IMG/VR virus record: IMGVR_UViG_3300025141_000036
Location: 32,001 to 96,000 of that record
Direction: 5' to 3' (one strand)
Origin: a virus
Length of the DNA stretch: 64,000 nt
This document shows, piece after piece, positions 1 to 64,000 of the stretch. Each line of letters starts with the position of its first letter. Positions within the stretch are counted from its first letter, which is position 1. Under the pieces are notes generated by a model, which had not been told where the DNA came from, ran no database searches, and saw only the letters and a list, made by a program, of their open reading frames with translations. Both the position numbers and the translations under genes were made by a program.

Positions 1-3000
1 AACGCGCCGGGTGCGGAGGTGACATTTGTAACCCCAGACATATCAATAACTGTGTTGCCTGTAGTTCCTACTATTTGCTGGTATAGCCCAACAACTAAGG
101 GAAATGGGGATGTTGCTGTTATAGCTATATCTCCATTTGAAGCGGCACCATTGATGGCCGATACAAATCGATCTCTTATGGTCGTGCTGGATCCTAAAGC
201 GCTTTGGATTCCAATAATGACTTTCCCCGAAGATTTAGTTCCATCCGCAGTATTAGAAGTAGTGTCTGTAATAAAGACCTGGCTGCAACCATTTGCATCT
301 GTTAAAGTAAATTCTTGTGAGTTTCCGGGGTCTCCTGCGATTACTATTGTTCCTATTGCTGCTTTTAAAACAGGTGCATGTCCAAATTTCCAATTATATG
401 TAAGCTCTTCGACTCCACGGATTATACCCTCCGTACTTGCAAGTTGATCTAAGAGTCCTACTCGCCTTTGATACTTGTTTCTCTCAAGAATGTGTGACTC
501 AATGACATCTGTTGCTCCGGTGCCAAAATTAACAGAAGCAGGCACAAGTTGTCGGATCATTTCTGATATATTTCGATCTATCCATTTATAAAACTTAATA
601 AATCTTTCCTGGTCTGGGTCATCTTCTACTCGATTGAAAAAGTCTTGACGAACCTTGTTTAATCTCTTATAGTCCATTCTATATCGATCTTTAGGGCGAC
701 CCATTAAATTGGCAAATTCGTGAACACTTGAGAACATCTTGAGCATTTCTTCAGAAATAATCTGATTCATACTTTTTTCTAAAGTGTAAAAATTGTCGCT
801 TACATCATCATCTTTTATAAAATTAATATCTCTATCAGTCTTGATAACAATGTTGTCATCAGTGTAGGCTATCTCTGGGAGTTCTTTCTTTTGGGCATAA
901 ATAAATTCATTTTCAGCGAACGTTGTTTTGCTAGCCCCAAAAGAGTATCCTTTCCCTCTATTTTCTCTGCGAATAACCGCATCAATCACTGTACTATAAA
1001 TAACATCTGTGGAGCCGCTAGTTAAATCTTGAACAATAAAATCACCCGACGGACTAGACCCTGTGACTAAGTCGAACTCCCAATTAAGAATAGTTAATTC
1101 TTCTGAGGGTATATTTTTGTTAGTCACTGTGAAGATGTTCGATCCGCGGAACGCTTCAGAGTTACCATAATTCATTGGATCTTTATTGTGAGCTTGTATG
1201 GACGAATCTTCTAGGTAATCCAACCATGATCTTACGGCTCCAATTTCGATATCGGACTTGGTCAAAACAGAACCAGTAAAGTCTGAATAATGCGCACCGG
1301 CATAAATTCTTTTTGCATTAGATAAAAAGGCTGATCCAGAGGCGTTGTTCAGACTAGCTGTTAAATGAACCACATTCTCCAGTTCGTCAAAGTTATAGTT
1401 TACGGCATAAAAATCTAAAGTATAGGAAGGTGCAACATCCGTGACGTTCCCTGCGTAGGGATATGTATCTGGCTTCACGCGGATAGCCATATTCCAATGG
1501 TTATTCTCGTAAATGTTAGTGAAGTAACTAGATGTTAAGTTTATGGTTCCATCAGTATTTTTTAAAACAAATTTTCCATTTTTCGAATCAAGTTCGTCTC
1601 GGACTAAATAAACTTGAAGATTTGCAGTCTCTCTCGACCCGCCAGATCCAGTAGCCCACATGTAATTGCCGGGAGTTTCCTCTCGGGCTTCATGGAATCC
1701 AAAAATTGACGATGATAAAAACGGGGTGTAAAGATATCCTATTTCTGTGGTATCTTTTTTATATGGAAAAAGAACGTCGGCCTCTACAGTAAAAGCATCC
1801 TTCATTAATTCAGTAGTGGCGAGGCGGCCAAAAATAAAAGTATAAGGATTGTTCGCTGATGAGGTTTGAAAGATTGTTGATGAGTTATATTGAGGGTCCT
1901 TAAAATTTAAATATTTTTTTCGAACTGAAGATCCTTTCGCCTTATCGGTAAAGTAATGAGTCCCCCCATCCGTATAAACATTTAATTTAACTATCTCATC
2001 ATCTATCCCGAAACAGCGGAGGAAGTTCCTGATTGACTTTTCAGTTCCCTTAGATTTATAGATCGCCTCAATGTTATTATAAATGTTAGTATAAATCAGG
2101 TTTCTCAACCTATCAAGATTTTGTTCAAATTTAATAGAATCAAGATCAACATCGCCAAATAGATTGACAATTTCCGAGTCTATGAATAGGTTTCTGACCA
2201 CAAACCCTCTATCTGTTAAAAGATGGCTTGCAAAAGGAAGTGGCTTCTCGTTATCTTGAACGTAAACCTTGTCTTTGAGGTTAGGTAATGCAGTTATTTG
2301 AGCGTGTAGGGTGTCAAAGTAACTAGCCATGATTTGTGTCAGACTTCTTAGATTTGCACTACCCTCCTCGACGTCCTCATTGGTCATCCATTGAGGCAGA
2401 GAGCGAAAGATGGAGCTACCCACCGTGTTGTCATGCAAAGCCCCGGAGATAGCCATTTCGGACTCCAGAGAGACGACTTTGGGATGATCTGAATAGATGA
2501 TTGGGTTTTCCTCTTCTATATAAGCAAAAGAGGAAGATGCAAAAGCAGATCCAGTATTTCTTTGAGTGGAAGAAGTATATCCTTGCCAATAGCCATTAGC
2601 AATTCTACCCGAGTAATCTAAAACCTTTTGATCGAGTGCCGTATAGCCAGTTATTCCTTCATTAAATTTATAATAGACCCCCAAATCAGTGTTAGAACTA
2701 TTGTTATCAGAATTAGCTCCTCCTCCAATTTGACGGAACCAGTTCAGGCCGATTTGTTGCCCTGTTCTTTCTTTCTTCCAAAAACGAAATTCATCCAGAG
2801 ATCCGGAAAGCTTACCATAATTGGCGCCGCCGAAGCCACTTGGGGTGGTTGTCTGTAATGCTCCCATGTAGCCAGTTATCAAATTTTCTACTTCTGATCC
2901 CATTGTAGCACCGTGCTGAAGCAGCCGATCTTCTTGTCCATCGACATAAAAGCGCGTCCAAACTTGAGATCCATTTTGTATAAAAGATAGGGCGTAGTGA

Positions 3001-3788
3001 TGCCAATTCGCCATTGATGCATCCGTTGTTGATCCCACTGTACTTACGACTTGCTTTATGAAACCGTTGGTTCCATGGCGCAACGTCAACCTAAAGACAG
3101 GATCAGTTCCACCAGATGCTTTATAAACTTCTAAAATAAGACGCCCATAGTCAGCGTCAGACGGAGTCGTTACTCCATTCCATAGGTCTAAAATAACCTG
3201 AGATTGAGTCTCTGTTGAAGTATTTGGAAAGGTCGGAATCTTCAGCCAAAATTCAACTGTTGATCCACTAGCAAAATTTAGTCTCCAATTTTGAGTTCGA
3301 TTATATTCTAGGTCATATTTACCGGATTTTTCAAAGGTCTCCCTAAGTGGCTTACCAATCATTCCTGCTGATGCAGTATGGATGCCTCCCCACGTTCGAA
3401 TAAACTCTGGTGTGTTAGTTGAACCGTAGTTCGCACTTATGCTGCCGCCCCAATCAGCGGTAGTTCCTAAGTTTATGTATCCTGTGGTTTTTGGATACTT
3501 TTCCTCATACATCCACCGATCAAGATAAGAGGAAGATTGGTGAAATTGAATTGTTTCTAATTTAGAACCATCATAGGGATAATTGTTATAAATGCGAGAA
3601 ATGGAATCGGCGTAATACACTTCCGCAAGGCCATATTTAACAAAATTAGATGCGGTTGTAAAATCTATAGGTGGTATATAGGTTTCTCTTTCCTTCACCT
3701 CCTCAGATACAAACTCTGGAGATTCTACATAAACACTGGAGCTTGCGTAGCTTTTGACACCTTTGCCGAATAAATTTTTAATGCTCAT
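1..3788 (-). CDS. Large virion structural protein (baseplate wedge/tail-associated) with LamG/concanavalin-A-like domain; partial, runs off left edge (>1260 aa)
   Basis: Not in the ORF track because no stop lies in the window. Spot translations from ATG 3788 give MSIKNLFGKG...; LamG motifs WHHYALSF..RFYVDG and GSLDEFRFWK; baseplate-type motif IYKSKGTEKSIRNFLRCFG. Overlaps the stop of the upstream gene. Confidence 0.75.
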   Translation of the reverse strand, partial: MSIKNLFGKGVKSYASSSVYVESPEFVSEEVKERETYIPPIDFTTASNFVKYGLAEVYYADSISRIYNNYPYDGSKLETIQFHQSSSYLDRWMYEEKYPKTTGYINLGTTADWGGSISANYGSTNTPEFIRTWGGIHTASAGMIGKPLRETFEKSGKYDLEYNRTQNWRLNFASGSTVEFWLKIPTFPNTSTETQSQVILDLWNGVTTPSDADYGRLILEVYKASGGTDPVFRLTLRHGTNGFIKQVVSTVGSTTDASMANWHHYALSFIQNGSQVWTRFYVDGQEDRLLQHGATMGSEVENLITGYMGALQTTTPSGFGGANYGKLSGSLDEFRFWKKERTGQQIGLNWFRQIGGGANSDNNSSNTDLGVYYKFNEGITGYTALDQKVLDYSGRIANGYWQGYTSSTQRNTGSAFASSSFAYIEEENPIIYSDHPKVVSLESEMAISGALHDNTVGSSIFRSLPQWMTNEDVEEGSANLRSLTQIMASYFDTLHAQITALPNLKDKVYVQDNEKPLPFASHLLTDRGFVVRNLFIDSEIVNLFGDVDLDSIKFEQNLDRLRNLIYTNIYNNIEAIYKSKGTEKSIRNFLRCFGIDDEIVKLNVYTDGGTHYFTDKAKGSSVRKKYLNFKDPQYNSSTIFQTSSANNPYTFIFGRLATTELMKDAFTVEADVLFPYKKDTTEIGYLYTPFLSSSIFGFHEAREETPGNYMWATGSGGSRETANLQVYLVRDELDSKNGKFVLKNTDGTINLTSSYFTNIYENNHWNMAIRVKPDTYPYAGNVTDVAPSYTLDFYAVNYNFDELENVVHLTASLNNASGSAFLSNAKRIYAGAHYSDFTGSVLTKSDIEIGAVRSWLDYLEDSSIQAHNKDPMNYGNSEAFRGSNIFTVTNKNIPSEELTILNWEFDLVTGSSPSGDFIVQDLTSGSTDVIYSTVIDAVIRRENRGKGYSFGASKTTFAENEFIYAQKKELPEIAYTDDNIVIKTDRDINFIKDDDVSDNFYTLEKSMNQIISEEMLKMFSSVHEFANLMGRPKDRYRMDYKRLNKVRQDFFNRVEDDPDQERFIKFYKWIDRNISEMIRQLVPASVNFGTGATDVIESHILERNKYQRRVGLLDQLASTEGIIRGVEELTYNWKFGHAPVLKAAIGTIVIAGDPGNSQEFTLTDANGCSQVFITDTTSNTADGTKSSGKVIIGIQSALGSSTTIRDRFVSAINGAASNGDIAITATSPFPLVVGLYQQIVGTTGNTVIDMSGVTNVTSAPGA

Positions 3789-5295
3789 TCTTTACCACTC
3801 GTAAATTATAAATAAATGGTTGTTCCTCATAAGTTAAAGTATCCGGATCATAAACCGAAAATGTTATCCCATATTGATAATTGGGTTGCAACATTGAACA
3901 GTTTAGATCAAAATAATTTCCAGAAACATCATAGGATAGGCGCGTTGCTTGATCAGAGCCCGTATTATAAGGAATGACAACTTTACTATCAGACACTCTA
4001 ACTACCTGATAAGAAGAACTTTCAAAAACTAGGCTATTTGGCACAGTTGTTGCTTTCGTATAGATGTTTGGGGACCAATTCTTCTCTCGGGCGTAAAGTC
4101 TTATTCTGTGGGTCTGATTATGATAATAACTCTGGTTTTTATTGCTTACGGCGAAAACATATTTAGGGGTGTAGGAATATTGCAGTGCTGCTGATCTTTT
4201 GATCGCGATAGAGCCTGTTGAAAATTGATTGGCTGAATCCCTGGCATCTGTTGCAGAATTGCTTCCGCTCCACCACACATCATAAACGGTTTCAATGGTG
4301 GACGAACCTGTATAGGCAAAAGAAGCAGAATAGATTCCTTTTGAAACCCAGCCGCCTGTTACTGCATATTGGTTCGCAGACCTCACATAGTCACTGTCGG
4401 CTACTAATTTTAAGGCTGGACCAGTCGGATCAGTTGACCCAGAAAATAAACTAACCATTATTCCACGCTCTGCTGTTCCAATAGAAGGAATGTTGGATAG
4501 TCGACCTCTAGCATAGTTATAAAGATAAATTGTATTTAAATTGTCTGGGCCTGAAACTAGGGATGAACTTAAGTAAAACGATCCACGATCATCTAGTTTT
4601 GCTGAATCCCATCGGGCTTCAATAACCGGCCTCTCAAACCAATTGTGCGAATTTCTTCCAAAGAACATCTTAGTGTAATAGGATCGATCCTGCTCGGCTA
4701 ATGAATCAGCAATGCGAATAACCACCCCATTGTTGGTTTCTTCACCGTCTACCCACTTATTAACAAGCGAAGTGATGTCTACCTCGAGGTTTTCATCGCC
4801 AACCGGGAACGCTGCGGAATATATAATAGATCCTGAGGCTCCGCCGGTCTTCGGGCTGGGGACAGTGCCCCATATTTGAGAACCCGAGCGCATAATCCAG
4901 TTAGAACCGCGAATGTCATAAGTCAAATCGGAGTAGTCGTTCATGTCTAGTCCGAGGCCCTCTTGCCACTCTTCAGTAACGTTCAGAATCTCTAAAGTAT
5001 AGTCACGCGGCAGGGTCTGTGAACTTTTACAATTATATAACTTTAAATAAAAGGAAGACCCAGATGAAATTGCGCCGGATGTCTTATCTGCTGCCACCTG
5101 AGTGCTATCAAATTGTAACAAAATATTGGCCTTTTCTCTTTGGAGACCTACTGAATTTGAGACCTGGCCATAAATTGTGAACACCTCTAAAATGTCAGAC
5201 TGGCCCATGTTGGACCCTGTTCCTCTGGTAGCCAAATCACTCTCATAAGCATTCGTTACTGTATTGTCCTTTGTGGCATAATATCTTTTTATCAT
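3778..5295 (-). CDS. Virion structural protein with DNRLRE/disaggregatase-like N-terminal domain
   Basis: 505 aa; ILLQFD..LKLY..VTEEWQEG..VDITSLVNKWVDG..NNGVVIR pattern; lies in the baseplate operon. Confidence 0.55.
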   Translation of the reverse strand: MIKRYYATKDNTVTNAYESDLATRGTGSNMGQSDILEVFTIYGQVSNSVGLQREKANILLQFDSTQVAADKTSGAISSGSSFYLKLYNCKSSQTLPRDYTLEILNVTEEWQEGLGLDMNDYSDLTYDIRGSNWIMRSGSQIWGTVPSPKTGGASGSIIYSAAFPVGDENLEVDITSLVNKWVDGEETNNGVVIRIADSLAEQDRSYYTKMFFGRNSHNWFERPVIEARWDSAKLDDRGSFYLSSSLVSGPDNLNTIYLYNYARGRLSNIPSIGTAERGIMVSLFSGSTDPTGPALKLVADSDYVRSANQYAVTGGWVSKGIYSASFAYTGSSTIETVYDVWWSGSNSATDARDSANQFSTGSIAIKRSAALQYSYTPKYVFAVSNKNQSYYHNQTHRIRLYAREKNWSPNIYTKATTVPNSLVFESSSYQVVRVSDSKVVIPYNTGSDQATRLSYDVSGNYFDLNCSMLQPNYQYGITFSVYDPDTLTYEEQPFIYNLRVVKNEH

Positions 5296-7091
5296 TTAAT
5301 TAAAGTCCCCTTTATATCACTATTCGGATATTTTAATTCCATAATTACATTTTTTGGAGTGTTGATATAAGTCCCATCTTTAGATAGCGCGTCGGCGAAA
5401 CTTATGCGGGTTGATGAATAGGGGCCACCAAATTTTTGATCAATGCTAACCTTTTTTACATCCGAGACTCCCTCAACTTTTCCTAACACACTGTAAAGGC
5501 GACTGATATAAACTGGTTCTCCAATGTATAATTGATTAGAATAATACTCTTTCAGTCTGGCTACGCACCTTCCAATAATATCAAATTGAGAATATCTATG
5601 GTCAACTGTTACCTTAAAATCTACACCAAAGTTTACGACCTTCGCATCATAAATATCTACAACATCATTAAGTGATTTATATTGCATAATCCATGTCTTA
5701 AGGTTGCTTTTTATCTTGGAGTTACAAGTAGTTAGTTTTCCATCTGAGTCTTCAGAAATAACATAAAGAGCCAATCTGCGGTTAGTTGCACTTGGGTCAT
5801 TCACTACACTTGCCCTCTTAACTGTTCCAAACTTCTTGGGCATGTTATAGATCATCGACTCATAATCTTGCCTTGTTACTGCTCTATTCTGAGAGGCATA
5901 AAAGGATTTTGCTCTTTGTTTTAGTTCTTCATTTGTCAATTGTTCTATGTCGCCCACTATAGGCTCTTCGTTCGTAACTTCCAATGAACCTAAGACATCA
6001 GCTTTACCAATTGAGGACAAAGTTTCTGTGTTATCAAACTCCATTTTGACACTCTGCACAGTTGTGATTGTGTTGACTGCCGCATTAATGTTTGCATTAT
6101 CATTTGACTTAACGATGATAGTTAAATTAGTACCTGACGGGGCCACTCCGAGCTTGTTAGTCTTTAGCAACTTTGATGGATCGAAAGACATTTTAGAAAT
6201 ACTTTTCTTCCCAAACATCTTAATAGCTACTTGAGAAGGGTCAGCTATTTCATCAACGCCGTCGTCTTCAGAGCCAAACCCAAATTGTAAATAGGTTCCC
6301 GTATCGTCTTGTTCTAAAACAAACCTACGAGATGCCACATAGGGTTTCATAATGCTCCTAACTCCATCGCTTAAGGCATCCTTGTTGGTGGTTTCCTGGA
6401 ATACTACCTCTTGAGATAAATTTTCCACTTCGTAATAATCATTTCCGTCGGAATCTTTAACTGAAATAATCTCTGAAATCAATGATCCTCCGACTCTAAC
6501 TTTCCTAAACTTCTTGAAAGTAGCGTTGGCCAAGTTCACATCTACACGCTGGTAAATCCCACTGACTACTTGTCCGAAGGCCTTCACTGCGAAGTATGTG
6601 GTTGCTCCCGTGCTTGGATTAAATCTAGCAGCAACAATTTCATTTTTGGGATCGGAGAATCTCACATCTTCTGTCAAAGTATAGGTACTTGATGCAGCTC
6701 CGAAAGAAGATCCCTGTTTTATGGTGGGCAGATAGGCAAAGTCAGGAGCTGTTCCATCACCATTAGCTGGTATTAAACAAAACATTGACACAATCCCATA
6801 AGCATTAGGGTTTCCTGCGAACTTATATCCCATGGCCCGTGCGTGTTTGCGAATATTATTAAATTCTAAAGCGGTGTCCAGGAAACTTTCATTAGCAGAG
6901 TAATCTACGTAATATGACAAAACATCTCCTACATAAGCGACTGTGTCTAACATTAAGGAGTTGATTGTTGATTTAGAAAAGTCCTTCCATTCTGCGGAAT
7001 AATATCTCTTTGCATGATTGAGCAAATCTCTTTTGATAGACTCATAATCTCTGCTGGTGTAATTAATGGGTGTTTTTTTTAATTTTGACAT
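5292..7091 (-). CDS. Baseplate wedge subunit (T4 gp6 / baseplate J-like)
   Basis: 599 aa; YTSRDYESIKRDL, ANESFLDTA, QNRAVTRQDY motifs. Confidence 0.85.
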   Translation of the reverse strand: MSKLKKTPINYTSRDYESIKRDLLNHAKRYYSAEWKDFSKSTINSLMLDTVAYVGDVLSYYVDYSANESFLDTALEFNNIRKHARAMGYKFAGNPNAYGIVSMFCLIPANGDGTAPDFAYLPTIKQGSSFGAASSTYTLTEDVRFSDPKNEIVAARFNPSTGATTYFAVKAFGQVVSGIYQRVDVNLANATFKKFRKVRVGGSLISEIISVKDSDGNDYYEVENLSQEVVFQETTNKDALSDGVRSIMKPYVASRRFVLEQDDTGTYLQFGFGSEDDGVDEIADPSQVAIKMFGKKSISKMSFDPSKLLKTNKLGVAPSGTNLTIIVKSNDNANINAAVNTITTVQSVKMEFDNTETLSSIGKADVLGSLEVTNEEPIVGDIEQLTNEELKQRAKSFYASQNRAVTRQDYESMIYNMPKKFGTVKRASVVNDPSATNRRLALYVISEDSDGKLTTCNSKIKSNLKTWIMQYKSLNDVVDIYDAKVVNFGVDFKVTVDHRYSQFDIIGRCVARLKEYYSNQLYIGEPVYISRLYSVLGKVEGVSDVKKVSIDQKFGGPYSSTRISFADALSKDGTYINTPKNVIMELKYPNSDIKGTLIK

Positions 7092-7111
7092 AGATTGCCC
7101 TCTCTAAATGA

Positions 7112-7118
7112 TAAATAG
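7112..7118 (-). promoter_or_regulatory. Putative late promoter core CTATTTA
   Basis: In the intergenic gap ~20 nt upstream of the gp6-like ATG; recurs in about 10 gaps. Confidence 0.45.
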
Positions 7119-7133
7119 TTGGCTGATTAAAAG

Positions 7134-7505
7134 TTAAGGAGTCACATAAAGGTTCAAAACCTCAGAAAAGGCCGAATTTGAAATAGAATAGTTTATTGAC
7201 ACCCCCAGGGCATTTGAATCTATATTGTCCATTTCAAATTCAACACTATTAATGGTAATATAGGGCATGTATTCACCAACTTGGGAATAGATTCTAGACT
7301 CGACCTCATCATTCGGGAATTCGATATCCAAGGAGAATAGGTAATTTGGCAGACCTACACCAAAGTTACCACTCATTGCATACTCCCCGGGTCTAGTCAG
7401 TAATAAAAATTTAAAATTTTGTTTAATTGCCTCAGATTTTTGCTCATCTGTGAATGATGCAAACCCTGCGGTTCCCATTTGTATAGGTAAAATAGTTGAA
7501 ATCAT
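7134..7505 (-). CDS. Baseplate wedge subunit, gp25/GpW-like
   Basis: 123 aa; QNFKFLLLTRPGE..FGVGLPNYLF..YMPYITI pattern. Confidence 0.85.
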   Translation of the reverse strand: MISTILPIQMGTAGFASFTDEQKSEAIKQNFKFLLLTRPGEYAMSGNFGVGLPNYLFSLDIEFPNDEVESRIYSQVGEYMPYITINSVEFEMDNIDSNALGVSINYSISNSAFSEVLNLYVTP

Positions 7506-7516
7506 TTGTTGTCTCC

Positions 7517-10500
7517 TTATCTGAACATTTTTTGGAAAGAATTAAGACAATCCTGGCCATCGGCATCAAACGGCTTTATGTCTACAAAGCGTATACGCTG
7601 CCACCATTGAACACTAGAGTCTAAATTCATAAAAGCTTGGGGGAGCAAATTCTTAAGAAATTCGCTTTTTTCTCTCTTTGATCGAGGTTCGTTCTCTTCT
7701 TTCTCGTCATCATCTGTGCGATAAGTAGCGTTGAAAAGTTGTCTTAGTTTTTTCTTTGTTTTATCAAACAGAGCTTTTTTCCATTGCTCTCTCAGTTTAC
7801 CCGGGTCTTCATCTACTTCGTCTGGGTTGCTAAGATCCATGCCTATAGATTCAAAGAACCCGTAAAATGAATAAACTCCATAAAACGAAACAAATGATCG
7901 GGCTGGAAAACATGTGTCAAAAAGAACCTTGAAATCTTCTTCTTTGGTTAAGTTGTCTATATAACACTTTAATTCTTCTCCCATGTTTTTGCCTTCGAGA
8001 TCTAAGTCTCCAACAGGCCTATCTTTAATGTCTTGCTCAAACTCAACTACAGGAATGGCTCTTGAGAGCGACTCTTGTTGCACAGTTATGCCGTCCAAGG
8101 ATTCTATTATTCTCTCCTTTAAGGCTGTGTTTCCTAGAAGAGTTTCCAACCACGCATGCACACTCTCGTCCACTTTCAAAGAAACTTCAGGGACTCCGAT
8201 CGTATACGTCCTTTCTTTCTGATTGTCTTCAGGTGCAGTGTAGTTAAATTGAGGAGGAGGACTATAAATAAGACGTACTCCAAACTTCACCCCTATGGTC
8301 CCCATAACTTCATCCTCTACTATATAAGCGTTGCCAAAAAACTCAGAGATATTTTTAGAGGGATCCAAAACCAAAGTTTCTAAAGAAAGATCTTCGGATT
8401 GTGTAATAGCCACTCCTGGTTCATACGCCTGCAACTTTGAGGCTATTAATTCTTGAAATTCCGGAATGCTTAAAACTCGTTCTTCACCATCTTTTGTATA
8501 TACTCTCACATATTTCTCAAGATAAAATAAACCATTTTGAAAAAGAGTAATCATATTGGAGACTTTTCTTTTTAAAAATTCAGGAATAGCGGCGGGAGGA
8601 GTTTCAAGAAGGCCCTCGGAAAAGTATGCCAATGCATCGTCGTGCTCAGCGGGGATGGCCAGATTGGCAGCGGTTACCGTAATCTCTTGATTATTAAAAG
8701 GGTTGTCTACTTCCACATCTCTTACTACATTAAAGATGTCACCATAATCGAAACCAGTTGAACCTTCGACGGCTGGTTGCTCTATTTTCATCTCTCCTGA
8801 TCTTAGAGAGGATCCGAAAAGAATGCCATTACGAGATAGTAAATATTTTTGTATGTCTTCTATATGAGGACGGGGCCGCATATTCAAATTAATTTTTTTC
8901 ATTAACAATGACAATTCATTTTTTGCCAACGCTCGTAAAATTACCTCTGCTGCTGCGCGAGATTCATGAAGCGAGTTTATTTTTCTTGCTAGTCTCAGTT
9001 TGAAAGGGCTTAGAAAAGCGCAGCGGGTCAGCAAAGTACCAACGAGATGGGCTTGGGCCGCTGTTATCGCGGCAGGGCCGCCTACAGCAAGCAACGCCAG
9101 ACTCTTTAGTAATTCTTCAGTAAGAACGTTATCATAATCTTGCTGCCAGTCTTCTCCGAACGCAATAATCGCTGCTCCTCGGAAGGTGTCACTTATTGAA
9201 TCCCAAGGCATATTCTCCCAATCAAAAATATTTATTTTTATAGGATCATAGTTTATTTGCGTCGTTTCGATAATCGTGAACGCGTTCTTTATCTCTTGAG
9301 TTTCTTCCATTAACCCATCTTGAATTTGACGTTGTACAACTTGAACTGCTTGCTCCAAGAACATCAAATAATAAGTATATCCCTGAACCATATTCCAGCT
9401 AGTTGTTTGTGCTGTCAGGCCATTTTTCATCTGTTGTATGATGAGATTTAAAAATGCATTATCCACGTTTTTGCTGGACAATTCTATTCCGCTATAAACG
9501 GGAAGAGTTTTAAATATGTATTCTGAACAATATACTCGCATAGTAGAGAGCACGACCCCTTCCATTATCCCATGGGTTGCTGATGAAAAATGCTTATCAT
9601 AAGGAACCTCTATTCTGCAGTCTGGTGCTAACGAGAGTCTCTCATCGAAAGGCAAATTATCTTCCACTTCTTTAGCTCTCTTGGCTATCTGAGTGATATT
9701 GAGAAACCCGTTGTCCTCTTTTTCACAAGACTTTAGCTCTGGTATAAAAGTCCTTATCATCCCTAGCCAGCCATTGTAGCTAGCTGGTTCTACATAAATT
9801 TTTGGGAACAAATAATTTCCACCATGAATCGAAGGATCCAAGAAATGTACTCTGGGATTTTCTGTTGCGCTTTTTCCTAAAACCCTGTCTCCGGGGAGAT
9901 GAGTATACACCCAAGACGACTTGTCGTCTGGGGATGCGTCGGGGTTAACATACCACAGATCTGCAAAAGTTAAAGGCTCTCCGCCTTCGTAGCCAAATCT
10001 AAATCCCGTTGGGATGTCTCCGCTTGGTGTTTGAATTACCGCATTCTGTACACACTGCAGGACCGTCTTGTTGCCTCGATCAAAAGCCTTCATCAAAACT
10101 GCTGGGTTTTGTTCGATAGTACCACTTATTTTAGATTCCAACAGTGATTTAAAGATCAAGGCCTGATATGGCAACTCCTCTTGGTTATCAACATAATTGA
10201 AATTTAAATACTTAGTGGCCTTAAAATCATTATTTACTTCTAAATCTAAAGAAACCATGGGTGGCAAAGATTTTTTCGAAAACAATCCGTAATCAAGACC
10301 TAATCTCTCAGCTTCTGCCTCTGTTATCTTATTTCTAAAGGTTTCCACCACCTCAAGCTGATAAGATGGCTTTGCTACTTTTCTTAATTTAAAGTTAAGT
10401 TGGAACTCGTATGAGGGAACAGATTCAAATGAATTAATAAATTGCTTGGATACTTGTGCTTGGGGAGTAGTGGATCTGTTCGAAAGGTAGCTCGTGTAAC

Positions 10501-13500
10501 TTTCCATCTGAGTTTTCATTAAAGACCCCACTGTCTTAGGGTAATTCCCTAAAGGTTTTGGCTCAGGGTTGAAGACCGGGATGGGCTCCATCCTTCCTGA
10601 AATTAAAATGTTACTATTTTCCTTCCGAAATTCCCAATCCGCTGGTGAGTTGGTATAGTTTGGAAAAAAGAATGGCGAGTCCGCTCTTCTTTCGTGTTTT
10701 TTGAGTCGAAAATTGTTTTTGTCTCTCAGGATATTGTTTAAAACTGCGTTTCTCCTACCAATTAATTCTCCCAGAAAGGATCTGTCTATGTTTTCAAACA
10801 TGCTTTTAATCATTTCCAACTTTGTTTGTCTCAAAGATTCGTCTTCAAAAAGGAGGGCGCTTTTGTCGTTAACGCACCCAGGATCCCTACTGGGGTCCAG
10901 CAAGGAGTCTACGGCGTCCCCTAGAATCCCATCGGTTCCTTTTTCTAAGTAATCCAATAAATCCCCTATATCTTCATCTCGCTTGCCGTTTGCTTGATCT
11001 ACTAGGTCTCTAGCAGTGGCTGGGTCAACACCAAGGTTTTCGTAGATATTTGCACGCTCTTCGTTCCAGGCGTCCAGCTCGGGTTGAGTTAAACAAACTG
11101 CATCATATAAAGGAGTCTCTTCATCTGTGAGGGCTTGGTCTCGCAGGGCTTGTCTCAATTCGGGCGGGATGTAGTTTCCTGCCTGGCCAAACACTTCTGC
11201 TACTTGGCTCGGGGTCCCGAAGACATCAGCCAGTTCAGGATGCACAGTGGCAACTAATTGTGATAAATCTGTTAAAACCTTCGCATTCATATTTTTGGGA
11301 GTGTTTGTCAACAATCCTACCAGGTCATTCTTAGACATTGTAGAGTTCATTGACTTATAAAGATCGTTATAGCTTTGGTCGGTAATGCCTGATCCTACAA
11401 TGCCCGATGCTTTGAAAATGTTTTTCTTTGTGTTATTGAGTTCATCTTCTGATGCGTCTGGGCAAAAAGCTTCTGCAAAAATAGAATCCAACCCTGCTGT
11501 TTTGCCCGAGGCTAAATCAGCTGCGGCCATGCCTACGGCATTCAACCCTTTACACAAAGCACTATCTATACCTTCTAGGACTTTTAAAATTAGACGCTTA
11601 ATAACTTCCGTAAGCAGTCCCTCTATTTTACCTGCGAATTGCTTTTTTAACACTAGCAGTGCTGATTTATCAAAAAAGCCAGGGATTTCCTTTATTTGAT
11701 CAGGAAAGCCGATTCCTATTCCGCCATCGCCGCAGACATCCAGAGTAAAGGTAGACAAGAAACTATCTATAGGGGGCTTAAACATTCCTTGATAAGCACA
11801 AGTGTAGTCTCCTACAAATTTATACAAAATGTCTGATCCTGGGAATCGATCTAATATTTGCATTAACTCATCTATTTCTACAATATCTAGTAAAAATTCT
11901 ATATAAGCATCTACCACTAGTTTTTGTATATTACCTAATGCTACACCATAAGTGCCCTGTTGCCCGCCGGGTGAATCTTTGCCAAGTTCATTTTTGGTGA
12001 TTTGCCGCCGTTCCTTATCTGTTAATTTTGACCACTCTTCCGATAGGCTTTTTCGTGTTGCCGAGGCAGATCTGCCAATATAACTATTTCCTGCTTTTGC
12101 TTGTTGTTTGCGTCCCCAATCTCTAATCGCCATGGCGCCGGGTGACAATTCATAGCCAGACTGCTCTTGTTGTTCATATCGAGCATCTATAAGAGCTTGA
12201 GTGTCAGCCATCATTTGCTCTTGCTCTCGGCGATATGCCTCGGCTTTGGCTGCAGCTTCTTCTTGGGCTGCTTGGGCTGCAGCTGCCATAACTTCTCTTT
12301 GTTTCTTTCTTTCTTCTTCTATAACAGCCTTGTCCCATTCTTCTAGAGCTGCTTGAGTTAAAGGAATCAGTTTTTTAATCTCTTCAACTGTTTTGTCTCT
12401 TCGCATTAATTTAGTACGACTGGCGTTTTCTACCAGATAGGCTTGGGTGTTATTATACCACTTTACATAGTTATCGTAATGAAGGAGATTGTCATCTCTA
12501 GGAAAATCCATGTGAAAATCATAAACACCTTTAAAATCCTTAAACGCCTGGGTAGTAACCCTTGCGTCCCAGTATAAAGTAATAAATTCATACCACGCTT
12601 CTTTGACTGGGGTTCCTGATGAATATCCTTTATTCTTTCTCCTTTGAATATAGGCTTTCCAAGATTTATCAGCATCTTTTAAATGTTGTTCTGTTGGGCG
12701 TTTAATGGGATCGGGCGCAGGGGGTGTAGCTACAATCTCTTCTTCAGAGATTCCTGTATAGCCTGGTAGTTCCATATCTGGTTCTTCCGGGGTTTCTTCT
12801 ATTTCTGGTTTTGGAACTTCCGGGGGCAATTCTTTTAAATATTGAATGTATAAATTAGTGTTCTCTATTGAACCGGGGTCATAATCTTGCTCCCATGGGA
12901 GAGGGAGATTGCCAAATTCCTGCTCGAAAGCTTTTCTGAGTTCTATTTGTTTCTGTGGTGGCAAGTTGTTAATGAAAATTCCAAAAACATCAAGATCCAT
13001 AGCTTCTAAGGATGCTTTTACTATTTTTGTCAGCGCATCATCTACAGTTACACCCGAAAATAAGCATCTAACTGATTGGATTGTTAAAGTCTTTAAATTA
13101 CAAACTGACATTCTTTTTATCAATTTTACTAAATCAAGTTCTTTCATATTCTTGAAATTTAGTCCCCCCTTTTTCAAATAAGTCGCCTTGTCCACGATAG
13201 ACTCCAAAAGAGTGTCTTGTTGTGCAAACTCTTCTAGAGCTGCCTCATATCCAATTCTCCAATAAGGATCCTCTTTGGGTTTTTTGCTTTTATTGTGTTG
13301 CTGTCGAACATATTTAGATGCGGCTCTAGAGTATTGCCTTTCTTTATTGTTTGTCTGTCGGTCTGTTTTTTTTATTTTCTTTTGAATCTCTTTAATTTTT
13401 TCTTGATTCTCTTGAATCCCTTTCATCCAACCTGCAAGTTCCGTGGGGCTTGTCCATTTTTGTTGAAAATCAGGATCATAAACAGATTTTAAGCTATTAA

Positions 13501-15142
13501 ACCTATCAATCTTTTGTTGCAGTATAATAATTTCGGATTCTAGGGCTCTTACTTTCTTCCATAAACGTTCTTTTTCTACTCGCGCTTCTTCGATTGCTAT
13601 ATCCCGGGCTTCCTTCTTAGCTTGTTTAACTGAGTCTTTCTTCTTTTTTCTTTCTGATTCTGGGATTTTTACTTCGTGTTCTTGATCCAGATCACCGAAG
13701 TCAGTGCACGAATTCTTATTAAATTCGTATTGAATAAAATCGGAGACAGACAGGGACTCGTTTAAAATGTAATCTCGCAACTCCACAGCATGATTTTTTA
13801 TGTTTTCTGATACACACTGCAGTCCTTCTTCTTCTAGGGATTTCTCCGAAAATCTCCCGTAATCAACGGAAAGCAATGGATAGGTAAATTTTATTAAAAA
13901 ATCCATCCAGGGATAAGATTTGCGGGATCTCAGAGATACATCTATCTCATTTAATTTAGCTATGTAGTTCCAAACCGTTGCGTCAAAAGGTGACGGGCTA
14001 CCAGAAAGCTTAGACATTCCTTGCGTCCACTCTTCATATGGGCAACCTTTCTTTTTAGACTCGATTTTAAGAACCTTGTAGGGCTTGTCAGTGTCGGAGT
14101 TATCAAAGGTGATTTTCACCAACCTCGCATTGTTTTTAATTACACTCGGTATATTCGATCGAATATTCCACCCATTGTCTAAGCCTACATCTTTCAACGT
14201 CGTGTAAAGAGTGCCAATTCTTTCACTATATGTTGAGGCATAAAAACTAATTTTACTCTCTTCAATCGGAACATATAAATAGCCCTTCTGAACCTGTAAA
14301 AAGGCAGACTGATATTGAGAGTAAACCCACATTGCTGATTTCAATCTTTGAATTTGTGCCCATAACTTATCGGTTGTTAAGACAACCTCTGATTTTAAGT
14401 TTACTGCTTCTTTTTCTATTTTATCTCTGGTTGGATTATCTGGGACTTTTTCTAAAATAAAAGACGGAATAGCTATCAAAACTTTTAATAACCCACCTTC
14501 ACCCTCTACTAAAGTCCACTCCTTAGGATAAGCATAGATTTCCAAGGCTAATGGATTTTTGATTTGTGGCAATTTTGCTGATGCGCCTATTAAATTTTGA
14601 GTAAACTCCGAAGGATCCTCGGGGTTTAAAAAGGGAGAAGTAGGCAAGTCAATGTCTCGGCATGCGTTGACTCTATCTTCTGCTGCCATCACGGGGTCAA
14701 GAGCCAATGCAGCATATGCATCCTCATAATCCTCATAGGTAGTTATGATTTCGGCAGGGAGCATATCCAAAGCTGGACCAGTGTGATAGGCACAAATGAT
14801 CTGGTCCGCAATGAGCTTGCCATATTCCTCCAACATTAGTCTAATTCCGGCTTCGACATAGCTTCTTAATAGCTTTCTCTTCTGGGTTCGACTCTCTGCG
14901 GTTTCGCCACTTGGGAACATGTTAGTTGGGCTAACCACATAAGAATCACCAAATTTGTTTAAGGTTACACACACCATAAATTCGCAAGTTTTTTCATTAT
15001 AAAATGGCTCGGCAACCATCTGAGTCCAATTTGGAACAATATAGTTGGGGTTGGGCTTACATGCAGGACAAATCCTCTTTAAAGGCTCTCTTTCCGGTGG
15101 CTCGCACACATTTTTTTGAAATTCACTAAAATTTTCTGCCAT
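7517..15142 (-). CDS. Very large (2541 aa) putative virion structural protein, function unknown
   Basis: Uninterrupted ORF between spike-like and gp25-like genes; N-terminal CPAC motif, charged coiled-coil segments. Confidence 0.6.
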   Translation of the reverse strand: MAENFSEFQKNVCEPPEREPLKRICPACKPNPNYIVPNWTQMVAEPFYNEKTCEFMVCVTLNKFGDSYVVSPTNMFPSGETAESRTQKRKLLRSYVEAGIRLMLEEYGKLIADQIICAYHTGPALDMLPAEIITTYEDYEDAYAALALDPVMAAEDRVNACRDIDLPTSPFLNPEDPSEFTQNLIGASAKLPQIKNPLALEIYAYPKEWTLVEGEGGLLKVLIAIPSFILEKVPDNPTRDKIEKEAVNLKSEVVLTTDKLWAQIQRLKSAMWVYSQYQSAFLQVQKGYLYVPIEESKISFYASTYSERIGTLYTTLKDVGLDNGWNIRSNIPSVIKNNARLVKITFDNSDTDKPYKVLKIESKKKGCPYEEWTQGMSKLSGSPSPFDATVWNYIAKLNEIDVSLRSRKSYPWMDFLIKFTYPLLSVDYGRFSEKSLEEEGLQCVSENIKNHAVELRDYILNESLSVSDFIQYEFNKNSCTDFGDLDQEHEVKIPESERKKKKDSVKQAKKEARDIAIEEARVEKERLWKKVRALESEIIILQQKIDRFNSLKSVYDPDFQQKWTSPTELAGWMKGIQENQEKIKEIQKKIKKTDRQTNNKERQYSRAASKYVRQQHNKSKKPKEDPYWRIGYEAALEEFAQQDTLLESIVDKATYLKKGGLNFKNMKELDLVKLIKRMSVCNLKTLTIQSVRCLFSGVTVDDALTKIVKASLEAMDLDVFGIFINNLPPQKQIELRKAFEQEFGNLPLPWEQDYDPGSIENTNLYIQYLKELPPEVPKPEIEETPEEPDMELPGYTGISEEEIVATPPAPDPIKRPTEQHLKDADKSWKAYIQRRKNKGYSSGTPVKEAWYEFITLYWDARVTTQAFKDFKGVYDFHMDFPRDDNLLHYDNYVKWYNNTQAYLVENASRTKLMRRDKTVEEIKKLIPLTQAALEEWDKAVIEEERKKQREVMAAAAQAAQEEAAAKAEAYRREQEQMMADTQALIDARYEQQEQSGYELSPGAMAIRDWGRKQQAKAGNSYIGRSASATRKSLSEEWSKLTDKERRQITKNELGKDSPGGQQGTYGVALGNIQKLVVDAYIEFLLDIVEIDELMQILDRFPGSDILYKFVGDYTCAYQGMFKPPIDSFLSTFTLDVCGDGGIGIGFPDQIKEIPGFFDKSALLVLKKQFAGKIEGLLTEVIKRLILKVLEGIDSALCKGLNAVGMAAADLASGKTAGLDSIFAEAFCPDASEDELNNTKKNIFKASGIVGSGITDQSYNDLYKSMNSTMSKNDLVGLLTNTPKNMNAKVLTDLSQLVATVHPELADVFGTPSQVAEVFGQAGNYIPPELRQALRDQALTDEETPLYDAVCLTQPELDAWNEERANIYENLGVDPATARDLVDQANGKRDEDIGDLLDYLEKGTDGILGDAVDSLLDPSRDPGCVNDKSALLFEDESLRQTKLEMIKSMFENIDRSFLGELIGRRNAVLNNILRDKNNFRLKKHERRADSPFFFPNYTNSPADWEFRKENSNILISGRMEPIPVFNPEPKPLGNYPKTVGSLMKTQMESYTSYLSNRSTTPQAQVSKQFINSFESVPSYEFQLNFKLRKVAKPSYQLEVVETFRNKITEAEAERLGLDYGLFSKKSLPPMVSLDLEVNNDFKATKYLNFNYVDNQEELPYQALIFKSLLESKISGTIEQNPAVLMKAFDRGNKTVLQCVQNAVIQTPSGDIPTGFRFGYEGGEPLTFADLWYVNPDASPDDKSSWVYTHLPGDRVLGKSATENPRVHFLDPSIHGGNYLFPKIYVEPASYNGWLGMIRTFIPELKSCEKEDNGFLNITQIAKRAKEVEDNLPFDERLSLAPDCRIEVPYDKHFSSATHGIMEGVVLSTMRVYCSEYIFKTLPVYSGIELSSKNVDNAFLNLIIQQMKNGLTAQTTSWNMVQGYTYYLMFLEQAVQVVQRQIQDGLMEETQEIKNAFTIIETTQINYDPIKINIFDWENMPWDSISDTFRGAAIIAFGEDWQQDYDNVLTEELLKSLALLAVGGPAAITAAQAHLVGTLLTRCAFLSPFKLRLARKINSLHESRAAAEVILRALAKNELSLLMKKINLNMRPRPHIEDIQKYLLSRNGILFGSSLRSGEMKIEQPAVEGSTGFDYGDIFNVVRDVEVDNPFNNQEITVTAANLAIPAEHDDALAYFSEGLLETPPAAIPEFLKRKVSNMITLFQNGLFYLEKYVRVYTKDGEERVLSIPEFQELIASKLQAYEPGVAITQSEDLSLETLVLDPSKNISEFFGNAYIVEDEVMGTIGVKFGVRLIYSPPPQFNYTAPEDNQKERTYTIGVPEVSLKVDESVHAWLETLLGNTALKERIIESLDGITVQQESLSRAIPVVEFEQDIKDRPVGDLDLEGKNMGEELKCYIDNLTKEEDFKVLFDTCFPARSFVSFYGVYSFYGFFESIGMDLSNPDEVDEDPGKLREQWKKALFDKTKKKLRQLFNATYRTDDDEKEENEPRSKREKSEFLKNLLPQAFMNLDSSVQWWQRIRFVDIKPFDADGQDCLNSFQKMFR

Positions 15143-15144
15143 TC

Positions 15145-16173
15145 TTACATTCCTATATAAACTGTTGAACTCAACAGTCTTTCTGTTTTGGAGCCCTGTA
15201 GGACTCCGTTCTCTGTACCTAAAGCCTTGAAGGTTTTCATGTGCTGTTGATACGTCTTAATAATAGAGTCCACATTCGTTTCTAAAAAAGCCGGGATGCT
15301 CTTGGCTGCTTGAGTAGCAGCATTTACAGAAGGGATGGTCTGGACAACACCCAGGCCGAAGCCAGTATGGGTATGAAGAGCCATTGCTGTTTTGTATTTG
15401 ACAAGATTAAACTCAACATCCATAACCCGGTTTCTTAACGTTTGAATCTCCTCGTTTAATGATCTCAAATATTTAACTAAATTATCTCCTAGAACTGCTG
15501 GTTGTGCGCTATCGTCTCCAATTTGGGCGATTTCAATACGAGGAGTTATATTCTTGTTGTAGTTAACAAGCCTTTCTACACCTTCGGCTTTTGAAAACCC
15601 TACTAAAATTCTGACTCGTTCGCGGCCTATAATCAAAGTGTGATCAGCTTTTATCCCTATTCCCGATTTCATAGTGGAAGTAATTGAGGTAGCGGGGGAT
15701 CCATCTCCTACTGCGAAGTAATGTTGAATATCTCCCCTCTCTGTTAAATAAATTCTCGCGCCGTCTGAAATAAAGTTGGCTCTGGTTTCTGTTGAAGAGG
15801 TTTTTATTCTAGCTTCACAACTAAGAGCCCCAGCAACAATGTCTATAGCTTCACACATAGTTCCACCTTGGCCTCCAACACCAGTTGCTCTAGAACCATA
15901 ATTATCCTTGGTAAAAACAATTCGGCCGCCTTGGTTTTTTGAACCTTCTTCCACCCGGGATAACACTCTTTCGATTGCACCTTTGGGTCCAAAAACTGGT
16001 AAATCCTCACAATCTTCCGTTAAAAAAACTCCGGACTTTTGAGGCATAAATGGAGAATTTATCTCCCGATCTATACACTCTTCTATCAATCGACGGTCAT
16101 CCTTAAGAGCTGTGTACGCGCCAACTAATTTTACTTTTTTAGGTCCGCCTTTTTGCAAAGGATTAAAAGCCAT
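15145..16173 (-). CDS. Baseplate spike/puncturing protein (gp5 C-terminal / gpV-gp138-like)
   Basis: Probable ATG 16173 after GGAGGAG SD; beta-rich mid region (SGIGIKADHTLIIGRERVRI), PAVLGDNL and late HxH motif (ALHTHTG) typical of metal-tipped spikes. Confidence 0.6.
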   Translation of the reverse strand: MAFNPLQKGGPKKVKLVGAYTALKDDRRLIEECIDREINSPFMPQKSGVFLTEDCEDLPVFGPKGAIERVLSRVEEGSKNQGGRIVFTKDNYGSRATGVGGQGGTMCEAIDIVAGALSCEARIKTSSTETRANFISDGARIYLTERGDIQHYFAVGDGSPATSITSTMKSGIGIKADHTLIIGRERVRILVGFSKAEGVERLVNYNKNITPRIEIAQIGDDSAQPAVLGDNLVKYLRSLNEEIQTLRNRVMDVEFNLVKYKTAMALHTHTGFGLGVVQTIPSVNAATQAAKSIPAFLETNVDSIIKTYQQHMKTFKALGTENGVLQGSKTERLLSSTVYIGM

Positions 16174-16174
16174 T

Positions 16175-17329
16175 TTATGTTTCTCCTCCACCAACATCTT
16201 GTGGTGATTTTTTAATGATCCCTTTGAGGTCTATCCATTCGAAATGCCATGGTTCATCGGGACCTTTCGCTCCTTCTAAAGCCCACGGTGGGTTATGAAA
16301 ACCAAATCTTGGAGCATGCTCTTTCATCCATTTGTAAGTAGCCGATCGGTATCTTTTGGATCCATATACTTTTTTACCTTTGAGGTTGCAAACTTTCCAG
16401 TCAATGGCCAAACCCCATCCGTGTCGGGATCTGCCTGGGGTGGCTGCATATTCTGAAGTTCCAGCTTTTATGTTTCTTATTTTAGTGGAAACTTGCCTGT
16501 CGTAACTTCTGACTCCACTCGCAGTTCCTGCTATGGAAATTTGAAATCCGAAATGTGCATTGAATGCATCTTCTATCTGGTTCCAACTAGGGATTATGTC
16601 TTTCACAACTATTGTTCCTTGATTAGTCACACCCAATAATTCTTGTGGAAATGAGCCATTATAAACTGGCTTATTGTGCCAACCGGAGACGTTGCCTACA
16701 TAATATCTCTTCAGAGGCGCAGGAAACCCAGAGTGTCCCGTAGTTCTAACGGAATCGGATCCGTTTGGTGCATTCGGAATGTTTGAGAGATCCGGGGTCC
16801 CTGAGTTGTAAAATTGCCCCATAGTTTCTTGATCCCAACTGTTTGCAAACGTTTGGAATAGACTATCCTTTTCTCTAAGGTTCAAAAATTTCTTAGAGAG
16901 GCCCACTCTTTGCATTAAGACTATGGAATTTTTCTTTCCTTCTGAATGGTATCTAGCAGACCAGATTTCCCCTTCTTGAGGGCTCCTTCCAGCCTCTTGC
17001 ATTACAAATCCAATTGGGTGCATATTTATTAATTTCTTTGTCATTTGAACATCGGGTTCACTAAAAGGATCGGGGAATTCTAAATCATCGTTGATATAAC
17101 TCCTCACTCTACTAAAGAAATACGCAGGCTCTTGAGGATTATTAGTAGCTGGGTTTCCATGAGCAGATCCTCGAAATGGATTACTGCTTTTTTCTCCAGA
17201 CAAAACCACCACTTGAAATATCTTTGGTTCTTTTCTTTGATTATGTTTTACCACCGCATGTTGCAAGTTTTGGCGATGTAGGTTGATTTTTTCAACTGCA
17301 CCCATAAGAATAGCAGGAACTTCTATCAT
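16175..17329 (-). CDS. gp5-OB-like N-terminus + M15/VanY-type Zn peptidoglycan peptidase
   Basis: 384 aa; RSYDRQ..AATPGRSRHGWGLAID..EPWHF (SxHxxGxAxD, ExWH); N-terminal ~165 aa shared with two neighbours. Confidence 0.8.
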   Translation of the reverse strand: MIEVPAILMGAVEKINLHRQNLQHAVVKHNQRKEPKIFQVVVLSGEKSSNPFRGSAHGNPATNNPQEPAYFFSRVRSYINDDLEFPDPFSEPDVQMTKKLINMHPIGFVMQEAGRSPQEGEIWSARYHSEGKKNSIVLMQRVGLSKKFLNLREKDSLFQTFANSWDQETMGQFYNSGTPDLSNIPNAPNGSDSVRTTGHSGFPAPLKRYYVGNVSGWHNKPVYNGSFPQELLGVTNQGTIVVKDIIPSWNQIEDAFNAHFGFQISIAGTASGVRSYDRQVSTKIRNIKAGTSEYAATPGRSRHGWGLAIDWKVCNLKGKKVYGSKRYRSATYKWMKEHAPRFGFHNPPWALEGAKGPDEPWHFEWIDLKGIIKKSPQDVGGGET

Positions 17330-17334
17330 TTTCT

Positions 17335-18666
17335 TTACCCCTTGGCTAAATCACGTATTGCTATAGCACGTGGGCTTTTATCGATTGCAGCCCTGACTTG
17401 ATTAATGGCATTCATTGATCTGTCGGCGTCTGCTTTATTTACAGCCCCTTGCTTGTTAACACCAACACCACCATAATATTTAACATAAGCAGGGATCCAC
17501 TTTCCTTTTCTATATGCCCCTTTTTGTAATCTTATTGATGCAAACTCATAAGCCAAATCGTTTCCGGCTGACTTTGGGCTTACGCTGTCTCCAAATAAAT
17601 AGCGGCCGAGTGTTTTTCTCTTCATCGAAACCAAGTAAATGCCTAAAGCATTTTGATTTAATTTATTAAATTGATCACCTGTGTTCAAACCCTGGATTCT
17701 ACTGACAGCACTTTTGAAAGTTTTGGGAATTATCTGGTAGCCTCCGGTGGCAAAAAGACGTCCATTTCCTGCTGTTATGACTTTTGCGCCTTTTGATTGT
17801 CCAGCTCTGACTTGAGCAATTGACCATTGTGATAATGGTCCCCAGCCAGTTCCAATGTAATTAGTGTTGCCTATATAACCAGGCTTTCCATATCGGGAAT
17901 AGTAATTAAAAGCATCGTACTGTTCACCATTAAAGTGTTTGGTTGCACAACCTTCTCTAGAGCACTCGTGTTGTCTTATGTTGTTTAACAGTGGTTCAAA
18001 GATCCCCATACCTGCTAGTTCTTTTAATTGAGCCCACGTGAAGTTTAAACGACCTTTGATTTTTGTCCCTTGAGAGACTCTTACATTTACAACTGGTTCT
18101 GTGATCTCACCATTGGGCCCTACTTGTGCAACATCGCCGATGATGACAGGGCTATGCCTGAGATTTTCCCAAACATTTGCTGCTTGTTGGTATAAACTAT
18201 CCTTCTCTTTAAGATTTAAGAACCCTTTATCTACCCCCACTCTATTAATAAGAATTATCCCTTTTCTATCTTTTGTTAAATAACGACAAGTCCAGATATC
18301 CCCTTCTTTGGGGACAAGGCCCGTTGATTTCTCCAAGACACCGATCGGGTGCATATTAGCCAACTTCTTTGTCATCTTCACATCTGGTTCTTTAAACGGA
18401 TCCGGCGTGGTTAATTCATCTATATCTTTTCTTCTTATTCTCGCGAAATAATATGAAGGCTCTTGAGGGTTATTAGTAGCGAGATTACCATGGGCAGTGC
18501 CTACGTGAGGGTTATTAGAATTAGTTTCACCGCCTGATAAAACCACCGCTTCGAAGATTTCAGGTAACACATTAGAGAATGTTTTACTTATAAAACCGAA
18601 TTCTCTTTCTCTTTTGAGAGAAATGCGATTTAAAGCAGTCATAATGTTGGCGGGGACATCTATCAT
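17335..18666 (-). CDS. gp5-OB-like N-terminus + lysozyme-like (GH104/lambda R-type) domain
   Basis: 443 aa; LLNNIRQHE..YDAFN..ATGGYQIIPKT..FNKLNQNAL..LAYEFASI. Confidence 0.7.
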   Translation of the reverse strand: MIDVPANIMTALNRISLKREREFGFISKTFSNVLPEIFEAVVLSGGETNSNNPHVGTAHGNLATNNPQEPSYYFARIRRKDIDELTTPDPFKEPDVKMTKKLANMHPIGVLEKSTGLVPKEGDIWTCRYLTKDRKGIILINRVGVDKGFLNLKEKDSLYQQAANVWENLRHSPVIIGDVAQVGPNGEITEPVVNVRVSQGTKIKGRLNFTWAQLKELAGMGIFEPLLNNIRQHECSREGCATKHFNGEQYDAFNYYSRYGKPGYIGNTNYIGTGWGPLSQWSIAQVRAGQSKGAKVITAGNGRLFATGGYQIIPKTFKSAVSRIQGLNTGDQFNKLNQNALGIYLVSMKRKTLGRYLFGDSVSPKSAGNDLAYEFASIRLQKGAYRKGKWIPAYVKYYGGVGVNKQGAVNKADADRSMNAINQVRAAIDKSPRAIAIRDLAKG

Positions 18667-19910
18667 GATGGAAAAACCCTATCGACTGCGTCTGCTCTTT
18701 TTTTGCGGTGGCTTGGATCATGACTATTATTAACATAATCAGCTAAAGATTCGTTTGGAGTTCTTTTACCGTTTGAAGAGTGCTTATCTACACCCCCAGA
18801 GCCTGCTGAGTTTCTGATTCCTGCTATTATTGCAAGATTTCTATTAGTTTTAGGCCAACCATAGCCTGCTAGTTGTGCTTCGGATGTATCTGCATATTTT
18901 CTTTTCCATACCGCTCTCTGTATGTCTCTGGTTTTGGGGTGTTGAACAAAACTTTCCCAACCTTTTCTCCACCAAGGGTGTTTATAATAACAAGGGTTTC
19001 CTTTTGACTTCTTTGTACAAGTCTTGTTGAAAGCCTTAAGTGCGGAAGAAGATTTGCCGAACCAAGTTACAATGATCTCCTCCCCTAGCAGCTCAACTGC
19101 TTTATCCACTAGCGGATTCAAAGTTTCTCGCTGCCAGTGGGCTATACCTATAATGCCTCTACCATCTACAGGGCAAACCTCATCATACCGTTTTCCCCAT
19201 TTACACTTTTTGTCTCCTTTTATACCAGCGTCCAGTGCAATAATAGATTCTAAAGTAATAATCCACCAGTCTGGAGTGTATTGTCCCGGGGCCGTCGGCT
19301 TTGATTGGTAATAGACAACATTAGGGTTTGTGGGACCTTTATTTTTTGGGGCTTGATATTGTTGCTGGGGCTGTTGATAACCTGAACCTATCAATTGTGG
19401 TTGATTGCTGGACCATTCTGCTGCGGATGTTTGATACATGCTGTCTTTTGTGGTCAAAGATAAAAACCCCTTATCAACATCTACTCTGTTAATCAAAAGA
19501 ATAGTGGCCTTATCGGGCCCCAGAAACCTACAACTCCATATATCTCCCTCCTTGGGGATTACATTCGCTTTATTATTCAATAAAACTCCCAGAGTGTGCA
19601 TCACAGCTAGCTGTTGTGCCATTTGTTTGTTGGATTCTAGGAACGGGTCTGGTTTATTTTCTTGTAATGCTGCCACCTTGCGACACCTAACAAAATGATA
19701 GTTTTGTTCCTGGGGATTATTATTCGCGGGATTACCATAGGCAGTGCCGATATTAACATTATTGCTTTTAAAACTAGCAGCAACCACAACAGCATTAAAA
19801 ATTTCCCCTTCTTTGTTGTAATAATCTCTGGCTATCGTTTCGAAACTTTGTTCATTAGTCAAAGAGATTCTATCTAGCATCGAATGGATTGAAGCTGGAA
19901 CCTCGATCAT
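18663..19910 (-). CDS. gp5-OB-like N-terminus + divergent lysozyme/chitosanase-like (VgrG3-C-like) domain
   Basis: 415 aa; YDEVCPVDGRGIIGIAHWQ..WESFVQHPKTRDIQRAVWKRKY..NSAGSGG pattern. Confidence 0.55.
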   Translation of the reverse strand: MIEVPASIHSMLDRISLTNEQSFETIARDYYNKEGEIFNAVVVAASFKSNNVNIGTAYGNPANNNPQEQNYHFVRCRKVAALQENKPDPFLESNKQMAQQLAVMHTLGVLLNNKANVIPKEGDIWSCRFLGPDKATILLINRVDVDKGFLSLTTKDSMYQTSAAEWSSNQPQLIGSGYQQPQQQYQAPKNKGPTNPNVVYYQSKPTAPGQYTPDWWIITLESIIALDAGIKGDKKCKWGKRYDEVCPVDGRGIIGIAHWQRETLNPLVDKAVELLGEEIIVTWFGKSSSALKAFNKTCTKKSKGNPCYYKHPWWRKGWESFVQHPKTRDIQRAVWKRKYADTSEAQLAGYGWPKTNRNLAIIAGIRNSAGSGGVDKHSSNGKRTPNESLADYVNNSHDPSHRKKRADAVDRVFPS

Positions 19911-20197
19911 TTTTCATCTTCCTCTGATTTTTGAATTTGGTCGAAAATTTGTGCGAAATCTTTTTCCGATAGCTCATCTGATGATTCTTGCTTGGTCATT
20001 AGGCCACAAAGCTTAACCAATTGTTCGTTCGACCGCTGTAATGTTTCTACATATTTTGCTAGTGTCATTCCAATAGTTTGATGTCTTGCGTCGTCAACAG
20101 CAAGCCACTTAATGGCATCATCGAGCAATTCTCTCGTTATTTCCCTATCATCTTCAAGGTTTTTAATAGCTTTTTCAATGTGTTTTTTACTTTTCAT
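19907..20197 (-). CDS. Hypothetical helical protein (96 aa)
   Basis: Coupled ORF; CTAATTA motif just upstream. Confidence 0.6.
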   Translation of the reverse strand: MKSKKHIEKAIKNLEDDREITRELLDDAIKWLAVDDARHQTIGMTLAKYVETLQRSNEQLVKLCGLMTKQESSDELSEKDFAQIFDQIQKSEEDEK

Positions 20198-20216
20198 ATA
20201 AATAATTAGATTTTAT

Positions 20217-20909
20217 TCAAATTTTCCCGTCATCCCAGTCTTTTTTAAAGTCCTTATATCTACTTCTCATTTTATTAAGATGTGTCACAACCTGTTTAGT
20301 GTTCATCCCAGTAAGCTCCCGTAAATAAAGATAGATGGCTTTTTTATTGAAAATTTCAATGTCGTCTACTGACGATAAAATTATTTTTACCGCTTCGTAA
20401 ACTTTTTTCTCACCTTCTTTTTCGTAATCAACCTCCCAGGAATTAATCTCACCCCATAGGTTTTCCCAAAACTCTTTTGTCGATCTTTCTTGATAATAAT
20501 GATCTCCGGGATCAACAAAAGAAGTCTCCAGTTCTAATTCTGCATTTTCATATGGTACTTCTCTTTGGAGTCTTTTTGTGTTCTTTTTTACTTTATGTAT
20601 AAACCAATTTTTAGTTATCACACTAAAATAAGAAAAAGCCTTTGATCCACGATTTGGATCATATTTGTCTAAAATGGTGGTGAGCCAAACTTTGCACTCC
20701 ATCCTAAGTTCATCAATGTTTGGCAAGTTTGTAAACTTATAGGAAAATACAATCTTATCAACCATCTGATTAAACGCTGGTTGTATCCATTTTATGTATA
20801 GCTGTTCTTTTTCTGCATGATCATCGCTGTTGCAAAAATCAAGAATTGCCTGTTCGTGTTCCTGCGTAAAATACATTTTGCTCTTTGCTTTCTTCTTCAC
20901 TTTTCTCAT
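20217..20909 (-). CDS. Phage sigma factor (T4 gp55-like late sigma)
   Basis: 230 aa; KYDPNRGSKAFSYFSVITKNWF resembles sigma region 2 of gp55 (xxDPxxxxxxFAYFTxIxxN). Confidence 0.7.
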   Translation of the reverse strand: MRKVKKKAKSKMYFTQEHEQAILDFCNSDDHAEKEQLYIKWIQPAFNQMVDKIVFSYKFTNLPNIDELRMECKVWLTTILDKYDPNRGSKAFSYFSVITKNWFIHKVKKNTKRLQREVPYENAELELETSFVDPGDHYYQERSTKEFWENLWGEINSWEVDYEKEGEKKVYEAVKIILSSVDDIEIFNKKAIYLYLRELTGMNTKQVVTHLNKMRSRYKDFKKDWDDGKI

Positions 20910-21225
20910 TTATCTCCTCCATTTCTAAAACATCTAGGGGTTCGGTTATATCTACAATGTCACCATATTCATCATCCATTAGGGCAATAAGCGCCCTAGT
21001 GTGTTCTAGTAGGTGCTGTAGGGTCTCATCTCCATAAAAGGTGTCTAGAGAGTAAACTTTTTTTAAGTGGTTTTTGTAGGCGGCCAAAAGTTCTATCAAA
21101 TCACCTAAGTTCTGTGAAACATAAGACAATCTTTGTGACTGCTCTCTTGCAAACCAGATCAAAAAACAATTAAGGGTAAAAGACACACAAAGTGCTAACC
21201 CTAGCCATATTTCAATTGTCATCAT
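20839..21225 (-). CDS. Hypothetical membrane-anchored protein
   Basis: 128 aa; N-terminal hydrophobic helix. Confidence 0.6.
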   Translation of the reverse strand: MMTIEIWLGLALCVSFTLNCFLIWFAREQSQRLSYVSQNLGDLIELLAAYKNHLKKVYSLDTFYGDETLQHLLEHTRALIALMDDEYGDIVDITEPLDVLEMEEINEKSEEESKEQNVFYAGTRTGNS

Positions 21226-21472
21226 AATAATTCTCTCTTACGTTACGTTTCATATCTTCTAGGAGGGCTCTGTTGTCCTCTATAGCCGCTTTTGTTGCGT
21301 CCCCTACCTTACCACTCCTTGGTTTACCAGAACTCTTGAGAAAAGGCATTTGCGGCACTCTATGAGGGTCTTCGGATGAGCAATGAATACATTTGTCTAT
21401 TTCCTCTGACATCCCATGGTATACCTCAAAGCACTCTTCGCAAGAGTTACATTTGTAAACATACTTTGGCAT
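21212..21472 (-). CDS. FmdB-family zinc-ribbon protein
   Basis: MPKYVYKCNSCEECFE..CIHCSS. Confidence 0.8.
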   Translation of the reverse strand: MPKYVYKCNSCEECFEVYHGMSEEIDKCIHCSSEDPHRVPQMPFLKSSGKPRSGKVGDATKAAIEDNRALLEDMKRNVRENYYDDN

Positions 21473-21675
21473 TATTGAACGCTCGTTTCGATTGTTCCAC
21501 CTTCTGGTGACGGGGCTTGCACCACTGGAGGGTTTATAACCACCAGTTGGTCAGAATCATCGATTTGTATTTCAAAACCAGTTAAGGTTGGGACGATGTC
21601 TGTTTGTTCCATTAGTGATTTCTGAAGCGCCATCATAATGGCACCTACTGCTTGATTAGATAATTTATAGTTCAT
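21472..21675 (-). CDS. Hypothetical protein (67 aa)
   Basis: Coupled ORF with AGGAG SD. Confidence 0.6.
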   Translation of the reverse strand: MNYKLSNQAVGAIMMALQKSLMEQTDIVPTLTGFEIQIDDSDQLVVINPPVVQAPSPEGGTIETSVQ

Positions 21676-22513
21676 TTATAATCTCCTTAATATAATCTTC
21701 TAACTTGTATTTAGGCTCCCAGCCTAAAATTTTCTGTGTGTTTTTAATATCTGCCTTTGTTTCTTGGGCTTCTCCTCTTCTTTTTGGAAGAGTAACTTTT
21801 TCACTTTCGAATAGATCTACAATCTCATTGATTGAATAATTAATTCCCGTTCCAAAATTAAAAATCTCTCCTTGCCAAACAGCTTCGGCTAGTTGAATTA
21901 ACCCATCACATATATCGGATACGTGTGTAAAATCTCTTCTCTGTTTTCCATCTCCAACTACCGTTAGGGGTAATCCTTTGGATTTCAACTCTTCAAATTT
22001 CGCTATAATTGGGGTGAACTCTCCAATAAGTGGATTTCGTGGACCGTAAACATTAAAAAATCGAGCGGTCACTGTTGAAACCCCAAACACTTTTGAATAC
22101 ATTTCACACATCTCTTCACCTAATTTTTTACTAAAGGTATATGGGTTTTTTAGCTTACCCCCGTAACATGATGACGATCCAGCGTAAACCACTTTACAAT
22201 CTCTGGTTCTTGCATAATCGCAAACAACTGATGTACCTAAAACATTACTTTTTTGCCACAAATGAGGATTTTGAAAACTAGGCTGGATTCTGGCCTCTGC
22301 TGCTAAATGGAAGATAACGTCTACATCTTCGCAAAACACGGATGATAGTAGACCAATGTCATCATAATAATATTCTTTCACAGAATCATTCTTCCACAAA
22401 TAACTTCCAGATGACATATCGTCAATAACATAGACAGTCCAGCCTTTTTCGACTAAGCGATCAACCAAGTTGCTTCCCACGAAGCCTAAGCCACCAGTAA
22501 CTAATGCTCTCAT
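21665..22513 (-). CDS. NAD-dependent nucleotide-sugar epimerase/dehydratase
   Basis: MRALVTGGLGFVGS, FHLAA, YxxxK (YTFSK), RFFNVYGP, RDFTHVSD; start reassigned to ATG 22513. Confidence 0.9.
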   Translation of the reverse strand: MRALVTGGLGFVGSNLVDRLVEKGWTVYVIDDMSSGSYLWKNDSVKEYYYDDIGLLSSVFCEDVDVIFHLAAEARIQPSFQNPHLWQKSNVLGTSVVCDYARTRDCKVVYAGSSSCYGGKLKNPYTFSKKLGEEMCEMYSKVFGVSTVTARFFNVYGPRNPLIGEFTPIIAKFEELKSKGLPLTVVGDGKQRRDFTHVSDICDGLIQLAEAVWQGEIFNFGTGINYSINEIVDLFESEKVTLPKRRGEAQETKADIKNTQKILGWEPKYKLEDYIKEIINEL

Positions 22514-23361
22514 TTGTCCCCCTCGTCTTTCGACACAGCACCTTCGATTTTCAACCAATCATGGTTCTCTCTAACTTCAATATTCTTTTTCCATGCAGCC
22601 TCCATGACTGCCGGATCAACCCCCAATTCTTTTGCTTTAACGATCATAGCGTTGATATCCTTTGGGAAACATTTTCCCCCAAATCCCGGAGAACCATCAT
22701 GGCCCGGAACATCGATGTGTGAATTACCTATACGTCCATCTGTTATAAATCCTTCAATTGCTTGATCCCAATTGGCCCCTGCAGCGTCACAAATTTGCTT
22801 CATTTCATTCATAAACGAGATCTTCGTGGAGAAGAAACAATTAGCCATGTATTTAATCAACTCGGCGGTTTCAAAATCAGTTTTGATGATCTTAGTATAA
22901 GGAAACCGTAATCGATATAATTTTTCGACCTCTGTGGTATAAAGGATATTCCCTCCTAACACAATTCTAGAGGTGTTTATAAAATCTAATTTTGCTCGCC
23001 TTTCTGTCAAAAACTCAGGATTGAAAACGAATGCCATCTGAGGAAACTTTTCGCTAAGTTCTTGGCTTGTTCCCGGAACAATTGTTGATTTTAAAACAAA
23101 TATATTATCGCGGTAATCTATCCCCAGATCATCAATCGATTTTAGGACTCCTTCAATTATTGAAAGATCACATTTTCCATCTTTATTCATAGGAGTTGGA
23201 AGAGACAAAAAAATAATTTTTGCTTCCTCGAGCATTTCTTTTAGTGTGCTTATTGATCGATTTGGGTCCTTATCATAGATTAATATATCATCGGTGTGCA
23301 AAACAAACCCATGAACGATAGCTGACCCTACAAATCCATTCCCAATAATTCCAATTTTCAT
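22510..23361 (-). CDS. ugd: UDP-glucose/GDP-mannose 6-dehydrogenase (short form lacking C-terminal domain)
   Basis: GIIGNGFVG, KSTIVPGT, NPEFLTE, AELIKY, GFGGKCFPKD. Confidence 0.85.
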   Translation of the reverse strand: MKIGIIGNGFVGSAIVHGFVLHTDDILIYDKDPNRSISTLKEMLEEAKIIFLSLPTPMNKDGKCDLSIIEGVLKSIDDLGIDYRDNIFVLKSTIVPGTSQELSEKFPQMAFVFNPEFLTERRAKLDFINTSRIVLGGNILYTTEVEKLYRLRFPYTKIIKTDFETAELIKYMANCFFSTKISFMNEMKQICDAAGANWDQAIEGFITDGRIGNSHIDVPGHDGSPGFGGKCFPKDINAMIVKAKELGVDPAVMEAAWKKNIEVRENHDWLKIEGAVSKDEGDK

Positions 23362-23380
23362 ATTTCACCTCTGGTTAAAA

Positions 23381-24151
23381 TCATGAATGTACTCCTCTTT
23401 TGCTCGGGTCAATATTATATTTCTTAAAAATAATTTCCAACTCATTCTTATAAATGTCCATAGCCCACATTGATGGGAGCCCATAAGATCCCCCGTGAAG
23501 GGCTGTGGATATATAAGGAAAAACACTTGAATCATGATGCAGTCTTCCTCTTTTCGGCTCCTCATTAAAGATATAACAACCTGTTATCCCAAGGGCCAAA
23601 CATGCATAAGTGCCCAGTCGTTCTGCCTCGAGAATGTTCTTTGGTTTGTAAGAATTCATCAATTGCTGAAGTCTTTTTCTTTTCCAAAGAGTTGTTTGGC
23701 AAGAAAAAATATATGGATGTGAGTAGGTTCCAGCTGGCTCTCCTCCGGTTTGAGGGATCTCATATATATTTAAGTCATTATGAATTTTCTTGCCGCCCTC
23801 TACTCCTGATTTCATAAATCTTAGAAAGTCATAATTTGAATCGATTAAAAAATTATTTAAATTCTCTATATTTTCCTTCTTAACGTCACCATATAAAAGA
23901 TGGTCTTCGTGGGAATAGATTATATTATCCTCTTCAATGTGATCTAATGATTCCACCAGCCTTTTGTAAAATGGGTCGTCTTCTTTGTTATAAACCACAT
24001 CGCAAAAATTAGGCTCATATTCTTCATTTTGATTTATAATGAGAGTGTGCTTTAAAAAGCCAGCATGTTGTTTAAATTGACCGTAATAGGCATCCCAAAC
24101 ATCGTTGTATGTAGAATGAGTCCAAGTTGCAACTCTAAGATTTTTTATCAT
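23381..24151 (-). CDS. Putative glycosyltransferase (GT-A-like)
   Basis: 256 aa; IIYSHEDH (DxD-like), FSCQTTLWKRKRL; sugar-cluster context. Confidence 0.45.
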   Translation of the reverse strand: MIKNLRVATWTHSTYNDVWDAYYGQFKQHAGFLKHTLIINQNEEYEPNFCDVVYNKEDDPFYKRLVESLDHIEEDNIIYSHEDHLLYGDVKKENIENLNNFLIDSNYDFLRFMKSGVEGGKKIHNDLNIYEIPQTGGEPAGTYSHPYIFSCQTTLWKRKRLQQLMNSYKPKNILEAERLGTYACLALGITGCYIFNEEPKRGRLHHDSSVFPYISTALHGGSYGLPSMWAMDIYKNELEIIFKKYNIDPSKRGVHS

Positions 24152-24825
24152 ATTAAGATTTCCTCTAAATTTTTTTTCACATATTCCATGGGAAACTTAA
24201 TCCCCGTGTACATATGGAATTGTTTGGATGCTTGGAGTAAAGAAAGTTCTTTTCCTGTTTGAGTATTAATCAAGCAATCTATAAAACACACATTGGGGTT
24301 TACAGTTATATTTTCAACAGGAGTGCAATTAAAAATAAGACCAGAATCAATATTTCCAATCTCTTCCCAGTTGTTCCTAGTTATTATTTTAACTTCATCG
24401 AACAATTTTTTTGCCGAGAACTGTGCTGCTTTAGAAAAACCACCAGAACCTAATATATATATAATATCTCTGTGTTTTATTTTACTCAAAACAGTGTATG
24501 TCGAATAAGCGTCGGTGTTATATGCTGTCAATACTCCGTCATCATTTATGATTGTATTACAGGAACCAATCACCCCAACTTCTTCTGATATCTTATCAAC
24601 AAAATTGATTGCACTTATTTTATAAGGCATTGTAACTCCGCAGCCCCTAATCCCGAACGCTTTAATTCCTTTTATGGCACTATTAAGTTCTGATTTTTTG
24701 ACAGAAAAAGATTTATAAATAAAATCACATCCCACTTTTTTGAACGCTGCGTTGTGAATAGAGCACCCAAAGTTTCCTGCCGATTCTGCTATTGATATGC
24801 AGACTTTAGTATTTTTATTTATCAT
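24148..24825 (-). CDS. Shikimate dehydrogenase-family oxidoreductase
   Basis: HNAAF..GCGVTMPYK..CNTI..AYNTD..ILGSGG..NCTP. Confidence 0.8.
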   Translation of the reverse strand: MINKNTKVCISIAESAGNFGCSIHNAAFKKVGCDFIYKSFSVKKSELNSAIKGIKAFGIRGCGVTMPYKISAINFVDKISEEVGVIGSCNTIINDDGVLTAYNTDAYSTYTVLSKIKHRDIIYILGSGGFSKAAQFSAKKLFDEVKIITRNNWEEIGNIDSGLIFNCTPVENITVNPNVCFIDCLINTQTGKELSLLQASKQFHMYTGIKFPMEYVKKNLEEILI

Positions 24826-25738
24826 TAAGAATCGTCTCCGTCATTTTTTCTGATGTTAATCCATATTTGTTCCACAAATCCATTGGAGGAGCAGACTCGG
24901 GAAACACATCATTCAACCCAATTCTCAACAGTCGTGCGGGATGGTTTTCACATAAAACCTCTGCTACTATAGAACCTAGACCGCCAACTATAGAATGATC
25001 TTCTATTGTAACAATTTTTTTAGTTTCCTTGGCGGCTTTGATTATAATTTCTTTATCAACGGGCTTTAAGGTCGGAAGATTTATAACTCGACATGAAATC
25101 CCTTGATCTTCAAGGTTTTCCGCTGTCTTTAAAGCTTCCGAAAGGATGCAACCGCTACTTATTAAAGTAATGTCATTTCCCGGTAAAAGCTGGTTTCCTT
25201 TTCCAAACTGAAATCTATAATTTTCTGAGAGGTGTTCTTCTACAGGTTGCCTTCCTATTCTTAAATAAACCGGATTTTTTAAATCTGTCTCTACTAGATA
25301 TTTTGTTATTTCACGAGCCTCAATAGGAGTTGCAGGTTGCAAAACAACCATTCCAGGAATAGACCTCATCAAACTTACATCCTCGAGACCCATTTGGGTC
25401 ACTCCATCCTTTCCAATGGCCAAACCAGCATGAGTGCCCACTAAAATTACAGGAGCCTCAGAATAACCTATAGAGACCCTTATAACATCATACTTCCCTG
25501 TAAGGAAAGAAGCAAAAGATGCCATAAAGACTTTGTAGCCATATTCTGACATACCTGATGCTATTCCAATCATATTACATTCAGCTATTCCACATTCGAA
25601 AAATCTATCAGGGTATGCTTCATGAAATTTTGAAAGCCTTGTCGCTTTTGACAAATCAGCACTCAAAGCTATAACATCTTTTCTGTCTCTGGCTGATTCT
25701 ACTAGTTGTTTGCCGAAGGCATCTCTTGTTGCTAACAT
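24815..25738 (-). CDS. Transketolase, C-terminal subunit
   Basis: ATRDAFG, LSADL, RFFECGIAE, GKDGVTQMGLED, EDHSIVGGLG. Confidence 0.9.
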   Translation of the reverse strand: MLATRDAFGKQLVESARDRKDVIALSADLSKATRLSKFHEAYPDRFFECGIAECNMIGIASGMSEYGYKVFMASFASFLTGKYDVIRVSIGYSEAPVILVGTHAGLAIGKDGVTQMGLEDVSLMRSIPGMVVLQPATPIEAREITKYLVETDLKNPVYLRIGRQPVEEHLSENYRFQFGKGNQLLPGNDITLISSGCILSEALKTAENLEDQGISCRVINLPTLKPVDKEIIIKAAKETKKIVTIEDHSIVGGLGSIVAEVLCENHPARLLRIGLNDVFPESAPPMDLWNKYGLTSEKMTETILNDK

Positions 25739-26517
25739 CTCAACTCCTCTAGTGCTGCTTCATATTCTTCTTTATTTGGTGCTTTAGCATGCCAAGCTGG
25801 GTCATTCATGAATGAAACACCTGCTCCTTTCTGTGTGTCTAGGATTATACACTTTGGTTTTCCATTTGATTCTAAAGAATCCATAGCTTTCTCTATTTCT
25901 TCATAAGAATTGCCATTAATTCTAATTATATCCCACTTAAAACTAGCTAGTTTTTCCCCCAAAGGATCTAAGGGCAGGATATCCTCTACTAAGCCATCGT
26001 TCTGTGATTTATTAAAATCAATAAAACAGATAAGATTATCTAATTTGAATTTAGGGGCTAACATAAACGCTTCCCACACTTGCCCTTCTTGAATTTCTCC
26101 ATCGCCAACGATACAAAAACACTTTCCGCCAAGGGCCTGTAGTTTCATAGCCAGAGCATGCCCTAGGGCTATACTTAATCCTTGTCCTAGGGAACCTGTT
26201 GTAGCATGCATATAGGGCAACCTCACTTTGTCAGGGTGACCTTGCAAGGGAGAATCAATTTCTCTAAATTTTGCCAGATCCTCATCTGATAAGATTTCCA
26301 ATTCATAGAGTGCGGCATACAAAATAGGAACAGCATGCCCTTTGGACAAAATAAGTTTGCTCCCGCCTATCCCTCTAGATGTCAGATCATAATTTGAATA
26401 TAGATATGCCACCAACTCTGCTAAAGAAAAACTACCTCCGATATGACCAGACTGTTTTTCATAAATCATTCGCAGCACATGCTCTCTTAATCGATTAGCC
26501 GATATTTTCATTCGCAA
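25732..26517 (-). CDS. Transketolase, N-terminal TPP-binding subunit
   Basis: SGHIGGS, LSKGHA, TGSLGQG, GDGEIQEGQVWEA. Confidence 0.9.
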   Translation of the reverse strand: MRMKISANRLREHVLRMIYEKQSGHIGGSFSLAELVAYLYSNYDLTSRGIGGSKLILSKGHAVPILYAALYELEILSDEDLAKFREIDSPLQGHPDKVRLPYMHATTGSLGQGLSIALGHALAMKLQALGGKCFCIVGDGEIQEGQVWEAFMLAPKFKLDNLICFIDFNKSQNDGLVEDILPLDPLGEKLASFKWDIIRINGNSYEEIEKAMDSLESNGKPKCIILDTQKGAGVSFMNDPAWHAKAPNKEEYEAALEELRC

Positions 26518-27127
26518 CCTTCCTTTTTAATAAACCCACAGCAATGTGAGTAATTTTAGAAATAGAATCTTCAAAATGAAAATTATTATTATTCTTCCCA
26601 GTTTGCCCCGGAAAAATAGAGTCTCCCCTAACAATTATCAACAAATCAGCTAAATCTCTTGCTTTGCAGCTTTCATTTCTTGTAATAACCACCACTTTCA
26701 TTCCAATTTCTTTTGCATATTCTGCTGCTTTAATAACGTTTTTTGAATTTCCTGAACCACTGATTCCGAAGAACACATCACCTGATGATCCTTGATATCT
26801 TAATTGCTCAACAAAAATGTTCTCATATCCCAAATCATTAGAGATGCCTGTTATTGTAGCTACACAATCACACAAATTCACACAATGAAACTTATTCCTA
26901 GGAGCGGATCTGTTTCCTTTGTCCTCAGAGACAAACGGATGCATATTTAAATCTACGACCAGATTGCCCACATAAGCCACATTCCCACCATTTCCACAAG
27001 CAAACACTTTCTTTTCTTTTTCATAAGCTTCAAAGATTATTTTTACAAAAGACTCGATTTCGGTTGATGAAATTGTCTGTATTACTCTTGATGATTCTTT
27101 TTTGTAAACTTCTATTAATTCTTGCAT
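26495..27127 (-). CDS. gmhA: Phosphoheptose isomerase (SIS domain)
   Basis: VFACGNGG, ISNDLGYENIFVEQL, GISGSGNSKNV. Confidence 0.8.
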   Translation of the reverse strand: MQELIEVYKKESSRVIQTISSTEIESFVKIIFEAYEKEKKVFACGNGGNVAYVGNLVVDLNMHPFVSEDKGNRSAPRNKFHCVNLCDCVATITGISNDLGYENIFVEQLRYQGSSGDVFFGISGSGNSKNVIKAAEYAKEIGMKVVVITRNESCKARDLADLLIIVRGDSIFPGQTGKNNNNFHFEDSISKITHIAVGLLKRKVANENIG

Positions 27128-28683
27128 TCTTCATCTCCTTTTAAATGTTTTGATAATAAATATTTTCCTAATAAAAATAAAAAATCTCCGTATTTCCCAC
27201 CATGAAAATCCTCATATAGAGAGCAAATTCCAATATATTGCAAAATACCCAATAACTTTACATTGCTCCAATCTAAATCTCTCTCAACACAAAACATTTC
27301 AAACTCTATCAACAAAAATAATAGATTGCTTTTGACTTTATAAGAAAGAAAAGCTTCTTTGTTTTTAATTTTATAATCATAATGTTTAGATAAAACCATT
27401 TGCCCATTAATCAAGAGAGCATGATATAACTTTCCTAAGTCATAATATGTATCTCCAACCTCCAAACTTTCGCCAAAAGATTCCCTCCAATCGATTAATT
27501 GAAACCGTTGGCCATCATAAATTATGTTTTCTGGTTGGAAATCACCATGAAAATTGCTAGGAATCGCATTCTTATAAATAGATTCCCAGTTTACTCTACT
27601 TAAGGTCTTTTGGATAGGTTCAACTTTTATCCCGTTAATAAATTCTATTTTATCTAACTCACTATCAGAATAAAGACTTATTCTATCGAACAACTTTTCT
27701 TTATACATTTTATTGCAATTGTCGAGAAAACCTTTCGATTTTTCAAAACGCGATGATGAAATCTTATCCATATAAAAATCTAAGACACTCTTCAAAACGT
27801 TCTCATCCAATATCTGGGATAGAGTTTCTCCTTCTATAAACTTATATGAATACATATTATCATTAACCAATTCTACTTCCGGAACGGAATTGTTAAGAAA
27901 ATCTACTCTCAACAGTCTTTTCTTAACCTTTTCGGGATTGTGAAAATATTTTATAACAGTTTCATTTTCAATAAAAATTGTTTCGTCATTTTTGGGAGCA
28001 ACCACTTCTTTATTGTAGACTTTTCGAGTTTCGTCATATGACTTATTATTTCCCGTATCATGCCAAGTAAAAAAGTTTAATCTTATTTCCTTCAAATCAT
28101 AAAACCCATGGATAACTTGATATTCATCATTTATAATACTCTTTTCTCTCAAAGAATCCCAGAATGTTTTATAATCATAAACCCCGGCCATTCCGTTATA
28201 AGCCAAATTCCCTATTCCGTAATAAAGCTCATCCAAGTATTCTTCTCCTTTTATTAAACAATATCCCGATGAGGAAGCACTCTCTATTATTGAAGTGCCA
28301 ATCCAATTGTCATCTAGGTAGGAAAATTTTTCGACTTCTTCTACTATAGTATCAGACGAAGTGAAAATAAAAGGGCACCGTAAATGTTTTTCACACTGTA
28401 ACAGACTAAGGCCCGGGCCGGATCCGGGTCCTGAGAAATTTTCTACATGAACATAAGTTATTTTTCTACTTGGAAACACCCTTTTTAGATAAGACTTAAC
28501 TTGATAACTCTTAAATCCCAGCGCAATCACAATCTCTATATCTTTACTGAAACTCCTTATTATTTTAGATATCACTGCTCTGTTTTCTATTGGTAACAAT
28601 GATTTGTGCAAACCAGCAACAGTAGTGTTTCTAGACCCCTGGCCTGCTGATAAAATACAAAGTTTGAATTTGCTATTTTTCAT
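27115..28683 (-). CDS. Bifunctional nucleotidyltransferase + choline/aminoglycoside-kinase-like phosphotransferase
   Basis: ILSAGQGSR..KSLLPI (NTP transferase); HGDFQPENI..LIDWR..DLGKL (kinase). Confidence 0.8.
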   Translation of the reverse strand: MKNSKFKLCILSAGQGSRNTTVAGLHKSLLPIENRAVISKIIRSFSKDIEIVIALGFKSYQVKSYLKRVFPSRKITYVHVENFSGPGSGPGLSLLQCEKHLRCPFIFTSSDTIVEEVEKFSYLDDNWIGTSIIESASSSGYCLIKGEEYLDELYYGIGNLAYNGMAGVYDYKTFWDSLREKSIINDEYQVIHGFYDLKEIRLNFFTWHDTGNNKSYDETRKVYNKEVVAPKNDETIFIENETVIKYFHNPEKVKKRLLRVDFLNNSVPEVELVNDNMYSYKFIEGETLSQILDENVLKSVLDFYMDKISSSRFEKSKGFLDNCNKMYKEKLFDRISLYSDSELDKIEFINGIKVEPIQKTLSRVNWESIYKNAIPSNFHGDFQPENIIYDGQRFQLIDWRESFGESLEVGDTYYDLGKLYHALLINGQMVLSKHYDYKIKNKEAFLSYKVKSNLLFLLIEFEMFCVERDLDWSNVKLLGILQYIGICSLYEDFHGGKYGDFLFLLGKYLLSKHLKGDEECKN

Positions 28684-28701
28684 TTAATTCTCGTTTTATA
28701 T

Positions 28702-28730
28702 ATTATAACACATTCTTCGTCCCCTGTCAA
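28702..28730 (-). promoter_or_regulatory. sigma70-type promoter TTGACA-N17-TATAAT
   Basis: Perfect consensus upstream of ATG 28683. Confidence 0.8.
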
Positions 28731-28737
28731 AAAAAAA

Positions 28738-29211
28738 TTAATTTTTATGCTCGATATCTATTTTTCCAGATTTTCTATTTGTATCATCTTGATATCTAAT
28801 GACATCATTAAGATGAGGAGTGGAAACCTCCAAAGCAGTATAGGATTCTCTAGCTATGACTCTATGTTTTCTATTGAGAGGGACTGTCCACCCTGATCCT
28901 GCTTTATAAATCTTGGATTCCATAACCCCTTCATCATTTTCCAAAAGAACCTCTGCTTCTCCTTCAATCACATAGTTTGCTTCAATCTTATATTCATGAG
29001 ATTGTAAACTACATCTATTACCTTTTTTCATATGAATCAGCTTAAAAGCATAAAACTCATTTAATTCCAACCATAGTTCATAGCCCCATGGCTTTACTAC
29101 TTTATAATCGCTTACTGATAGGTTATCCGGCTTGCTGTTATCAATCGTATCTTTGTACTCCTCTAGTGCTTGCTTTATAAACAAATCTTTAATGTGATCA
29201 AATTTTGACAT
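28738..29211 (-). CDS. Cupin (mannose-6-phosphate isomerase type II C-terminal-like)
   Basis: KPWGYE..CSLQSHEYKIE..HRV..LEVSTP. Confidence 0.8.
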   Translation of the reverse strand: MSKFDHIKDLFIKQALEEYKDTIDNSKPDNLSVSDYKVVKPWGYELWLELNEFYAFKLIHMKKGNRCSLQSHEYKIEANYVIEGEAEVLLENDEGVMESKIYKAGSGWTVPLNRKHRVIARESYTALEVSTPHLNDVIRYQDDTNRKSGKIDIEHKN

Positions 29212-29563
29212 CTTTAATTCCTTGGTTTCTTTTTAAATTTATTGCATATGCATAATCTTTATCCCCTGAGGGCTTTCTATCATTTATAATATATCTTTTT
29301 CCTCCGCCAATGCCCATAACTAATTGGTCATAGATAATGCCGGCTTTTGACAATTGTTTTTCTGTTTGCTTTCTCATACTCTCTCTACGACCAGTAGTGA
29401 GAATAATGTTGTAGCCTCGGCGGTCCCACTCTTCTAGTTTTTCTAGTGTTCCGTTTAAAATTTCCATTTTATTATCTTGTCGACAAGATAAAAAGGGTGA
29501 CTGATGTTTTACTAACGTGCCATCTATATCACAAAAAATAGTGGCTGGTCTCTTTTCATTCAT
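29198..29563 (-). CDS. HAD-family sugar-phosphate phosphatase
   Basis: FCDIDGTL, ILTTGR, YIINDRK. Confidence 0.8.
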   Translation of the reverse strand: MNEKRPATIFCDIDGTLVKHQSPFLSCRQDNKMEILNGTLEKLEEWDRRGYNIILTTGRRESMRKQTEKQLSKAGIIYDQLVMGIGGGKRYIINDRKPSGDKDYAYAINLKRNQGIKDVKI

Positions 29564-30681
29564 AATATAAACCTTGTACTTGGGTTAATGTTCTCCAAGA
29601 TATCTTTCTTTATCTCTTCTGTATACATTGCTGCCTTAAGAACAACAATGGGGTTAACAACATCTTTTAGAATCTGTGGAGACCGGACAAACAAGTTTGT
29701 TCCATAAAGTCTCTGGTTTATTTTCGCAGGGTCGTTATCCAATATGAAAGAAAAGTTTTCCTCTTTCAAACCAAACTTCAACAAAGATTGGGTAAAAATG
29801 TGAGCACCAAAAATAAATGTGTTACTCTTATTTTCCAGTTGGTTTTCAATTTTCTTCACTTCTGCATTGTAATAATTCATAAAATCATCCAAATAAGACG
29901 AATCTTGTTTATAAACCTTATCGGCTGCAACAGACGAAGATTTGATCGCTGAAACGAAAACACAGTGGTTGCTAAAGTCTTTTTCTTCTACAACTTCAAG
30001 GCCAGAGTAATGTAAAATTTCTCTTAACAACTCTTTTGTTAAACCATAGGTGTGTTCAAAATTCATCGCATTTGTGAAACCATCTTTCATCATCTCATCA
30101 ATTATGGGTGCCGAAATGAACATCATTTTTCCTTCTTCTAAAAGCTCTGTCATCACTTTAATCTCGTTCATAGGATCATAGAGGTGCTCTATAACATGAG
30201 AATGAATGATTGCGTCGGGTTTTTCTTTTACAGAATTCTTATCAAAAAATTGTTCTTTTAAAATAATCTTATCTGTTGGCTTATTACCATAACAACTCAG
30301 GTTAGTGTCATAAACCGTTATAGATTCAATCTTCTGGTTTTTCTCAAGGTGCTTAGCTAAAACTAGTTGTGCGCCACCAATCTCTACAAGATTACCTGAT
30401 GCACTAATATTGATGAAGTCTGCAAATTCTTTGTGGTGGCGATTCCAAATTTTACCAAAAGAACTGTTATGAGCATCTTTATATAAAATTTCCAACGGAA
30501 CTAATTTTGTTAATTGTGCTGTTTTACACTCAGAACATTTTGCAAAATTCAAATCTAGTGTCAAATCGGATTCTCTGTTTTGAGTTGTAGTTCCCATATA
30601 GATAGGAAAATCTTTTATAGAATAAGCATCTACTAAAGGAGACGAGCAATAAACACATTCGCTTCGCAGGACATATTTCAT
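29560..30681 (-). CDS. SAM-dependent (NDP-sugar C-)methyltransferase with N-terminal Zn site
   Basis: CVYC..CSEC..AQL; VEIGG; HVIEH; FEH; FILDNDPAK. Confidence 0.75.
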   Translation of the reverse strand: MKYVLRSECVYCSSPLVDAYSIKDFPIYMGTTTQNRESDLTLDLNFAKCSECKTAQLTKLVPLEILYKDAHNSSFGKIWNRHHKEFADFINISASGNLVEIGGAQLVLAKHLEKNQKIESITVYDTNLSCYGNKPTDKIILKEQFFDKNSVKEKPDAIIHSHVIEHLYDPMNEIKVMTELLEEGKMMFISAPIIDEMMKDGFTNAMNFEHTYGLTKELLREILHYSGLEVVEEKDFSNHCVFVSAIKSSSVAADKVYKQDSSYLDDFMNYYNAEVKKIENQLENKSNTFIFGAHIFTQSLLKFGLKEENFSFILDNDPAKINQRLYGTNLFVRSPQILKDVVNPIVVLKAAMYTEEIKKDILENINPSTRFIL

Positions 30682-31415
30682 TTATCGCTCCACACACAAA
30701 TTTTATTAATAGTTGGTTCATTTCGTAAATAACCGCGGGTCTTTCCTGCTTCTCCCAACAAATAATGATTAAGTGTTGATCCTATGTCGATGTAAGTATT
30801 TTGTGAATTAAACTCAAACAACTGATGGGCTAAAATGTTACCAAACGGTCCGGCACAAAAAAGGAACAAATTATCTTTTATTTCCTCTGTTGTTATGAAA
30901 TCTTTCACCTCCGATATTAATTCATTATTATCTACCCATGCATTCTTTCCAATCTGAAAATGTTTCGAGACATCAAACGGAAGACTATCCAAATTAGATG
31001 CCGAGTTTGAAACCAAAACCACCTCAAACTCTGAATAATGTGGAACCATCTTATCTAAATAATGCTTATGATTTCCATTAACAAAAAGATTGGCCCAAGT
31101 TAAATTTGTTAATTCTTGCCCCGATTGTTTTTTTAGCCAATTATGAACAGTTAACCCCCCAATACAACAAGGACATGAGATTCCTACGAAATAATTTTCA
31201 TTCTTAAATCTAAATGACTCTATCATTTGTTTTCGAAACTCTTGATTCTCTTTTGGATTAAACCAAAACTCACCATTATTAATTGGCTTATTTGATAGGA
31301 TGTGTAATTCTCCATCAGCATATTTAGAAAAAGAAAATGGCTCTTTGGTTTTTAACTTATCAATCAATATTTTTAAATCTTCCCTAAAACTTTTATTCTC
31401 TGTTTTAAATTTCAT
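30678..31415 (-). CDS. GT-D-fold (DUF1792-like) glycosyltransferase
   Basis: FSFSKYADGE..LFCAGP..IDIGS; start at ATG 31415. Confidence 0.65.
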   Translation of the reverse strand: MKFKTENKSFREDLKILIDKLKTKEPFSFSKYADGELHILSNKPINNGEFWFNPKENQEFRKQMIESFRFKNENYFVGISCPCCIGGLTVHNWLKKQSGQELTNLTWANLFVNGNHKHYLDKMVPHYSEFEVVLVSNSASNLDSLPFDVSKHFQIGKNAWVDNNELISEVKDFITTEEIKDNLFLFCAGPFGNILAHQLFEFNSQNTYIDIGSTLNHYLLGEAGKTRGYLRNEPTINKICVWSDK

Positions 31416-31417
31416 AA

Positions 31418-32197
31418 TTATTCTTCCTTCCATTTTGGATAAGGTTTATTACAGGCTTTCTTAAACTTGACCTTGAAGTCATCGGGCCATTCTTTATTGA
31501 TAACTCCATCTTTTGGCACCCTCGGCGGTAAATAAATATTTAATCTATTTTCTCTACAATATTTAAAAATTTGATATACCTTGTAAGAATCAGTCCCTTT
31601 GGAAATTCGAACATCCCATAGTTTGTTTTGCGATGGCTCACAATCTCCAAGCAACACCTCCCTTAATGCCTCAACAGTTAAGGAGTCAGCCTCTCGGACA
31701 AAACCCTGCTCGGTTGTATAGGGTGTGTATGTAAATTTTTTTGTTTTTAATATCTCGCCACTATCCACCCTATTTTCAATTCTCATGATCGAAACTCCCC
31801 ATTCGCAGGATTCCAACATTCTTCCCCAGACTAACGAGGCGCCGCCTTGAACATCTGGGAGTATCGCTCCATGGTTACCAATTACTTCGAATTTTGATGT
31901 GATTGATTTAGGAACTATCCTAGAATCACCTAAAGTTATAATCAAATCAATTTTGTTTCTCTCACAAAACTCTAGGCAATTTTGCCATTCGCTTGTTTTA
32001 TCTAGGACTATTTTATTTTCTTCACAAAAACTATCTAACTTAACAGAGTTCACTTTACTGTTTAGTTTATCATCAGGGAGACCAAAAACATATAGGATCT
32101 CGAACTTGCCTAGATCACTTATCATCTTCATACTCTCTAAAGTTAGTTTTGTGTTTCCGGTAATTGCTACCTTAATGACATGATTGTTTTGAACCAT
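31418..32197 (-). CDS. Formyltransferase (NDP-aminosugar N-formyltransferase-like)
   Basis: GNHGAILPDVQGGASLVW..GVS..VDSGEI. Confidence 0.75.
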   Translation of the reverse strand: MVQNNHVIKVAITGNTKLTLESMKMISDLGKFEILYVFGLPDDKLNSKVNSVKLDSFCEENKIVLDKTSEWQNCLEFCERNKIDLIITLGDSRIVPKSITSKFEVIGNHGAILPDVQGGASLVWGRMLESCEWGVSIMRIENRVDSGEILKTKKFTYTPYTTEQGFVREADSLTVEALREVLLGDCEPSQNKLWDVRISKGTDSYKVYQIFKYCRENRLNIYLPPRVPKDGVINKEWPDDFKVKFKKACNKPYPKWKEE

Positions 32198-32721
32198 CGT
32201 TTGGCGATCTCCTTATATCCTTCATGTGTAAAGTGGACTCCATCTATCAGGTGGGATTCTAAATCTGACATATCTGCTACTATAAAGTTCATTTCTTTCG
32301 ATAATTTTGCAATCACCCTATTGTATTTTACAACATATTCTCTATTGGACATATAGTATGGACTAAACTTTAGATCTGGGAGAGTCGCAACAATGGGCAT
32401 TTTACCATTAACTCTTATTGAATTGATTATTTGTTTTAAATTATCTTCATAAATTTCAAGGGGTGTTGGTTTCTTAGTATCGTTTGTACCAATCATAAGT
32501 AGAGAAATTTTTGCACCTGGATTGGCTTTAAGTTGATGCCATGATCTTCTTAATAAATCTGAGCTTGTTTCTCCGTTCACACCATAGTTGTGGCAAATAT
32601 AAAATTCCCCAGTTTCTTTTGATAGCATACTACCTAACTCAGTAGGGTAAGATCTACCATATCTATCTCTTGCTCCATAGGTGAGGGAATCCCCCAAACA
32701 CACTATTTCATTCCAAATCAT
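32167..32721 (-). CDS. SGNH/GDSL hydrolase or acetyltransferase
   Basis: CLGDSLT, GVNG, IGTND, DGVH; start at ATG 32721. Confidence 0.85.
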   Translation of the reverse strand: MIWNEIVCLGDSLTYGARDRYGRSYPTELGSMLSKETGEFYICHNYGVNGETSSDLLRRSWHQLKANPGAKISLLMIGTNDTKKPTPLEIYEDNLKQIINSIRVNGKMPIVATLPDLKFSPYYMSNREYVVKYNRVIAKLSKEMNFIVADMSDLESHLIDGVHFTHEGYKEIAKRWFKTIMSLR

Positions 32722-34288
32722 TTTTTCTCCTATAAATTGGCTTCCAGCCATTCATTATGGCATTCTTAACACACGCATCTCTTTGAGCATAAAACACTCC
32801 ATGGTTTCTCGCCCTAGATGTTGCCTTTTCATCTACTCCCAGTTTGTATCCGTCCAGAGAACTGTGCAGAGACAAGTCCTCGGCAGGATGTGGAGGGCAC
32901 AACGTTTTTATTCCACCATACTTCTGGGCGCAATATGAAAATTGAATATCTTCTCCATTATGCCAGGTAAATGGCTTCTCCATCCACAAATATTTAAGCC
33001 ATTCAGTTTCGAAAAACCACGCATGACCTCCTAAATCAACTTCTATCACTTCTTCGTTCTGTGTTGTCCATCCAACTAGTGTTCTACCAACATATTTATC
33101 ACTGGTTATACTTATGCCGTTGCCGACCAGGATGCCTCTATGATTTTCCATTGTTTTTAGACAATTTTCAAGCCACCGGGCTCCGGGAATGGTATCATCA
33201 TCAAACATAGCAATGTATTTACTATCGCTCAAAAGTGCACCAGCGAAGCGGCCATAAAATTTCCAATTGTAATCATTCCGAATAACTCGATCAACATTAA
33301 ATTGAGAAAAATCTATATTAGCATTATCTTCATGGTGATTAACCCAGATCCAAATATCTTTCACTGGGGTCGATTGGTTTCTTATTGCATTTATTTGTTT
33401 TTCCAAATATTCTGGTCTTCTATAGCAATTAAGAATAACTGTTATTGAATCGTCTCTCAGTAATTCTTCAAACGTGTTTACAGCATCAGAAACCTTGTTT
33501 CTAAGCGTTTCAATCAACTCAGGGCCCGATTGGTCAAACCAAGACTCAGAAGCTGCTCCGATAAGGTTTTTGCTCGTTAAAACCTTACACCCTAACATCT
33601 TAGCTTCAACCACAACACGAGATAATGTTTCTAGGACCTGAGGGATGAAAATAAAGTATTCATACTCGGCCATTTTTTGCAACAATTCTTTTTCCGGGAG
33701 AGGGCCAATTAATTCATAATCTAAATTTTTCTGCTTGCAATAAGAAACCGCTTGACTTGTTCCCTTAATTGGATTAGGAGAGTTTATTATGCAATATTTT
33801 CCATTCTTATTTTGAATATCAATCTCGGAAATAAAGTCAAATTTGTCCTTTGACCACAATGAACAACCAATGCTAATAACATTATTAATATTTAAATTTT
33901 GTTCCATTACTGTTTTACAAATCTCACTCAAAACAACAACGGCTTTTGCATTCCTATAAAACTCCGCATTGATCAACTGATCACGAGGAACCTTAAAGTT
34001 AGCAAAAGCCGCAGGGTTTCTGTTTTTAATGTATTTATGATCGTGTTCATAAATAATGTAATCTTTTAACATTATAATTTGCTTATGTCTTGCAGAAAGA
34101 GAAACAAAGTTGGAAACAATAAGCATTTCCGAATCAATAATAATCTCATCTGTGAGATCAGAACACTTAAGCTTTCTTACTTCAATTCCTTTAGAAACCA
34201 ACGAATTGATTAAAACAGAGTCATTAAGCTCTGCTCCGCCCGTTAAATCATCACTAAAAAAATCTGCAAGAAAAACTATTGGTTTCAT
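32708..34288 (-). CDS. Fused glycosyltransferase (GT-B + GT2/GT-A)
   Basis: GGAE..ETLSRVVVEAKMLGC (GT4-like) followed by VILNCYRRP..FDDDTIPG..GEDI. Confidence 0.75.
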   Translation of the reverse strand: MKPIVFLADFFSDDLTGGAELNDSVLINSLVSKGIEVRKLKCSDLTDEIIIDSEMLIVSNFVSLSARHKQIIMLKDYIIYEHDHKYIKNRNPAAFANFKVPRDQLINAEFYRNAKAVVVLSEICKTVMEQNLNINNVISIGCSLWSKDKFDFISEIDIQNKNGKYCIINSPNPIKGTSQAVSYCKQKNLDYELIGPLPEKELLQKMAEYEYFIFIPQVLETLSRVVVEAKMLGCKVLTSKNLIGAASESWFDQSGPELIETLRNKVSDAVNTFEELLRDDSITVILNCYRRPEYLEKQINAIRNQSTPVKDIWIWVNHHEDNANIDFSQFNVDRVIRNDYNWKFYGRFAGALLSDSKYIAMFDDDTIPGARWLENCLKTMENHRGILVGNGISITSDKYVGRTLVGWTTQNEEVIEVDLGGHAWFFETEWLKYLWMEKPFTWHNGEDIQFSYCAQKYGGIKTLCPPHPAEDLSLHSSLDGYKLGVDEKATSRARNHGVFYAQRDACVKNAIMNGWKPIYRRKNDLE

Positions 34289-35523
34289 ACTAAGTCAATC
34301 TCCGATAAAGCCTCTTGCCATTCCAACTCTTCACCGGTTGGGGCATAAATAGCATCGCAAAAACCTTTGTAAAGCTTTTCTTCATTAAAATTTTCATTAA
34401 TTAATGATTGAAGTTCTACTGCTGTTTCTTTGGCATTATCCCACTCCTTGAAGGTTTTTCTCAAAGTCATTTTGTAGGAACCTTGGGCTGCAAATGCCCA
34501 CATAGATTCCTTTTGAATAACTCCTTCCCAGACAGCTTCTTTTTGAACTGGTCTTAGGGAGTATTCCACTTTTTGATAATAGTCTTTCTTGTCATGAACC
34601 AAAAAGTCCAAATGACCTGACCAACCAACAGCAATGACCGGCAAACCTTCTCGAGCTGCTTCAAATAGTGGAAGACCGAAGCCTTCTCCATGAGCTATGT
34701 TGACAATCGCCTTCACTTTCGAATGAGAATATAATTCCGTCATTTGACCAGCAGACAAATCTCCATGAAGCAAATGAACTTTACATTTTCTATCAGGATA
34801 TCTAGCCAAAGCTTGACTTATAGCTTTTTCCGTCATTTCCAAATCTATTCTAGAATTACCTGCTGTATTGCATTTTATTATTAACCCGACCTCTTGGTCT
34901 ATAAACTCTTCTACCCACCAATTTATAGCATTTCCAAAGTTTTTTCTTGGGCTAATTTGAGAACACATCAGGAAATTGAAGTCACACGGTGGTTCAAAAC
35001 CGGGAATAGATTCCGCTTCTTCGCGCGGTGTTGTCTCCCAGACTACTTCTACAGGGGTTTCCAGGGTATAGGGAAACTTCTTACCCGTGGGGTCTTGGGC
35101 CTCGACTGTTGTATTTTCATAGGTGGTTTTCGCATGACTGGAGACTACTAAGATTTTGTCTACCTCCTCGTTTCCTTTTTGTAGCCACGATGGTGCCACT
35201 TTTGTAGTTTCAATCCCTGCTGTATAGCCAAAATTAACAGGACACAATTTCTGAAATTCATTAGGGATTGTGATTTGCAAACTCATATCTGGTTTCAATT
35301 GTTCCTGTTGGAGTAGAATTTGCGTATGTGCTATTCTCGAATCCATCCATTGACGAAATTCGTTGTCTTGCCAAATCCAACCAGTGTGACCCCATGGAAT
35401 TGGTTGAACATAAATTTCAAATAAGTCTTCACGAGACCTCAAGGCTCTTAGGGCAAATCGAGACTGTTCTCCGTAGCCAGACTGACTCAGACACGGTGCT
35501 CTTACAAAAATCTTTTTTCTCAT
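34285..35523 (-). CDS. GT4-family glycosyltransferase
   Basis: SGYG..RKN..GEGFGLPLFEAA. Confidence 0.85.
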   Translation of the reverse strand: MRKKIFVRAPCLSQSGYGEQSRFALRALRSREDLFEIYVQPIPWGHTGWIWQDNEFRQWMDSRIAHTQILLQQEQLKPDMSLQITIPNEFQKLCPVNFGYTAGIETTKVAPSWLQKGNEEVDKILVVSSHAKTTYENTTVEAQDPTGKKFPYTLETPVEVVWETTPREEAESIPGFEPPCDFNFLMCSQISPRKNFGNAINWWVEEFIDQEVGLIIKCNTAGNSRIDLEMTEKAISQALARYPDRKCKVHLLHGDLSAGQMTELYSHSKVKAIVNIAHGEGFGLPLFEAAREGLPVIAVGWSGHLDFLVHDKKDYYQKVEYSLRPVQKEAVWEGVIQKESMWAFAAQGSYKMTLRKTFKEWDNAKETAVELQSLINENFNEEKLYKGFCDAIYAPTGEELEWQEALSEIDLV

Positions 35524-36791
35524 GCGACCTCCTTAAAAATGATTCTATTCGCAGTTTTTCGAGTTTCCCAAGACCCTTCTTCTTTATGGATCTTAAGCAT
35601 CAACTCCACCCATTGGGTGTTAAAATTTTCAAAATTATAATTCTTTACAACGTGCTCTCTGCCTTTGGCGCCAAGCTTCTTTCTTCCTTCGGGCCCCAGG
35701 TCATACATGTTGCTCAGGGCTGATAAGACATGGGATTTACTAACCCTATCTTCATAAATATAAGGCACATCTTGGGATCCGATAACCGATTTTGATGTCG
35801 GAAAAATCGGGAAGCCAAATGTATCATCCGGGGAGATTACTTGCTCTTGTAAGCCGCCAGTTACTGTCGCGATAATGGGAACTCCACAAGAAAGAGACTC
35901 CAGAGTAGATAATCCAAACCCCTCTGCGTCTGATATATTAATTGTGGCATCAGCCATCATATAATAAAATGGCATTGTCTGCTTAGGAACCTTTTGAGTC
36001 GAGAAAACTATCTGCCCTTCTGTCATTCCTAAATGTTCTGCTATGTGGACCAGATCTTGCCCGTGAGCGTCCTTAGGGGCAGTGTGCATTACAAGCATTG
36101 CTTTATCATGCAAATCTCGCTCATCTAGCCATTCTTTCCACCACCATACAAGAGTTCCAGATTGTTTACGACGGGCGTTTCTATTATTCCAGAAAACGAC
36201 AAATTTCTCCCTATCCTTCTCATCGAAATTCTCTTCTCTGAGTTTTTTCTTTTCTTCGTCTGTAACTATTCGAAAAAGAGTGTTATCTACTGCATGTGGC
36301 AGATAAGTACAAGGGACGTCAGGAGCCACTTTACGAACTATGTCATCAGTTAATTTTGATATCGTCATGATGTGGTCATTCGACTCATAAAACTTCTTAT
36401 TAAACATAGGATAAGGATAGTTATCCCAAACGTGATAATAAACCAAGGGACAAAGGGGACGGATCTCGTTTTCCATTTTCCACAACCATCCCCAAAATCT
36501 AGGGTCTGTCATAATCCAAACAATATCTGGTTTCTCATTGCGAAGTACCGATCTCAGCATATCTTCGGTTCCATAGCCATCGACAGGGATAACTCTCCAA
36601 TCTTCTCCAAACTCTTCCACCTTTACGGGAGTATAATCATGATGTTTGATTGCACCCCCTAAAGACAAAATGGAAAACTTTCCACTCCTCAAGAGAGCTT
36701 CACAAACATATTTGGTTTGGGTTCCAACTCCTGATGGACTTAGGGGGTGATCCCCTAAGGTTAAAACTTTAATTTTCTTAGACATACGCAT
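35520..36791 (-). CDS. GT4-family glycosyltransferase
   Basis: NRNARRKQ..AEGFGLSTLESLSCGVP. Confidence 0.85.
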   Translation of the reverse strand: MRMSKKIKVLTLGDHPLSPSGVGTQTKYVCEALLRSGKFSILSLGGAIKHHDYTPVKVEEFGEDWRVIPVDGYGTEDMLRSVLRNEKPDIVWIMTDPRFWGWLWKMENEIRPLCPLVYYHVWDNYPYPMFNKKFYESNDHIMTISKLTDDIVRKVAPDVPCTYLPHAVDNTLFRIVTDEEKKKLREENFDEKDREKFVVFWNNRNARRKQSGTLVWWWKEWLDERDLHDKAMLVMHTAPKDAHGQDLVHIAEHLGMTEGQIVFSTQKVPKQTMPFYYMMADATINISDAEGFGLSTLESLSCGVPIIATVTGGLQEQVISPDDTFGFPIFPTSKSVIGSQDVPYIYEDRVSKSHVLSALSNMYDLGPEGRKKLGAKGREHVVKNYNFENFNTQWVELMLKIHKEEGSWETRKTANRIIFKEVA

Positions 36792-36811
36792 CCTTATGTT
36801 GTTTTACCTAT

Positions 36812-36840
36812 AATATAACACACACAAATTCACTTGTCAA
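36812..36840 (-). promoter_or_regulatory. sigma70-type promoter TTGACA-N17-TATATT
   Basis: Heads the glycosylation cluster. Confidence 0.75.
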
Positions 36841-36859
36841 GAAAAAAAGTTGACTTTTT

Positions 36860-37813
36860 TTATAAAGAGTCAAAATAAATCACGCCACTCACCACGGCTA
36901 CGGACAACCCTAAGCCCAACATAATTTTTAAAAAGTCCCCAACGAGCATTGGAAAAATTACACTTACCTCTTTGTCTTTATTAAAGGTGCGATAAACGGC
37001 CAATTCACGCCCAGCTAGCAACCCTACAAAGACCCAAGTGGTAGACATAGGGATCGCACTGTGGATCTTAAAATACCACAAAACTAGAGCGTAGAAAAGA
37101 TCTATTAGACAGGCAGATCTTATAAAACGAGTCCCGCTTTTGGATAGGACAATTTCTTGAATCTTTCCGCCTTTTGTGTAGAATAAATGAGCCAAGCCTG
37201 CTACAAGAATCCCAATCACCCCTAACATCATAGGGAGAGTGACTCCTTCTCGAGGAAGATAAGCAAAAACATTGGCAATATCATGAGACAGCCACATATA
37301 CCACAAAAAGCCCGTAGACAACCATTGTGCCACGGACCAAAATCTTTTGTGATCTTCTCGAACCTTTTGTTTCTCATCAAAGAAGCGATGCATCACCATC
37401 CAGATAGCGTAGGCCGAAATGGCTGCTAGACCATAGCCCATTGCTGATTTTATTATAATCTTCTCAAGCACGAGACCTGTCGAAAAGGCACTCAAGGTAA
37501 GAAGTGTAGTGGAAACAGGAACCCCAAGCCTGGTTAGACCAAGCAGAAGAACCGGTGCCGCTGCATGGTACCACTGGAATACTTCCGGGAGAGGAATCTT
37601 CTCCAATCTCCCAAAAGCAATATCTCCAGAGGCCCAGCCAGACAGTAGGGTTCCCGCCAGGATGCTGGACGCAAACGCCCACATCCAATACCACTTTACT
37701 TTTTTATTATTGGAACTTATAAATGTTCCAAGAGTTTGGGCACTATCGTTTCCAATAACTGAATAAGCTGCTAATAAAAAACCGATGGTGCCAAAAATCG
37801 CCGATAAAGACAC
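36860..37813 (-). CDS. PiT-like inorganic phosphate transporter-family membrane protein
   Basis: Multi-TM; GNDSAQTLGT, PVSTT, HDIAN, PMSTT motifs. Confidence 0.65.
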   Translation of the reverse strand: MSLSAIFGTIGFLLAAYSVIGNDSAQTLGTFISSNNKKVKWYWMWAFASSILAGTLLSGWASGDIAFGRLEKIPLPEVFQWYHAAAPVLLLGLTRLGVPVSTTLLTLSAFSTGLVLEKIIIKSAMGYGLAAISAYAIWMVMHRFFDEKQKVREDHKRFWSVAQWLSTGFLWYMWLSHDIANVFAYLPREGVTLPMMLGVIGILVAGLAHLFYTKGGKIQEIVLSKSGTRFIRSACLIDLFYALVLWYFKIHSAIPMSTTWVFVGLLAGRELAVYRTFNKDKEVSVIFPMLVGDFLKIMLGLGLSVAVVSGVIYFDSL

Positions 37814-37848
37814 TTTAACCTTCCTTTATCAATAATTAGTCATCAATT

Positions 37849-38622
37849 TTAAGGACAGTGTTCTGTCTTATTAAAGTCACATTTAGAACAGGACTTTCTA
37901 TTCTTAACAAAGTTAGCAGCCTTAATAGTTCGACATCCATCTGTCAATAGTTTAGTAGCGCTCTTAGTCTTTCGGGGACCAGAAGTCACACGAAAAATTT
38001 CAACTTTATTTTCCTTAGCAGTTCTCTTGAGAAGTCCAAAGTGTGTTTCCACAAGTTTGGGGTCAAGGTTGTGCTTCTCGCAGAAAAACTTCTTGTATAA
38101 GGTTAATTGATAAGTCACTAACTTTTCCGATCGTTTCTTGGCATCCCAGCCCCAGCTGCATGATTTCCAATCAAGAATGTGATATTTACCGTCTTCTGTT
38201 TTTATAACAAGATCAATGAAGCCCTTGAGATTCCACTCATAAGTAAGCTCATCTATAGGTTCATAAAGCATCTCTTCTGTTGAGAACACCTCGTATTCTC
38301 CAAAATGTTCTTTAAGTTGCGGAAAGACAGAAGGGGAAATTTCTTTCCCCTGCTGTCGCATTTGTGTGATCATTTTGTTGTCTGGTTTATCATCCAGTTT
38401 CTTTAGTTCACACAAAAATGCTAAATCAAAATGTTCGTCATAATCGATTGGCTCCAATTCTTCTTTTGCAATGTGTTCGCAAACGCTATGAATAGCAGTA
38501 CCAAAAGCAGTAAAGACATTTCCGGTGAAGCCTTTTAATTTATCAATGTATTGCAATTTATGTTTAAAGGGGCAATCCGCCCATGTTTTCAATTCTGAAA
38601 ATGAAATGTGTTGTTTTGTCAT
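37849..38622 (-). CDS. PD-(D/E)XK exonuclease (RecB/Cas4-like, Fe-S cysteines)
   Basis: SFSEL..CP..FGTAIH..E..GFIDL..DWKS..QLTLY..CSKCDF..CP. Confidence 0.85.
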   Translation of the reverse strand: MTKQHISFSELKTWADCPFKHKLQYIDKLKGFTGNVFTAFGTAIHSVCEHIAKEELEPIDYDEHFDLAFLCELKKLDDKPDNKMITQMRQQGKEISPSVFPQLKEHFGEYEVFSTEEMLYEPIDELTYEWNLKGFIDLVIKTEDGKYHILDWKSCSWGWDAKKRSEKLVTYQLTLYKKFFCEKHNLDPKLVETHFGLLKRTAKENKVEIFRVTSGPRKTKSATKLLTDGCRTIKAANFVKNRKSCSKCDFNKTEHCP

Positions 38623-39287
38623 TAGTCCTCCAAATGAACAAGTTCGTCTATTATCCTGTATAATACAGGACTTAAATCTTTTAATAATCCTTTGTTTCCT
38701 ATGAAATATTCCTCAAATCCTCGAGCAAAATATTCATTTACTGATGTTACTGCATAAGATGAAATAAAAATGTTTGACACCAGCTGATTAAGAACGTCAT
38801 AACCCACTGATTTATAAAGATAGTTATCAATTTCCTTACTATACTCTATATTGGATAAGAAGTCTTTTGGAACATCTGTAATCTGTTTTAATCTCGTAGT
38901 TAAGTTTCGCCTCTTTGCTTTAAATTCTGCTTGGATGGCGCCTGAGCCATAGACCAGATGCTCATTATTTCTCTCTACCGCATGTGCTAATTCATGAACA
39001 ATGTCATCTATCATATCTAAATCTTCTTCTTGATTGTTTGTTACGTATATCGCGCCATCTTCGTAATAAGCATTTATCTCTCGCTCTTTCATTTTTGGAA
39101 ACTGACCTACATAAATAATATCAACATTACGCGCTAAATGAAAAGGCACGCGCGAACTTATATAATTAAAAACAAAGTCAGGATCTACATTATCTGGTAG
39201 CCTATCTTTAATATAAACATCCACACCGTTTAGGTTATACACGTCCTTAAGTCTCCTTCCTTTTTTAGCTGATTCGATAATCCACAT
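38622..39287 (-). CDS. Zincin-like metallopeptidase
   Basis: HELAH and downstream EYFARGFE. Confidence 0.6.
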   Translation of the reverse strand: MWIIESAKKGRRLKDVYNLNGVDVYIKDRLPDNVDPDFVFNYISSRVPFHLARNVDIIYVGQFPKMKEREINAYYEDGAIYVTNNQEEDLDMIDDIVHELAHAVERNNEHLVYGSGAIQAEFKAKRRNLTTRLKQITDVPKDFLSNIEYSKEIDNYLYKSVGYDVLNQLVSNIFISSYAVTSVNEYFARGFEEYFIGNKGLLKDLSPVLYRIIDELVHLED

Positions 39288-39310
39288 AATTCTTCACCGT
39301 AATTATAACT

Positions 39311-39339
39311 AATATAACATAAAGAAATTAACTTGTCAA
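39311..39339 (-). promoter_or_regulatory. sigma70-type promoter TTGACA-N17-TATATT
   Basis: Intergenic, upstream of 39287. Confidence 0.75.
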
Positions 39340-39340
39340 A

Positions 39341-39760
39341 TTATTTGTTGGTTTTTACAATCCAATCGGCTATCGGGAGGACGACATTCCAGTTTGAATT
39401 TGGGTTTTTCATATGATGATCCCAGTGCCATCGTTGATATGATTTTGCCCACTTGGGATTACGGTGTCCATAATTGTGCAAAACGAAGAATGCTATAACA
39501 TAGACAACTGTAGCAAAATAGAACATACAACTAATGTAAAAAATAGGGAAATGGATAATAGCAAGGAATAATAAACCAACCGTTTCGATGAAAGACATTC
39601 GAATATCAATAAAATTGTTCTTTTTAGCAACGACATGATGGTCCCTCAAATGATATGCAAAGAGACTATCTTTTTTCTTGCCTCTTACATGAAATAGATG
39701 TTTGTGAATCCACCATTCCAAAAAACTTGCATAAATCGTTCCTAAAATAAATCCTATCAT
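39341..39760 (-). CDS. Fatty-acid hydroxylase/sterol desaturase-family membrane protein
   Basis: His boxes HKHLFH, HLRDHH, HNYGH, HWDHH. Confidence 0.7.
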   Translation of the reverse strand: MIGFILGTIYASFLEWWIHKHLFHVRGKKKDSLFAYHLRDHHVVAKKNNFIDIRMSFIETVGLLFLAIIHFPIFYISCMFYFATVVYVIAFFVLHNYGHRNPKWAKSYQRWHWDHHMKNPNSNWNVVLPIADWIVKTNK

Positions 39761-41100
39761 AATAATTTAGCGGCGGCAGTTGCCAGCTTTGATCGCTCTC
39801 CTTTCCTAAATGTAATATGGCCGGCAAGTTCACTTCCTTTAAACTTCTCAACAGCATACGTCAAACCATTGCTTGTTTCATTCGTGTAGACATTATCTAT
39901 TTGTTCGATGTCGCCGGTTAAAACAATTTTTGTGTTCTCGCCAATCCGAGTGATAATCGTCTTGACTTCATGCGCCGTTAAATTTTGGGCCTCATCTATA
40001 ATTACAAACGCATTAGAAATTGACCGACCTCTTATGTAAGTTAATGCTTCAACTTCAATTTTTCCTTTCTCTACGTAGGCTTCGAGCATAGTGCGATCAT
40101 CTCCCATAAGGTGACGAATATTGTCTTGGATTGGCTTCAACCAAGGAAGCATTTTTTCTTCCATCGTTCCCGGAAGGAAACCAATGTCCTTTCCTAAAGG
40201 CTGTACAGGGCGTGAAATAATGATTCGTCGGTATTGGTCACCCTTTCCTCCCAGACCTTGTTCCAAAGCTGCTGCAATGGCCATTAAGGTCTTCCCAGAG
40301 CCTGCTTTACCTATGAGAGAAACCAGAGGAATCTCATCATCGAACAAAAGGTCAAATGCGAAGGATTGCTCTTTGTTCCGTGGAAGCACTCCCCACATCA
40401 ATTCGTTTTTAAAATCTCGGATATGTTGTAAAGGTTTAGCATAATCTGAGAATCTCGATAGCGCTGTTTTCTTTTCGTTGCTCGAAGACACAAGCATGAC
40501 AAATTCGTTTGGGTGTAATATTATCTTTTGTTCGAGCACTACATCTTCATCCAAATAAACATCATCTCCGAGATAAAATTGGTTGACCAACTCTTCGTCT
40601 ACAAGAAGTTTTGTAAACCCCTCGTATATCTTGTCTGTGTTGTCAACAACTTGAGAATTGCTGTAATCTTCAGTTAATAGTGCTAGTGAATCAGCTATCA
40701 CTCTCATATTGATATCACGAGAAACCACAATTGTTTTTCTTTTCGGTGTTTCCTTTTTTATTGTCAGTGCAGTGGCCAAAATCAAATGATCCGACATCTT
40801 ATGAGTAAGGTCCTTAGGAAGCTCGTTAAGGGCTATTTCAGACGCTTTAACAACACGGAGCACCCCTAACCCCTTGGCGATGCGAACACCTCGAGAAAGG
40901 CTGCCAGCGGCTCTTAGAGTGTCAAAAGTTCTTATTGATTGTCTTGCGTGATGACCAACTGAGTCTTGTCGTTTTTTATGAAGATCTATTTCCTCCAACA
41001 CCTTAAGGGGAATAATAATATCGTTATTTTGGAATTTATAAATGCAATTAGAATCAGAAAGAAAGACGCTTGTGTCTATAATAAAATTCTTTTTAGCCAT
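39757..41100 (-). CDS. phoH: PIN-PhoH family ATPase
   Basis: N-terminal PIN (IDTSVF..SRDINMR); GKAGSGKT, GFLPG, IRGRS, IIDEAQN, GDIEQID. Confidence 0.9.
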   Translation of the reverse strand: MAKKNFIIDTSVFLSDSNCIYKFQNNDIIIPLKVLEEIDLHKKRQDSVGHHARQSIRTFDTLRAAGSLSRGVRIAKGLGVLRVVKASEIALNELPKDLTHKMSDHLILATALTIKKETPKRKTIVVSRDINMRVIADSLALLTEDYSNSQVVDNTDKIYEGFTKLLVDEELVNQFYLGDDVYLDEDVVLEQKIILHPNEFVMLVSSSNEKKTALSRFSDYAKPLQHIRDFKNELMWGVLPRNKEQSFAFDLLFDDEIPLVSLIGKAGSGKTLMAIAAALEQGLGGKGDQYRRIIISRPVQPLGKDIGFLPGTMEEKMLPWLKPIQDNIRHLMGDDRTMLEAYVEKGKIEVEALTYIRGRSISNAFVIIDEAQNLTAHEVKTIITRIGENTKIVLTGDIEQIDNVYTNETSNGLTYAVEKFKGSELAGHITFRKGERSKLATAAAKLL

Positions 41101-43955
41101 TACATCTCCTTGAGTAACTGTTCTATTATTGGCTTTAACTTCCGAATAATCTGTTCCCTTCGACCCATCCTTTTATTTATTCTACTTCTTGACCGGGAGG
41201 CTGCTCTGCTTGTAACCTCCTCCTCATCTTCTGATGATTGAGTTAAGTGATTGACCAAAAGATTGATTACTGGGTGCTCTTCTCTAACTAGGGCCAGAAA
41301 TGCAACCCTATGATTATCCTTCATATTTTTCATTATTTGTTGCATTTTTTTCTTGCCGGTGGGGCCTCTAAGGTGGAGGCGCTTGGGGAAGTTATCAACT
41401 ATTTGTTTTTGTTTCTTTTTTCTTCTTGCATAAGGAGATACACTTTCCAATACCGGAGATGTCTCCTTGTTATAGAGTGTTATAAAGTTTTTGATCGCAT
41501 CTCGATATTCCTCTTCCAGATTTTCCCAGTGCTCTGACTTAAAAAGAGGGGATACATATTTTTCCACCTCATCTTTGACAACAACTTCCAACTCTTCCTC
41601 AGTCTCTGGGAGGTTTTCCTCTGGAGTTTCTTCTCGAACTTTTTTCATAATCCTGTCAATCATACTTTCTTCTGATTCTTCATCGCTCGGGCCTTCTTCC
41701 GCAAACCTTCTGGCTATTTCTGCCACATCGGGAAAGTCTGGTGAGTCTGCGTCACTATCTACTGATGGCTGCGGACCCTCTTCGTCACTCAAAGACTCAT
41801 CGCTGGGATCGAGAAGTGTTTTATCTGCTTTCCTTGGAACTCTCATGGGAACCCCAAAACTGTCTTCGATCGCCTTGGATAAACTTCGCATTCTTAATGC
41901 TAAGCGCTTTATATTCGAAGACGAAATTCCATCATCCTTGACAGTCATATAGAGGTCCCTCAAGACTTGCCCAAATAAACCTATTTGTTTGTCTAGTTCT
42001 TTTATGGCTGTTGCTAGAGTGACAACTTCACCTTGAGAATTAATATAAGATTGAGGAAAAAACTTTATAATTTCCTTAGCCAGATCTTTCATTTCTTCGG
42101 CGGCGGCGATTGCCTTTCTTTGTACATCTCGTGAAATCTGTTTAACTTCGGGCTCTGCTACTTCGGGCTCTGCTTCTTCGGCTTCGTTGGTCTCTTCCAA
42201 CGTCAATGAGGGTTTAAGAGAATTCACATAGATACTGCCCATTTTATTATAAATTTCCCTTATAAATTTAACCTTTTCCTCTCGAGACCCTTGTTGTTCC
42301 TGAAGTGGTTCTAGTTCTGATCCCTGTTCTGCTATTATTTTTGCCAAAAAGGCTATCAATAAACCACATTGCTCTTGAACTTGACCGAGCACGCCATAAT
42401 CTCCACCTTGGCCTGTTCCCGTTAACATTCTTTCGAGACTTGTGCCATCATATCCGGCGCTTGCGCTTTGACGAAAACCAAATCGCTGATATGCATCGGC
42501 TATTCCTCTTGCGTCTTTTAGTAAATCAGCAAAATCTCCCACTTCTCTTTTTAGTGTGATTTTATCCTTTTTTGACCATGGAATATAATTTGTTTCAGTT
42601 TCTTCTTCTTTTTCTTCATTAAAGGCTCGGCGCTGGGTTGAGCCGTCTTCGTCGGCTGGACCTCGGATAATCTCGTTAAGATTATCAATCAAGCCATAAA
42701 GCATAGATGCTTGTGTCTGCAAAAATAACTGTCCCATAAAGGATGCTGTATTAGGGGTTTGGCCAAAAAATTCGTCCATACTTTGAATTTTTGACTCATC
42801 TATCTCTTGTTGTTGAACAATTTTATTGTCGGTGAAATCTTTCGTAACCGTCTCTTCATCCACTTCAGAGGTTTCTATTGGTGAAGGGCTTTCTGGGTCT
42901 ATCTCTGCTTCTGGTTCTTTTCTATTATATTCATTTTTAAACCACTCTAGCGCTTTACAGTATTGTGGGTGTTCCTCGGTATCGCAGTCTTCAGTCATCT
43001 TCTTGACAAAGTTTTCTCTCATTTCGGCATTTCCATCTAGAAACAATTCTGGATGGAAACCATAAGGGTTACTTTCCTCCGATGTAGCTGCAGCGTGCAT
43101 CAGATAAATCAGGGGGTTGGCGAATTCGGGGTCTCTCATCTCATGATCGAAGTAAGGGTTGTTTTGTGGGAGTTCCAATGGCAATTGACTTACCATCTCT
43201 AGTTTAGCGTCGACTGAGCCTTTTTCGTCTGACGAAAAATATTTATTCATGAAAGCCTTCATACCTATCTTCTTTATTTCGGTGACCCCTGCTTCTATGA
43301 GTTTTTGCTGCCACTGATCAAAGGCACTATAGTCTTCGTCCGTGTAAGGGGCTTCATCTTTGCCAGTGGAGTCGGTATCGGGTTCTTTCGGGGAAGCTGA
43401 AGGAGGATGTGTTTTATCAAATGTTTGTTTTAGGATTTCTTTTTGTTCATCCGACAGGTCAAAGTCCGGATTTTTTTTAACATTGCCTAAGATGCGCTGG
43501 TATGACTTAGGATCGTTGTTGATAGATTTTATGAAACTTGCAATTTGCTCATCTTCGGCGGGAGGCAATCCTGTTTTCACTGGGCTCTGGGAATCCCCTA
43601 GGGAATTAAGTTGGGCCTCGACTGCATTATTAAGAACCTTGAGTCCTTCTTCTTCTTCACCTAAAGCTTTTATAGCACTTGTTAGCCACCTTTTGTACTG
43701 TTTGGATTCGGGGCTTATTAATTTTATTATTTCTTCGGGCTTTCTGTTTGCAGCAAGCGCTCTTGTGATATAATTTCTCACTTTTGCGGCTATGTTGCCT
43801 TTCGGGGTTGCCGCTCCTTCACCCAATTCGTCTTCCACCATTATTTCTTCGACAATCAATCGATTGACGATGGATGATTCGGCTAATTTTTGTTTGAGAA
43901 TCTCTTGGATCAATGGGTGTTTAAAAACGGCGGTGGCTAGTTTTTTATTATTCAT
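41100..43955 (-). CDS. Large acidic hypothetical protein (951 aa), probable internal virion protein
   Basis: Acidic low-complexity linkers; terminal LIVEEI and LKPIIEQLLKE helices. Confidence 0.55.
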   Translation of the reverse strand: MNNKKLATAVFKHPLIQEILKQKLAESSIVNRLIVEEIMVEDELGEGAATPKGNIAAKVRNYITRALAANRKPEEIIKLISPESKQYKRWLTSAIKALGEEEEGLKVLNNAVEAQLNSLGDSQSPVKTGLPPAEDEQIASFIKSINNDPKSYQRILGNVKKNPDFDLSDEQKEILKQTFDKTHPPSASPKEPDTDSTGKDEAPYTDEDYSAFDQWQQKLIEAGVTEIKKIGMKAFMNKYFSSDEKGSVDAKLEMVSQLPLELPQNNPYFDHEMRDPEFANPLIYLMHAAATSEESNPYGFHPELFLDGNAEMRENFVKKMTEDCDTEEHPQYCKALEWFKNEYNRKEPEAEIDPESPSPIETSEVDEETVTKDFTDNKIVQQQEIDESKIQSMDEFFGQTPNTASFMGQLFLQTQASMLYGLIDNLNEIIRGPADEDGSTQRRAFNEEKEEETETNYIPWSKKDKITLKREVGDFADLLKDARGIADAYQRFGFRQSASAGYDGTSLERMLTGTGQGGDYGVLGQVQEQCGLLIAFLAKIIAEQGSELEPLQEQQGSREEKVKFIREIYNKMGSIYVNSLKPSLTLEETNEAEEAEPEVAEPEVKQISRDVQRKAIAAAEEMKDLAKEIIKFFPQSYINSQGEVVTLATAIKELDKQIGLFGQVLRDLYMTVKDDGISSSNIKRLALRMRSLSKAIEDSFGVPMRVPRKADKTLLDPSDESLSDEEGPQPSVDSDADSPDFPDVAEIARRFAEEGPSDEESEESMIDRIMKKVREETPEENLPETEEELEVVVKDEVEKYVSPLFKSEHWENLEEEYRDAIKNFITLYNKETSPVLESVSPYARRKKKQKQIVDNFPKRLHLRGPTGKKKMQQIMKNMKDNHRVAFLALVREEHPVINLLVNHLTQSSEDEEEVTSRAASRSRSRINKRMGRREQIIRKLKPIIEQLLKEM

Positions 43956-44134
43956 TATTTGTCCTCCCTTACCAAAGCTATATATTGTCTTACAACTGCT
44001 TGTTGTTCAGAGGGCAATGACGATAAGATCTTCTCTACATTATCTTCGAGAGATTGAGAATCCAATTCCTCTTCATTTACACGAGACAGTTCTTCTTTTA
44101 TTATTTGCTTAAGCCTTTGTCTAGATACTTTCAT
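43955..44134 (-). CDS. Small protein (59 aa) with MKVSRQRLKQIIKEEL leader
   Basis: Manual translation; fills the gap with TAATG overlaps on both sides. Confidence 0.7.
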   Translation of the reverse strand: MKVSRQRLKQIIKEELSRVNEEELDSQSLEDNVEKILSSLPSEQQAVVRQYIALVREDK

Positions 44135-44364
44135 TATTTAATCTCCGTCACTGAATTAGATATTTCTGGGTTGAAATCTGTTCTTAATTTAATGAGTGGG
44201 TTAAATGATGCTCTTTTTCTATCTAACAAAAGAGCTCCTTGTGGTTTTACCAACTGGCCTGTTACATCAACCCCTTCAAAGTCTATCTCTGTTCTACTCT
44301 TGTATTTGACATCACGGTCAACGTCCTGTGCAAATACTAGAAATACTAAAAACAATAAAAACAT
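44134..44364 (-). CDS. cglF: Adventurous gliding-motility protein CglF/GltF homologue (secreted)
   Basis: Signal peptide ..VFA-QD, then RTEIDFEGVDVTGQLVKPQGALLLDRKRASFNPLIKLRTDFNPEI, matching the recalled CglF pattern (IDF.DV.VEGEL.KPEG....RK...F..LI..R.NF..E); GAGGTG SD before ATG 44364. Confidence 0.75.
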   Translation of the reverse strand: MFLLFLVFLVFAQDVDRDVKYKSRTEIDFEGVDVTGQLVKPQGALLLDRKRASFNPLIKLRTDFNPEISNSVTEIK

Positions 44365-44407
44365 AATATTCCACCTCGCAGTAAATAGATTCAAAAAGAT
44401 TAATGAG

Positions 44408-44653
44408 TTAATGTTCTACGGGTTTAATTCCCATCGAATTCATTTTTACTAAATATTCGAAAAAAGATTTAAGACTTTCATCTTTTGATAATTGGAACCC
44501 TACAGAACCTACTGCTGCCACTTCATCTATAGGGATCCCTGCGTCCCCGGCGGCTTGGCACCAATACAAAATTCCTTTCATTATTTCCATTATTGCTGGG
44601 TCATTTTCTGCTTTTTGCAAGAAGGACTCGAGATTTTTATCATTTAGCTGCAT
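44408..44653 (-). CDS. Hypothetical protein (81 aa)
   Basis: Coupled ORF. Confidence 0.55.
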   Translation of the reverse strand: MQLNDKNLESFLQKAENDPAIMEIMKGILYWCQAAGDAGIPIDEVAAVGSVGFQLSKDESLKSFFEYLVKMNSMGIKPVEH

Positions 44654-45071
44654 TTAATTGCTCCATTGCTTTATTAACCAACCAAGAGGATGATTGAGGT
44701 TTATCTTTTCCGCCGATTCCCCATAACATCTGAACTCCCAGTTCGTCGCACACTTCCATTTCGGGTGTATTGTCTTTTTTTCTGTCTCCTCCGTTTGCAA
44801 AGGCTGATGGCCTTAGTCTTCTGATGGCTTCGCACACAGTGCCATCGGAATCATCCACATTTGACACCACTTGAACTCCTTTAATATTTCCAAGGATAGA
44901 GACCCTTTCTTCATAAGGCATAAAAACATAACCCTTTTTTCTTAGAAGCCACTCATCTGAATTGACTACTACTATTACAGAGCCCCAGTGGGAGGCTTCT
45001 TGAATCATTTTTACATGACCAACATGGACGGGATCGAACCCTCCGCTTACCATAATCCTTTTCATTTTCAC
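44640..45071 (-). CDS. Cytidylyltransferase-like (RfaE-II/TagD family) nucleotidyltransferase
   Basis: SGGFDPVHVGH (HxGH), KKG..ER, GGDR, QSSS. Confidence 0.85.
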   Translation of the reverse strand: MKMKRIMVSGGFDPVHVGHVKMIQEASHWGSVIVVVNSDEWLLRKKGYVFMPYEERVSILGNIKGVQVVSNVDDSDGTVCEAIRRLRPSAFANGGDRKKDNTPEMEVCDELGVQMLWGIGGKDKPQSSSWLVNKAMEQLNAAK

Positions 45072-45565
45072 CTCACAATAAAATTATGCCATCCGGTGGG
45101 AACATCAATGTGATGATAAAAATCAATGATGCTAACATTTGGCACATATGGTATTTTAATTAGTCTCATAGAAGCCTCTTGGGGTGTTTTATTACCCTTT
45201 TTCTGATTACAAGATAAACAGCATGTCACAAGGTTTAACCATCCTCTTCCGCCACCTCTTGATTTAGGGATAATGTGATCTAGTGACAAAAATTTATATT
45301 TAAACTGCCCTAAGCAATATTGACAAGTATATTTATCTCTCCAATAAATGTTTTTTCGGGTGGGGCTCATTGAGACTCTTTTTTTTTGAACATAACTCTT
45401 TAATACAATTACCGATGGAAACAAAAAACGGGCACAAGGCCCGTGAGTGTAATCCTCAACAGACTGTGCCCGCCCAGTATAAACCATAGAGAATCCTTTC
45501 TCTGCTGGTATAATTTCTATAGGTCGCCAAGAGGCGTCCAGTTTTAGCGTCATCAAGTTTCCCAC
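45068..45565 (-). CDS. HNH endonuclease
   Basis: RDKYTCQYC..DHIIPKSRGG..NLVTCCLSCNQKKG. Confidence 0.9.
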   Translation of the reverse strand: MGNLMTLKLDASWRPIEIIPAEKGFSMVYTGRAQSVEDYTHGPCARFLFPSVIVLKSYVQKKRVSMSPTRKNIYWRDKYTCQYCLGQFKYKFLSLDHIIPKSRGGGRGWLNLVTCCLSCNQKKGNKTPQEASMRLIKIPYVPNVSIIDFYHHIDVPTGWHNFIVR

Positions 45566-45572
45566 ATAATAA

Positions 45573-45896
45573 TTAGGCCTTTGACATAAGTTTCGACGCC
45601 GCTCCGTCGGGAGTTAATTTGGAACTTACCACCTCTGGCATGTTAAAATTGTCAACAAACGATTTTAGTTCCCCAAATGCTTTCTTATAATCTGGTTCCA
45701 TAACAACTTCAGTTTTTCCTCCGTGTCCATGGATAGCATGAACTTCTCCAATTGAATCATAAACAGTTACACTAGGATGTTCTGATAACCACGTGACTGC
45801 GACCTTACCATTATCAAAGACGAATCCTTGGGCAACTCTACCTGTGCCGCTGATTCCGCTTTCGTCTTCAGTTCTATTTAAATAAAATATTTTCAT
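45573..45896 (-). CDS. Conserved phage hypothetical protein
   Basis: MKIFYLNRTEDESGISGTGRVAQG..HGHGGKT; start at ATG 45896 after AGGAG. Confidence 0.65.
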   Translation of the reverse strand: MKIFYLNRTEDESGISGTGRVAQGFVFDNGKVAVTWLSEHPSVTVYDSIGEVHAIHGHGGKTEVVMEPDYKKAFGELKSFVDNFNMPEVVSSKLTPDGAASKLMSKA

Positions 45897-45909
45897 ACTA
45901 TTGGTTCTC

Positions 45910-46350
45910 CTAGATCCATTCATAATCATCATCGCTACTGGAGTCTTCTTCAAGTTCTTCTGTTTCTTCATTGTTTATAGCTTCCCTTTTTTTAAGTTCG
46001 TTAACTGATTCTATTTTTGTTTCTTCTAATCCTCGAAAATCTCTCATTATCTCGGCGTGTTGTGTAGAAATGAATTGTAAAACAGATGTAAAAATTTCAA
46101 ACACATCCTGTTGATAAGGAACCATAAATAGCGTTGAGCTAACTATTTGAATTTGCATCCCGAGTTGCATTTCTAATGTTTCCACATCAAGAGCACCATC
46201 GTCCTTTAAATAGGCCGTAAATTCGGTTTCTTCCTCAAAAAACTCCAACATTTTTAACAAATAAAATTGCTCTTCTTCAGCACTATCTAGGTTTAAATTA
46301 ATTCCATTCATTAAAATTTCTTTAATACCCGAGGAAACAAAACTACTCAT
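45910..46350 (-). CDS. Acidic hypothetical protein
   Basis: 146 aa coupled ORF. Confidence 0.55.
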   Translation of the reverse strand: MSSFVSSGIKEILMNGINLNLDSAEEEQFYLLKMLEFFEEETEFTAYLKDDGALDVETLEMQLGMQIQIVSSTLFMVPYQQDVFEIFTSVLQFISTQHAEIMRDFRGLEETKIESVNELKKREAINNEETEELEEDSSSDDDYEWI

Positions 46351-47144
46351 GGCTTCCTCCGCAGAATCTCTATCATGCTATCTATTATTTCTGCAGTGTG
46401 CAAGGGCCCTGAAGAGACATAGGATTTTCCTATACATGCTTGATAGATCTCATAATCATTACCATTAGGTTCGCACCTATCACCCACAAACCAAACATCC
46501 CAATTTTTAAAATGTTGGAGTCCATATGTTTTATCCCAACCAGTAGGATATATATCAAACGATGTGTCTCCACCCAACTTTACAGTTACCAAATGGTCTA
46601 TTTCCTTTATTTTTAGAATTGCACGCAATTCTAGTAATACTCTTTCTCTAAGACCTTCAGTCTTATCTAATAGCATAAATTCTTCTCTGTCTTCATGAGT
46701 GGCATTTCGTCCTATCGGACACCAATTTATTATAGAGCCTCGACAGTTAATAAAGTGACCTGTAAGGGGGACTGCTGAATTTGCCATGTCTACTTGAGAG
46801 TAAATAAGTTCTTGCATAAGGATTTTATAATTCTTTTTTCCCAAGTGACTTTCCATCGAAACTTCATACTTCAATTTAAAATCCTCTTGAGGAAATGACG
46901 GAGGAGTATAATATTTCGTGCCATTGCAAGGTAGCAAATGTGTTCTATAGCGACCAGAAGACTTTCTTAAAAAATCACCCATTTGCTCTCTAAGATAATC
47001 TTCATCGGATCCCGTTATAATTCCCATGTGTGCTCCACAATTTGTTAGGCGATAAAGGGCTTCAACAAGTTCTTTACAATTAAAAACTTTTCGAGATTCT
47101 GTTAAGGTTCCATCCATATCAAATAAAATTATAGTGTTATCCAT
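46347..47144 (-). CDS. Eukaryote-type phosphomannomutase (HAD-IIB, PMM2/Sec53-like)
   Basis: LFDMDGTLT..FINCRGSIINWCPIGRNA..REEF..GGDTSFDIYPTGWDKTY..FVGDRCEPNGNDYEI. Confidence 0.85.
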   Translation of the reverse strand: MDNTIILFDMDGTLTESRKVFNCKELVEALYRLTNCGAHMGIITGSDEDYLREQMGDFLRKSSGRYRTHLLPCNGTKYYTPPSFPQEDFKLKYEVSMESHLGKKNYKILMQELIYSQVDMANSAVPLTGHFINCRGSIINWCPIGRNATHEDREEFMLLDKTEGLRERVLLELRAILKIKEIDHLVTVKLGGDTSFDIYPTGWDKTYGLQHFKNWDVWFVGDRCEPNGNDYEIYQACIGKSYVSSGPLHTAEIIDSMIEILRRKP

Positions 47145-47346
47145 CTTCTTCTCCTTTTAGGAGAGTCCCTGTTCTTACTACGAACTTAGATTTGTCAGGG
47201 CCGCACCTTCGAACTTTAACAAGGCCCTCTAAGGACTTCCTGTGTTTGTCTGCTTCTTGGAAGGTTTTGTAATAGGCAACATTTTTCCATTTTACTTTTT
47301 GGGGATTTGGCAATCTTTTCTCAGTAATCTCAGTGTTTTCACTCAT
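47137..47346 (-). CDS. Hypothetical basic protein (69 aa)
   Basis: AGGAG SD, downstream of a sigma70 promoter. Confidence 0.6.
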   Translation of the reverse strand: MSENTEITEKRLPNPQKVKWKNVAYYKTFQEADKHRKSLEGLVKVRRCGPDKSKFVVRTGTLLKGEEDG

Positions 47347-47387
47347 ACTTTCTCCTATTTGTAATGTAAGTTAGTTGTTATTCATAT

Positions 47388-47416
47388 AATATAACCCTTT
47401 TAGGGTTTAGTGTCAA
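47388..47416 (-). promoter_or_regulatory. sigma70-type promoter TTGACA-N17-TATATT
   Basis: Consensus match upstream of 47346. Confidence 0.75.
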
Positions 47417-47576
47417 GTCTTTTTTCGACTTCTTCTTTGACTTCTTTGATAAGGTCGAGAGCCTCGTAAATCTTTTTTTGAAAAATTTCACCAGTAGCTA
47501 GATAAGCTGATCTTCTTATTTGATGTTCTGTTTTATCCAGCGCTAGCCAAATTTTTGTATCAAGGTCTTTATTCAT
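47400..47576 (-). CDS. Hypothetical protein (58 aa, MNKDLDTKIW...)
   Basis: Manual translation; GGAGGTG SD. Confidence 0.55.
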   Translation of the reverse strand: MNKDLDTKIWLALDKTEHQIRRSAYLATGEIFQKKIYEALDLIKEVKEEVEKRLDTKP

Positions 47577-47796
47577 TTGTTATCACCTCCAAATAGATTT
47601 CTGGTAAAACTTCTTCTCTACCGTTTGACCAAACTACTGTTATATCACCTCTATTTCTTCCGTCATAAGAAAAATTAGTTTTATCATGTACAATTTTTAT
47701 AACCCCTATCATTCCCATATTTAAACCGCTTCTAATAAACTCAGATAAGATAGCAACGCCCACTTCTCTTTGTTTAACTAAATCACCTACTTCCAT
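47569..47796 (-). CDS. Small SH3/KOW-like protein (MEVGDLV family)
   Basis: MEVGDLVK..IGVI..VVWSNG..LEVI; same junction as the 62-63.6 kb array. Confidence 0.65.
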   Translation of the reverse strand: MEVGDLVKQREVGVAILSEFIRSGLNMGMIGVIKIVHDKTNFSYDGRNRGDITVVWSNGREEVLPEIYLEVITNE

Positions 47797-48007
47797 CTAT
47801 CACCTCCAATTCGTAATCTGAGAACTTCCAAACACCTTCAATCGTTTGAACATAATAAAGACACCCTAACAAATCACTATAATCTATTTCCAAAATTATA
47901 CCTATCAATCCAAGATCTGGTCTGTTATAAAAAGGGGAATAAACCGATTCTTTAATTCTTACAAGATCTCCTACTTCTAGTATAGCCAGTTCTGATGTCA
48001 TTGTCAA
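47783..48007 (-). CDS. Small SH3/KOW-like protein (LEVGDLV family)
   Basis: EVGDLVRI..IGIILEI..YYVQ..ELEVIDGSR. Confidence 0.65.
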   Translation of the reverse strand: MTMTSELAILEVGDLVRIKESVYSPFYNRPDLGLIGIILEIDYSDLLGCLYYVQTIEGVWKFSDYELEVIDGSR

Positions 48008-48051
48008 ATTTTTCTTTTTGTATTTTTTTCTTTATATACATGTAAATAATC

Positions 48052-48405
48052 TTAATCATTTATAAATAACTTCTCTGTTTTATATCTTTTTAATAATTTA
48101 TCAAATTCTCTAATATCAATACCTAACATTCTTGCACCATCTCTTTTAGATTCACAAGCTGATAGTACATACCTTAGTACTGCGTCTTTGCAAATAGAAG
48201 GCATTGCCTTCCATAATGGAAAATTATATAATTTATTCTTTGTCAGTTGAACCGCTAGCTCCAACTTAAGAGCTATAACTTCTTCTAAAGTAAGAGAAGA
48301 AAGGACATTTAAGAACTCATCATTTATCTTCCGATTTCTTCTCATGAAAGAGATAAAAGAATAATTTTTAAATTTATTTATTTTTTTATTTGACACAGAC
48401 ACCAA
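48052..48405 (-). CDS. Fis-like helix-turn-helix DNA-binding protein
   Basis: SKRDGARMLGIDIREFDKLLKRY; start uncertain. Confidence 0.6.
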   Translation of the reverse strand: MVSVSNKKINKFKNYSFISFMRRNRKINDEFLNVLSSLTLEEVIALKLELAVQLTKNKLYNFPLWKAMPSICKDAVLRYVLSACESKRDGARMLGIDIREFDKLLKRYKTEKLFIND

Positions 48406-48418
48406 AATAGGCTATATT
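48390..48418 (+). promoter_or_regulatory. sigma70-type promoter TTGACA-N17-TATATT on the antisense (+) strand
   Basis: TTGACA 48390-48395, TATATT 48413-48418, A/T tract upstream. Confidence 0.6.
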
Positions 48419-48432
48419 ATCTATAGTTGTTA

Positions 48433-49329
48433 TTAATCTTGTTTCATAGAGTCATACTGATCAGTTGATGGCTCAGTGACTTCTTTTTGAAGTTCGTCTT
48501 CAAACTTATCAAAATATAATTTTAAATTAGTAATCAGATAGTCTACAAAGATTTTTTTATCTTCTATGTCTGCCAGCATATCATATGCATCAAGGATGTA
48601 TTGTGAGATTTTTTTGAAACATGTGAAAGCCATGTTTCTACCAGTCTCATCCATATCTGATAGTTCATTGCTAAATTCTTCAATTTCATTAGGCTCATCG
48701 TCATCTTCAACAGGAATTTTTTTATCTTCATCTTCAATGTCAACTTCAATTTCAGCTTCTTCAAGATTTTTCAAGGTTGCGTCCAACTCTTCGTCACCTT
48801 CCTCACCCGTAACATCTATATTTGTTTCGGTTTCGGACTCAGATCCATAAACCTCTTCATCAGTATTTGGCCCACCGAAATCAGGTGTAGGTTCTGCCAT
48901 CAAAGCCTGCGTGCCTTGTAAATAACTGTCATTTACTAATGAAGGAGCAAGAGCTTTCTTCACAGCAGAGATCATATGAGCCCTAAATGACTCTCTTTGA
49001 ACTTTAGAGGTAGTCATACGCTTATAATCAGTTCGGAGGGTAGTAATCATCTTTTTTAAGACATCCTCAAGGACGTTAATCCCAGTGGAACGATGAGGGT
49101 GCATATCTGAGATATCACCTTCTTTGAGGAGACCTCTAATAACTTTCCGCAACCTTTGTTCCTGCAGGAATTGTTGCTTTTCTTGTTCATACAGCATTGA
49201 CTTTATTTTTTTTCTTATATATTTTCGAACAATAGCTTCGCCAATTATTTCTTCACGCATAGGGGTTTCTTCCTTTTCATTTAATAGCTCAAACAACTGT
49301 TTAAGATTGTTTACCTCAATAATGGCCAT
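48433..49329 (-). CDS. Acidic hypothetical protein, probable virion/prohead-associated
   Basis: 298 aa; EQRLRKVIRGLLKE helix, LxE motifs. Confidence 0.55.
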   Translation of the reverse strand: MAIIEVNNLKQLFELLNEKEETPMREEIIGEAIVRKYIRKKIKSMLYEQEKQQFLQEQRLRKVIRGLLKEGDISDMHPHRSTGINVLEDVLKKMITTLRTDYKRMTTSKVQRESFRAHMISAVKKALAPSLVNDSYLQGTQALMAEPTPDFGGPNTDEEVYGSESETETNIDVTGEEGDEELDATLKNLEEAEIEVDIEDEDKKIPVEDDDEPNEIEEFSNELSDMDETGRNMAFTCFKKISQYILDAYDMLADIEDKKIFVDYLITNLKLYFDKFEDELQKEVTEPSTDQYDSMKQD

Positions 49330-50312
49330 TACTTAAGCCTTAAGCGAAGTTTTTTATTACTCTTTAAAACTTTACGGATGCTCTCTTTCAAACTACCGGT
49401 TTCCAAAAGAGCATCTTCAGGAGAAGCTCCATCATCTGCTTTCTCAGAGGTAGCAGCATCTTCGCTAGCTTCGTCTTCTGTAACAAGCCCTGATGGATCT
49501 CTGTCTTCGTGGCCAACCAACTTATCTTTTCGATTGCGATGCTCATCTTTTCGATCATCTTCATAGTCATCGTGATCATACTCAGCCTCGTCGCGGTCGT
49601 GGTCACGATCACCCTTGAGAGCCCTTAAGTGTCTTTCTATTTCTTTGATATGATCATCATCAGCATGTTCATTTTTCCAATTATTCCAAGCTTCGTCTTC
49701 GCCGCTGTCTTCTTGAAGCGCTTCGCCTTTATCCAGAGCAGAAGTTTCTTCTTTTTCTTCTTTCTCTGTTCCAGTAAAAGCAGCGGGGGATTTTCCCCAA
49801 TCATCTGTTTTATCTTCTTTAAGAATCCCAAATCTCTTCATAAGAAGTTGATTGAGTTCGTTATTTTTCCATTCATTTAATGACATTTCTTGTTTCTCCT
49901 TAAGTTTAAGATTGTCTTCGTATTCTCTAAAGTATCCGTTGCCTAATTTCATGGCTTCGTCTTCTAAATCTTTAAGATCTTTGTTTTTTAAATAGTATCC
50001 AGGCCCAGAGTATCCTCCAACATCTAGTCTACCTTCTTCGTTTTGCCAATGGTGGATTAATTCATGGGCAATAGATCGAAGCATGTCCTTTGGGTGTCTC
50101 CCATCGGTATAAACATGGATTTGGATACTATTAGGGTCATAATATGCCGTCTTTCCCAGGATATTATCTTCGTTTGAAGGTTCTGAGTCAAAAACCATTA
50201 TCGGCGGCTTATTAAAGCCGATTTTATTGTGCATATGAGAGTATAAACCTTGCACATGATCTTCTAAATCACTTAAATCTATGTTAGCTGGGTTTTTTAT
50301 CATGCAAGGCAT
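49329..50312 (-). CDS. Zn-metallopeptidase-like domain + acidic tail
   Basis: LRSIAHELIHHWQ..EDEA. Confidence 0.6.
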   Translation of the reverse strand: MPCMIKNPANIDLSDLEDHVQGLYSHMHNKIGFNKPPIMVFDSEPSNEDNILGKTAYYDPNSIQIHVYTDGRHPKDMLRSIAHELIHHWQNEEGRLDVGGYSGPGYYLKNKDLKDLEDEAMKLGNGYFREYEDNLKLKEKQEMSLNEWKNNELNQLLMKRFGILKEDKTDDWGKSPAAFTGTEKEEKEETSALDKGEALQEDSGEDEAWNNWKNEHADDDHIKEIERHLRALKGDRDHDRDEAEYDHDDYEDDRKDEHRNRKDKLVGHEDRDPSGLVTEDEASEDAATSEKADDGASPEDALLETGSLKESIRKVLKSNKKLRLRLK

Positions 50313-50319
50313 AGTCTAA

Positions 50320-50580
50320 TTAGTCCTCTAAATCCGATTTTTTCACTAAAATAAGGCTTATTTTAACAGGGTTTGAGTGCCCAAAAGGCAATATCTCGGC
50401 TATTTTGATGTCTCTTTTGTCCAATTTACCGGTGTATATGGACAGTAAGACACCGTATTTGTAGTTTCGAGTCACATTTTCGTCTGTATGTTCCCATCCT
50501 GGCCACCTAACTATCTCTCCAACCTCGAATTTTAGCGTTTGAGAGTCCCCCAAGACCTTATTCTTGAGTTTTTCGAGCAT
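50320..50580 (-). CDS. Small SH3-like protein (FEVGEIVRW)
   Basis: Probable ATG at 50580; related to the GDLV family. Confidence 0.5.
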   Translation of the reverse strand: MLEKLKNKVLGDSQTLKFEVGEIVRWPGWEHTDENVTRNYKYGVLLSIYTGKLDKRDIKIAEILPFGHSNPVKISLILVKKSDLED

Positions 50581-50593
50581 TTCTTTGCTCAAT

Positions 50594-50917
50594 TTAAGGA
50601 TTCGCGCCTGAATCGCGTCCATAATAGATGAATTCCAAGCAGTTTCCATAAGGATCCAGCAAATAGCAGCCGATAGAGCCGTCTCTATGGTGTATAATGT
50701 GACCATTTTCTGGAAAATCCTCCATTTTATCTACAAAAACACCAATATGGGAGTGTTCATAGTGTTTTTCATCGATAAGAGATAGAAAAGTATTATCTAA
50801 TTGTAATCTTTTGTAAGAGTTCGTCTCATAAACCACTTTTGAGCCGAGTTTTTTACAATACCAGGCGCTTGCTGCATTAATATCGGATACTTTGATGGCA
50901 ATATGGTCTATTTTCAC
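50594..50917 (-). CDS. VOC/glyoxalase-family protein
   Basis: IDHIAIKVSD..WY..HIGV..DPYGNCLE. Confidence 0.85.
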   Translation of the reverse strand: MKIDHIAIKVSDINAASAWYCKKLGSKVVYETNSYKRLQLDNTFLSLIDEKHYEHSHIGVFVDKMEDFPENGHIIHHRDGSIGCYLLDPYGNCLEFIYYGRDSGANP

Positions 50918-51279
50918 GAACCACTCAGTTTTTCGAGCATTTGAATGACCATTTCATCGCTCATATTGACATCTGCGGAGTCAATAGGGTCATTTTCAGG
51001 CCCAACATAGTCATATGCCCCCTCTTCCATTCCGTATTCAACGTAATGTTTAACAGTTTTAAGATAATCCGCGGCCTTTGTCAGTTTTGCTTGCACCCAC
51101 GACTCTAGTTGAGTAGTATCGGCAAGCATTTCACTTAATTCTCGCGCATATGTTTCCATATCTTGGAGTTGGCGTTTAGCCATGGCCCCCTCTTCATCAA
51201 TTTCAGGCTGCATTGGCCCTTGGGCCATAGCACATTCTTCTAAAATGATTTGTGTAAGTCGTTTTTTGCTAATTTTCAT
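50914..51279 (-). CDS. Probable internal head protein with MKISKKRLTQIILEE leader
   Basis: EEGAMAKRQL..LESWVQAKLTKAADYL motif recalled from marine T4-like phages. Confidence 0.6.
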   Translation of the reverse strand: MKISKKRLTQIILEECAMAQGPMQPEIDEEGAMAKRQLQDMETYARELSEMLADTTQLESWVQAKLTKAADYLKTVKHYVEYGMEEGAYDYVGPENDPIDSADVNMSDEMVIQMLEKLSGS

Positions 51280-51284
51280 GTTTT

Positions 51285-51362
51285 TTATTCCTTCAAGAAC
51301 GCAATGTAGAACAAAAGTAGCATAATCATAAACAATTCTTCAAAAACTGCTACTCCTAACAT
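51285..51362 (-). CDS. Putative 25-aa membrane peptide
   Basis: MLGVAVFEELFMIMLLLFYIAFLKE; ATG 2 nt after the CTATTTA motif. Confidence 0.35.
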   Translation of the reverse strand: MLGVAVFEELFMIMLLLFYIAFLKE

Positions 51363-51424
51363 GGTAAATAGAAAAATAATGGTTATTTTGATCAAATGAA
51401 AAATTTTTTCTTCTTGGTGTTGCA

Positions 51425-51781
51425 TTAATTAAACCCCATAAATTCAATTTGGTCTTTAAAGACCTTTAAAATTACTCCGATTTGCCATGTATGATGAGAA
51501 TAAACATAGCACCTCTCTTTATCATCATCAGCCCAGGGCATTAGATAGTATTCTTTATCACGAGGGACAGCAATGTGGATCTTATCATTGACAGAATAAC
51601 AAAAAATAATTCCATTTCCCTTAAATCTTACAGGTGGTAATAAGGTTCCGTCATCTTGGTGTAGGAGTTTTGCAAGCTTTAGGGCTAATTTTTCGGGATT
51701 TTTATATAAATATTCCCGTAATTTTGCTTGACTTTTAATTCCGCTATTCTCCGCCGCCACCATCGCCGCCTCCATCTCCAA
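51425..51781 (-). CDS. Hypothetical protein
   Basis: 118 aa ORF; start uncertain. Confidence 0.55.
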   Translation of the reverse strand: MEMEAAMVAAENSGIKSQAKLREYLYKNPEKLALKLAKLLHQDDGTLLPPVRFKGNGIIFCYSVNDKIHIAVPRDKEYYLMPWADDDKERCYVYSHHTWQIGVILKVFKDQIEFMGFN

Positions 51782-53009
51782 AATCTACAGGACTGTGCCC
51801 ACCAGAGCCTCCATAAGGCCAAGTAGACCACCCGGTCGACCCTTTATTGCTTGTTTTTCTCTTATTTTTGCGTTTTTTCTTTCTTTTCTTCTTTCTTTTT
51901 TCATCTAAGTCGTAAAGAAATTTTATTTTTATTTTTGGACGGGTCTTTTCCTCCTTTTCTTCCCCAATCGGCCCCCATCCACCACCGGGAGCACCCGGAG
52001 GCGCTGATTTTCCTAAAGGTTTCTTAACATTCTTATAAGGCGAACCACCTGTGCGTCCTTGTCCCGTTAATTCTTTAAAATCTTTAGGATAATCCTTCAA
52101 TCTTTGGGAAACTTTTTGATAATCTCGAGATTCAAAGACTAAATGTTTCTCTTGAATCATCAAGTTGACCGCATTTGTTAAATTTTCCGTCGCCCCTTCA
52201 GCAGATTGTAATTTATGCTCAACTTCTCGAATGTCACCACAGAAATAATCAGACAATTCCCACTGTAGCTGAACGGCGCCAACTAATTCTTCGCAAGAAT
52301 ATGGAACATAAGAGAGATAGTAATGCACTAATTTTTTTTTATTTTGCCAGAACGTCTCCAAGCTGTCTAAATATTGGAGATTTGTGATTTTTAGTTGCAT
52401 TTCTTCATTAACTTCCCTCCACAAAGCAAACTCGGGCAACTCCCCTACCATCAGGTGACCTCCGGCCGCATCCCATTCATGAGAGTCTGATCGCTGAACT
52501 ATAACAAACTTGTTGTCATTGGTAATTATAATTCCTTTTGCAACCTCTTCTGTGTCGGATAGAAGGGAATCTGCATTAATAACTTTGATATTAAAATCCG
52601 AATGGAGATGTTGGAAGGCTTCGATAGCTTCGAGTTCTTCGGGGTTGTCTTCATAGTGCAAAGAGGAGCCTAATTCGTAAAGTTTTTGTGCTTTTTTATC
52701 TCCGTTTGTGTAAAAGATGCCATCTACTTTAACGCCCAGCCCATCGAGCATAGACTTTACTGATGATTGTGGATTTTCAAGAGCTGCATTGCGTGAGGTG
52801 ACTACTAAGACAGTCACGCCTTCTTGCTCTTTAAATTTTTTAATCCTGGAAATAATAGCAGGATTTATTCCTCCAAATTGATATTGGACCTCTAGACCAT
52901 CATTTTTATTTTCGAATGACTTTACAATCGTGTTGTCAAAATCAAATGTAACCACCGTTCCATTTTTGTTTTCGTTTAATTTCTTCATTTTATCTAAAAG
53001 ATCTTTCAT
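51744..53009 (-). CDS. HAD-like phosphatase + NUDIX hydrolase fusion with basic/Gly-rich tail
   Basis: FDFDNTI..VTSR..HYEDN (HAD); GGHLMVGE..LWREVNEE (Nudix box); start at ATG 53009. Confidence 0.7.
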   Translation of the reverse strand: MKDLLDKMKKLNENKNGTVVTFDFDNTIVKSFENKNDGLEVQYQFGGINPAIISRIKKFKEQEGVTVLVVTSRNAALENPQSSVKSMLDGLGVKVDGIFYTNGDKKAQKLYELGSSLHYEDNPEELEAIEAFQHLHSDFNIKVINADSLLSDTEEVAKGIIITNDNKFVIVQRSDSHEWDAAGGHLMVGELPEFALWREVNEEMQLKITNLQYLDSLETFWQNKKKLVHYYLSYVPYSCEELVGAVQLQWELSDYFCGDIREVEHKLQSAEGATENLTNAVNLMIQEKHLVFESRDYQKVSQRLKDYPKDFKELTGQGRTGGSPYKNVKKPLGKSAPPGAPGGGWGPIGEEKEEKTRPKIKIKFLYDLDEKRKKKRKKKRKNKRKTSNKGSTGWSTWPYGGSGGHSPVDFGDGGGDGGGGE

Positions 53010-53029
53010 AATTTTATTCCTATTATAAC

Positions 53030-53058
53030 AATATAACATATTTTAGGCATTTTGTCAA
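53030..53058 (-). promoter_or_regulatory. sigma70-type promoter TTGACA-N17-TATATT
   Basis: Consensus match upstream of 53009. Confidence 0.75.
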
Positions 53059-53573
53059 CGCTTAAAACGCACTTTTATCCTCTTTCTGTGGGGCTTTTCG
53101 TTTAATGTCTTAAGATACTCTTCTCTTTCTTTGTAGCCATCAAATTCATCCACCTGAGGGCCCAATCCGTAAGTAAGAAGCCCACCAGTTGAATACATTT
53201 CTTCCAACTCTTCTTCTTTTTCGGTTAATTTTCTTCCAATTTTTTCAAAAGCGTCACCAGGAACGTCAAAAGCAGAACTGGGGGCAACCATGGGAGGCAA
53301 ATCAGGAGGTAAATCCTTTGTCATCTCTGGCGCTAGTCCATCTGAAACCAACTTATCTGGATCATCTCTGGTGGTCCCCACTGAACCAACAAGACCTCCT
53401 CCCCCCGCAGCTGATATTTCCTCTATTTGCTCTTCCTTCTTCGGACCAGAGCACATTTCTTCAGCTTCGGCCTGTTCTAGACCCTTCGGTCGGTCTGCGT
53501 CTGGTTTTTTCATCGCACACATATATTTTCTTTGTTTATCAGAGTAAACTTCTCTTATTATTTTTACTTTCAT
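53055..53573 (-). CDS. Hypothetical protein, probable internal virion protein
   Basis: MKVKIIREVYSDKQRKYMC..IEE..LEE..LNE; GAGGT SD; CTATTTA upstream. Confidence 0.55.
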   Translation of the reverse strand: MKVKIIREVYSDKQRKYMCAMKKPDADRPKGLEQAEAEEMCSGPKKEEQIEEISAAGGGGLVGSVGTTRDDPDKLVSDGLAPEMTKDLPPDLPPMVAPSSAFDVPGDAFEKIGRKLTEKEEELEEMYSTGGLLTYGLGPQVDEFDGYKEREEYLKTLNEKPHRKRIKVRFKR

Positions 53574-53610
53574 GAAGACGTACCTCACAATAAATAGTAG
53601 AGGAACTAGG

Positions 53611-54126
53611 TTAATCTGGGATCCAAAATTTTTCTCCACCAAACTCAAGAAGTGGGTGCATTATATGTCCTGATTTTTCTACATGACTCATTCCAAACGC
53701 ATGACCTAATTCATGTTCCAAAAGACGGGGCTTAAATTTGTGTTCGTTAGGTAAAACAATCTCAGCAGACATCATTTTGTTTAAAATTGTTAATCTTGAG
53801 GTTATAGCGTAAGTGTTTGGCAACAGTTCCCCCTCGGCCCTTATAAAAATTATCCCCTCGGACCACCGACCTTTACTGCAGATTTGATTATCTCTGTCCC
53901 AATGCACGTAGTCCACAACGTATCCTCTTAATCCCCACCATTCTACGGCTTTATGAACTCGATAGTTGGTTACCTGACTATCGGGGCATACAACAATAAT
54001 AGGATTATCATCCCATGCGGCAATAATGAATTTACTTTCCTCCCAAGTAACTTTCAAGTAGCTCCCTCCGATAAACCCAATAAGCCCAGAAAACAAAAGC
54101 CACCAATGATAATAATTTTTTAACAT
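53611..54126 (-). CDS. Matrixin (M10) metzincin protease, membrane-anchored
   Basis: HELGHAFGMSH plus Met-turn IMHP; N-terminal TM. Confidence 0.85.
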   Translation of the reverse strand: MLKNYYHWWLLFSGLIGFIGGSYLKVTWEESKFIIAAWDDNPIIVVCPDSQVTNYRVHKAVEWWGLRGYVVDYVHWDRDNQICSKGRWSEGIIFIRAEGELLPNTYAITSRLTILNKMMSAEIVLPNEHKFKPRLLEHELGHAFGMSHVEKSGHIMHPLLEFGGEKFWIPD

Positions 54127-55703
54127 CCCCAGATACCATATTCGATAGTAATGGTCTGGCTAGGTTGTGGAATAGAATTCTCATCGAATACAACAGAATT
54201 AGAAACGGGGTCGTAAGACCATCCGGTAGTTATTTGACCATTAACGCTTACAATTATAGAGGATTCAATAGGATCCGGCTCATCCAAAGCAAAAGTGCTT
54301 CGAACAGTAACTGTGTTTGCAAGGTCTTGCATTTGATTTCCCCAATCAGTGGCACAAATGGAATACCAATCCCCACCATAACGCTGGGTCATCTCATAAT
54401 AGCCTGAACCAAACCCAACACTTCTATGATAGAACCCGTTATTCCAAGTACAGCCTGATGGGTAGTCGCCAATTACTCCAAAGTGCCGCATCATATCAAC
54501 GTTAGGCTTAAGAGTATCAAAGAAACTAGTGTAAGCAGTCCAAGTTCCTATACTAAAGTCTGGCTCGTCTGAGACATAAATAATAACTAACGTAGCATCG
54601 TTCCGCCAAAAAGAAGTTCCCGGTGCGGCACCAGTATCATAGTCAGTATTCTGAAGCGCTCTGTGTGCCATTTCAATACCTTTTTCATAAGCAGACCCGC
54701 CGATGCTGATTAAACTGATAGTTCCTTGAGCCCAATCAACAGCGTTAGTGTTAGTGTTATCAATCCAACATACTACACCTGAACATTGGAAAAATCCTCG
54801 ATCTGTTGTGATAAATCCTAGATGAAAGTCTGCCCCGGTAGCCAAAAACACATTCATAAAGGATGTCATTTGATTAGAGAGTTCCTGTTGGAACATAGAC
54901 ATGGAACCGGAGTTATCGATAACAAAAATAATATCTAAAATAGGGATTTCTTCTTGAACATGGGTTTGTGTAATGAACTGCTCGAAGACACCTTCTCCAT
55001 ATTGTACAATTTCGACTTCTGGGGTTAAAGGATCATCCCCTCTTACGGTAATAACGCTGTCGTCAATCCCCGTGTCATCGGGGATGTAGGAGACAAGGAA
55101 ATCTACCTCTTGATTTGGTTCCAAGTTCCATGGTGGAGGAGGCAAAGAGCCAAATTCCATAAGAATGTCCACGGGCTGAGTTACCATCTGTGACACACTA
55201 TCAACTGTAAGAGGAAGATTGCCATCATTTCTGATTGTTATTCTCTCTTCATTATCACAGCCCATTGAAATAGTTCCATAATCGAACGTGAGAGGCTCCA
55301 CAGTCATTACAGGGGCATCACCACTCCCGAGGATTAGAACTTCAATCTGAGGGCTCTCATCGTCGTTAGAAACGACTTCTATAAGACCACCATTATTCTC
55401 ATATGTTTGAGGCTCATAATAGACGTCTATTTGAATTCCTTCTCCGGGTTGCAGTTCCCAATCTTCTGTCACATCATGATCAATGCTAAACCTGTCATTT
55501 CCCGCAATAAGTAAAAGGGGATCGAGTATTAATACCTCATCCCCTGCATTTACAATTGTTAATTCTTCTACGCCGGTCTCTTCGCCCGATCTTATGTTGC
55601 CAAAGTCAATAATCTCCGGCAAAACCACAATCTCAGGTTGTGGATCCTGCATTTTTGTCAATGTTATGTCTTGACAGCCTAATAAAACTCCTAATAAAAA
55701 CAT
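54120..55703 (-). CDS. Lipoprotein with two Ig-like (choice-of-anchor D/ASH) domains and a vWA (MIDAS) domain
   Basis: Lipobox LLG-C; DFG..TIxNxG..L repeats; DIIFVIDNSGSM..GFITTD..VSDEPD. Confidence 0.8.
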   Translation of the reverse strand: MFLLGVLLGCQDITLTKMQDPQPEIVVLPEIIDFGNIRSGEETGVEELTIVNAGDEVLILDPLLLIAGNDRFSIDHDVTEDWELQPGEGIQIDVYYEPQTYENNGGLIEVVSNDDESPQIEVLILGSGDAPVMTVEPLTFDYGTISMGCDNEERITIRNDGNLPLTVDSVSQMVTQPVDILMEFGSLPPPPWNLEPNQEVDFLVSYIPDDTGIDDSVITVRGDDPLTPEVEIVQYGEGVFEQFITQTHVQEEIPILDIIFVIDNSGSMSMFQQELSNQMTSFMNVFLATGADFHLGFITTDRGFFQCSGVVCWIDNTNTNAVDWAQGTISLISIGGSAYEKGIEMAHRALQNTDYDTGAAPGTSFWRNDATLVIIYVSDEPDFSIGTWTAYTSFFDTLKPNVDMMRHFGVIGDYPSGCTWNNGFYHRSVGFGSGYYEMTQRYGGDWYSICATDWGNQMQDLANTVTVRSTFALDEPDPIESSIIVSVNGQITTGWSYDPVSNSVVFDENSIPQPSQTITIEYGIWGC

Positions 55704-55757
55704 TCATAAGTCCCCCGTCTATAAGTAACTAGGGGGCCATAGACAGATTTGGAATTT

Positions 55758-56114
55758 TTATTTCATGTATTCTACGGCAAGATTGTTTTCTAGCAACAGA
55801 TCGTTGATACTTTTTTCACTTTTTTCATCATCCTCGATGTGCCAGATGGTTGCAAGATATCTACCGTACTTTCCTTTCTTATGAGACTCAACATAAATCT
55901 CTTTTCCTAAACACTTTTCCCTAACGTAATCTCGAGCTCGCCGGGCGTAACTTTTAGTTTCTTCCGTTCCTCCCCGTAATTCGGGGGTGTCTATTCCTAA
56001 AAGACGAAGTTTAATGTTACGGAGGACAACCGAAAACCCAAGATCAAGGTCAACAGTTAGAGTATCTCCATCATAGACACTTGTTACGGTCGCCTTATAA
56101 ATGTAGAGGTTCAT
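55758..56114 (-). CDS. Thermonuclease (SNase-like)
   Basis: VYDGDTL..RLLGIDTPE..GKYGRYLA. Confidence 0.9.
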   Translation of the reverse strand: MNLYIYKATVTSVYDGDTLTVDLDLGFSVVLRNIKLRLLGIDTPELRGGTEETKSYARRARDYVREKCLGKEIYVESHKKGKYGRYLATIWHIEDDEKSEKSINDLLLENNLAVEYMK

Positions 56115-58057
56115 TTGGGTTCTTTTTTAAATTTCAATAATTCATTAAGAATTCTTTGAGATTCTTCATCGAGATCCTTCGCTGGCCGACTCATTAGAAT
56201 CTCATCAGCCACTTCTGCAAGTTGATTACCAAAATCTTTTCCAAGTTGGGTCATTACTTCTACACTAAAGTTCCTTTTTGCAGCTTCCATAAAAGCGGCC
56301 AGATTTTCTCTTTGATGATCTAATTGCTCTTCGTTGAAACTAGGGTTTTGAAGCGCGTTTGTGGTCCAATTAAAATAAAGCACCATATTACCCCCATGAG
56401 AGAATCTAACTCTCTGAATGCTGTTCGAGGCATCAAAAAATTCATCCCATTCTCTGGGGATCATATTTATGACATAATCATCAGCAAGAACTTCTGTTCT
56501 TTGAAGTCTTCTAGCAGCGTTCTTATAATCTCTCACATCGTCATATGTCGCATGACCGGCCTCCGAGCCCACTTTAAGAAGTTTTCTTTTTATTCTCATA
56601 CTCATAGAAATTCTATCTTCTTGGGCAATCCATGTCAGCCTAGAAAAGTCTCCCTCTGTCCGTATATTATCTCCTTCGTAGCTTTTAACATTATAGAACC
56701 CATCGGTAATTTGCTGTTTCATTTGAGACCAAGTTGCTGTAAGTGATTTGTTTGATTTAAGTCCGAGGTACATTAAAAAATTATAAACTTTACGCTTGAC
56801 ATCTCCACCTTGAACATGCTCCCAAGCATAATTGCTAATTTCTGGCTTTCCCATTTTTTCGTAGAACCATTTGATATAGGGCCAATATTCTTCCTTTGGA
56901 ACTTGATTGCTATTTCCGAGCACCTGAATAATAGCGTTGACCCCTTGATTCCATTCAATCATCACGTGCCACCGGGGCTTTCCGGCCTCACTATAACTCA
57001 TTAAATTAAAGAGTTCACTGCCGCCCATGGATGCTTGTCCACAATTATTTAAATGTCGAGCAGACAGATCACAATTATCAGACCTTACATCATACCAAAA
57101 GAACCCGTCGTCAAATTGATGAAAAACACAAGGTTCATCCCACTCAGCAGATGCATCATCACAAGGAGTCATATCAATATTTAACAACTCATCTTCGATC
57201 CATTCATTTGTTGCACCAATAATATTAATGTTAATGTTATCATCTGCCGCCTCCTTTTCGACCTTCTTGCGAAAAGCAGTAAGTTTTTTAGCATTGGCAT
57301 CGCTGCCTTCGGAACGAGTACTGTAGCCGTCTTCATCAACGAATTGTATAATGTTGAGAATTCTGCTGGTCATTAAGTTAGCTTCTTGAAATTGTAGTGA
57401 TTGGATTTGCTGCGTGATTATATGATCGACATGCTCCGCCGGGTCTTGATCCATACCTTCGGTATCAATTGACTTCCAGAATTTACCCAGTTGTTTGTCG
57501 AGACTAGAGATCATCTTGTTCATGGCTCGAAGTTTCCCCATTGCTCCTTTATTCATTTGTGCATCTTTAATTTTATCAATCCAGCCCTTTTTTTCTTTCA
57601 AATTCAAGACCTTATTAACAAACCCTCGAGCTTTTGTGAAATCCTCTGGTCGCTCATTGGCTGTTTGAAAATAAAATGAAGTAAGATTTTTAAATACTGT
57701 AGTATATTTTTCCCAAATGTTTTCGGCGTTTAGAAACCGAAAAATCAAACTATCCATGCTATATTTGAAAAGAATGTTTTCAGCAATCTTGCCTTTGGTG
57801 GTTTGATCAGCAATGTGAGATCTCAATTCTTCGAAATGTTTAGGCCACCCCGAGTCCCAAGCTTCATGCAGCAAACCGCCGGATGGCATTTCGCCAAAAT
57901 TTTCCTCTGTTTCAGACATTACTTCCGCAATTGTCTCGTAGAGACTCGCGCGATTTAATGTTGTTTTCGTTGATTCTTTTTTCTCTTCCTCTATAACCCC
58001 CGCATCATCGAGGACTTCGGAGAGCATCTTAAATAAATTCTTTCGATTAACTTTCAC
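56111..58057 (-). CDS. Large protein with PcfJ-like domain and leader helix
   Basis: FDDGFFWY..HLNNCG..HVMIEW..IIQVLGNSNQVPKEEYWPYI. Confidence 0.55.
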   Translation of the reverse strand: MKVNRKNLFKMLSEVLDDAGVIEEEKKESTKTTLNRASLYETIAEVMSETEENFGEMPSGGLLHEAWDSGWPKHFEELRSHIADQTTKGKIAENILFKYSMDSLIFRFLNAENIWEKYTTVFKNLTSFYFQTANERPEDFTKARGFVNKVLNLKEKKGWIDKIKDAQMNKGAMGKLRAMNKMISSLDKQLGKFWKSIDTEGMDQDPAEHVDHIITQQIQSLQFQEANLMTSRILNIIQFVDEDGYSTRSEGSDANAKKLTAFRKKVEKEAADDNININIIGATNEWIEDELLNIDMTPCDDASAEWDEPCVFHQFDDGFFWYDVRSDNCDLSARHLNNCGQASMGGSELFNLMSYSEAGKPRWHVMIEWNQGVNAIIQVLGNSNQVPKEEYWPYIKWFYEKMGKPEISNYAWEHVQGGDVKRKVYNFLMYLGLKSNKSLTATWSQMKQQITDGFYNVKSYEGDNIRTEGDFSRLTWIAQEDRISMSMRIKRKLLKVGSEAGHATYDDVRDYKNAARRLQRTEVLADDYVINMIPREWDEFFDASNSIQRVRFSHGGNMVLYFNWTTNALQNPSFNEEQLDHQRENLAAFMEAAKRNFSVEVMTQLGKDFGNQLAEVADEILMSRPAKDLDEESQRILNELLKFKKEPK

Positions 58058-58482
58058 TTCTTTTTTCCTTCATATTTAAAGCCAAAGAGTCCCGGACGAG
58101 GAGCTCTTCGTGCGTTAGCATAAGGCAACTGTCCCTTGGAAGGTGGAGTGCCTAATACAGCCGAGAAATGCAACTCAAAGGCCATTTTGAATCCAGCCTT
58201 ATAGGAAGCGCTTCTATGCTCTGTTGCTACATCAATGTACTTGAGTAGACCCTTCTTGGTCTGCTTCTCACGCTTTTTAAGCAGTCGAGCAGTGGTTCTC
58301 TTCCCATCGCTGAGACCTTTGTTCCATTCTGGACCGCCAAGATCGATTGAATTTAACTCATCAGGGGAGTCCCCAACATCAGACAGAGGATTCTCAAGTT
58401 TCCCAATGCTAAAAGCATCATCATCGGACTCTCTCATTACTTCTTCAATAAGCGTAACAATCAATTGTTTCGTTAGTTTCAT
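58054..58482 (-). CDS. Hypothetical protein with MKLTKQLIVTLIEEVM leader
   Basis: Start at ATG 58482 (ATGA overlap). Confidence 0.6.
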   Translation of the reverse strand: MKLTKQLIVTLIEEVMRESDDDAFSIGKLENPLSDVGDSPDELNSIDLGGPEWNKGLSDGKRTTARLLKKREKQTKKGLLKYIDVATEHRSASYKAGFKMAFELHFSAVLGTPPSKGQLPYANARRAPRPGLFGFKYEGKKK

Positions 58483-58943
58483 ACACCCGACCACTTATTT
58501 TGTTGTTTCTTGGTGGCAACAATGTTCCCCTGGTTATCAAGGAGATTGGCGTATTTGTCTGTAATCCCTTTTCTTTGTAAAATAAAATTGGCTACATCCC
58601 AAAAGCGACCTTCTTCATCTGGTTCGACATATTTGCCGTTAATGTTGATGTAGTAGGGGACGCTCTCAATGTTCCCATCTAGATCGATTACGTCCTGGGT
58701 AATTTGTAGAACAATATTATTTTTCTGGTAGTTCTTCTTAAGGTTGTGAGTCCACCCTGAATCAACAGCGGCCTTTATGCGAACCATCCCACCAGGAATC
58801 TTCGGAGTGCCCGTTAGCGACTTATCAAAGAACACCAGTGCGGAGTCCCAAGGTTTTATTTGTGAAAACCCCTTTCTCTTATCAGCTTCTTGCTGTAGCT
58901 CTTCTTCAATCATTTCCATGATTAATTTTTTTGTTACCTTCAT
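58479..58943 (-). CDS. Hypothetical protein with MKVTKKLIMEMIEEEL leader
   Basis: Coupled ORF. Confidence 0.6.
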   Translation of the reverse strand: MKVTKKLIMEMIEEELQQEADKRKGFSQIKPWDSALVFFDKSLTGTPKIPGGMVRIKAAVDSGWTHNLKKNYQKNNIVLQITQDVIDLDGNIESVPYYININGKYVEPDEEGRFWDVANFILQRKGITDKYANLLDNQGNIVATKKQQNKWSGV

Positions 58944-59155
58944 TCCTTACACTCCTCTGGCAATTGTGATTTTAATTCTTTTTTGTAAACATCTATTGTG
59001 GGTTGAACCCACGAAATTTTTGGGCAAAGCTCTTTGTGATCCTTTTTGTCTTGTAGAAACAACTCTAGAGCAGTCATATCGCGCTTCAAATCATCGCAAT
59101 CCTGTGCTATTGTTGGATCACCATTGAACAGTAATACAAACATCCCGACGGTCAT
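58940..59155 (-). CDS. Small secreted Cys-containing protein
   Basis: Hydrophobic N-terminus; 3 Cys. Confidence 0.5.
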   Translation of the reverse strand: MTVGMFVLLFNGDPTIAQDCDDLKRDMTALELFLQDKKDHKELCPKISWVQPTIDVYKKELKSQLPEECKE

Positions 59156-59424
59156 TGGCTTGTCACCAGATGCTCGATCCGACCCAGGGAACCCTTCATA
59201 TACTCGATGTCTTTCTCGATTCCTATGATCTGCTTCGCGTTGTCGTCCGAGCCTGCTATCTTTTTTTCAAGTAGGTCGATTGCCTCCTGTGCATCACCCA
59301 AGTCATTCTCAAGTTCTGCCACCATTACATTGGTGTTCCATACCCAGCCTGCTAAAGGAATTACTAGCATCCCTAGGCACATCTGCAGCATCTTCCACAC
59401 ATCGTCTTTTGTCAAGTTAGACAT
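59152..59424 (-). CDS. Single-TM coiled-coil protein (holin/XhlA-like candidate)
   Basis: TM followed by a heptad-rich C-terminus; CTATTTA motif upstream. Confidence 0.45.
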   Translation of the reverse strand: MSNLTKDDVWKMLQMCLGMLVIPLAGWVWNTNVMVAELENDLGDAQEAIDLLEKKIAGSDDNAKQIIGIEKDIEYMKGSLGRIEHLVTSQ

Positions 59425-59653
59425 CTATAAAGCTCCCAAATTTTTTTTAGAATATTTTTGCTATCCTAAATAGTGTCTCAATGATCTAATTGGGGGAAAA
59501 TGCAAAATCTGGGAATTTTTGTGGAGGGTCCTGGTGTACCTCGCTGCGCTCGCCGCCGAAACCGTAACATGTAGCACTTATTTCGAACCGACGGACATCG
59601 CACGACCCACGGGGGAGGGAGGAGTACCCCCCTCGAACCGCAACTTAAATTTG

Positions 59654-59755
59654 TTACGCGAAAACTGAAGCGACAGCATAAACGAAACACATGCCAGCCA
59701 GTGTAACAACGTAGCACCAGAAAATCATCTGGCATAACATTACTAGACGTTTCAT
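59654..59755 (-). CDS. Putative 33-aa membrane peptide
   Basis: MKRLVMLCQMIFWCYVVTLAGMCFVYAVASVFA, immediately after the 201-aa gene. Confidence 0.35.
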   Translation of the reverse strand: MKRLVMLCQMIFWCYVVTLAGMCFVYAVASVFA

Positions 59756-59756
59756 G

Positions 59757-60362
59757 TTACACCTGCGTAACAGGTGTCGGTGTCCAGTCGTTACCGAATG
59801 TTTCGTTGAGTTCAGCAACCAACCAATCAGGTCGCGCTTCATCCTCGAGAGTACCGACGTTAGACGCAGGCTTCTTAGGAGCGCGAGGCTTCGGGGCTTT
59901 CGCACGCTTGCGCTCGGACTTAGGAAGTTCCATAGCGAACTCATCAAACTCCCAACCGAAAGCCTCGGCATCATCGATGTTAACGATGACCTCGTTGTCC
60001 TCGGTGCAACGGGCGATTAAGCTCTCAATCATTCCATTGACCAGCGCGGTCGCACCGATGAAAGCATCTTGGCAACTCCAGTGAGCACCTTTGCCAGTGT
60101 TAGGGCACAGACCATCACGACGCGCCTCAAGACCAGCGATTTCAATCTCTGCTGAAGCAGTGCGAGCAGCAGACACGGCAGTAATGCGCTCCAGCGCACC
60201 CCATTCGGGCGAGGTGATTGCAATGCGGAGGCGAGAGCCTGAGCGCGTCACGACCTCACCAAAGCCAAGCGACGGGTGCATGGCAATAGTGCCACGCGCA
60301 GGAATGCGAGTACCAGCAGGAGTGAGAACAGGGATGAGAGTTGAAGTTTCAAGAGTAGTCAT
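59757..60362 (-). CDS. Early hypothetical protein (201 aa), GC-rich; N-terminal Tudor/SH3-like motif
   Basis: GGAGG SD and own sigma70 promoter; HPSLGFGEVV..RLRIAI. Confidence 0.65.
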   Translation of the reverse strand: MTTLETSTLIPVLTPAGTRIPARGTIAMHPSLGFGEVVTRSGSRLRIAITSPEWGALERITAVSAARTASAEIEIAGLEARRDGLCPNTGKGAHWSCQDAFIGATALVNGMIESLIARCTEDNEVIVNIDDAEAFGWEFDEFAMELPKSERKRAKAPKPRAPKKPASNVGTLEDEARPDWLVAELNETFGNDWTPTPVTQV

Positions 60363-60414
60363 AAAGTGCCTCCAGAGGCGAGAGAAGAAAGAAAAATTTC
60401 TTTCTTACATGTAT

Positions 60415-60443
60415 AATATAGCATAGTTGGAAAGGGTTGTCAA
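60415..60443 (-). promoter_or_regulatory. sigma70-type promoter TTGACA-N17-TATATT
   Basis: Upstream of 60362. Confidence 0.75.
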
Positions 60444-60491
60444 ATTTAATTTAAGGGTTTTCGGACAGATTATGTCCTTTATTTATATGGT

Positions 60492-60611
60492 CTAAGTTTC
60501 ATCATCTGATAACTCCTGAAGTTGCATGAGGTGATAGGCTTCACAAAGAAGAATGCCTGCAATGGTGGAAAGGAACATAACGACAACAACGTCGAACGGG
60601 GTAATAATCAT
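60492..60611 (-). CDS. Putative 39-aa membrane peptide
   Basis: MIITPFDVVVVMFLSTIAGILLCEAYHLMQLQELSDDET; GGAGG SD. Confidence 0.5.
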   Translation of the reverse strand: MIITPFDVVVVMFLSTIAGILLCEAYHLMQLQELSDDET

Positions 60612-60623
60612 AGAGCCTCCAGA

Positions 60624-60971
60624 TTATTGGTTTCTATAAGCGTCAAGAGCGACCTCTGAGGACACTCCATTGCGAGAGTAGTGTAATGCAGTAGAGGCGT
60701 TTGCAACGTCCATTCTAACACGTTGTACGCCTGCCTTAATGACAACGTAGTATTGACCGCTGGGAGCCACGAAAGCGTCAGCAGCATAGTTGCCAACGAC
60801 TTCTGGAACCTTGTTTGGCAGCCGACCTGTTGAATAGGCTTGAGCAGTGGAGAAGTTGTGACAAGCGACATAGCGCGATCTGTCGGGAGTGACGGCAAAG
60901 AGCTGAGTGATTGGATCCAAAGCAGTTGAAGAAGGATCGGTGATAAGAGCAGAGCGAGAAATGATAGTCAT
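60624..60971 (-). CDS. Early hypothetical protein (115 aa)
   Basis: GAGGT SD, promoter upstream, codon style like the 201-aa gene. Confidence 0.6.
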   Translation of the reverse strand: MTIISRSALITDPSSTALDPITQLFAVTPDRSRYVACHNFSTAQAYSTGRLPNKVPEVVGNYAADAFVAPSGQYYVVIKAGVQRVRMDVANASTALHYSRNGVSSEVALDAYRNQ

Positions 60972-61019
60972 AAAGACCTCGAATGAAATAGAGCAACGAA
61001 ATTGTTTACCCTATACTAT

Positions 61020-61048
61020 AATGTAACCCATTCTAATCCTGTTGTCAA
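61020..61048 (-). promoter_or_regulatory. sigma70-type promoter TTGACA-N17-TACATT
   Basis: Upstream of 60971. Confidence 0.65.
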
Positions 61049-61149
61049 GTTAAATGGGTCACTTTTATTTTCTTTTGACATTTCCCTGACATCTTTTTAT
61101 GGACGTCGATAGCTCGGGGCGTGTAGCAATTCCGCTCTTAGAGGGTTCC

Positions 61150-61225
61150 ATAGTTATGTAAAGTATTTTCCTCTTCTTATAGTTATGTAAAGTATTTGCT
61201 CTTATCATAGTTATGTAAAGTATTT
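61150..61225. repeat. Three exact 19-bp direct repeats ATAGTTATGTAAAGTATTT (iteron-like)
   Basis: Copies at 61150, 61179, 61207 (periods 29 and 28 bp). Confidence 0.9.
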
Positions 61226-61727
61226 CGATGACCTCCGAAACTTCGTTTCGTTACGCATGTTACACGCGCATCACACGTAACACGTAACACACACGTTTTT
61301 TATGAAATAAAAAAGCCCAATAAAATCGGGGGGTTAAGTCACATTGCTCTAGGAGGTTTCCATTGTTTTTCCGTAACACCTGCGGCTGTTACACGGGTTA
61401 CGCGCTACTTACATACGAGTGTTTCGCCTATAACCCCCGCAGTCCCGAAGGGAGCGGGTCTATTACACCCACAGTGCTGGCACACAGGCACACACAACAC
61501 AGAACCCGCACAATCGCCCTCAGAGGCTTTCTAAAGCCCTTGCATTGCCAACACCCCCATGCAACACACCAAACGCGCTCAATGCCTGTTTACAGCCTCC
61601 AATGTGCATCTGTGATCATCTGTAGGCACGAACTCACGGACGCACCACACGACATACACACAAAATAAAATCCTCTCCAAGAGAGAAGTGGGCACGGGGT
61701 AGGGGGGTAGATGGGTAGAAGGTCGGA

Positions 61728-61904
61728 TTAGACAGGCTCTAACAATGATTTCATTATCCAATAGTCCATTGGCTTCTTCTTGAGTTCCCTACACAATGCA
61801 AAGCCCTCTTGATAACAGTCGCCAATCTCCACAACCAAGAACATCAAGCAACCACGAACAACCAAGTCACCGACGCTAATCCTTGATGTCACTGAGAACC
61901 TCAT
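61728..61904 (-). CDS. Small SH3/KOW-like protein (ISVGDLV)
   Basis: Last unit of the array; start uncertain. Confidence 0.55.
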   Translation of the reverse strand: MRFSVTSRISVGDLVVRGCLMFLVVEIGDCYQEGFALCRELKKKPMDYWIMKSLLEPV

Positions 61905-62061
61905 AGCAAAGATAGAACGATGGGATCGTACAGGTGTGAACGTGTTCATAACGATCAAGCATCCTCACCTCAATGTAGTCCATTCCTACCTTGTGATTAT
62001 GTACCTTCGTAGCGTGTCCATACTCGCCTGATTGTATTCCTCTTACTAATTTATTTTTCAT
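61876..62061 (-). CDS. Small beta-rich hypothetical protein (61 aa)
   Basis: ATGA-coupled within the array. Confidence 0.55.
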   Translation of the reverse strand: MKNKLVRGIQSGEYGHATKVHNHKVGMDYIEVRMLDRYEHVHTCTIPSFYLCYEVLSDIKD

Positions 62062-62240
62062 GTGTTCTCCGATGTTTCAACCAGCGTCACCCATTCGGAC
62101 GAGTGGTTTGATGTAACTCCATTCGACCATTGCACACACAGACCTTGAACGTCCCATGCGGCTTCTGGTGCGGTGGCTTCCAGCACGATACCGACCAATG
62201 ACGGCTTGTCTCTCCAGCAGACCAAATCTCCTACCTTCAT
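62058..62240 (-). CDS. Small SH3/KOW-like protein (60 aa)
   Basis: MKVGDLVCW..VGIVLE..VQWSNG. Confidence 0.7.
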   Translation of the reverse strand: MKVGDLVCWRDKPSLVGIVLEATAPEAAWDVQGLCVQWSNGVTSNHSSEWVTLVETSENT

Positions 62241-62401
62241 GCGTTCTCCTTTATCCGAACGAGCCAGCCGCTTGAATGGCAACTTTCAACTCCATTTCCC
62301 CACAACACCGTAATCACGCTGTTTCTGTGGACGTTTACGACGATCCCGATGTAATCTTCGGGAACTGCATTACCATACTTAACTAAATCGCCTACTTGCA
62401 T
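62237..62401 (-). CDS. Small SH3/KOW-like protein (54 aa)
   Basis: MQVGDLVKY..IGIVV..VLWGNG. Confidence 0.7.
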   Translation of the reverse strand: MQVGDLVKYGNAVPEDYIGIVVNVHRNSVITVLWGNGVESCHSSGWLVRIKENA

Positions 62402-62580
62402 ATCTTCTCCAAATCTTCCACGTGTGCCCTCACTCTCCCATTTCTGCACTGGATAAGAGCCGAAGCTTTCTTCCAACTGTAAACCGATGATGATGTTGTT
62501 CGCACCCAGCGGATTGTGACAATCTCACCAGTGTATTCTCTATCTCTATTGTTTACCTTCACTAAATCACCTACTTTCAT
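62392..62580 (-). CDS. Small SH3/KOW-like protein (62 aa)
   Basis: MKVGDLVKV..TGEIV..EDLEKI. Confidence 0.7.
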   Translation of the reverse strand: MKVGDLVKVNNRDREYTGEIVTIRWVRTTSSSVYSWKKASALIQCRNGRVRAHVEDLEKICK

Positions 62581-62765
62581 AGAACCTCCAAATAATCGCG
62601 ATGAACATCGCTTATCATGCCATTGCTCCAGCCAACCTTGTAGCAGGACACAATGTCTCCATCACTCATCACAACACCGATCTGTTGCCGATAGACATTT
62701 CCTTCTTCTCTTAAGCAACTTGCTATCCAAGACAGCGACCATTTAACTAAATCACCTTTATTCAT
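62577..62765 (-). CDS. Small SH3/KOW-like protein (62 aa)
   Basis: MNKGDLVKW..IGVVM..VGWSNG..YLEVL. Confidence 0.7.
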   Translation of the reverse strand: MNKGDLVKWSLSWIASCLREEGNVYRQQIGVVMSDGDIVSCYKVGWSNGMISDVHRDYLEVL

Positions 62766-62919
62766 TTATGACCTCCAGCCATTCGCGCTTTTCTAATCGC
62801 TTGTCTTTGTTTGTTTGCACCACGACCCAAGCCGTTGCGCTTGATACGTTGTATTTGATTTCCAAGATGATCCCGAGTTCATCGAACCTTCTGCATTTAA
62901 CTAAATCACCTACTTTCAT
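62758..62919 (-). CDS. Small SH3/KOW-like protein (53 aa)
   Basis: Manual translation: MKVGDLVKCRRFDELGIILEI...EWLEVINE. Confidence 0.7.
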   Translation of the reverse strand: MKVGDLVKCRRFDELGIILEIKYNVSSATAWVVVQTNKDKRLEKREWLEVINE

Positions 62920-63055
62920 CTATCAACTCCAAATCTCTTTCTAAATGGTAGCCATCTGTTCCATCTGCCCAGCGGCAGACGACCACAGAACCGACCTCCA
63001 CAACGATCCCAATGTCACCATCGAGGCGGTATCTTACTAAATCACCTACTTTCAT
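62906..63055 (-). CDS. Small SH3/KOW-like protein (49 aa)
   Basis: Manual translation: MKVGDLVRYRLDGDIGIVVEVG..CRWADG..DLELIDESR. Confidence 0.7.
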   Translation of the reverse strand: MKVGDLVRYRLDGDIGIVVEVGSVVVCRWADGTDGYHLERDLELIDESR

Positions 63056-63224
63056 TTATCACCTCGACACCATCGAAATACAGCCAGTAAATACCGCCCG
63101 TTGTTAAACTTTGAACCATCACTTTCCTTTGTGCTTGCTCGATGATTTCGACCACCATCGAAAGTTGCCGATGGAATGGCTGAGCATGCAACCTTCTTTC
63201 TATAACTAAATCACCTGCTTTCAT
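63042..63224 (-). CDS. Small SH3/KOW-like protein (60 aa)
   Basis: MKAGDLVI..MVVEI..GVEVINESR. Confidence 0.7.
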   Translation of the reverse strand: MKAGDLVIERRLHAQPFHRQLSMVVEIIEQAQRKVMVQSLTTGGIYWLYFDGVEVINESR

Positions 63225-63402
63225 TGAAGCCTCCGATTTCTGAGCATGCGACCAGTTCAATGTCCTCTCGGGAGCAAAGAACCTGTGTGCTGTTGAGCAA
63301 CTGGACGTTAGCCAGCATTTCATCGTTGTCATCGTCCCACTGAAAGTCGATTATTATTCCCAGACCGAAGTCCTTGTCTTTTACTAAATCCCCTATGTTC
63401 AT
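63211..63402 (-). CDS. Small SH3/KOW-like protein (63 aa)
   Basis: MNIGDLVKDKDFGLGIIID..FNESR. Confidence 0.7.
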   Translation of the reverse strand: MNIGDLVKDKDFGLGIIIDFQWDDDNDEMLANVQLLNSTQVLCSREDIELVACSEIGGFNESR

Positions 63403-63414
63403 GTGTCCTCCAGA

Positions 63415-63633
63415 CTACGGGGTTATTGGAATGACTTCACGAGCGTAAAGCCAATAAGAGTTGCCGAGGCTCTCGAAATGAACCTTGACTAGAACCGTTG
63501 CACCATCTTTGTATCCTTCGATGTCAACGACAATGCCCATTGTGTTAGTTGACCACTGTTTGTGAACATTTTCATGAATGTGAAGCCGAAGCACATCACT
63601 GTCCACTGTCACAAGGTCACCAACTTCAAACAT
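63415..63633 (-). CDS. Small SH3/KOW-like protein (72 aa)
   Basis: MFEVGDLVTV..MGIVVDI..VKVHF; GGAGG SD. Confidence 0.7.
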   Translation of the reverse strand: MFEVGDLVTVDSDVLRLHIHENVHKQWSTNTMGIVVDIEGYKDGATVLVKVHFESLGNSYWLYAREVIPITP

Positions 63634-63667
63634 TGATTGTTCCTCCTACATGATATACTTATCTCGT

Positions 63668-63985
63668 TTAGAACAAACTGTCAAGTAAATCGGACAAGTT
63701 TTTTGGATCTTTTCGGACAGTTTTTGTCCGTTTCTTAAATCCATTCTTTCGTCCCTCCTTGTAAAGCACCGTGGCACGGGCTTCATCAATGAACTCTACT
63801 TCATCACCCAATGTAAAGTATTTCCGAGGCATGAAGAACTTCTGAGATTGTCCTGTGGCTTGAAAAGTGACCATGAACAGGTCATCGCGTGGATCTTTTC
63901 GGTATTTGGTGAGTTGAGCAGCCCCTACTCCATAGGTTTTGTGCTCACAATATCTGTAGGTTTCTTCAGTCATAATCGACCTCAT
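63668..63985 (-). CDS. Hypothetical protein (~100 aa)
   Basis: EHKTYGVG..FMVTF; likely ATG 63973 after GAGGT. Confidence 0.55.
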   Translation of the reverse strand: MRSIMTEETYRYCEHKTYGVGAAQLTKYRKDPRDDLFMVTFQATGQSQKFFMPRKYFTLGDEVEFIDEARATVLYKEGRKNGFKKRTKTVRKDPKNLSDLLDSLF

Positions 63986-64000
63986 CTGTTAAAAAGGTTA

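What the first reader, a model, noticed from the sequence alone, without database searches (positions are those of the whole stretch)
16175..19910. Three tandem gp5-like paralogues: one shared OB-like head, three different cell-wall hydrolases (possible heterotrimeric multi-enzyme spike)
Seen in sequence: the three proteins align over ~165 N-terminal aa (MI(E/D)VPA..IF..VV..GxAxGN.A.NNPQE..R.R..PDPF..MH..G..P.EG(D/E)IW..RV...K.FL.L..KDS), with a DNA-level echo (ggctcttgagg.ttattagtagc near 17127 and 18458). They then diverge into an M15 Zn-peptidase, a GH104/lambda-R-like lysozyme, and a VgrG3-C/chitosanase-like domain. They sit directly upstream of an HxH-containing spike-like gene. Established: T4 gp5 is a homotrimer of OB-fold, lysozyme and beta-helix, and T6SS VgrGs carry swappable C-terminal effectors. 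Inference: the gp5 functions are split here, and exactly three interchangeable heads could form a heterotrimer attacking both peptide cross-links and glycan. Alternatively they give a mix of virions with different enzymes.
Basis: partly seen in the sequence, partly recalled or inferred. Interest (0 to 1): 0.8.

Follow-up and report, generated by a model that had tools for sequence, protein, structure and literature searches.

The report
Three tail lysins sharing one spike-type head
An uncultured marine myovirus carries three neighbouring genes that join the same gp5-like docking head to three unrelated cell-wall-cutting enzymes, but its relatives manage with one such gene, so the trio is a recent expansion of a swappable tail-enzyme module, not a machine that needs three parts.

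Summary
Three adjacent minus-strand genes (384, 443 and 415 aa) share an N-terminal module of about 168 aa (40-53% identity), then carry C-terminal domains that are unrelated at profile level.

Only paralogue A has a firm enzyme assignment: VanY/M15, with intact zinc motifs. B and C are probably lysozyme-like, but GH104 and VgrG3-C could not be confirmed.

The genes sit in a tightly coupled baseplate operon: sigma-like, 96 aa, C, B, A, a conserved 342-aa HxH protein, a giant protein, gp25, gp6.

Copy number argues against a structural need for three. All 18 IMG/VR relatives with full upstream context have one head-enzyme gene at this position, one metagenomic relative has two, and this phage has three. 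Across the family the head is joined to at least 21 C-terminal classes. In some genomes the heads are 86-89% identical while the enzymes are unrelated.

Best reading: a modular virion-borne lysin, tandemly expanded in this lineage. Mixed loading of the spike site is possible. An obligate 1:1:1 heterotrimer is unlikely. This is a new variant of a known kind.

The parts
18663..19910 (-). Paralogue C, 415 aa: spike-type head (res 1-~168), then a Q/P/G-rich linker, then an unassigned C-terminal domain that is probably lysozyme-like
   Evidence: ORF. Head alignment. No Pfam, NCBIfam or PDB sequence match. Atlas lead to the SLT/Destabilase/Phage_lysozyme2 clan at 0.88. The same C-domain is seen in P0008 and P0027.
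17335..18666 (-). Paralogue B, 443 aa: spike-type head plus a C-terminal domain of a type also found in baseplate-hub-region proteins of T4-like cyanophages
   Evidence: ORF. AF2 model of the head. tblastn matches of res 265-431 to S-CAM7 gp010 'GPD' and Syn19_014. phrog_37890 and phrog_30077. A relative with the same domain also touches phrog_90 'endolysin' at 4.3e-5.
16175..17329 (-). Paralogue A, 384 aa: spike-type head plus a VanY/M15 zinc peptidase domain (res ~260-368)
   Evidence: PF02557 VanY 4.5e-14, 52.8 bits against a cut-off of 25. LdcB/VanXY models match weakly. Zn motifs SRHGWGLAID (301-310) and EPWH (359-362) are present. The M15 part also matches a tape-measure PHROG.
18163..18666 (-). 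Head module of B (res 1-168): helix 6-31 plus a five-stranded OB barrel. The equivalent stretches are 16826-17329 in A and 19407-19910 in C.
15145..16173 (-). Conserved 342-aa protein with an invariant HxH (H267, H269; window 15367-15375) after a coiled-coil helix. Candidate central spike or needle.
   Evidence: More than 208 homologues, always directly after the head-enzyme gene. Atlas leads DUF2345 and Gp5_C at 0.82-0.84. hhalign to the Flavobacterium phage immuto 378-aa family: E 4e-4, Prob 35%, collinear. That family's only PDB profile hit is a VgrG beta-helix. The AF2 model was poor.
7517..15142 (-). Giant 2541-aa protein, conserved (2163-2577 aa) directly after the 342-aa gene in all relatives. 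Function unknown.
   Evidence: No Pfam, PHROG or NCBIfam match.
19907..20197 (-). Conserved ~96-aa gene directly upstream. Its TGA overlaps the ATG of paralogue C.
20217..20909 (-). gp55-like late sigma factor homologue that heads the conserved block
   Evidence: phrog_234 late sigma transcription factor, 5.6e-5. Conserved position in relatives.
7134..7505 (-). gp25/GPW baseplate wedge protein
   Evidence: PF04965 2.8e-9. phrog_261.
5292..7091 (-). gp6/gpJ-like baseplate wedge protein
   Evidence: phrog_6 5.8e-24. 29-32% identity to the baseplate wedge proteins of phages immuto and Mel-JY01.

Best explanation
The three genes encode virion-borne (baseplate or tail-tip) cell-wall hydrolases. Each has a docking head and an enzyme. 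The head is an N-terminal helix followed by a gp5-type OB barrel, the same first two modules that central spike proteins of contractile tails use to sit in the hub and contact the tape measure. A flexible linker joins it to one enzyme domain. This repeats the OB-linker-enzyme order of T4 gp5, but without the beta-helix on the same chain. The ancestral and usual state in this phage lineage is one such gene just before a conserved 342-aa HxH protein, which probably supplies the needle. In the sub-lineage of this window the gene was duplicated in tandem to two and then three copies, and the enzyme part was exchanged by recombination at the linker. The virion can therefore carry a peptide-cutting M15 enzyme and two other, probably glycan-cutting, domains. 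Because the heads are variants of one module, the three proteins most likely compete for the same three-fold docking site. Occupancy would then be mixed, with hetero- and homo-trimers, not a fixed 1:1:1. Shown here: the shared head, its fold match, the VanY domain, the operon context, the copy-number pattern and the domain shuffling. Inferred: presence in the virion, the docking site, the activity of B and C, and occupancy.
Confidence: 0.6

Rival explanations
1. Obligate ordered heterotrimer. One A, one B and one C assemble into a single three-enzyme spike complex in every virion, with head-head contacts that have become specific for the neighbouring paralogue, as in the heterotrimeric PCNA of Sulfolobus.
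For: There are exactly three copies. The heads have diverged to 40-53% identity, which leaves room for specialised interfaces. The genes are translationally coupled, which favours equal synthesis. VgrG heterotrimers with different effector domains are an accepted model in T6SS (PMC10433429).
Against: All 18 relatives with full context, and the same operon, run on a single gene. One relative has two. The site therefore accepts homotrimers, and three is not required. In the two-copy genomes the heads are 86-89% identical, the opposite of interface specialisation. A three-fold symmetric site gives no obvious way to enforce 1:1:1.
Confidence: 0.12
2. Alternative homotrimers. Each virion carries a spike complex with one enzyme type only, so a burst holds three kinds of virion. 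This would hedge bets against hosts with different wall chemistry.
For: Single-copy relatives must form homo-oligomers. Diverged heads could favour self-association.
Against: Nothing in the sequence shows self-preference. If the heads dock as monomers on a preformed three-fold site, mixing is the default. The heads lack the intertwined beta-helix that forces co-folding of three chains in gp5.
Confidence: 0.2
3. The proteins are not at the spike site. The OB head anchors them somewhere else, for example on the giant 2541-aa protein or inside the tail tube as ejected proteins, while the 342-aa protein alone forms a complete gpV-like spike.
For: hhalign aligns the 342-aa family along nearly the whole length of the immuto 378-aa protein (7-300 against 14-373, E 4e-4). 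By eye, that protein's N-terminus looks like a gpV-type OB barrel, and its family touches a VgrG beta-helix. The head family shows no similarity to it. The cultured relatives immuto and Mel-JY01 have no detectable head-enzyme gene.
Against: The N-terminal region of the 342-aa protein before its conserved beta-rich core is short (~75 residues, partly helical), which is little for a full OB barrel. The best fold matches of the head are spike OB domains specifically. Adjacency of the two genes is invariant.
Confidence: 0.15
4. They are endolysins, or lysis-phase enzymes, that act from within at the end of infection and are absent from virions.
For: No other canonical lysin family (Phage_lysozyme, Amidase_2, M15_4) was found elsewhere in the 112-kb contig. 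A single-copy relative's C-domain matches PHROGs annotated as endolysin.
Against: The genes sit inside a tightly coupled baseplate operon, not next to a holin. A 168-aa spike-type head has no known role in an endolysin. There is no signal peptide or SAR-like start. The contig is only ~62% complete, so the true endolysin may lie off it.
Confidence: 0.08

Closest known systems
Bacteriophage T4 gp5 (baseplate central spike and tail lysozyme; PDB 1K28)
   Different: There is no beta-helix on the same chain, and no Gp5_OB or Gp5_C sequence match. An extra N-terminal helix is present. The enzyme is not a GH24 lysozyme: it is M15 or one of two unassigned domains. There are three paralogous genes, where T4 has one.
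Central spike proteins of simpler myophages and contractile injection systems (A-1(L) gp25, P2 gpV, Mu gp45, phage P1 baseplate chain 9vzk_q)
   Different: Those proteins continue into a beta-prism or beta-helix needle and carry no enzyme. Here the needle part is missing from the chain, and an enzyme takes its place.
Specialised (evolved) VgrG proteins of type VI secretion, e.g. the Vibrio cholerae VgrG1/2/3 set
   Different: VgrG also contains the gp27-like hub and the beta-helix in the same chain. The proteins here have only helix+OB. This is a phage virion, not a secretion system, and the paralogues are in tandem in one operon.
Enzyme-bearing hub and spike proteins of other myophages (A-1(L) hub gp15 with lysozyme, endoglucanase and peptidase domains; Staphylococcus phage 812 hub 'cleaver' CHAP domain and spike 'petal' domain)
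   Same: Several different wall-degrading activities are mounted at the tail tip.
   Different: Those phages put several enzyme domains in one polypeptide, or on the hub and the spike. This phage spreads them over three paralogous genes that share one docking head.

Membership tests
T4 gp5-like central spike / tail lysozyme | N-terminal OB-fold domain structurally equivalent to gp5 residues 1-129 | tested here: met
T4 gp5-like central spike / tail lysozyme | Sequence membership in Pfam Gp5_OB (PF06714) | tested here: not met
   No match in the whole 112-kb record at E <= 1. No Pfam hit on the heads at E <= 0.1.
T4 gp5-like central spike / tail lysozyme | Peptidoglycan hydrolase domain after the OB domain, joined by a linker | tested here: met
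   Met for A: VanY 52.8 bits and Zn motifs. For B and C there are only leads. Across the family: SLT, GH19, M23, Muramidase, Phage_lysozyme2.
T4 gp5-like central spike / tail lysozyme | C-terminal triple-stranded beta-helix on the same polypeptide | tested here: not met
   The proteins end with the enzyme domain at 384-443 aa. No Gp5_C, Phage_base_V or DUF2345 match. A candidate needle is a separate gene, 15145-16173.
T4 gp5-like central spike / tail lysozyme | Trimer seated in a gp27-like hub of the baseplate | not testable with these tools
   No multimer modelling or proteomics was available, and no gp27-like hub was identified in the contig.
Peptidase M15 / VanY (paralogue A) | Pfam VanY match above the gathering score, with the zinc-binding H, D, H motifs | tested here: met
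   PF02557 4.5e-14, 52.8 bits against 25, res 269-366. SRHGWGLAID 301-310 and EPWH 359-362. The motif definition comes from my own knowledge of LAS/M15 enzymes.
   No Pfam or NCBIfam hit. An 8-sequence profile finds no lysozyme in the PDB at E <= 1. The C-domain of the AF2 model has pLDDT ~30. Short motifs (a GGYQIIP-like stretch) recall GH23/GH104, but only from memory.
   No Pfam, NCBIfam or PDB profile hit. Atlas feature search gives only lysozyme-like clan leads (SLT, Destabilase, Phage_lysozyme2) at 0.88.
Specialised VgrG (T6SS) | gp27-like hub domains plus an OB domain plus a beta-helix in one chain, encoded with T6SS genes | tested here: not met
   Only the helix+OB part is present. The context is a phage baseplate operon. 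It works like a VgrG set but is not a member.
Phage endolysin | Lysis-cassette context (holin, spanin), with no virion-docking domain | tested here: not met
   The genes are embedded between a sigma-like gene and baseplate genes with overlapping or near-abutting reading frames. A 168-aa spike-type head is present. Absence from the virion was not tested.

The most novel reading that the evidence does not exclude
Individual virions of this phage carry two or three different wall-degrading enzymes on one three-fold spike site. Paralogous gp5-type heads co-assemble, in order or at random. This would be a phage counterpart of mixed VgrG trimers, and a natural case of gp5 split into separate 'head-enzyme' and 'needle' genes.
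Probability: 0.4. Interest if true: 0.75.

Novelty: new variant of a known kind. Interest (0 to 1): 0.55.

Why it matters
Tail-tip enzymes decide whether a contractile phage can cross a given cell wall. This lineage has a compact, portable docking head (helix plus gp5-type OB, about 168 aa) that nature has joined to more than twenty kinds of enzyme. At least one sub-lineage stacks several versions in tandem. If the heads share one site, this is a simple natural system for loading different enzymes onto one spike. It would help in understanding host-range evolution in abundant marine myoviruses, and serve as a template for modular tail-lysin design in laboratory phages. It also offers a test of whether the gp5 plan can work with the enzyme-bearing head and the needle on separate genes.

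Tried and rejected
Neighbourhoods were obtained through the search for related loci instead.
2. N-domain patterns found no relative in IMG/VR. Relatives were reached through the 342-aa protein.
3. blastn and tblastn of the region, the head and the 342-aa protein against 50,697 phage records gave no match.
4. phmmer and profile searches of B, C and the 342-aa family against PDB sequences gave only chance or coiled-coil hits.
5. The AF2 model of the 342-aa protein had mean pLDDT 49.5. Its VIA scan returned only helical-hairpin look-alikes, which I judged uninformative.
6. Foldseek on the paralogue B model had no hit at E <= 0.001; only OB folds appeared weakly.
7. Pfam on 37 members of the 342-aa family found nothing meaningful.
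8. hhalign of the head profile against neighbouring proteins of phages immuto and Mel-JY01 found no similarity.
9. The T4 late-promoter motif TATAAATA has no minus-strand copy near the operon, and its count is not above chance.
10. PAAR, Gp5_OB, Phage_base_V, Phage_lysozyme and Amidase_2 have no match in the contig. The contig is ~62% complete, so absence means little.
11. No RNA holder was listed among public runs, so nothing can be said about expression.
12. dN/dS between paralogues was not attempted, because synonymous sites look saturated.
Full report
**What is there.** The window is part of a 112,401-bp IMG/VR virus record that CheckV rates about 62% complete. All genes in the region lie on the minus strand. 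In the direction of transcription the order is as follows:
- a gp55-like late sigma homologue (20217-20909; phrog_234, 5.6e-5)
- a 96-aa gene (19907-20197)
- paralogue C (18663-19910, 415 aa)
- paralogue B (17335-18666, 443 aa)
- paralogue A (16175-17329, 384 aa)
- a 342-aa protein (15145-16173)
- a 2541-aa protein (7517-15142)
- gp25 (PF04965)
- a gp6-like wedge protein (phrog_6)

The junctions are tight:
- 96 aa to C: ATGA overlap
- C to B: ATGA overlap
- B to A: 5 nt
- A to the 342-aa gene: 1 nt, with GGAGGAG upstream of the ATG at 16173

Logan contigs from two runs cover 15145-20200 without a single difference; both runs may be the source sample. Pieces occur in two other studies. The arrangement is therefore not an assembly artefact.

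**Check of the observation.** The three proteins share about 168 N-terminal residues with 57 invariant columns. Pairwise identity over this stretch is 40-53%. After a low-complexity linker they have nothing in common: hhalign between C-terminal profiles gives E 0.07-0.9. The DNA echo at 17127 and 18458 is exact apart from one base. It encodes the most conserved peptide, and elsewhere the DNA has drifted. This is an old duplication under purifying selection, not a recent repeat.

**What the head is.** An AF2 model of B, built with a 13-sequence alignment, gives pLDDT of about 70-80 for residues 35-170. It shows a helix at 6-31 followed by five strands.
- Foldseek returns only OB folds, and only weakly.

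**What the enzymes are.**
- **Paralogue A** is a VanY/M15 peptidase: 52.8 bits against a cut-off of 25, weak LdcB/VanXY matches, and both zinc motifs present.
- **Paralogue B** has a C-domain with no curated family. It resembles a domain inside baseplate-hub-region proteins of T4-like cyanophages: S-CAM7 gp010 'GPD', and Syn19_014 next to gp26 and gp51. A relative with the same domain touches phrog_90 'endolysin'.
- **Paralogue C** has no hit anywhere except Atlas leads to the lysozyme-like clan at 0.88.

'Probably glycan-cutting' is as far as the evidence goes.

**The family and its history.** An exhaustive profile search finds 54 representative clusters with this head, all metagenomic. Their C-termini fall into at least 21 unrelated classes. 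The classes include VanY (9 members), DUF2272, M23, SLT, GH19, M15_3/4 and a GDSL lipase, plus Muramidase and Phage_lysozyme2 in further relatives.

The 342-aa protein is far better conserved than the head: more than 208 homologues, with HxH invariant. I used it to fetch 22 IMG/VR loci. In every locus the order is ~87 aa, ~126 aa, ~235 aa sigma-like, ~96 aa, head-enzyme, ~337 aa, giant protein of 2163-2577 aa. All 18 loci with complete upstream context have exactly one head-enzyme gene. A metagenomic relative, L005, has two (VanY plus an unassigned domain). L004 has at least two. Pairs on single contigs were also seen in the protein search.

In the head tree the multi-copy genomes form one well-supported clade (98% SH-aLRT), set apart from the four single-copy relatives included. 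Heads do not group by enzyme type. In L005 and in contig 22488 the two heads are 86% and 89% identical while the C-domains are unrelated. Together these results show a single ancestral gene, tandem duplication in one sub-lineage, and exchange of the enzyme part at the linker.

**The neighbour.** The 342-aa protein has a beta-rich core, a long helix, the invariant HxH and a second helix. The evidence that it is the needle is weak but points one way:
- Atlas neighbours with names are DUF2345 and Gp5_C, at 0.82-0.84.
- hhalign aligns it collinearly with the 378-aa protein that sits in the same region of the operon in Flavobacterium phage immuto (E 4e-4, Prob 35%).
- That family's only PDB profile hit is a VgrG beta-helix (8gra_I, E 0.036).

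The AF2 monomer model was poor, and its fold search was uninformative. I could not decide whether this protein has its own OB domain. That point separates 'split gp5' from 'complete spike plus accessory lysins'.

**How it most likely works.**
- Shown: head-plus-enzyme proteins are encoded with the baseplate genes; there is one per genome in most relatives and three here; the enzymes are modular.
- Inferred: three heads dock at the three-fold hub-spike-tape-measure junction, as spike N-termini do. On contraction the enzymes are delivered to the peptidoglycan, as with gp5*. With three paralogues the site is filled by whichever heads are available, which gives mixed trimers.

An obligate ABC trimer is unlikely because one gene suffices in relatives, and because near-identical heads in two-copy genomes argue for a shared site, not specialised interfaces. 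Exclusive homotrimers, docking elsewhere, and an endolysin role remain open, in decreasing order of likelihood.

**Comparison and novelty.** The nearest known things are T4 gp5 (same OB-linker-enzyme order; the helix is missing here), simple gpV-type spikes (same helix+OB start; they carry no enzyme), specialised VgrG sets (same logic of one core with different effectors), and multi-enzyme hubs such as A-1(L) gp15 and the hub of phage 812. I found no description of tandem gp5-type paralogues with swapped enzymes in a phage, but the library is not exhaustive. I rate this a new variant of a known kind. The nearest cultured phages, immuto and Mel-JY01, share 46% (immuto) and 45% (Mel-JY01) TerL identity and 29-32% gp6 identity, and they lack a detectable copy of the head.

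Noticed in passing
window 7517-15142 (-): A 2541-aa protein with no match in Pfam, PHROGs or NCBIfam. It is conserved in size (2163-2577 aa) and position, directly after the 342-aa HxH protein and before gp25, in all 22 related loci. The cultured relatives immuto and Mel-JY01 have only proteins of 139-371 aa in the corresponding region. It may be a giant hub, tape-measure or ejected protein.
   Followed up: partly
window 15145-16173 (-): The 342-aa protein family is very well conserved (45-73% identity across marine metagenomes). It has an invariant HxH after a coiled-coil helix and no curated family. The ORF list gives a start at 16197, but the true start is 16173.
   Followed up: partly
window 19907-21675 (-); L012-L033: A conserved block of small genes (~87, ~126, ~235 sigma-like and ~96 aa) always precedes the head-enzyme gene. 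The ~235-aa protein is a distant gp55-type late sigma factor. A regulator at the head of a baseplate operon is unusual.
   Followed up: no
window 3778-5295 (-): The 505-aa protein after gp6 carries a DNRLRE domain (NF033679, 2.3e-7). The following 1262-aa protein has a Laminin_G_3 domain. These are probably distal baseplate or fibre proteins.
   Followed up: no
L034 (S-CAM7 gp010) and L035 (Syn19_014): The unassigned C-domain of paralogue B recurs inside large proteins next to gp26 and gp51 in T4-like cyanophages, annotated variously as 'late control gene D' and 'endolysin'. It looks like an uncharacterised tail-associated wall hydrolase family.
   Followed up: partly
L007 14695-17982 (-), L008 3076-4038 (-): Upstream of the window, several structural-looking proteins of 312-390 aa have no PHROG match. 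Two of them share a similar N-terminal motif (L.D.GR.LLA.G-like), which suggests paralogous tail or sheath-region proteins.
   Followed up: no
window 21665-36791 (-): A long run of sugar-nucleotide and glycosyltransferase genes follows the sigma-like block: an epimerase, a UDP-sugar dehydrogenase-like gene and two GT genes with phrog_2170. Other readers of this scan noted it as well.
   Followed up: no

What the first reader, a model, noticed from the sequence alone, without database searches (positions are those of the whole stretch)
44134..44364. Phage-encoded homologue of the myxobacterial gliding-motility protein CglF/GltF
The secreted 76-aa protein closely matches the CglF core as I recall it (IDF..V.V.G.L.KP.G.....RK...F..LI..R.(N/D)F..E...S). 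CglF is an envelope component of the Agl-Glt gliding apparatus of Myxococcota and related predators. A viral copy preceded by the CTATTTA motif could modulate host motility or predation, or occlude outer-membrane Glt components used as receptor (superinfection exclusion). It is also the best clue to the host in this window.
Basis: partly seen in the sequence, partly recalled or inferred. Interest (0 to 1): 0.75.

Follow-up and report, generated by a model that had tools for sequence, protein, structure and literature searches.

The report
Phage copy of gliding-machine linker GltF
An uncultured marine T4-like phage carries a well-preserved, exported copy of GltF, the small periplasmic linker of the myxobacterial gliding machine, which points to aquatic Myxococcota as hosts and to the phage placing its own part in that machine.

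Summary
Window 44134-44364 (-) is a real 76-aa gene with a Shine-Dalgarno site and a hydrophobic N-terminal leader. Its family is under strong purifying selection (omega about 0.07; 0.04 in the mature core).

It matches NCBIfam CglF (NF033764) at E=1.3e-12, below the 90-bit naming cut-off. Its 58-residue core is 81-84.5% identical to small secreted proteins of aquatic Myxococcota. Every cellular locus I found lies among other glt genes, and the locus checked with family models reads gltC-gltD-gltE-gltF-gltG-cglE. It is therefore a viral gltF.

The record is a 112-kb piece of a distant T4-like myovirus (GC 40%) and holds no other glt gene. A syntenic 187-kb viral contig and many marine contigs carry the same gene. 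So do unrelated viral contigs.

The predicted shape is extended with one C-terminal helix, as in the published GltF model. Both published docking segments, for GltG and GltC, are kept.

Viral copies often lack a Glu that no cellular copy in this clade replaces by a non-acidic residue (34/48 against 0/100). That hints at re-tuning rather than simple replacement, but independent contrasts are few. What the copy does to the host is untested.

This scan has already noted the same thing on other DNA (92 notes, at least 60 genomes). I found no paper that describes it.

The parts
44134..44364 (-). gltF-like gene, 76 codons plus stop
   Evidence: ORF and translation. NF033764 E=1.3e-12. Family omega 0.066.
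44329..44364 (-). Codons 1-12: minimal signal-peptide-like leader MFLLFLVFLVFA, with predicted cleavage before Q13
   Evidence: Read from the sequence. All 17 family members keep a K/R-free hydrophobic leader ending A/G-Q. Cellular relatives have longer leaders with K/R ending AFA|QD. Export is inferred, not tested.
44137..44328 (-). Predicted mature peptide, residues 13-76 (64 aa)
   Evidence: The core, residues 19-76, is 81-84.5% identical to cellular GltF and has omega 0.039.
44248..44301 (-). Residues 22-39 (KSRTEIDFEGVDVTGQLV): counterpart of the GltF strand that the published model pairs with the TonB-like C-terminal domain of GltG. It contains Q37.
   Evidence: Mapped by counting from the C-terminus of the published model (strand 94-111 of 147, PMC11761067), using the gap-free alignments. 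This is inference.
44254..44256 (-). Codon 37 (Gln)
   Evidence: E in 99 and D in 1 of 100 distinct cellular sequences of this clade. Non-acidic in 34 of 48 viral-context sequences.
44140..44184 (-). Residues 61-75: C-terminal helix, counterpart of the GltF helix that the published model places in a GltC groove
   Evidence: AlphaFold2 gives a helix at 65-75, block pLDDT 78-86. The published helix is 133-147 of 147.
44371..44377 (-). Shine-Dalgarno site GAGGTGG, 6 nt before the ATG
   Evidence: Read from the sequence.
44382..44388 (-). CTATTTA motif, a candidate phage promoter element
   Evidence: Position. Strand bias and intergenic enrichment (p=1.4e-4), and shared with the baseplate-wedge gene start at 7091.
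44408..44653 (-). Upstream 81-aa gene, always next to the gltF-like gene in this phage family
   Evidence: Present in the syntenic loci L082 and L094-L108. No family match. Absent beside gltF-like genes of other viral contigs.
43955..44134 (-). Downstream 59-aa gene with an MK.S.Q.LKQIIKEEL leader
   Evidence: The leader recurs on small genes near the terminase of the same record. It is not part of the GltF function.

Best explanation
The gene is a gltF that a phage lineage took from an aquatic member of Myxococcota and has kept under strong selection.

Shown here: it is a homologue of GltF. Its closest cellular relatives are the gltF genes of glt clusters. It keeps an N-terminal export-type leader, the conserved core and the C-terminal helix. 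It is the only glt gene in the record.

Inferred: after infection, possibly together with the structural genes, the 76-aa precursor is exported by the Sec pathway and cut after Ala12. The largely unfolded 64-residue peptide then takes the place of host GltF in the trans-envelope Glt machine. Its strand segment (residues 22-39) would pair with the TonB-like C-terminal domain of GltG, and its C-terminal helix would sit in GltC.

My lean, which is the weakest step, is that the viral copy does not simply top up the host protein. I think it re-tunes or uncouples the link between the outer-membrane adhesion complex and the inner-membrane Agl motor. An adaptor made in excess can saturate each partner separately. 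Many viral copies, this one included, have also lost a Glu that cellular copies of this clade keep. The likely gains for the phage are a stop to gliding or predation movement, a saving of proton-motive force, or altered surface exposure of Glt outer-membrane proteins.
For: Homology: NF033764 gives E=1.3e-12. 510 representative clusters match at E<=1e-3. The core is 81-84.5% identical to cellular proteins.

Orthology of relatives: in MAG locus L068 the order is gltC, gltD-like, gltE, gltF-like, gltG, cglE by NCBIfam. All 80 genome loci have glt neighbours.

Selection: omega is 0.066 overall and 0.039 in the core, with synonymous sites saturated. The protein stays at 84% identity although the DNA has drifted to 40% GC.

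Architecture: AlphaFold2 gives an extended chain with only a leader helix and a C-terminal helix at 65-75. The published model of GltF has the same layout and names GltG and GltC as docking partners (PMC11761067).

Single subunit only: no other glt homologue is found in the 112-kb record.

Spread in viruses: a syntenic 187-kb viral contig and 16 metagenome loci of the same family carry it, as do 11 other IMG/VR contigs with unrelated neighbourhoods.

Lean towards re-tuning: position 37 is acidic in 100/100 distinct cellular sequences and non-acidic in 34/48 viral-context ones. Position 68 is Met in 99/100 cellular sequences and Ile in about half of the viral ones. CTATTTA is shared with the baseplate-wedge gene start, which suggests late-type expression.
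Against: Nothing here measures function, export or binding, and no complex prediction could be run.

The very high conservation fits a working replacement subunit just as well. 7 of 13 distinct family sequences still carry Glu37.

Myxococcus-type CglF has D or S at that position, so the Glu is a feature of this clade, not of the whole family.

Only 3 well-supported independent virus/cell contrasts exist. One origin of all viral copies is not rejected (AU p=0.61), so the substitutions may be few events.

The leader has no basic residue, so efficient export is not assured.

The promoter reading of CTATTTA is an inference from position alone.

The host is unproven. The phage is 40% GC, while most cellular relatives are 52-73% GC.
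Confidence: 0.42

Rival explanations
1. Maintenance gene, in the manner of cyanophage psbA. GltF is a short, unfolded and probably short-lived periplasmic linker. Once host transcription stops it runs out first, and the phage supplies a working copy so that gliding and contact-dependent feeding continue to fuel replication.
For: The core has omega 0.039 and is 81-84.5% identical to host-type GltF. Both docking segments are kept. About half of this phage family keeps Glu37. GltF-mCherry was partly processed during fractionation (PMC3169522), which fits a labile protein. Marine T4-like phages are known to carry copies of high-turnover host proteins (my own knowledge).
Against: Cellular copies of this clade are never non-acidic at position 37, yet most viral copies are. 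A plain replacement should keep it. A late-type regulatory motif fits sustained supply poorly. The turnover of GltF has not been measured.
Confidence: 0.3
2. Exclusion or progeny protection. The phage uses an outer-membrane Glt component (CglB or GltA/B/H/K) as its receptor. The viral GltF changes the assembly or surface exposure of that component, so infected cells and their debris no longer adsorb phage.
For: Phages are known to block the envelope machines that they use as receptors, such as T5 Llp on FhuA and the Pseudomonas phage proteins Tip and Aqs1 on type IV pili (my own knowledge). The published model has GltF docking on GltC, which sits under the outer-membrane porin trio.
Against: GltF is described as periplasmic, so it cannot mask the outer face directly. 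The receptor of this phage is unknown. No data here bear on adsorption.
Confidence: 0.12
3. The module targets something other than the gliding machine. The GltF core is a portable docking peptide for TonB-like (AgmX/PglI-type) C-terminal domains. The phage may use it on a paralogous machine (Nfs-type or another Glt-like set), or to tap a proton-driven motor for its own ends, such as envelope disruption at lysis.
For: The same core is embedded in large multidomain proteins, including VIT-VWA proteins. Many Myxococcota genomes carry 2-3 copies of the family. Group A glt genes, gltF among them, are sometimes present in several copies in these lineages (PMC3169522).
Against: Every close cellular relative found lies among glt genes, usually next to gltE and/or gltG. 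No lysis genes were identified next to the phage gene.
Confidence: 0.12
4. A passenger gene or chance ORF with no role.
For: It is small, has no PHROG or Pfam family, and has no match in 50,697 GenBank phage records.
Against: Omega is 0.066 with saturated synonymous sites. Position is conserved across a large phage family. 1259 clusters are found at 90% identity.
Confidence: 0.02

Closest known systems
GltF = CglF of Myxococcus xanthus (MXAN_4868; NCBIfam NF033764; Luciano et al. 2011, PMC3169522; structural model in PMC11761067)
   Same: Both are small secreted proteins with the same core motif (YK..TE.DFE....G.L.KP.G....R....F.PLI.LR..F..E...S). Both have an extended chain with a C-terminal helix. 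The profile match is significant.
   Different: Identity to Myxococcus-type sequences is only 35-44%. The score of 47.6 bits is under the 90-bit equivalog cut-off. The gene is carried by a phage without any other glt gene. The leader is shorter and lacks a basic residue. Position 37 is Gln.
GltF orthologues in glt clusters of uncultured aquatic Myxococcota (for example loci L068, L109, L002)
   Same: The mature core is 81-84.5% identical and the same length, with no indels. L109 comes from a 41.6% GC marine contig, close to the phage's 40%.
   Different: The cellular copies lie among glt genes, usually next to gltE and/or gltG, and carry classical leaders with K/R. Position 37 is always acidic (99 Glu, 1 Asp) and position 68 is Met in 99 of 100.
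Phage copies of host machine subunits kept to sustain the host, such as cyanophage psbA/D1 (my own knowledge)
   Same: A marine T4-like phage carries a host-like subunit under strong purifying selection.
   Different: GltF is a structural linker of a motility machine, not a metabolic enzyme or reaction-centre protein. Whether it supports or disturbs the machine is unknown.
Phage proteins that switch off a surface-motility machine: Tip and Aqs1 of Pseudomonas phages against type IV pili, and T5 Llp against FhuA (my own knowledge)
   Same: A small phage protein would act on an envelope machine, with possible exclusion benefits.
   Different: Those proteins are unrelated to the subunits they block. 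Here the phage protein is itself a copy of a subunit.

Membership tests
GltF/CglF family (NCBIfam NF033764) | Significant similarity to the family profile over its conserved core | tested here: met
   E=1.3e-12, 47.6 bits, residues 13-75 on profile positions 26-88 of 88. The same place is found in the whole record.
GltF/CglF family (NCBIfam NF033764) | Score at or above NCBI's equivalog cut-off (90 bits), meaning the same protein as M. xanthus CglF | tested here: not met
   47.6 bits. The cut-off is narrow. The positional gltF of MAG locus L068 scores 58.2 bits, and only 3 of 401 sampled genomes of the phylum pass. I therefore file it in the wider GltF homologous family, not as an equivalog of the Myxococcus protein.
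GltF/CglF family | Small (about 85-90 aa) protein with a type I signal peptide | tested here: inconclusive
   It is 76 aa, with a hydrophobic leader and a V-x-A|Q site read from the sequence and kept in all 17 family members. There is no basic n-region, no predictor was available, and export is untested.
GltF/CglF family | Mostly unfolded chain with a C-terminal helix (published model) | tested here: met
   AlphaFold2 with 120 sequences gives mean pLDDT 77, pTM 0.21 and helices only at 3-8 and 65-75. Compare PMC11761067.
GltF/CglF family | Gene lies in the G1 cluster between gltE and gltG | tested here: not met
   The phage gene stands alone, and tblastn finds no other glt homologue in the 112-kb record. 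This feature describes cellular loci. The nearest cellular relatives do meet it.
GltF/CglF family | Needed for gliding and recruited to focal-adhesion clusters | not testable with these tools
   Needs genetics and microscopy in a host (PMC3169522 for M. xanthus).
T4-like myoviruses (host of the gene) | T4-type large terminase, gp6-type baseplate wedge, gp46-like nuclease | tested here: met
   phrog_2 terminase, phrog_6 wedge and phrog_77 SbcC-like nuclease. The nearest cultured terminases are from Flavobacterium phage immuto (46%) and Microcystis phage Mel-JY01 (45%). The major capsid and sheath proteins were not examined.

The most novel reading that the evidence does not exclude
Phages of aquatic Myxococcota carry a deliberately altered GltF. 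This 'poisoned linker' would still dock on GltG and GltC but, having lost the clade-invariant Glu37, would break force transmission. One 64-residue peptide would then switch off the host's gliding and predation machine, or hand its proton-driven motor to the phage. This would be host take-over by subunit mimicry of a motility machine. It would also assign a host phylum to a globally abundant group of marine T4-like phages.
Probability: 0.2. Interest if true: 0.8.

Novelty: new variant of a known kind. Interest (0 to 1): 0.62.

Why it matters
GltF is one of the least understood parts of the Agl-Glt gliding machine. A natural set of viral variants, some with and some without Glu37, gives ready-made probes for what the linker does.

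For marine virology, the gene gives a testable host assignment for a large family of uncultured T4-like phages seen throughout Tara and other ocean data. The candidate hosts are small-genome aquatic Myxococcota, possibly a low-GC lineage.

It would also add a structural subunit of a motility machine to the list of host genes that phages carry. None of the papers that my full-text searches returned describes a phage-borne GltF/CglF, and no GenBank phage record holds one.

Tried and rejected
1. A conserved partner gene. The roughly 950-aa proteins that follow gltF-like genes in this phage, L087 and L091 looked like a shared pair, but they are unrelated.

2. Multiple independent captures. The quick tree suggested at least four virus/cell switches. 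The AU test does not reject a single viral clade (p=0.61), so I do not claim multiple captures.

3. Convergent loss of Glu37 as a statistical result. Raw counts are striking, but only 3 well-supported independent contrasts exist. I keep it as a hint.

4. Whole-window enrichment of CTATTTA. It is not enriched. Only its strand and position are non-random.

5. A sigma-70 promoter or terminator at the gene. Nothing convincing lies on the gene strand.

6. The host from the terminase. The nearest cultured relatives infect Flavobacterium and Microcystis at 45-46% identity, which is too distant to use.

7. This record has none, only tRNA-Leu(TAA).

8. CRISPR-type short exact matches to four low-GC Myxococcota genomes in window 30-50 kb. 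Nothing significant was found.

9. The GC mismatch as an argument against Myxococcota hosts. It is weakened by low-GC glt clusters (L109 at 41.6%; L174 and L180-L182 at 43-46%). Marine T4-like cyanophages are also known to be about 20 GC points below their hosts (my own knowledge).

Contexts came from the search for related loci and the genome search instead.

11. The first alignment (A1) was too diverse for the genome scan, so I repeated the scan with A2.

Full report
**The gene**

The minus-strand ORF 44134..44364 encodes 76 residues. A GAGGTGG Shine-Dalgarno site lies 6 nt before the ATG. The alternative upstream TTG start is not conserved: in the relative L082 the open frame reaches only two codons further up. 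The N-terminus is Met, ten hydrophobic residues and Ala12, followed by Gln-Asp. Cellular relatives carry a classical leader with K/R that ends AFA|QD. All 17 full-length members of this phage family keep the short leader without K/R. I could run no signal-peptide predictor, so export is an inference.

**Homology**

NCBIfam NF033764 (adventurous gliding motility protein CglF) matches at E=1.3e-12 and 47.6 bits, covering profile positions 26-88 of 88. Pfam and PHROGs give nothing. The curated cut-off is 90 bits, but that cut-off is narrow:
- Only 3 of 401 sampled genomes of the phylum reach it.
- Those Myxococcus-type sequences are 35-44% identical to the phage protein.
- An exhaustive search found 510 representative clusters at E<=1e-3.
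- The word-indexed search found 1259 clusters at 90% identity. The best 120 listed are 75-100% identical, nearly all 76 aa long, and several carry Tara Oceans gene records.

**Cellular relatives are true gltF genes**

A scan of one genome per species returned 80 loci, mostly titled Myxococcota or Deltaproteobacteria MAGs, with GC of 52-73%. In L068 the genes are, in order, gltC, a gltD-like TPR protein, gltE, the small gene, gltG and cglE, as judged by NCBIfam. This is the G1-type arrangement described for M. xanthus (PMC3169522). tblastn with those proteins found glt neighbours at all 80 loci and at many metagenome loci. The L068 GltF itself scores only 58 bits on NF033764. The phage protein's sub-threshold score therefore reflects lineage distance, not a different family. 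The family profile was found in 143 of 201 sampled genomes of that phylum, often in 2-3 copies.

**How close the phage copy is**

Over the 58-residue core (residues 19-76, no indels) the phage protein is 81-84.5% identical to cellular GltF. That is as close as it is to other members of its own phage family. Within the family, omega is 0.066 overall, 0.039 in the core, 0.16 in the leader and 0.55 in the 5-residue linker. Synonymous sites are saturated. The gene is plainly functional.

**The phage**

The window is bases 32001-96000 of a 112,401-bp IMG/VR record that CheckV rates 62% complete. Its GC is 40%. In the window every ORF over 160 aa lies on the minus strand. The record has a T4-type large terminase, a gp6-type baseplate wedge, an SbcC-like nuclease, a primase and PhoH. 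The nearest cultured terminases are only 45-46% identical, from Flavobacterium phage immuto and Microcystis phage Mel-JY01. Neither the gene nor the 10-kb region matches any of 50,697 GenBank phage records. The record holds no other glt homologue, one tRNA-Leu and no tmRNA.

A 187-kb viral contig (L082) is collinear with window 39.7-50.3 kb and carries the gene in the same place. Sixteen metagenome loci share the neighbourhood. Eleven further IMG/VR contigs (GC 33-56%) and about thirty other metagenome contigs carry a gltF-like gene with no glt neighbour found and no relation to this phage.

**Host**

All cellular relatives found are in one phylum, so Myxococcota is the best host guess. The GC gap is smaller than it first looks:
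- Contig L109 (GC 41.6%, a JGI metagenome contig) has gltE, gltF and gltG in order, and its GltF core is 84.5% identical to the phage's.
- By GltE, its nearest genomes are four MAGs of 4.3-5.3 Mb whose glt loci are 43-46% GC.
- In the quick tree the phage family joins L109 (SH-aLRT 84, not decisive).
- DNA-level similarity to those genomes was seen for gltF. It was also seen for a glycosyltransferase block, on a 4.5-kb, 40% GC contig binned with one of them. That contig could be a mis-binned phage.

None of this proves the host.

**How many captures**

The free tree needs several virus/cell switches. A tree that holds all 48 viral-context sequences together is not rejected (AU p=0.61). With 58 columns the number of captures cannot be settled.

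**Shape and docking**

AlphaFold2 with 120 sequences gives an extended chain (mean pLDDT 77, pTM 0.21). The only helices are at 3-8 (the leader) and 65-75. The published model of the M. xanthus machine describes GltF as largely disordered. In that model a strand (94-111 of 147) pairs with the TonB-like C-terminal domain of GltG, and a C-terminal helix (133-147) sits in a groove of GltC, bridging to GltD (PMC11761067). Counting back from the C-terminus through the gap-free alignments, these segments correspond to phage residues 22-39 and 61-75. Both lie in the most conserved parts of the protein.

**What differs in viral copies**

Column counts on distinct sequences show the following:
- Position 37 is Glu in 99 and Asp in 1 of 100 cellular sequences.
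- In this phage family it is Gln in 6 of 13, including the window.
- In 28 of 35 other viral-context sequences it is Gln, Val, Ala, Ile, Thr or another non-acidic residue.
- Position 68 is Met in 99 of 100 cellular sequences and Ile in about half of the viral ones.

Residue 37 lies in the segment mapped to the GltG-pairing strand. Three caveats apply. Myxococcus-type CglF has Asp or Ser there. Only three well-supported independent contrasts exist. The viral copies may share ancestry.

**Regulation**

No sigma-70-like promoter or terminator flanks the gene on its strand. Clear TTGACA-N17-TATAAT-like promoters precede other genes (28683, 36791, 39287). CTATTTA is strongly strand-biased (24 against 3) and enriched in intergenic DNA (8 of 24 in 6.9% of the bases, p=1.4e-4). 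Five copies lie 17-26 nt before a start codon. Those starts belong to the gltF-like gene, the baseplate-wedge gene, and genes starting at window 53573 and at record positions 17982 and 14665. This suggests a phage-specific, perhaps late, promoter class. That is inference only.

**Reading**

I am confident that this is a viral gltF that acts through the host Glt machine. I am not confident about the sign of its effect. I lean slightly towards re-tuning or uncoupling, because of the adaptor-excess argument, the loss of Glu37 and the late-type motif. The main rival is plain maintenance, which is favoured by the extreme conservation and by the half of the family that keeps Glu37. Indirect exclusion and action on a paralogous machine remain open.

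**Prior knowledge**

The papers that mention GltF or CglF did not describe a phage copy. A 2026 preprint that surveys 790 myxophages lists metabolic and envelope genes but not gltF. Earlier notes of this scan report the same kind of gene on at least 60 other genomes. They are unchecked AI notes and were not used as evidence.

Noticed in passing
Proteins P0148, P0156, P0170, P0232 and others (not in the window): The GltF core motif also occurs as an internal module in large multidomain proteins. Several of them have VIT and von Willebrand A domains. This suggests it is a portable docking peptide, notable because the Glt adhesins CglB and CglD are VWA proteins.
   Followed up: partly
window 43955-44134 (-), and record positions about 2591-7373 (outside the window): The 59-aa gene downstream of gltF begins MKVSRQRLKQIIKEEL. 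Similar leaders head several small genes near the terminase.
   Followed up: partly
window 7112-7118, 44382-44388, 53591-53597; record starts 17982 and 14665: CTATTTA(T/C) sits 17-26 nt before start codons, is strongly strand-biased and is enriched in intergenic DNA. It is a candidate phage-specific promoter class shared with the baseplate-wedge gene.
   Followed up: partly
upstream of window starts 28683, 36791 and 39287, and of many small genes at record positions 96-111 kb: Clear TTGACA-N17-TATAAT-like promoters are present. In the micro-gene array they recur with a conserved GATAGAATATAGTATAACC element.
   Followed up: no
window 32708-38622 (-); locus L194: A glycosyltransferase block (526, 412, 423 and 257 aa) is collinear at 40-55% identity with a 4.5-kb, 40% GC contig binned in a low-GC Myxococcota MAG. 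That contig is either a mis-binned related phage or a host glycan cluster.
   Followed up: partly
window 24000-32000: GC drops to 34-35% against about 40% for the record, in a run of mid-sized genes upstream of the glycosyltransferases. This may be an acquired island.
   Followed up: no
record positions 11920-12004 (outside the window): The record holds a single tRNA-Leu(TAA) and no tmRNA.
   Followed up: yes
window 41100-43955 (-): A 951-aa, very acidic protein has no family match. It is not related to the similar-sized proteins next to gltF-like genes in other viral contigs.
   Followed up: partly
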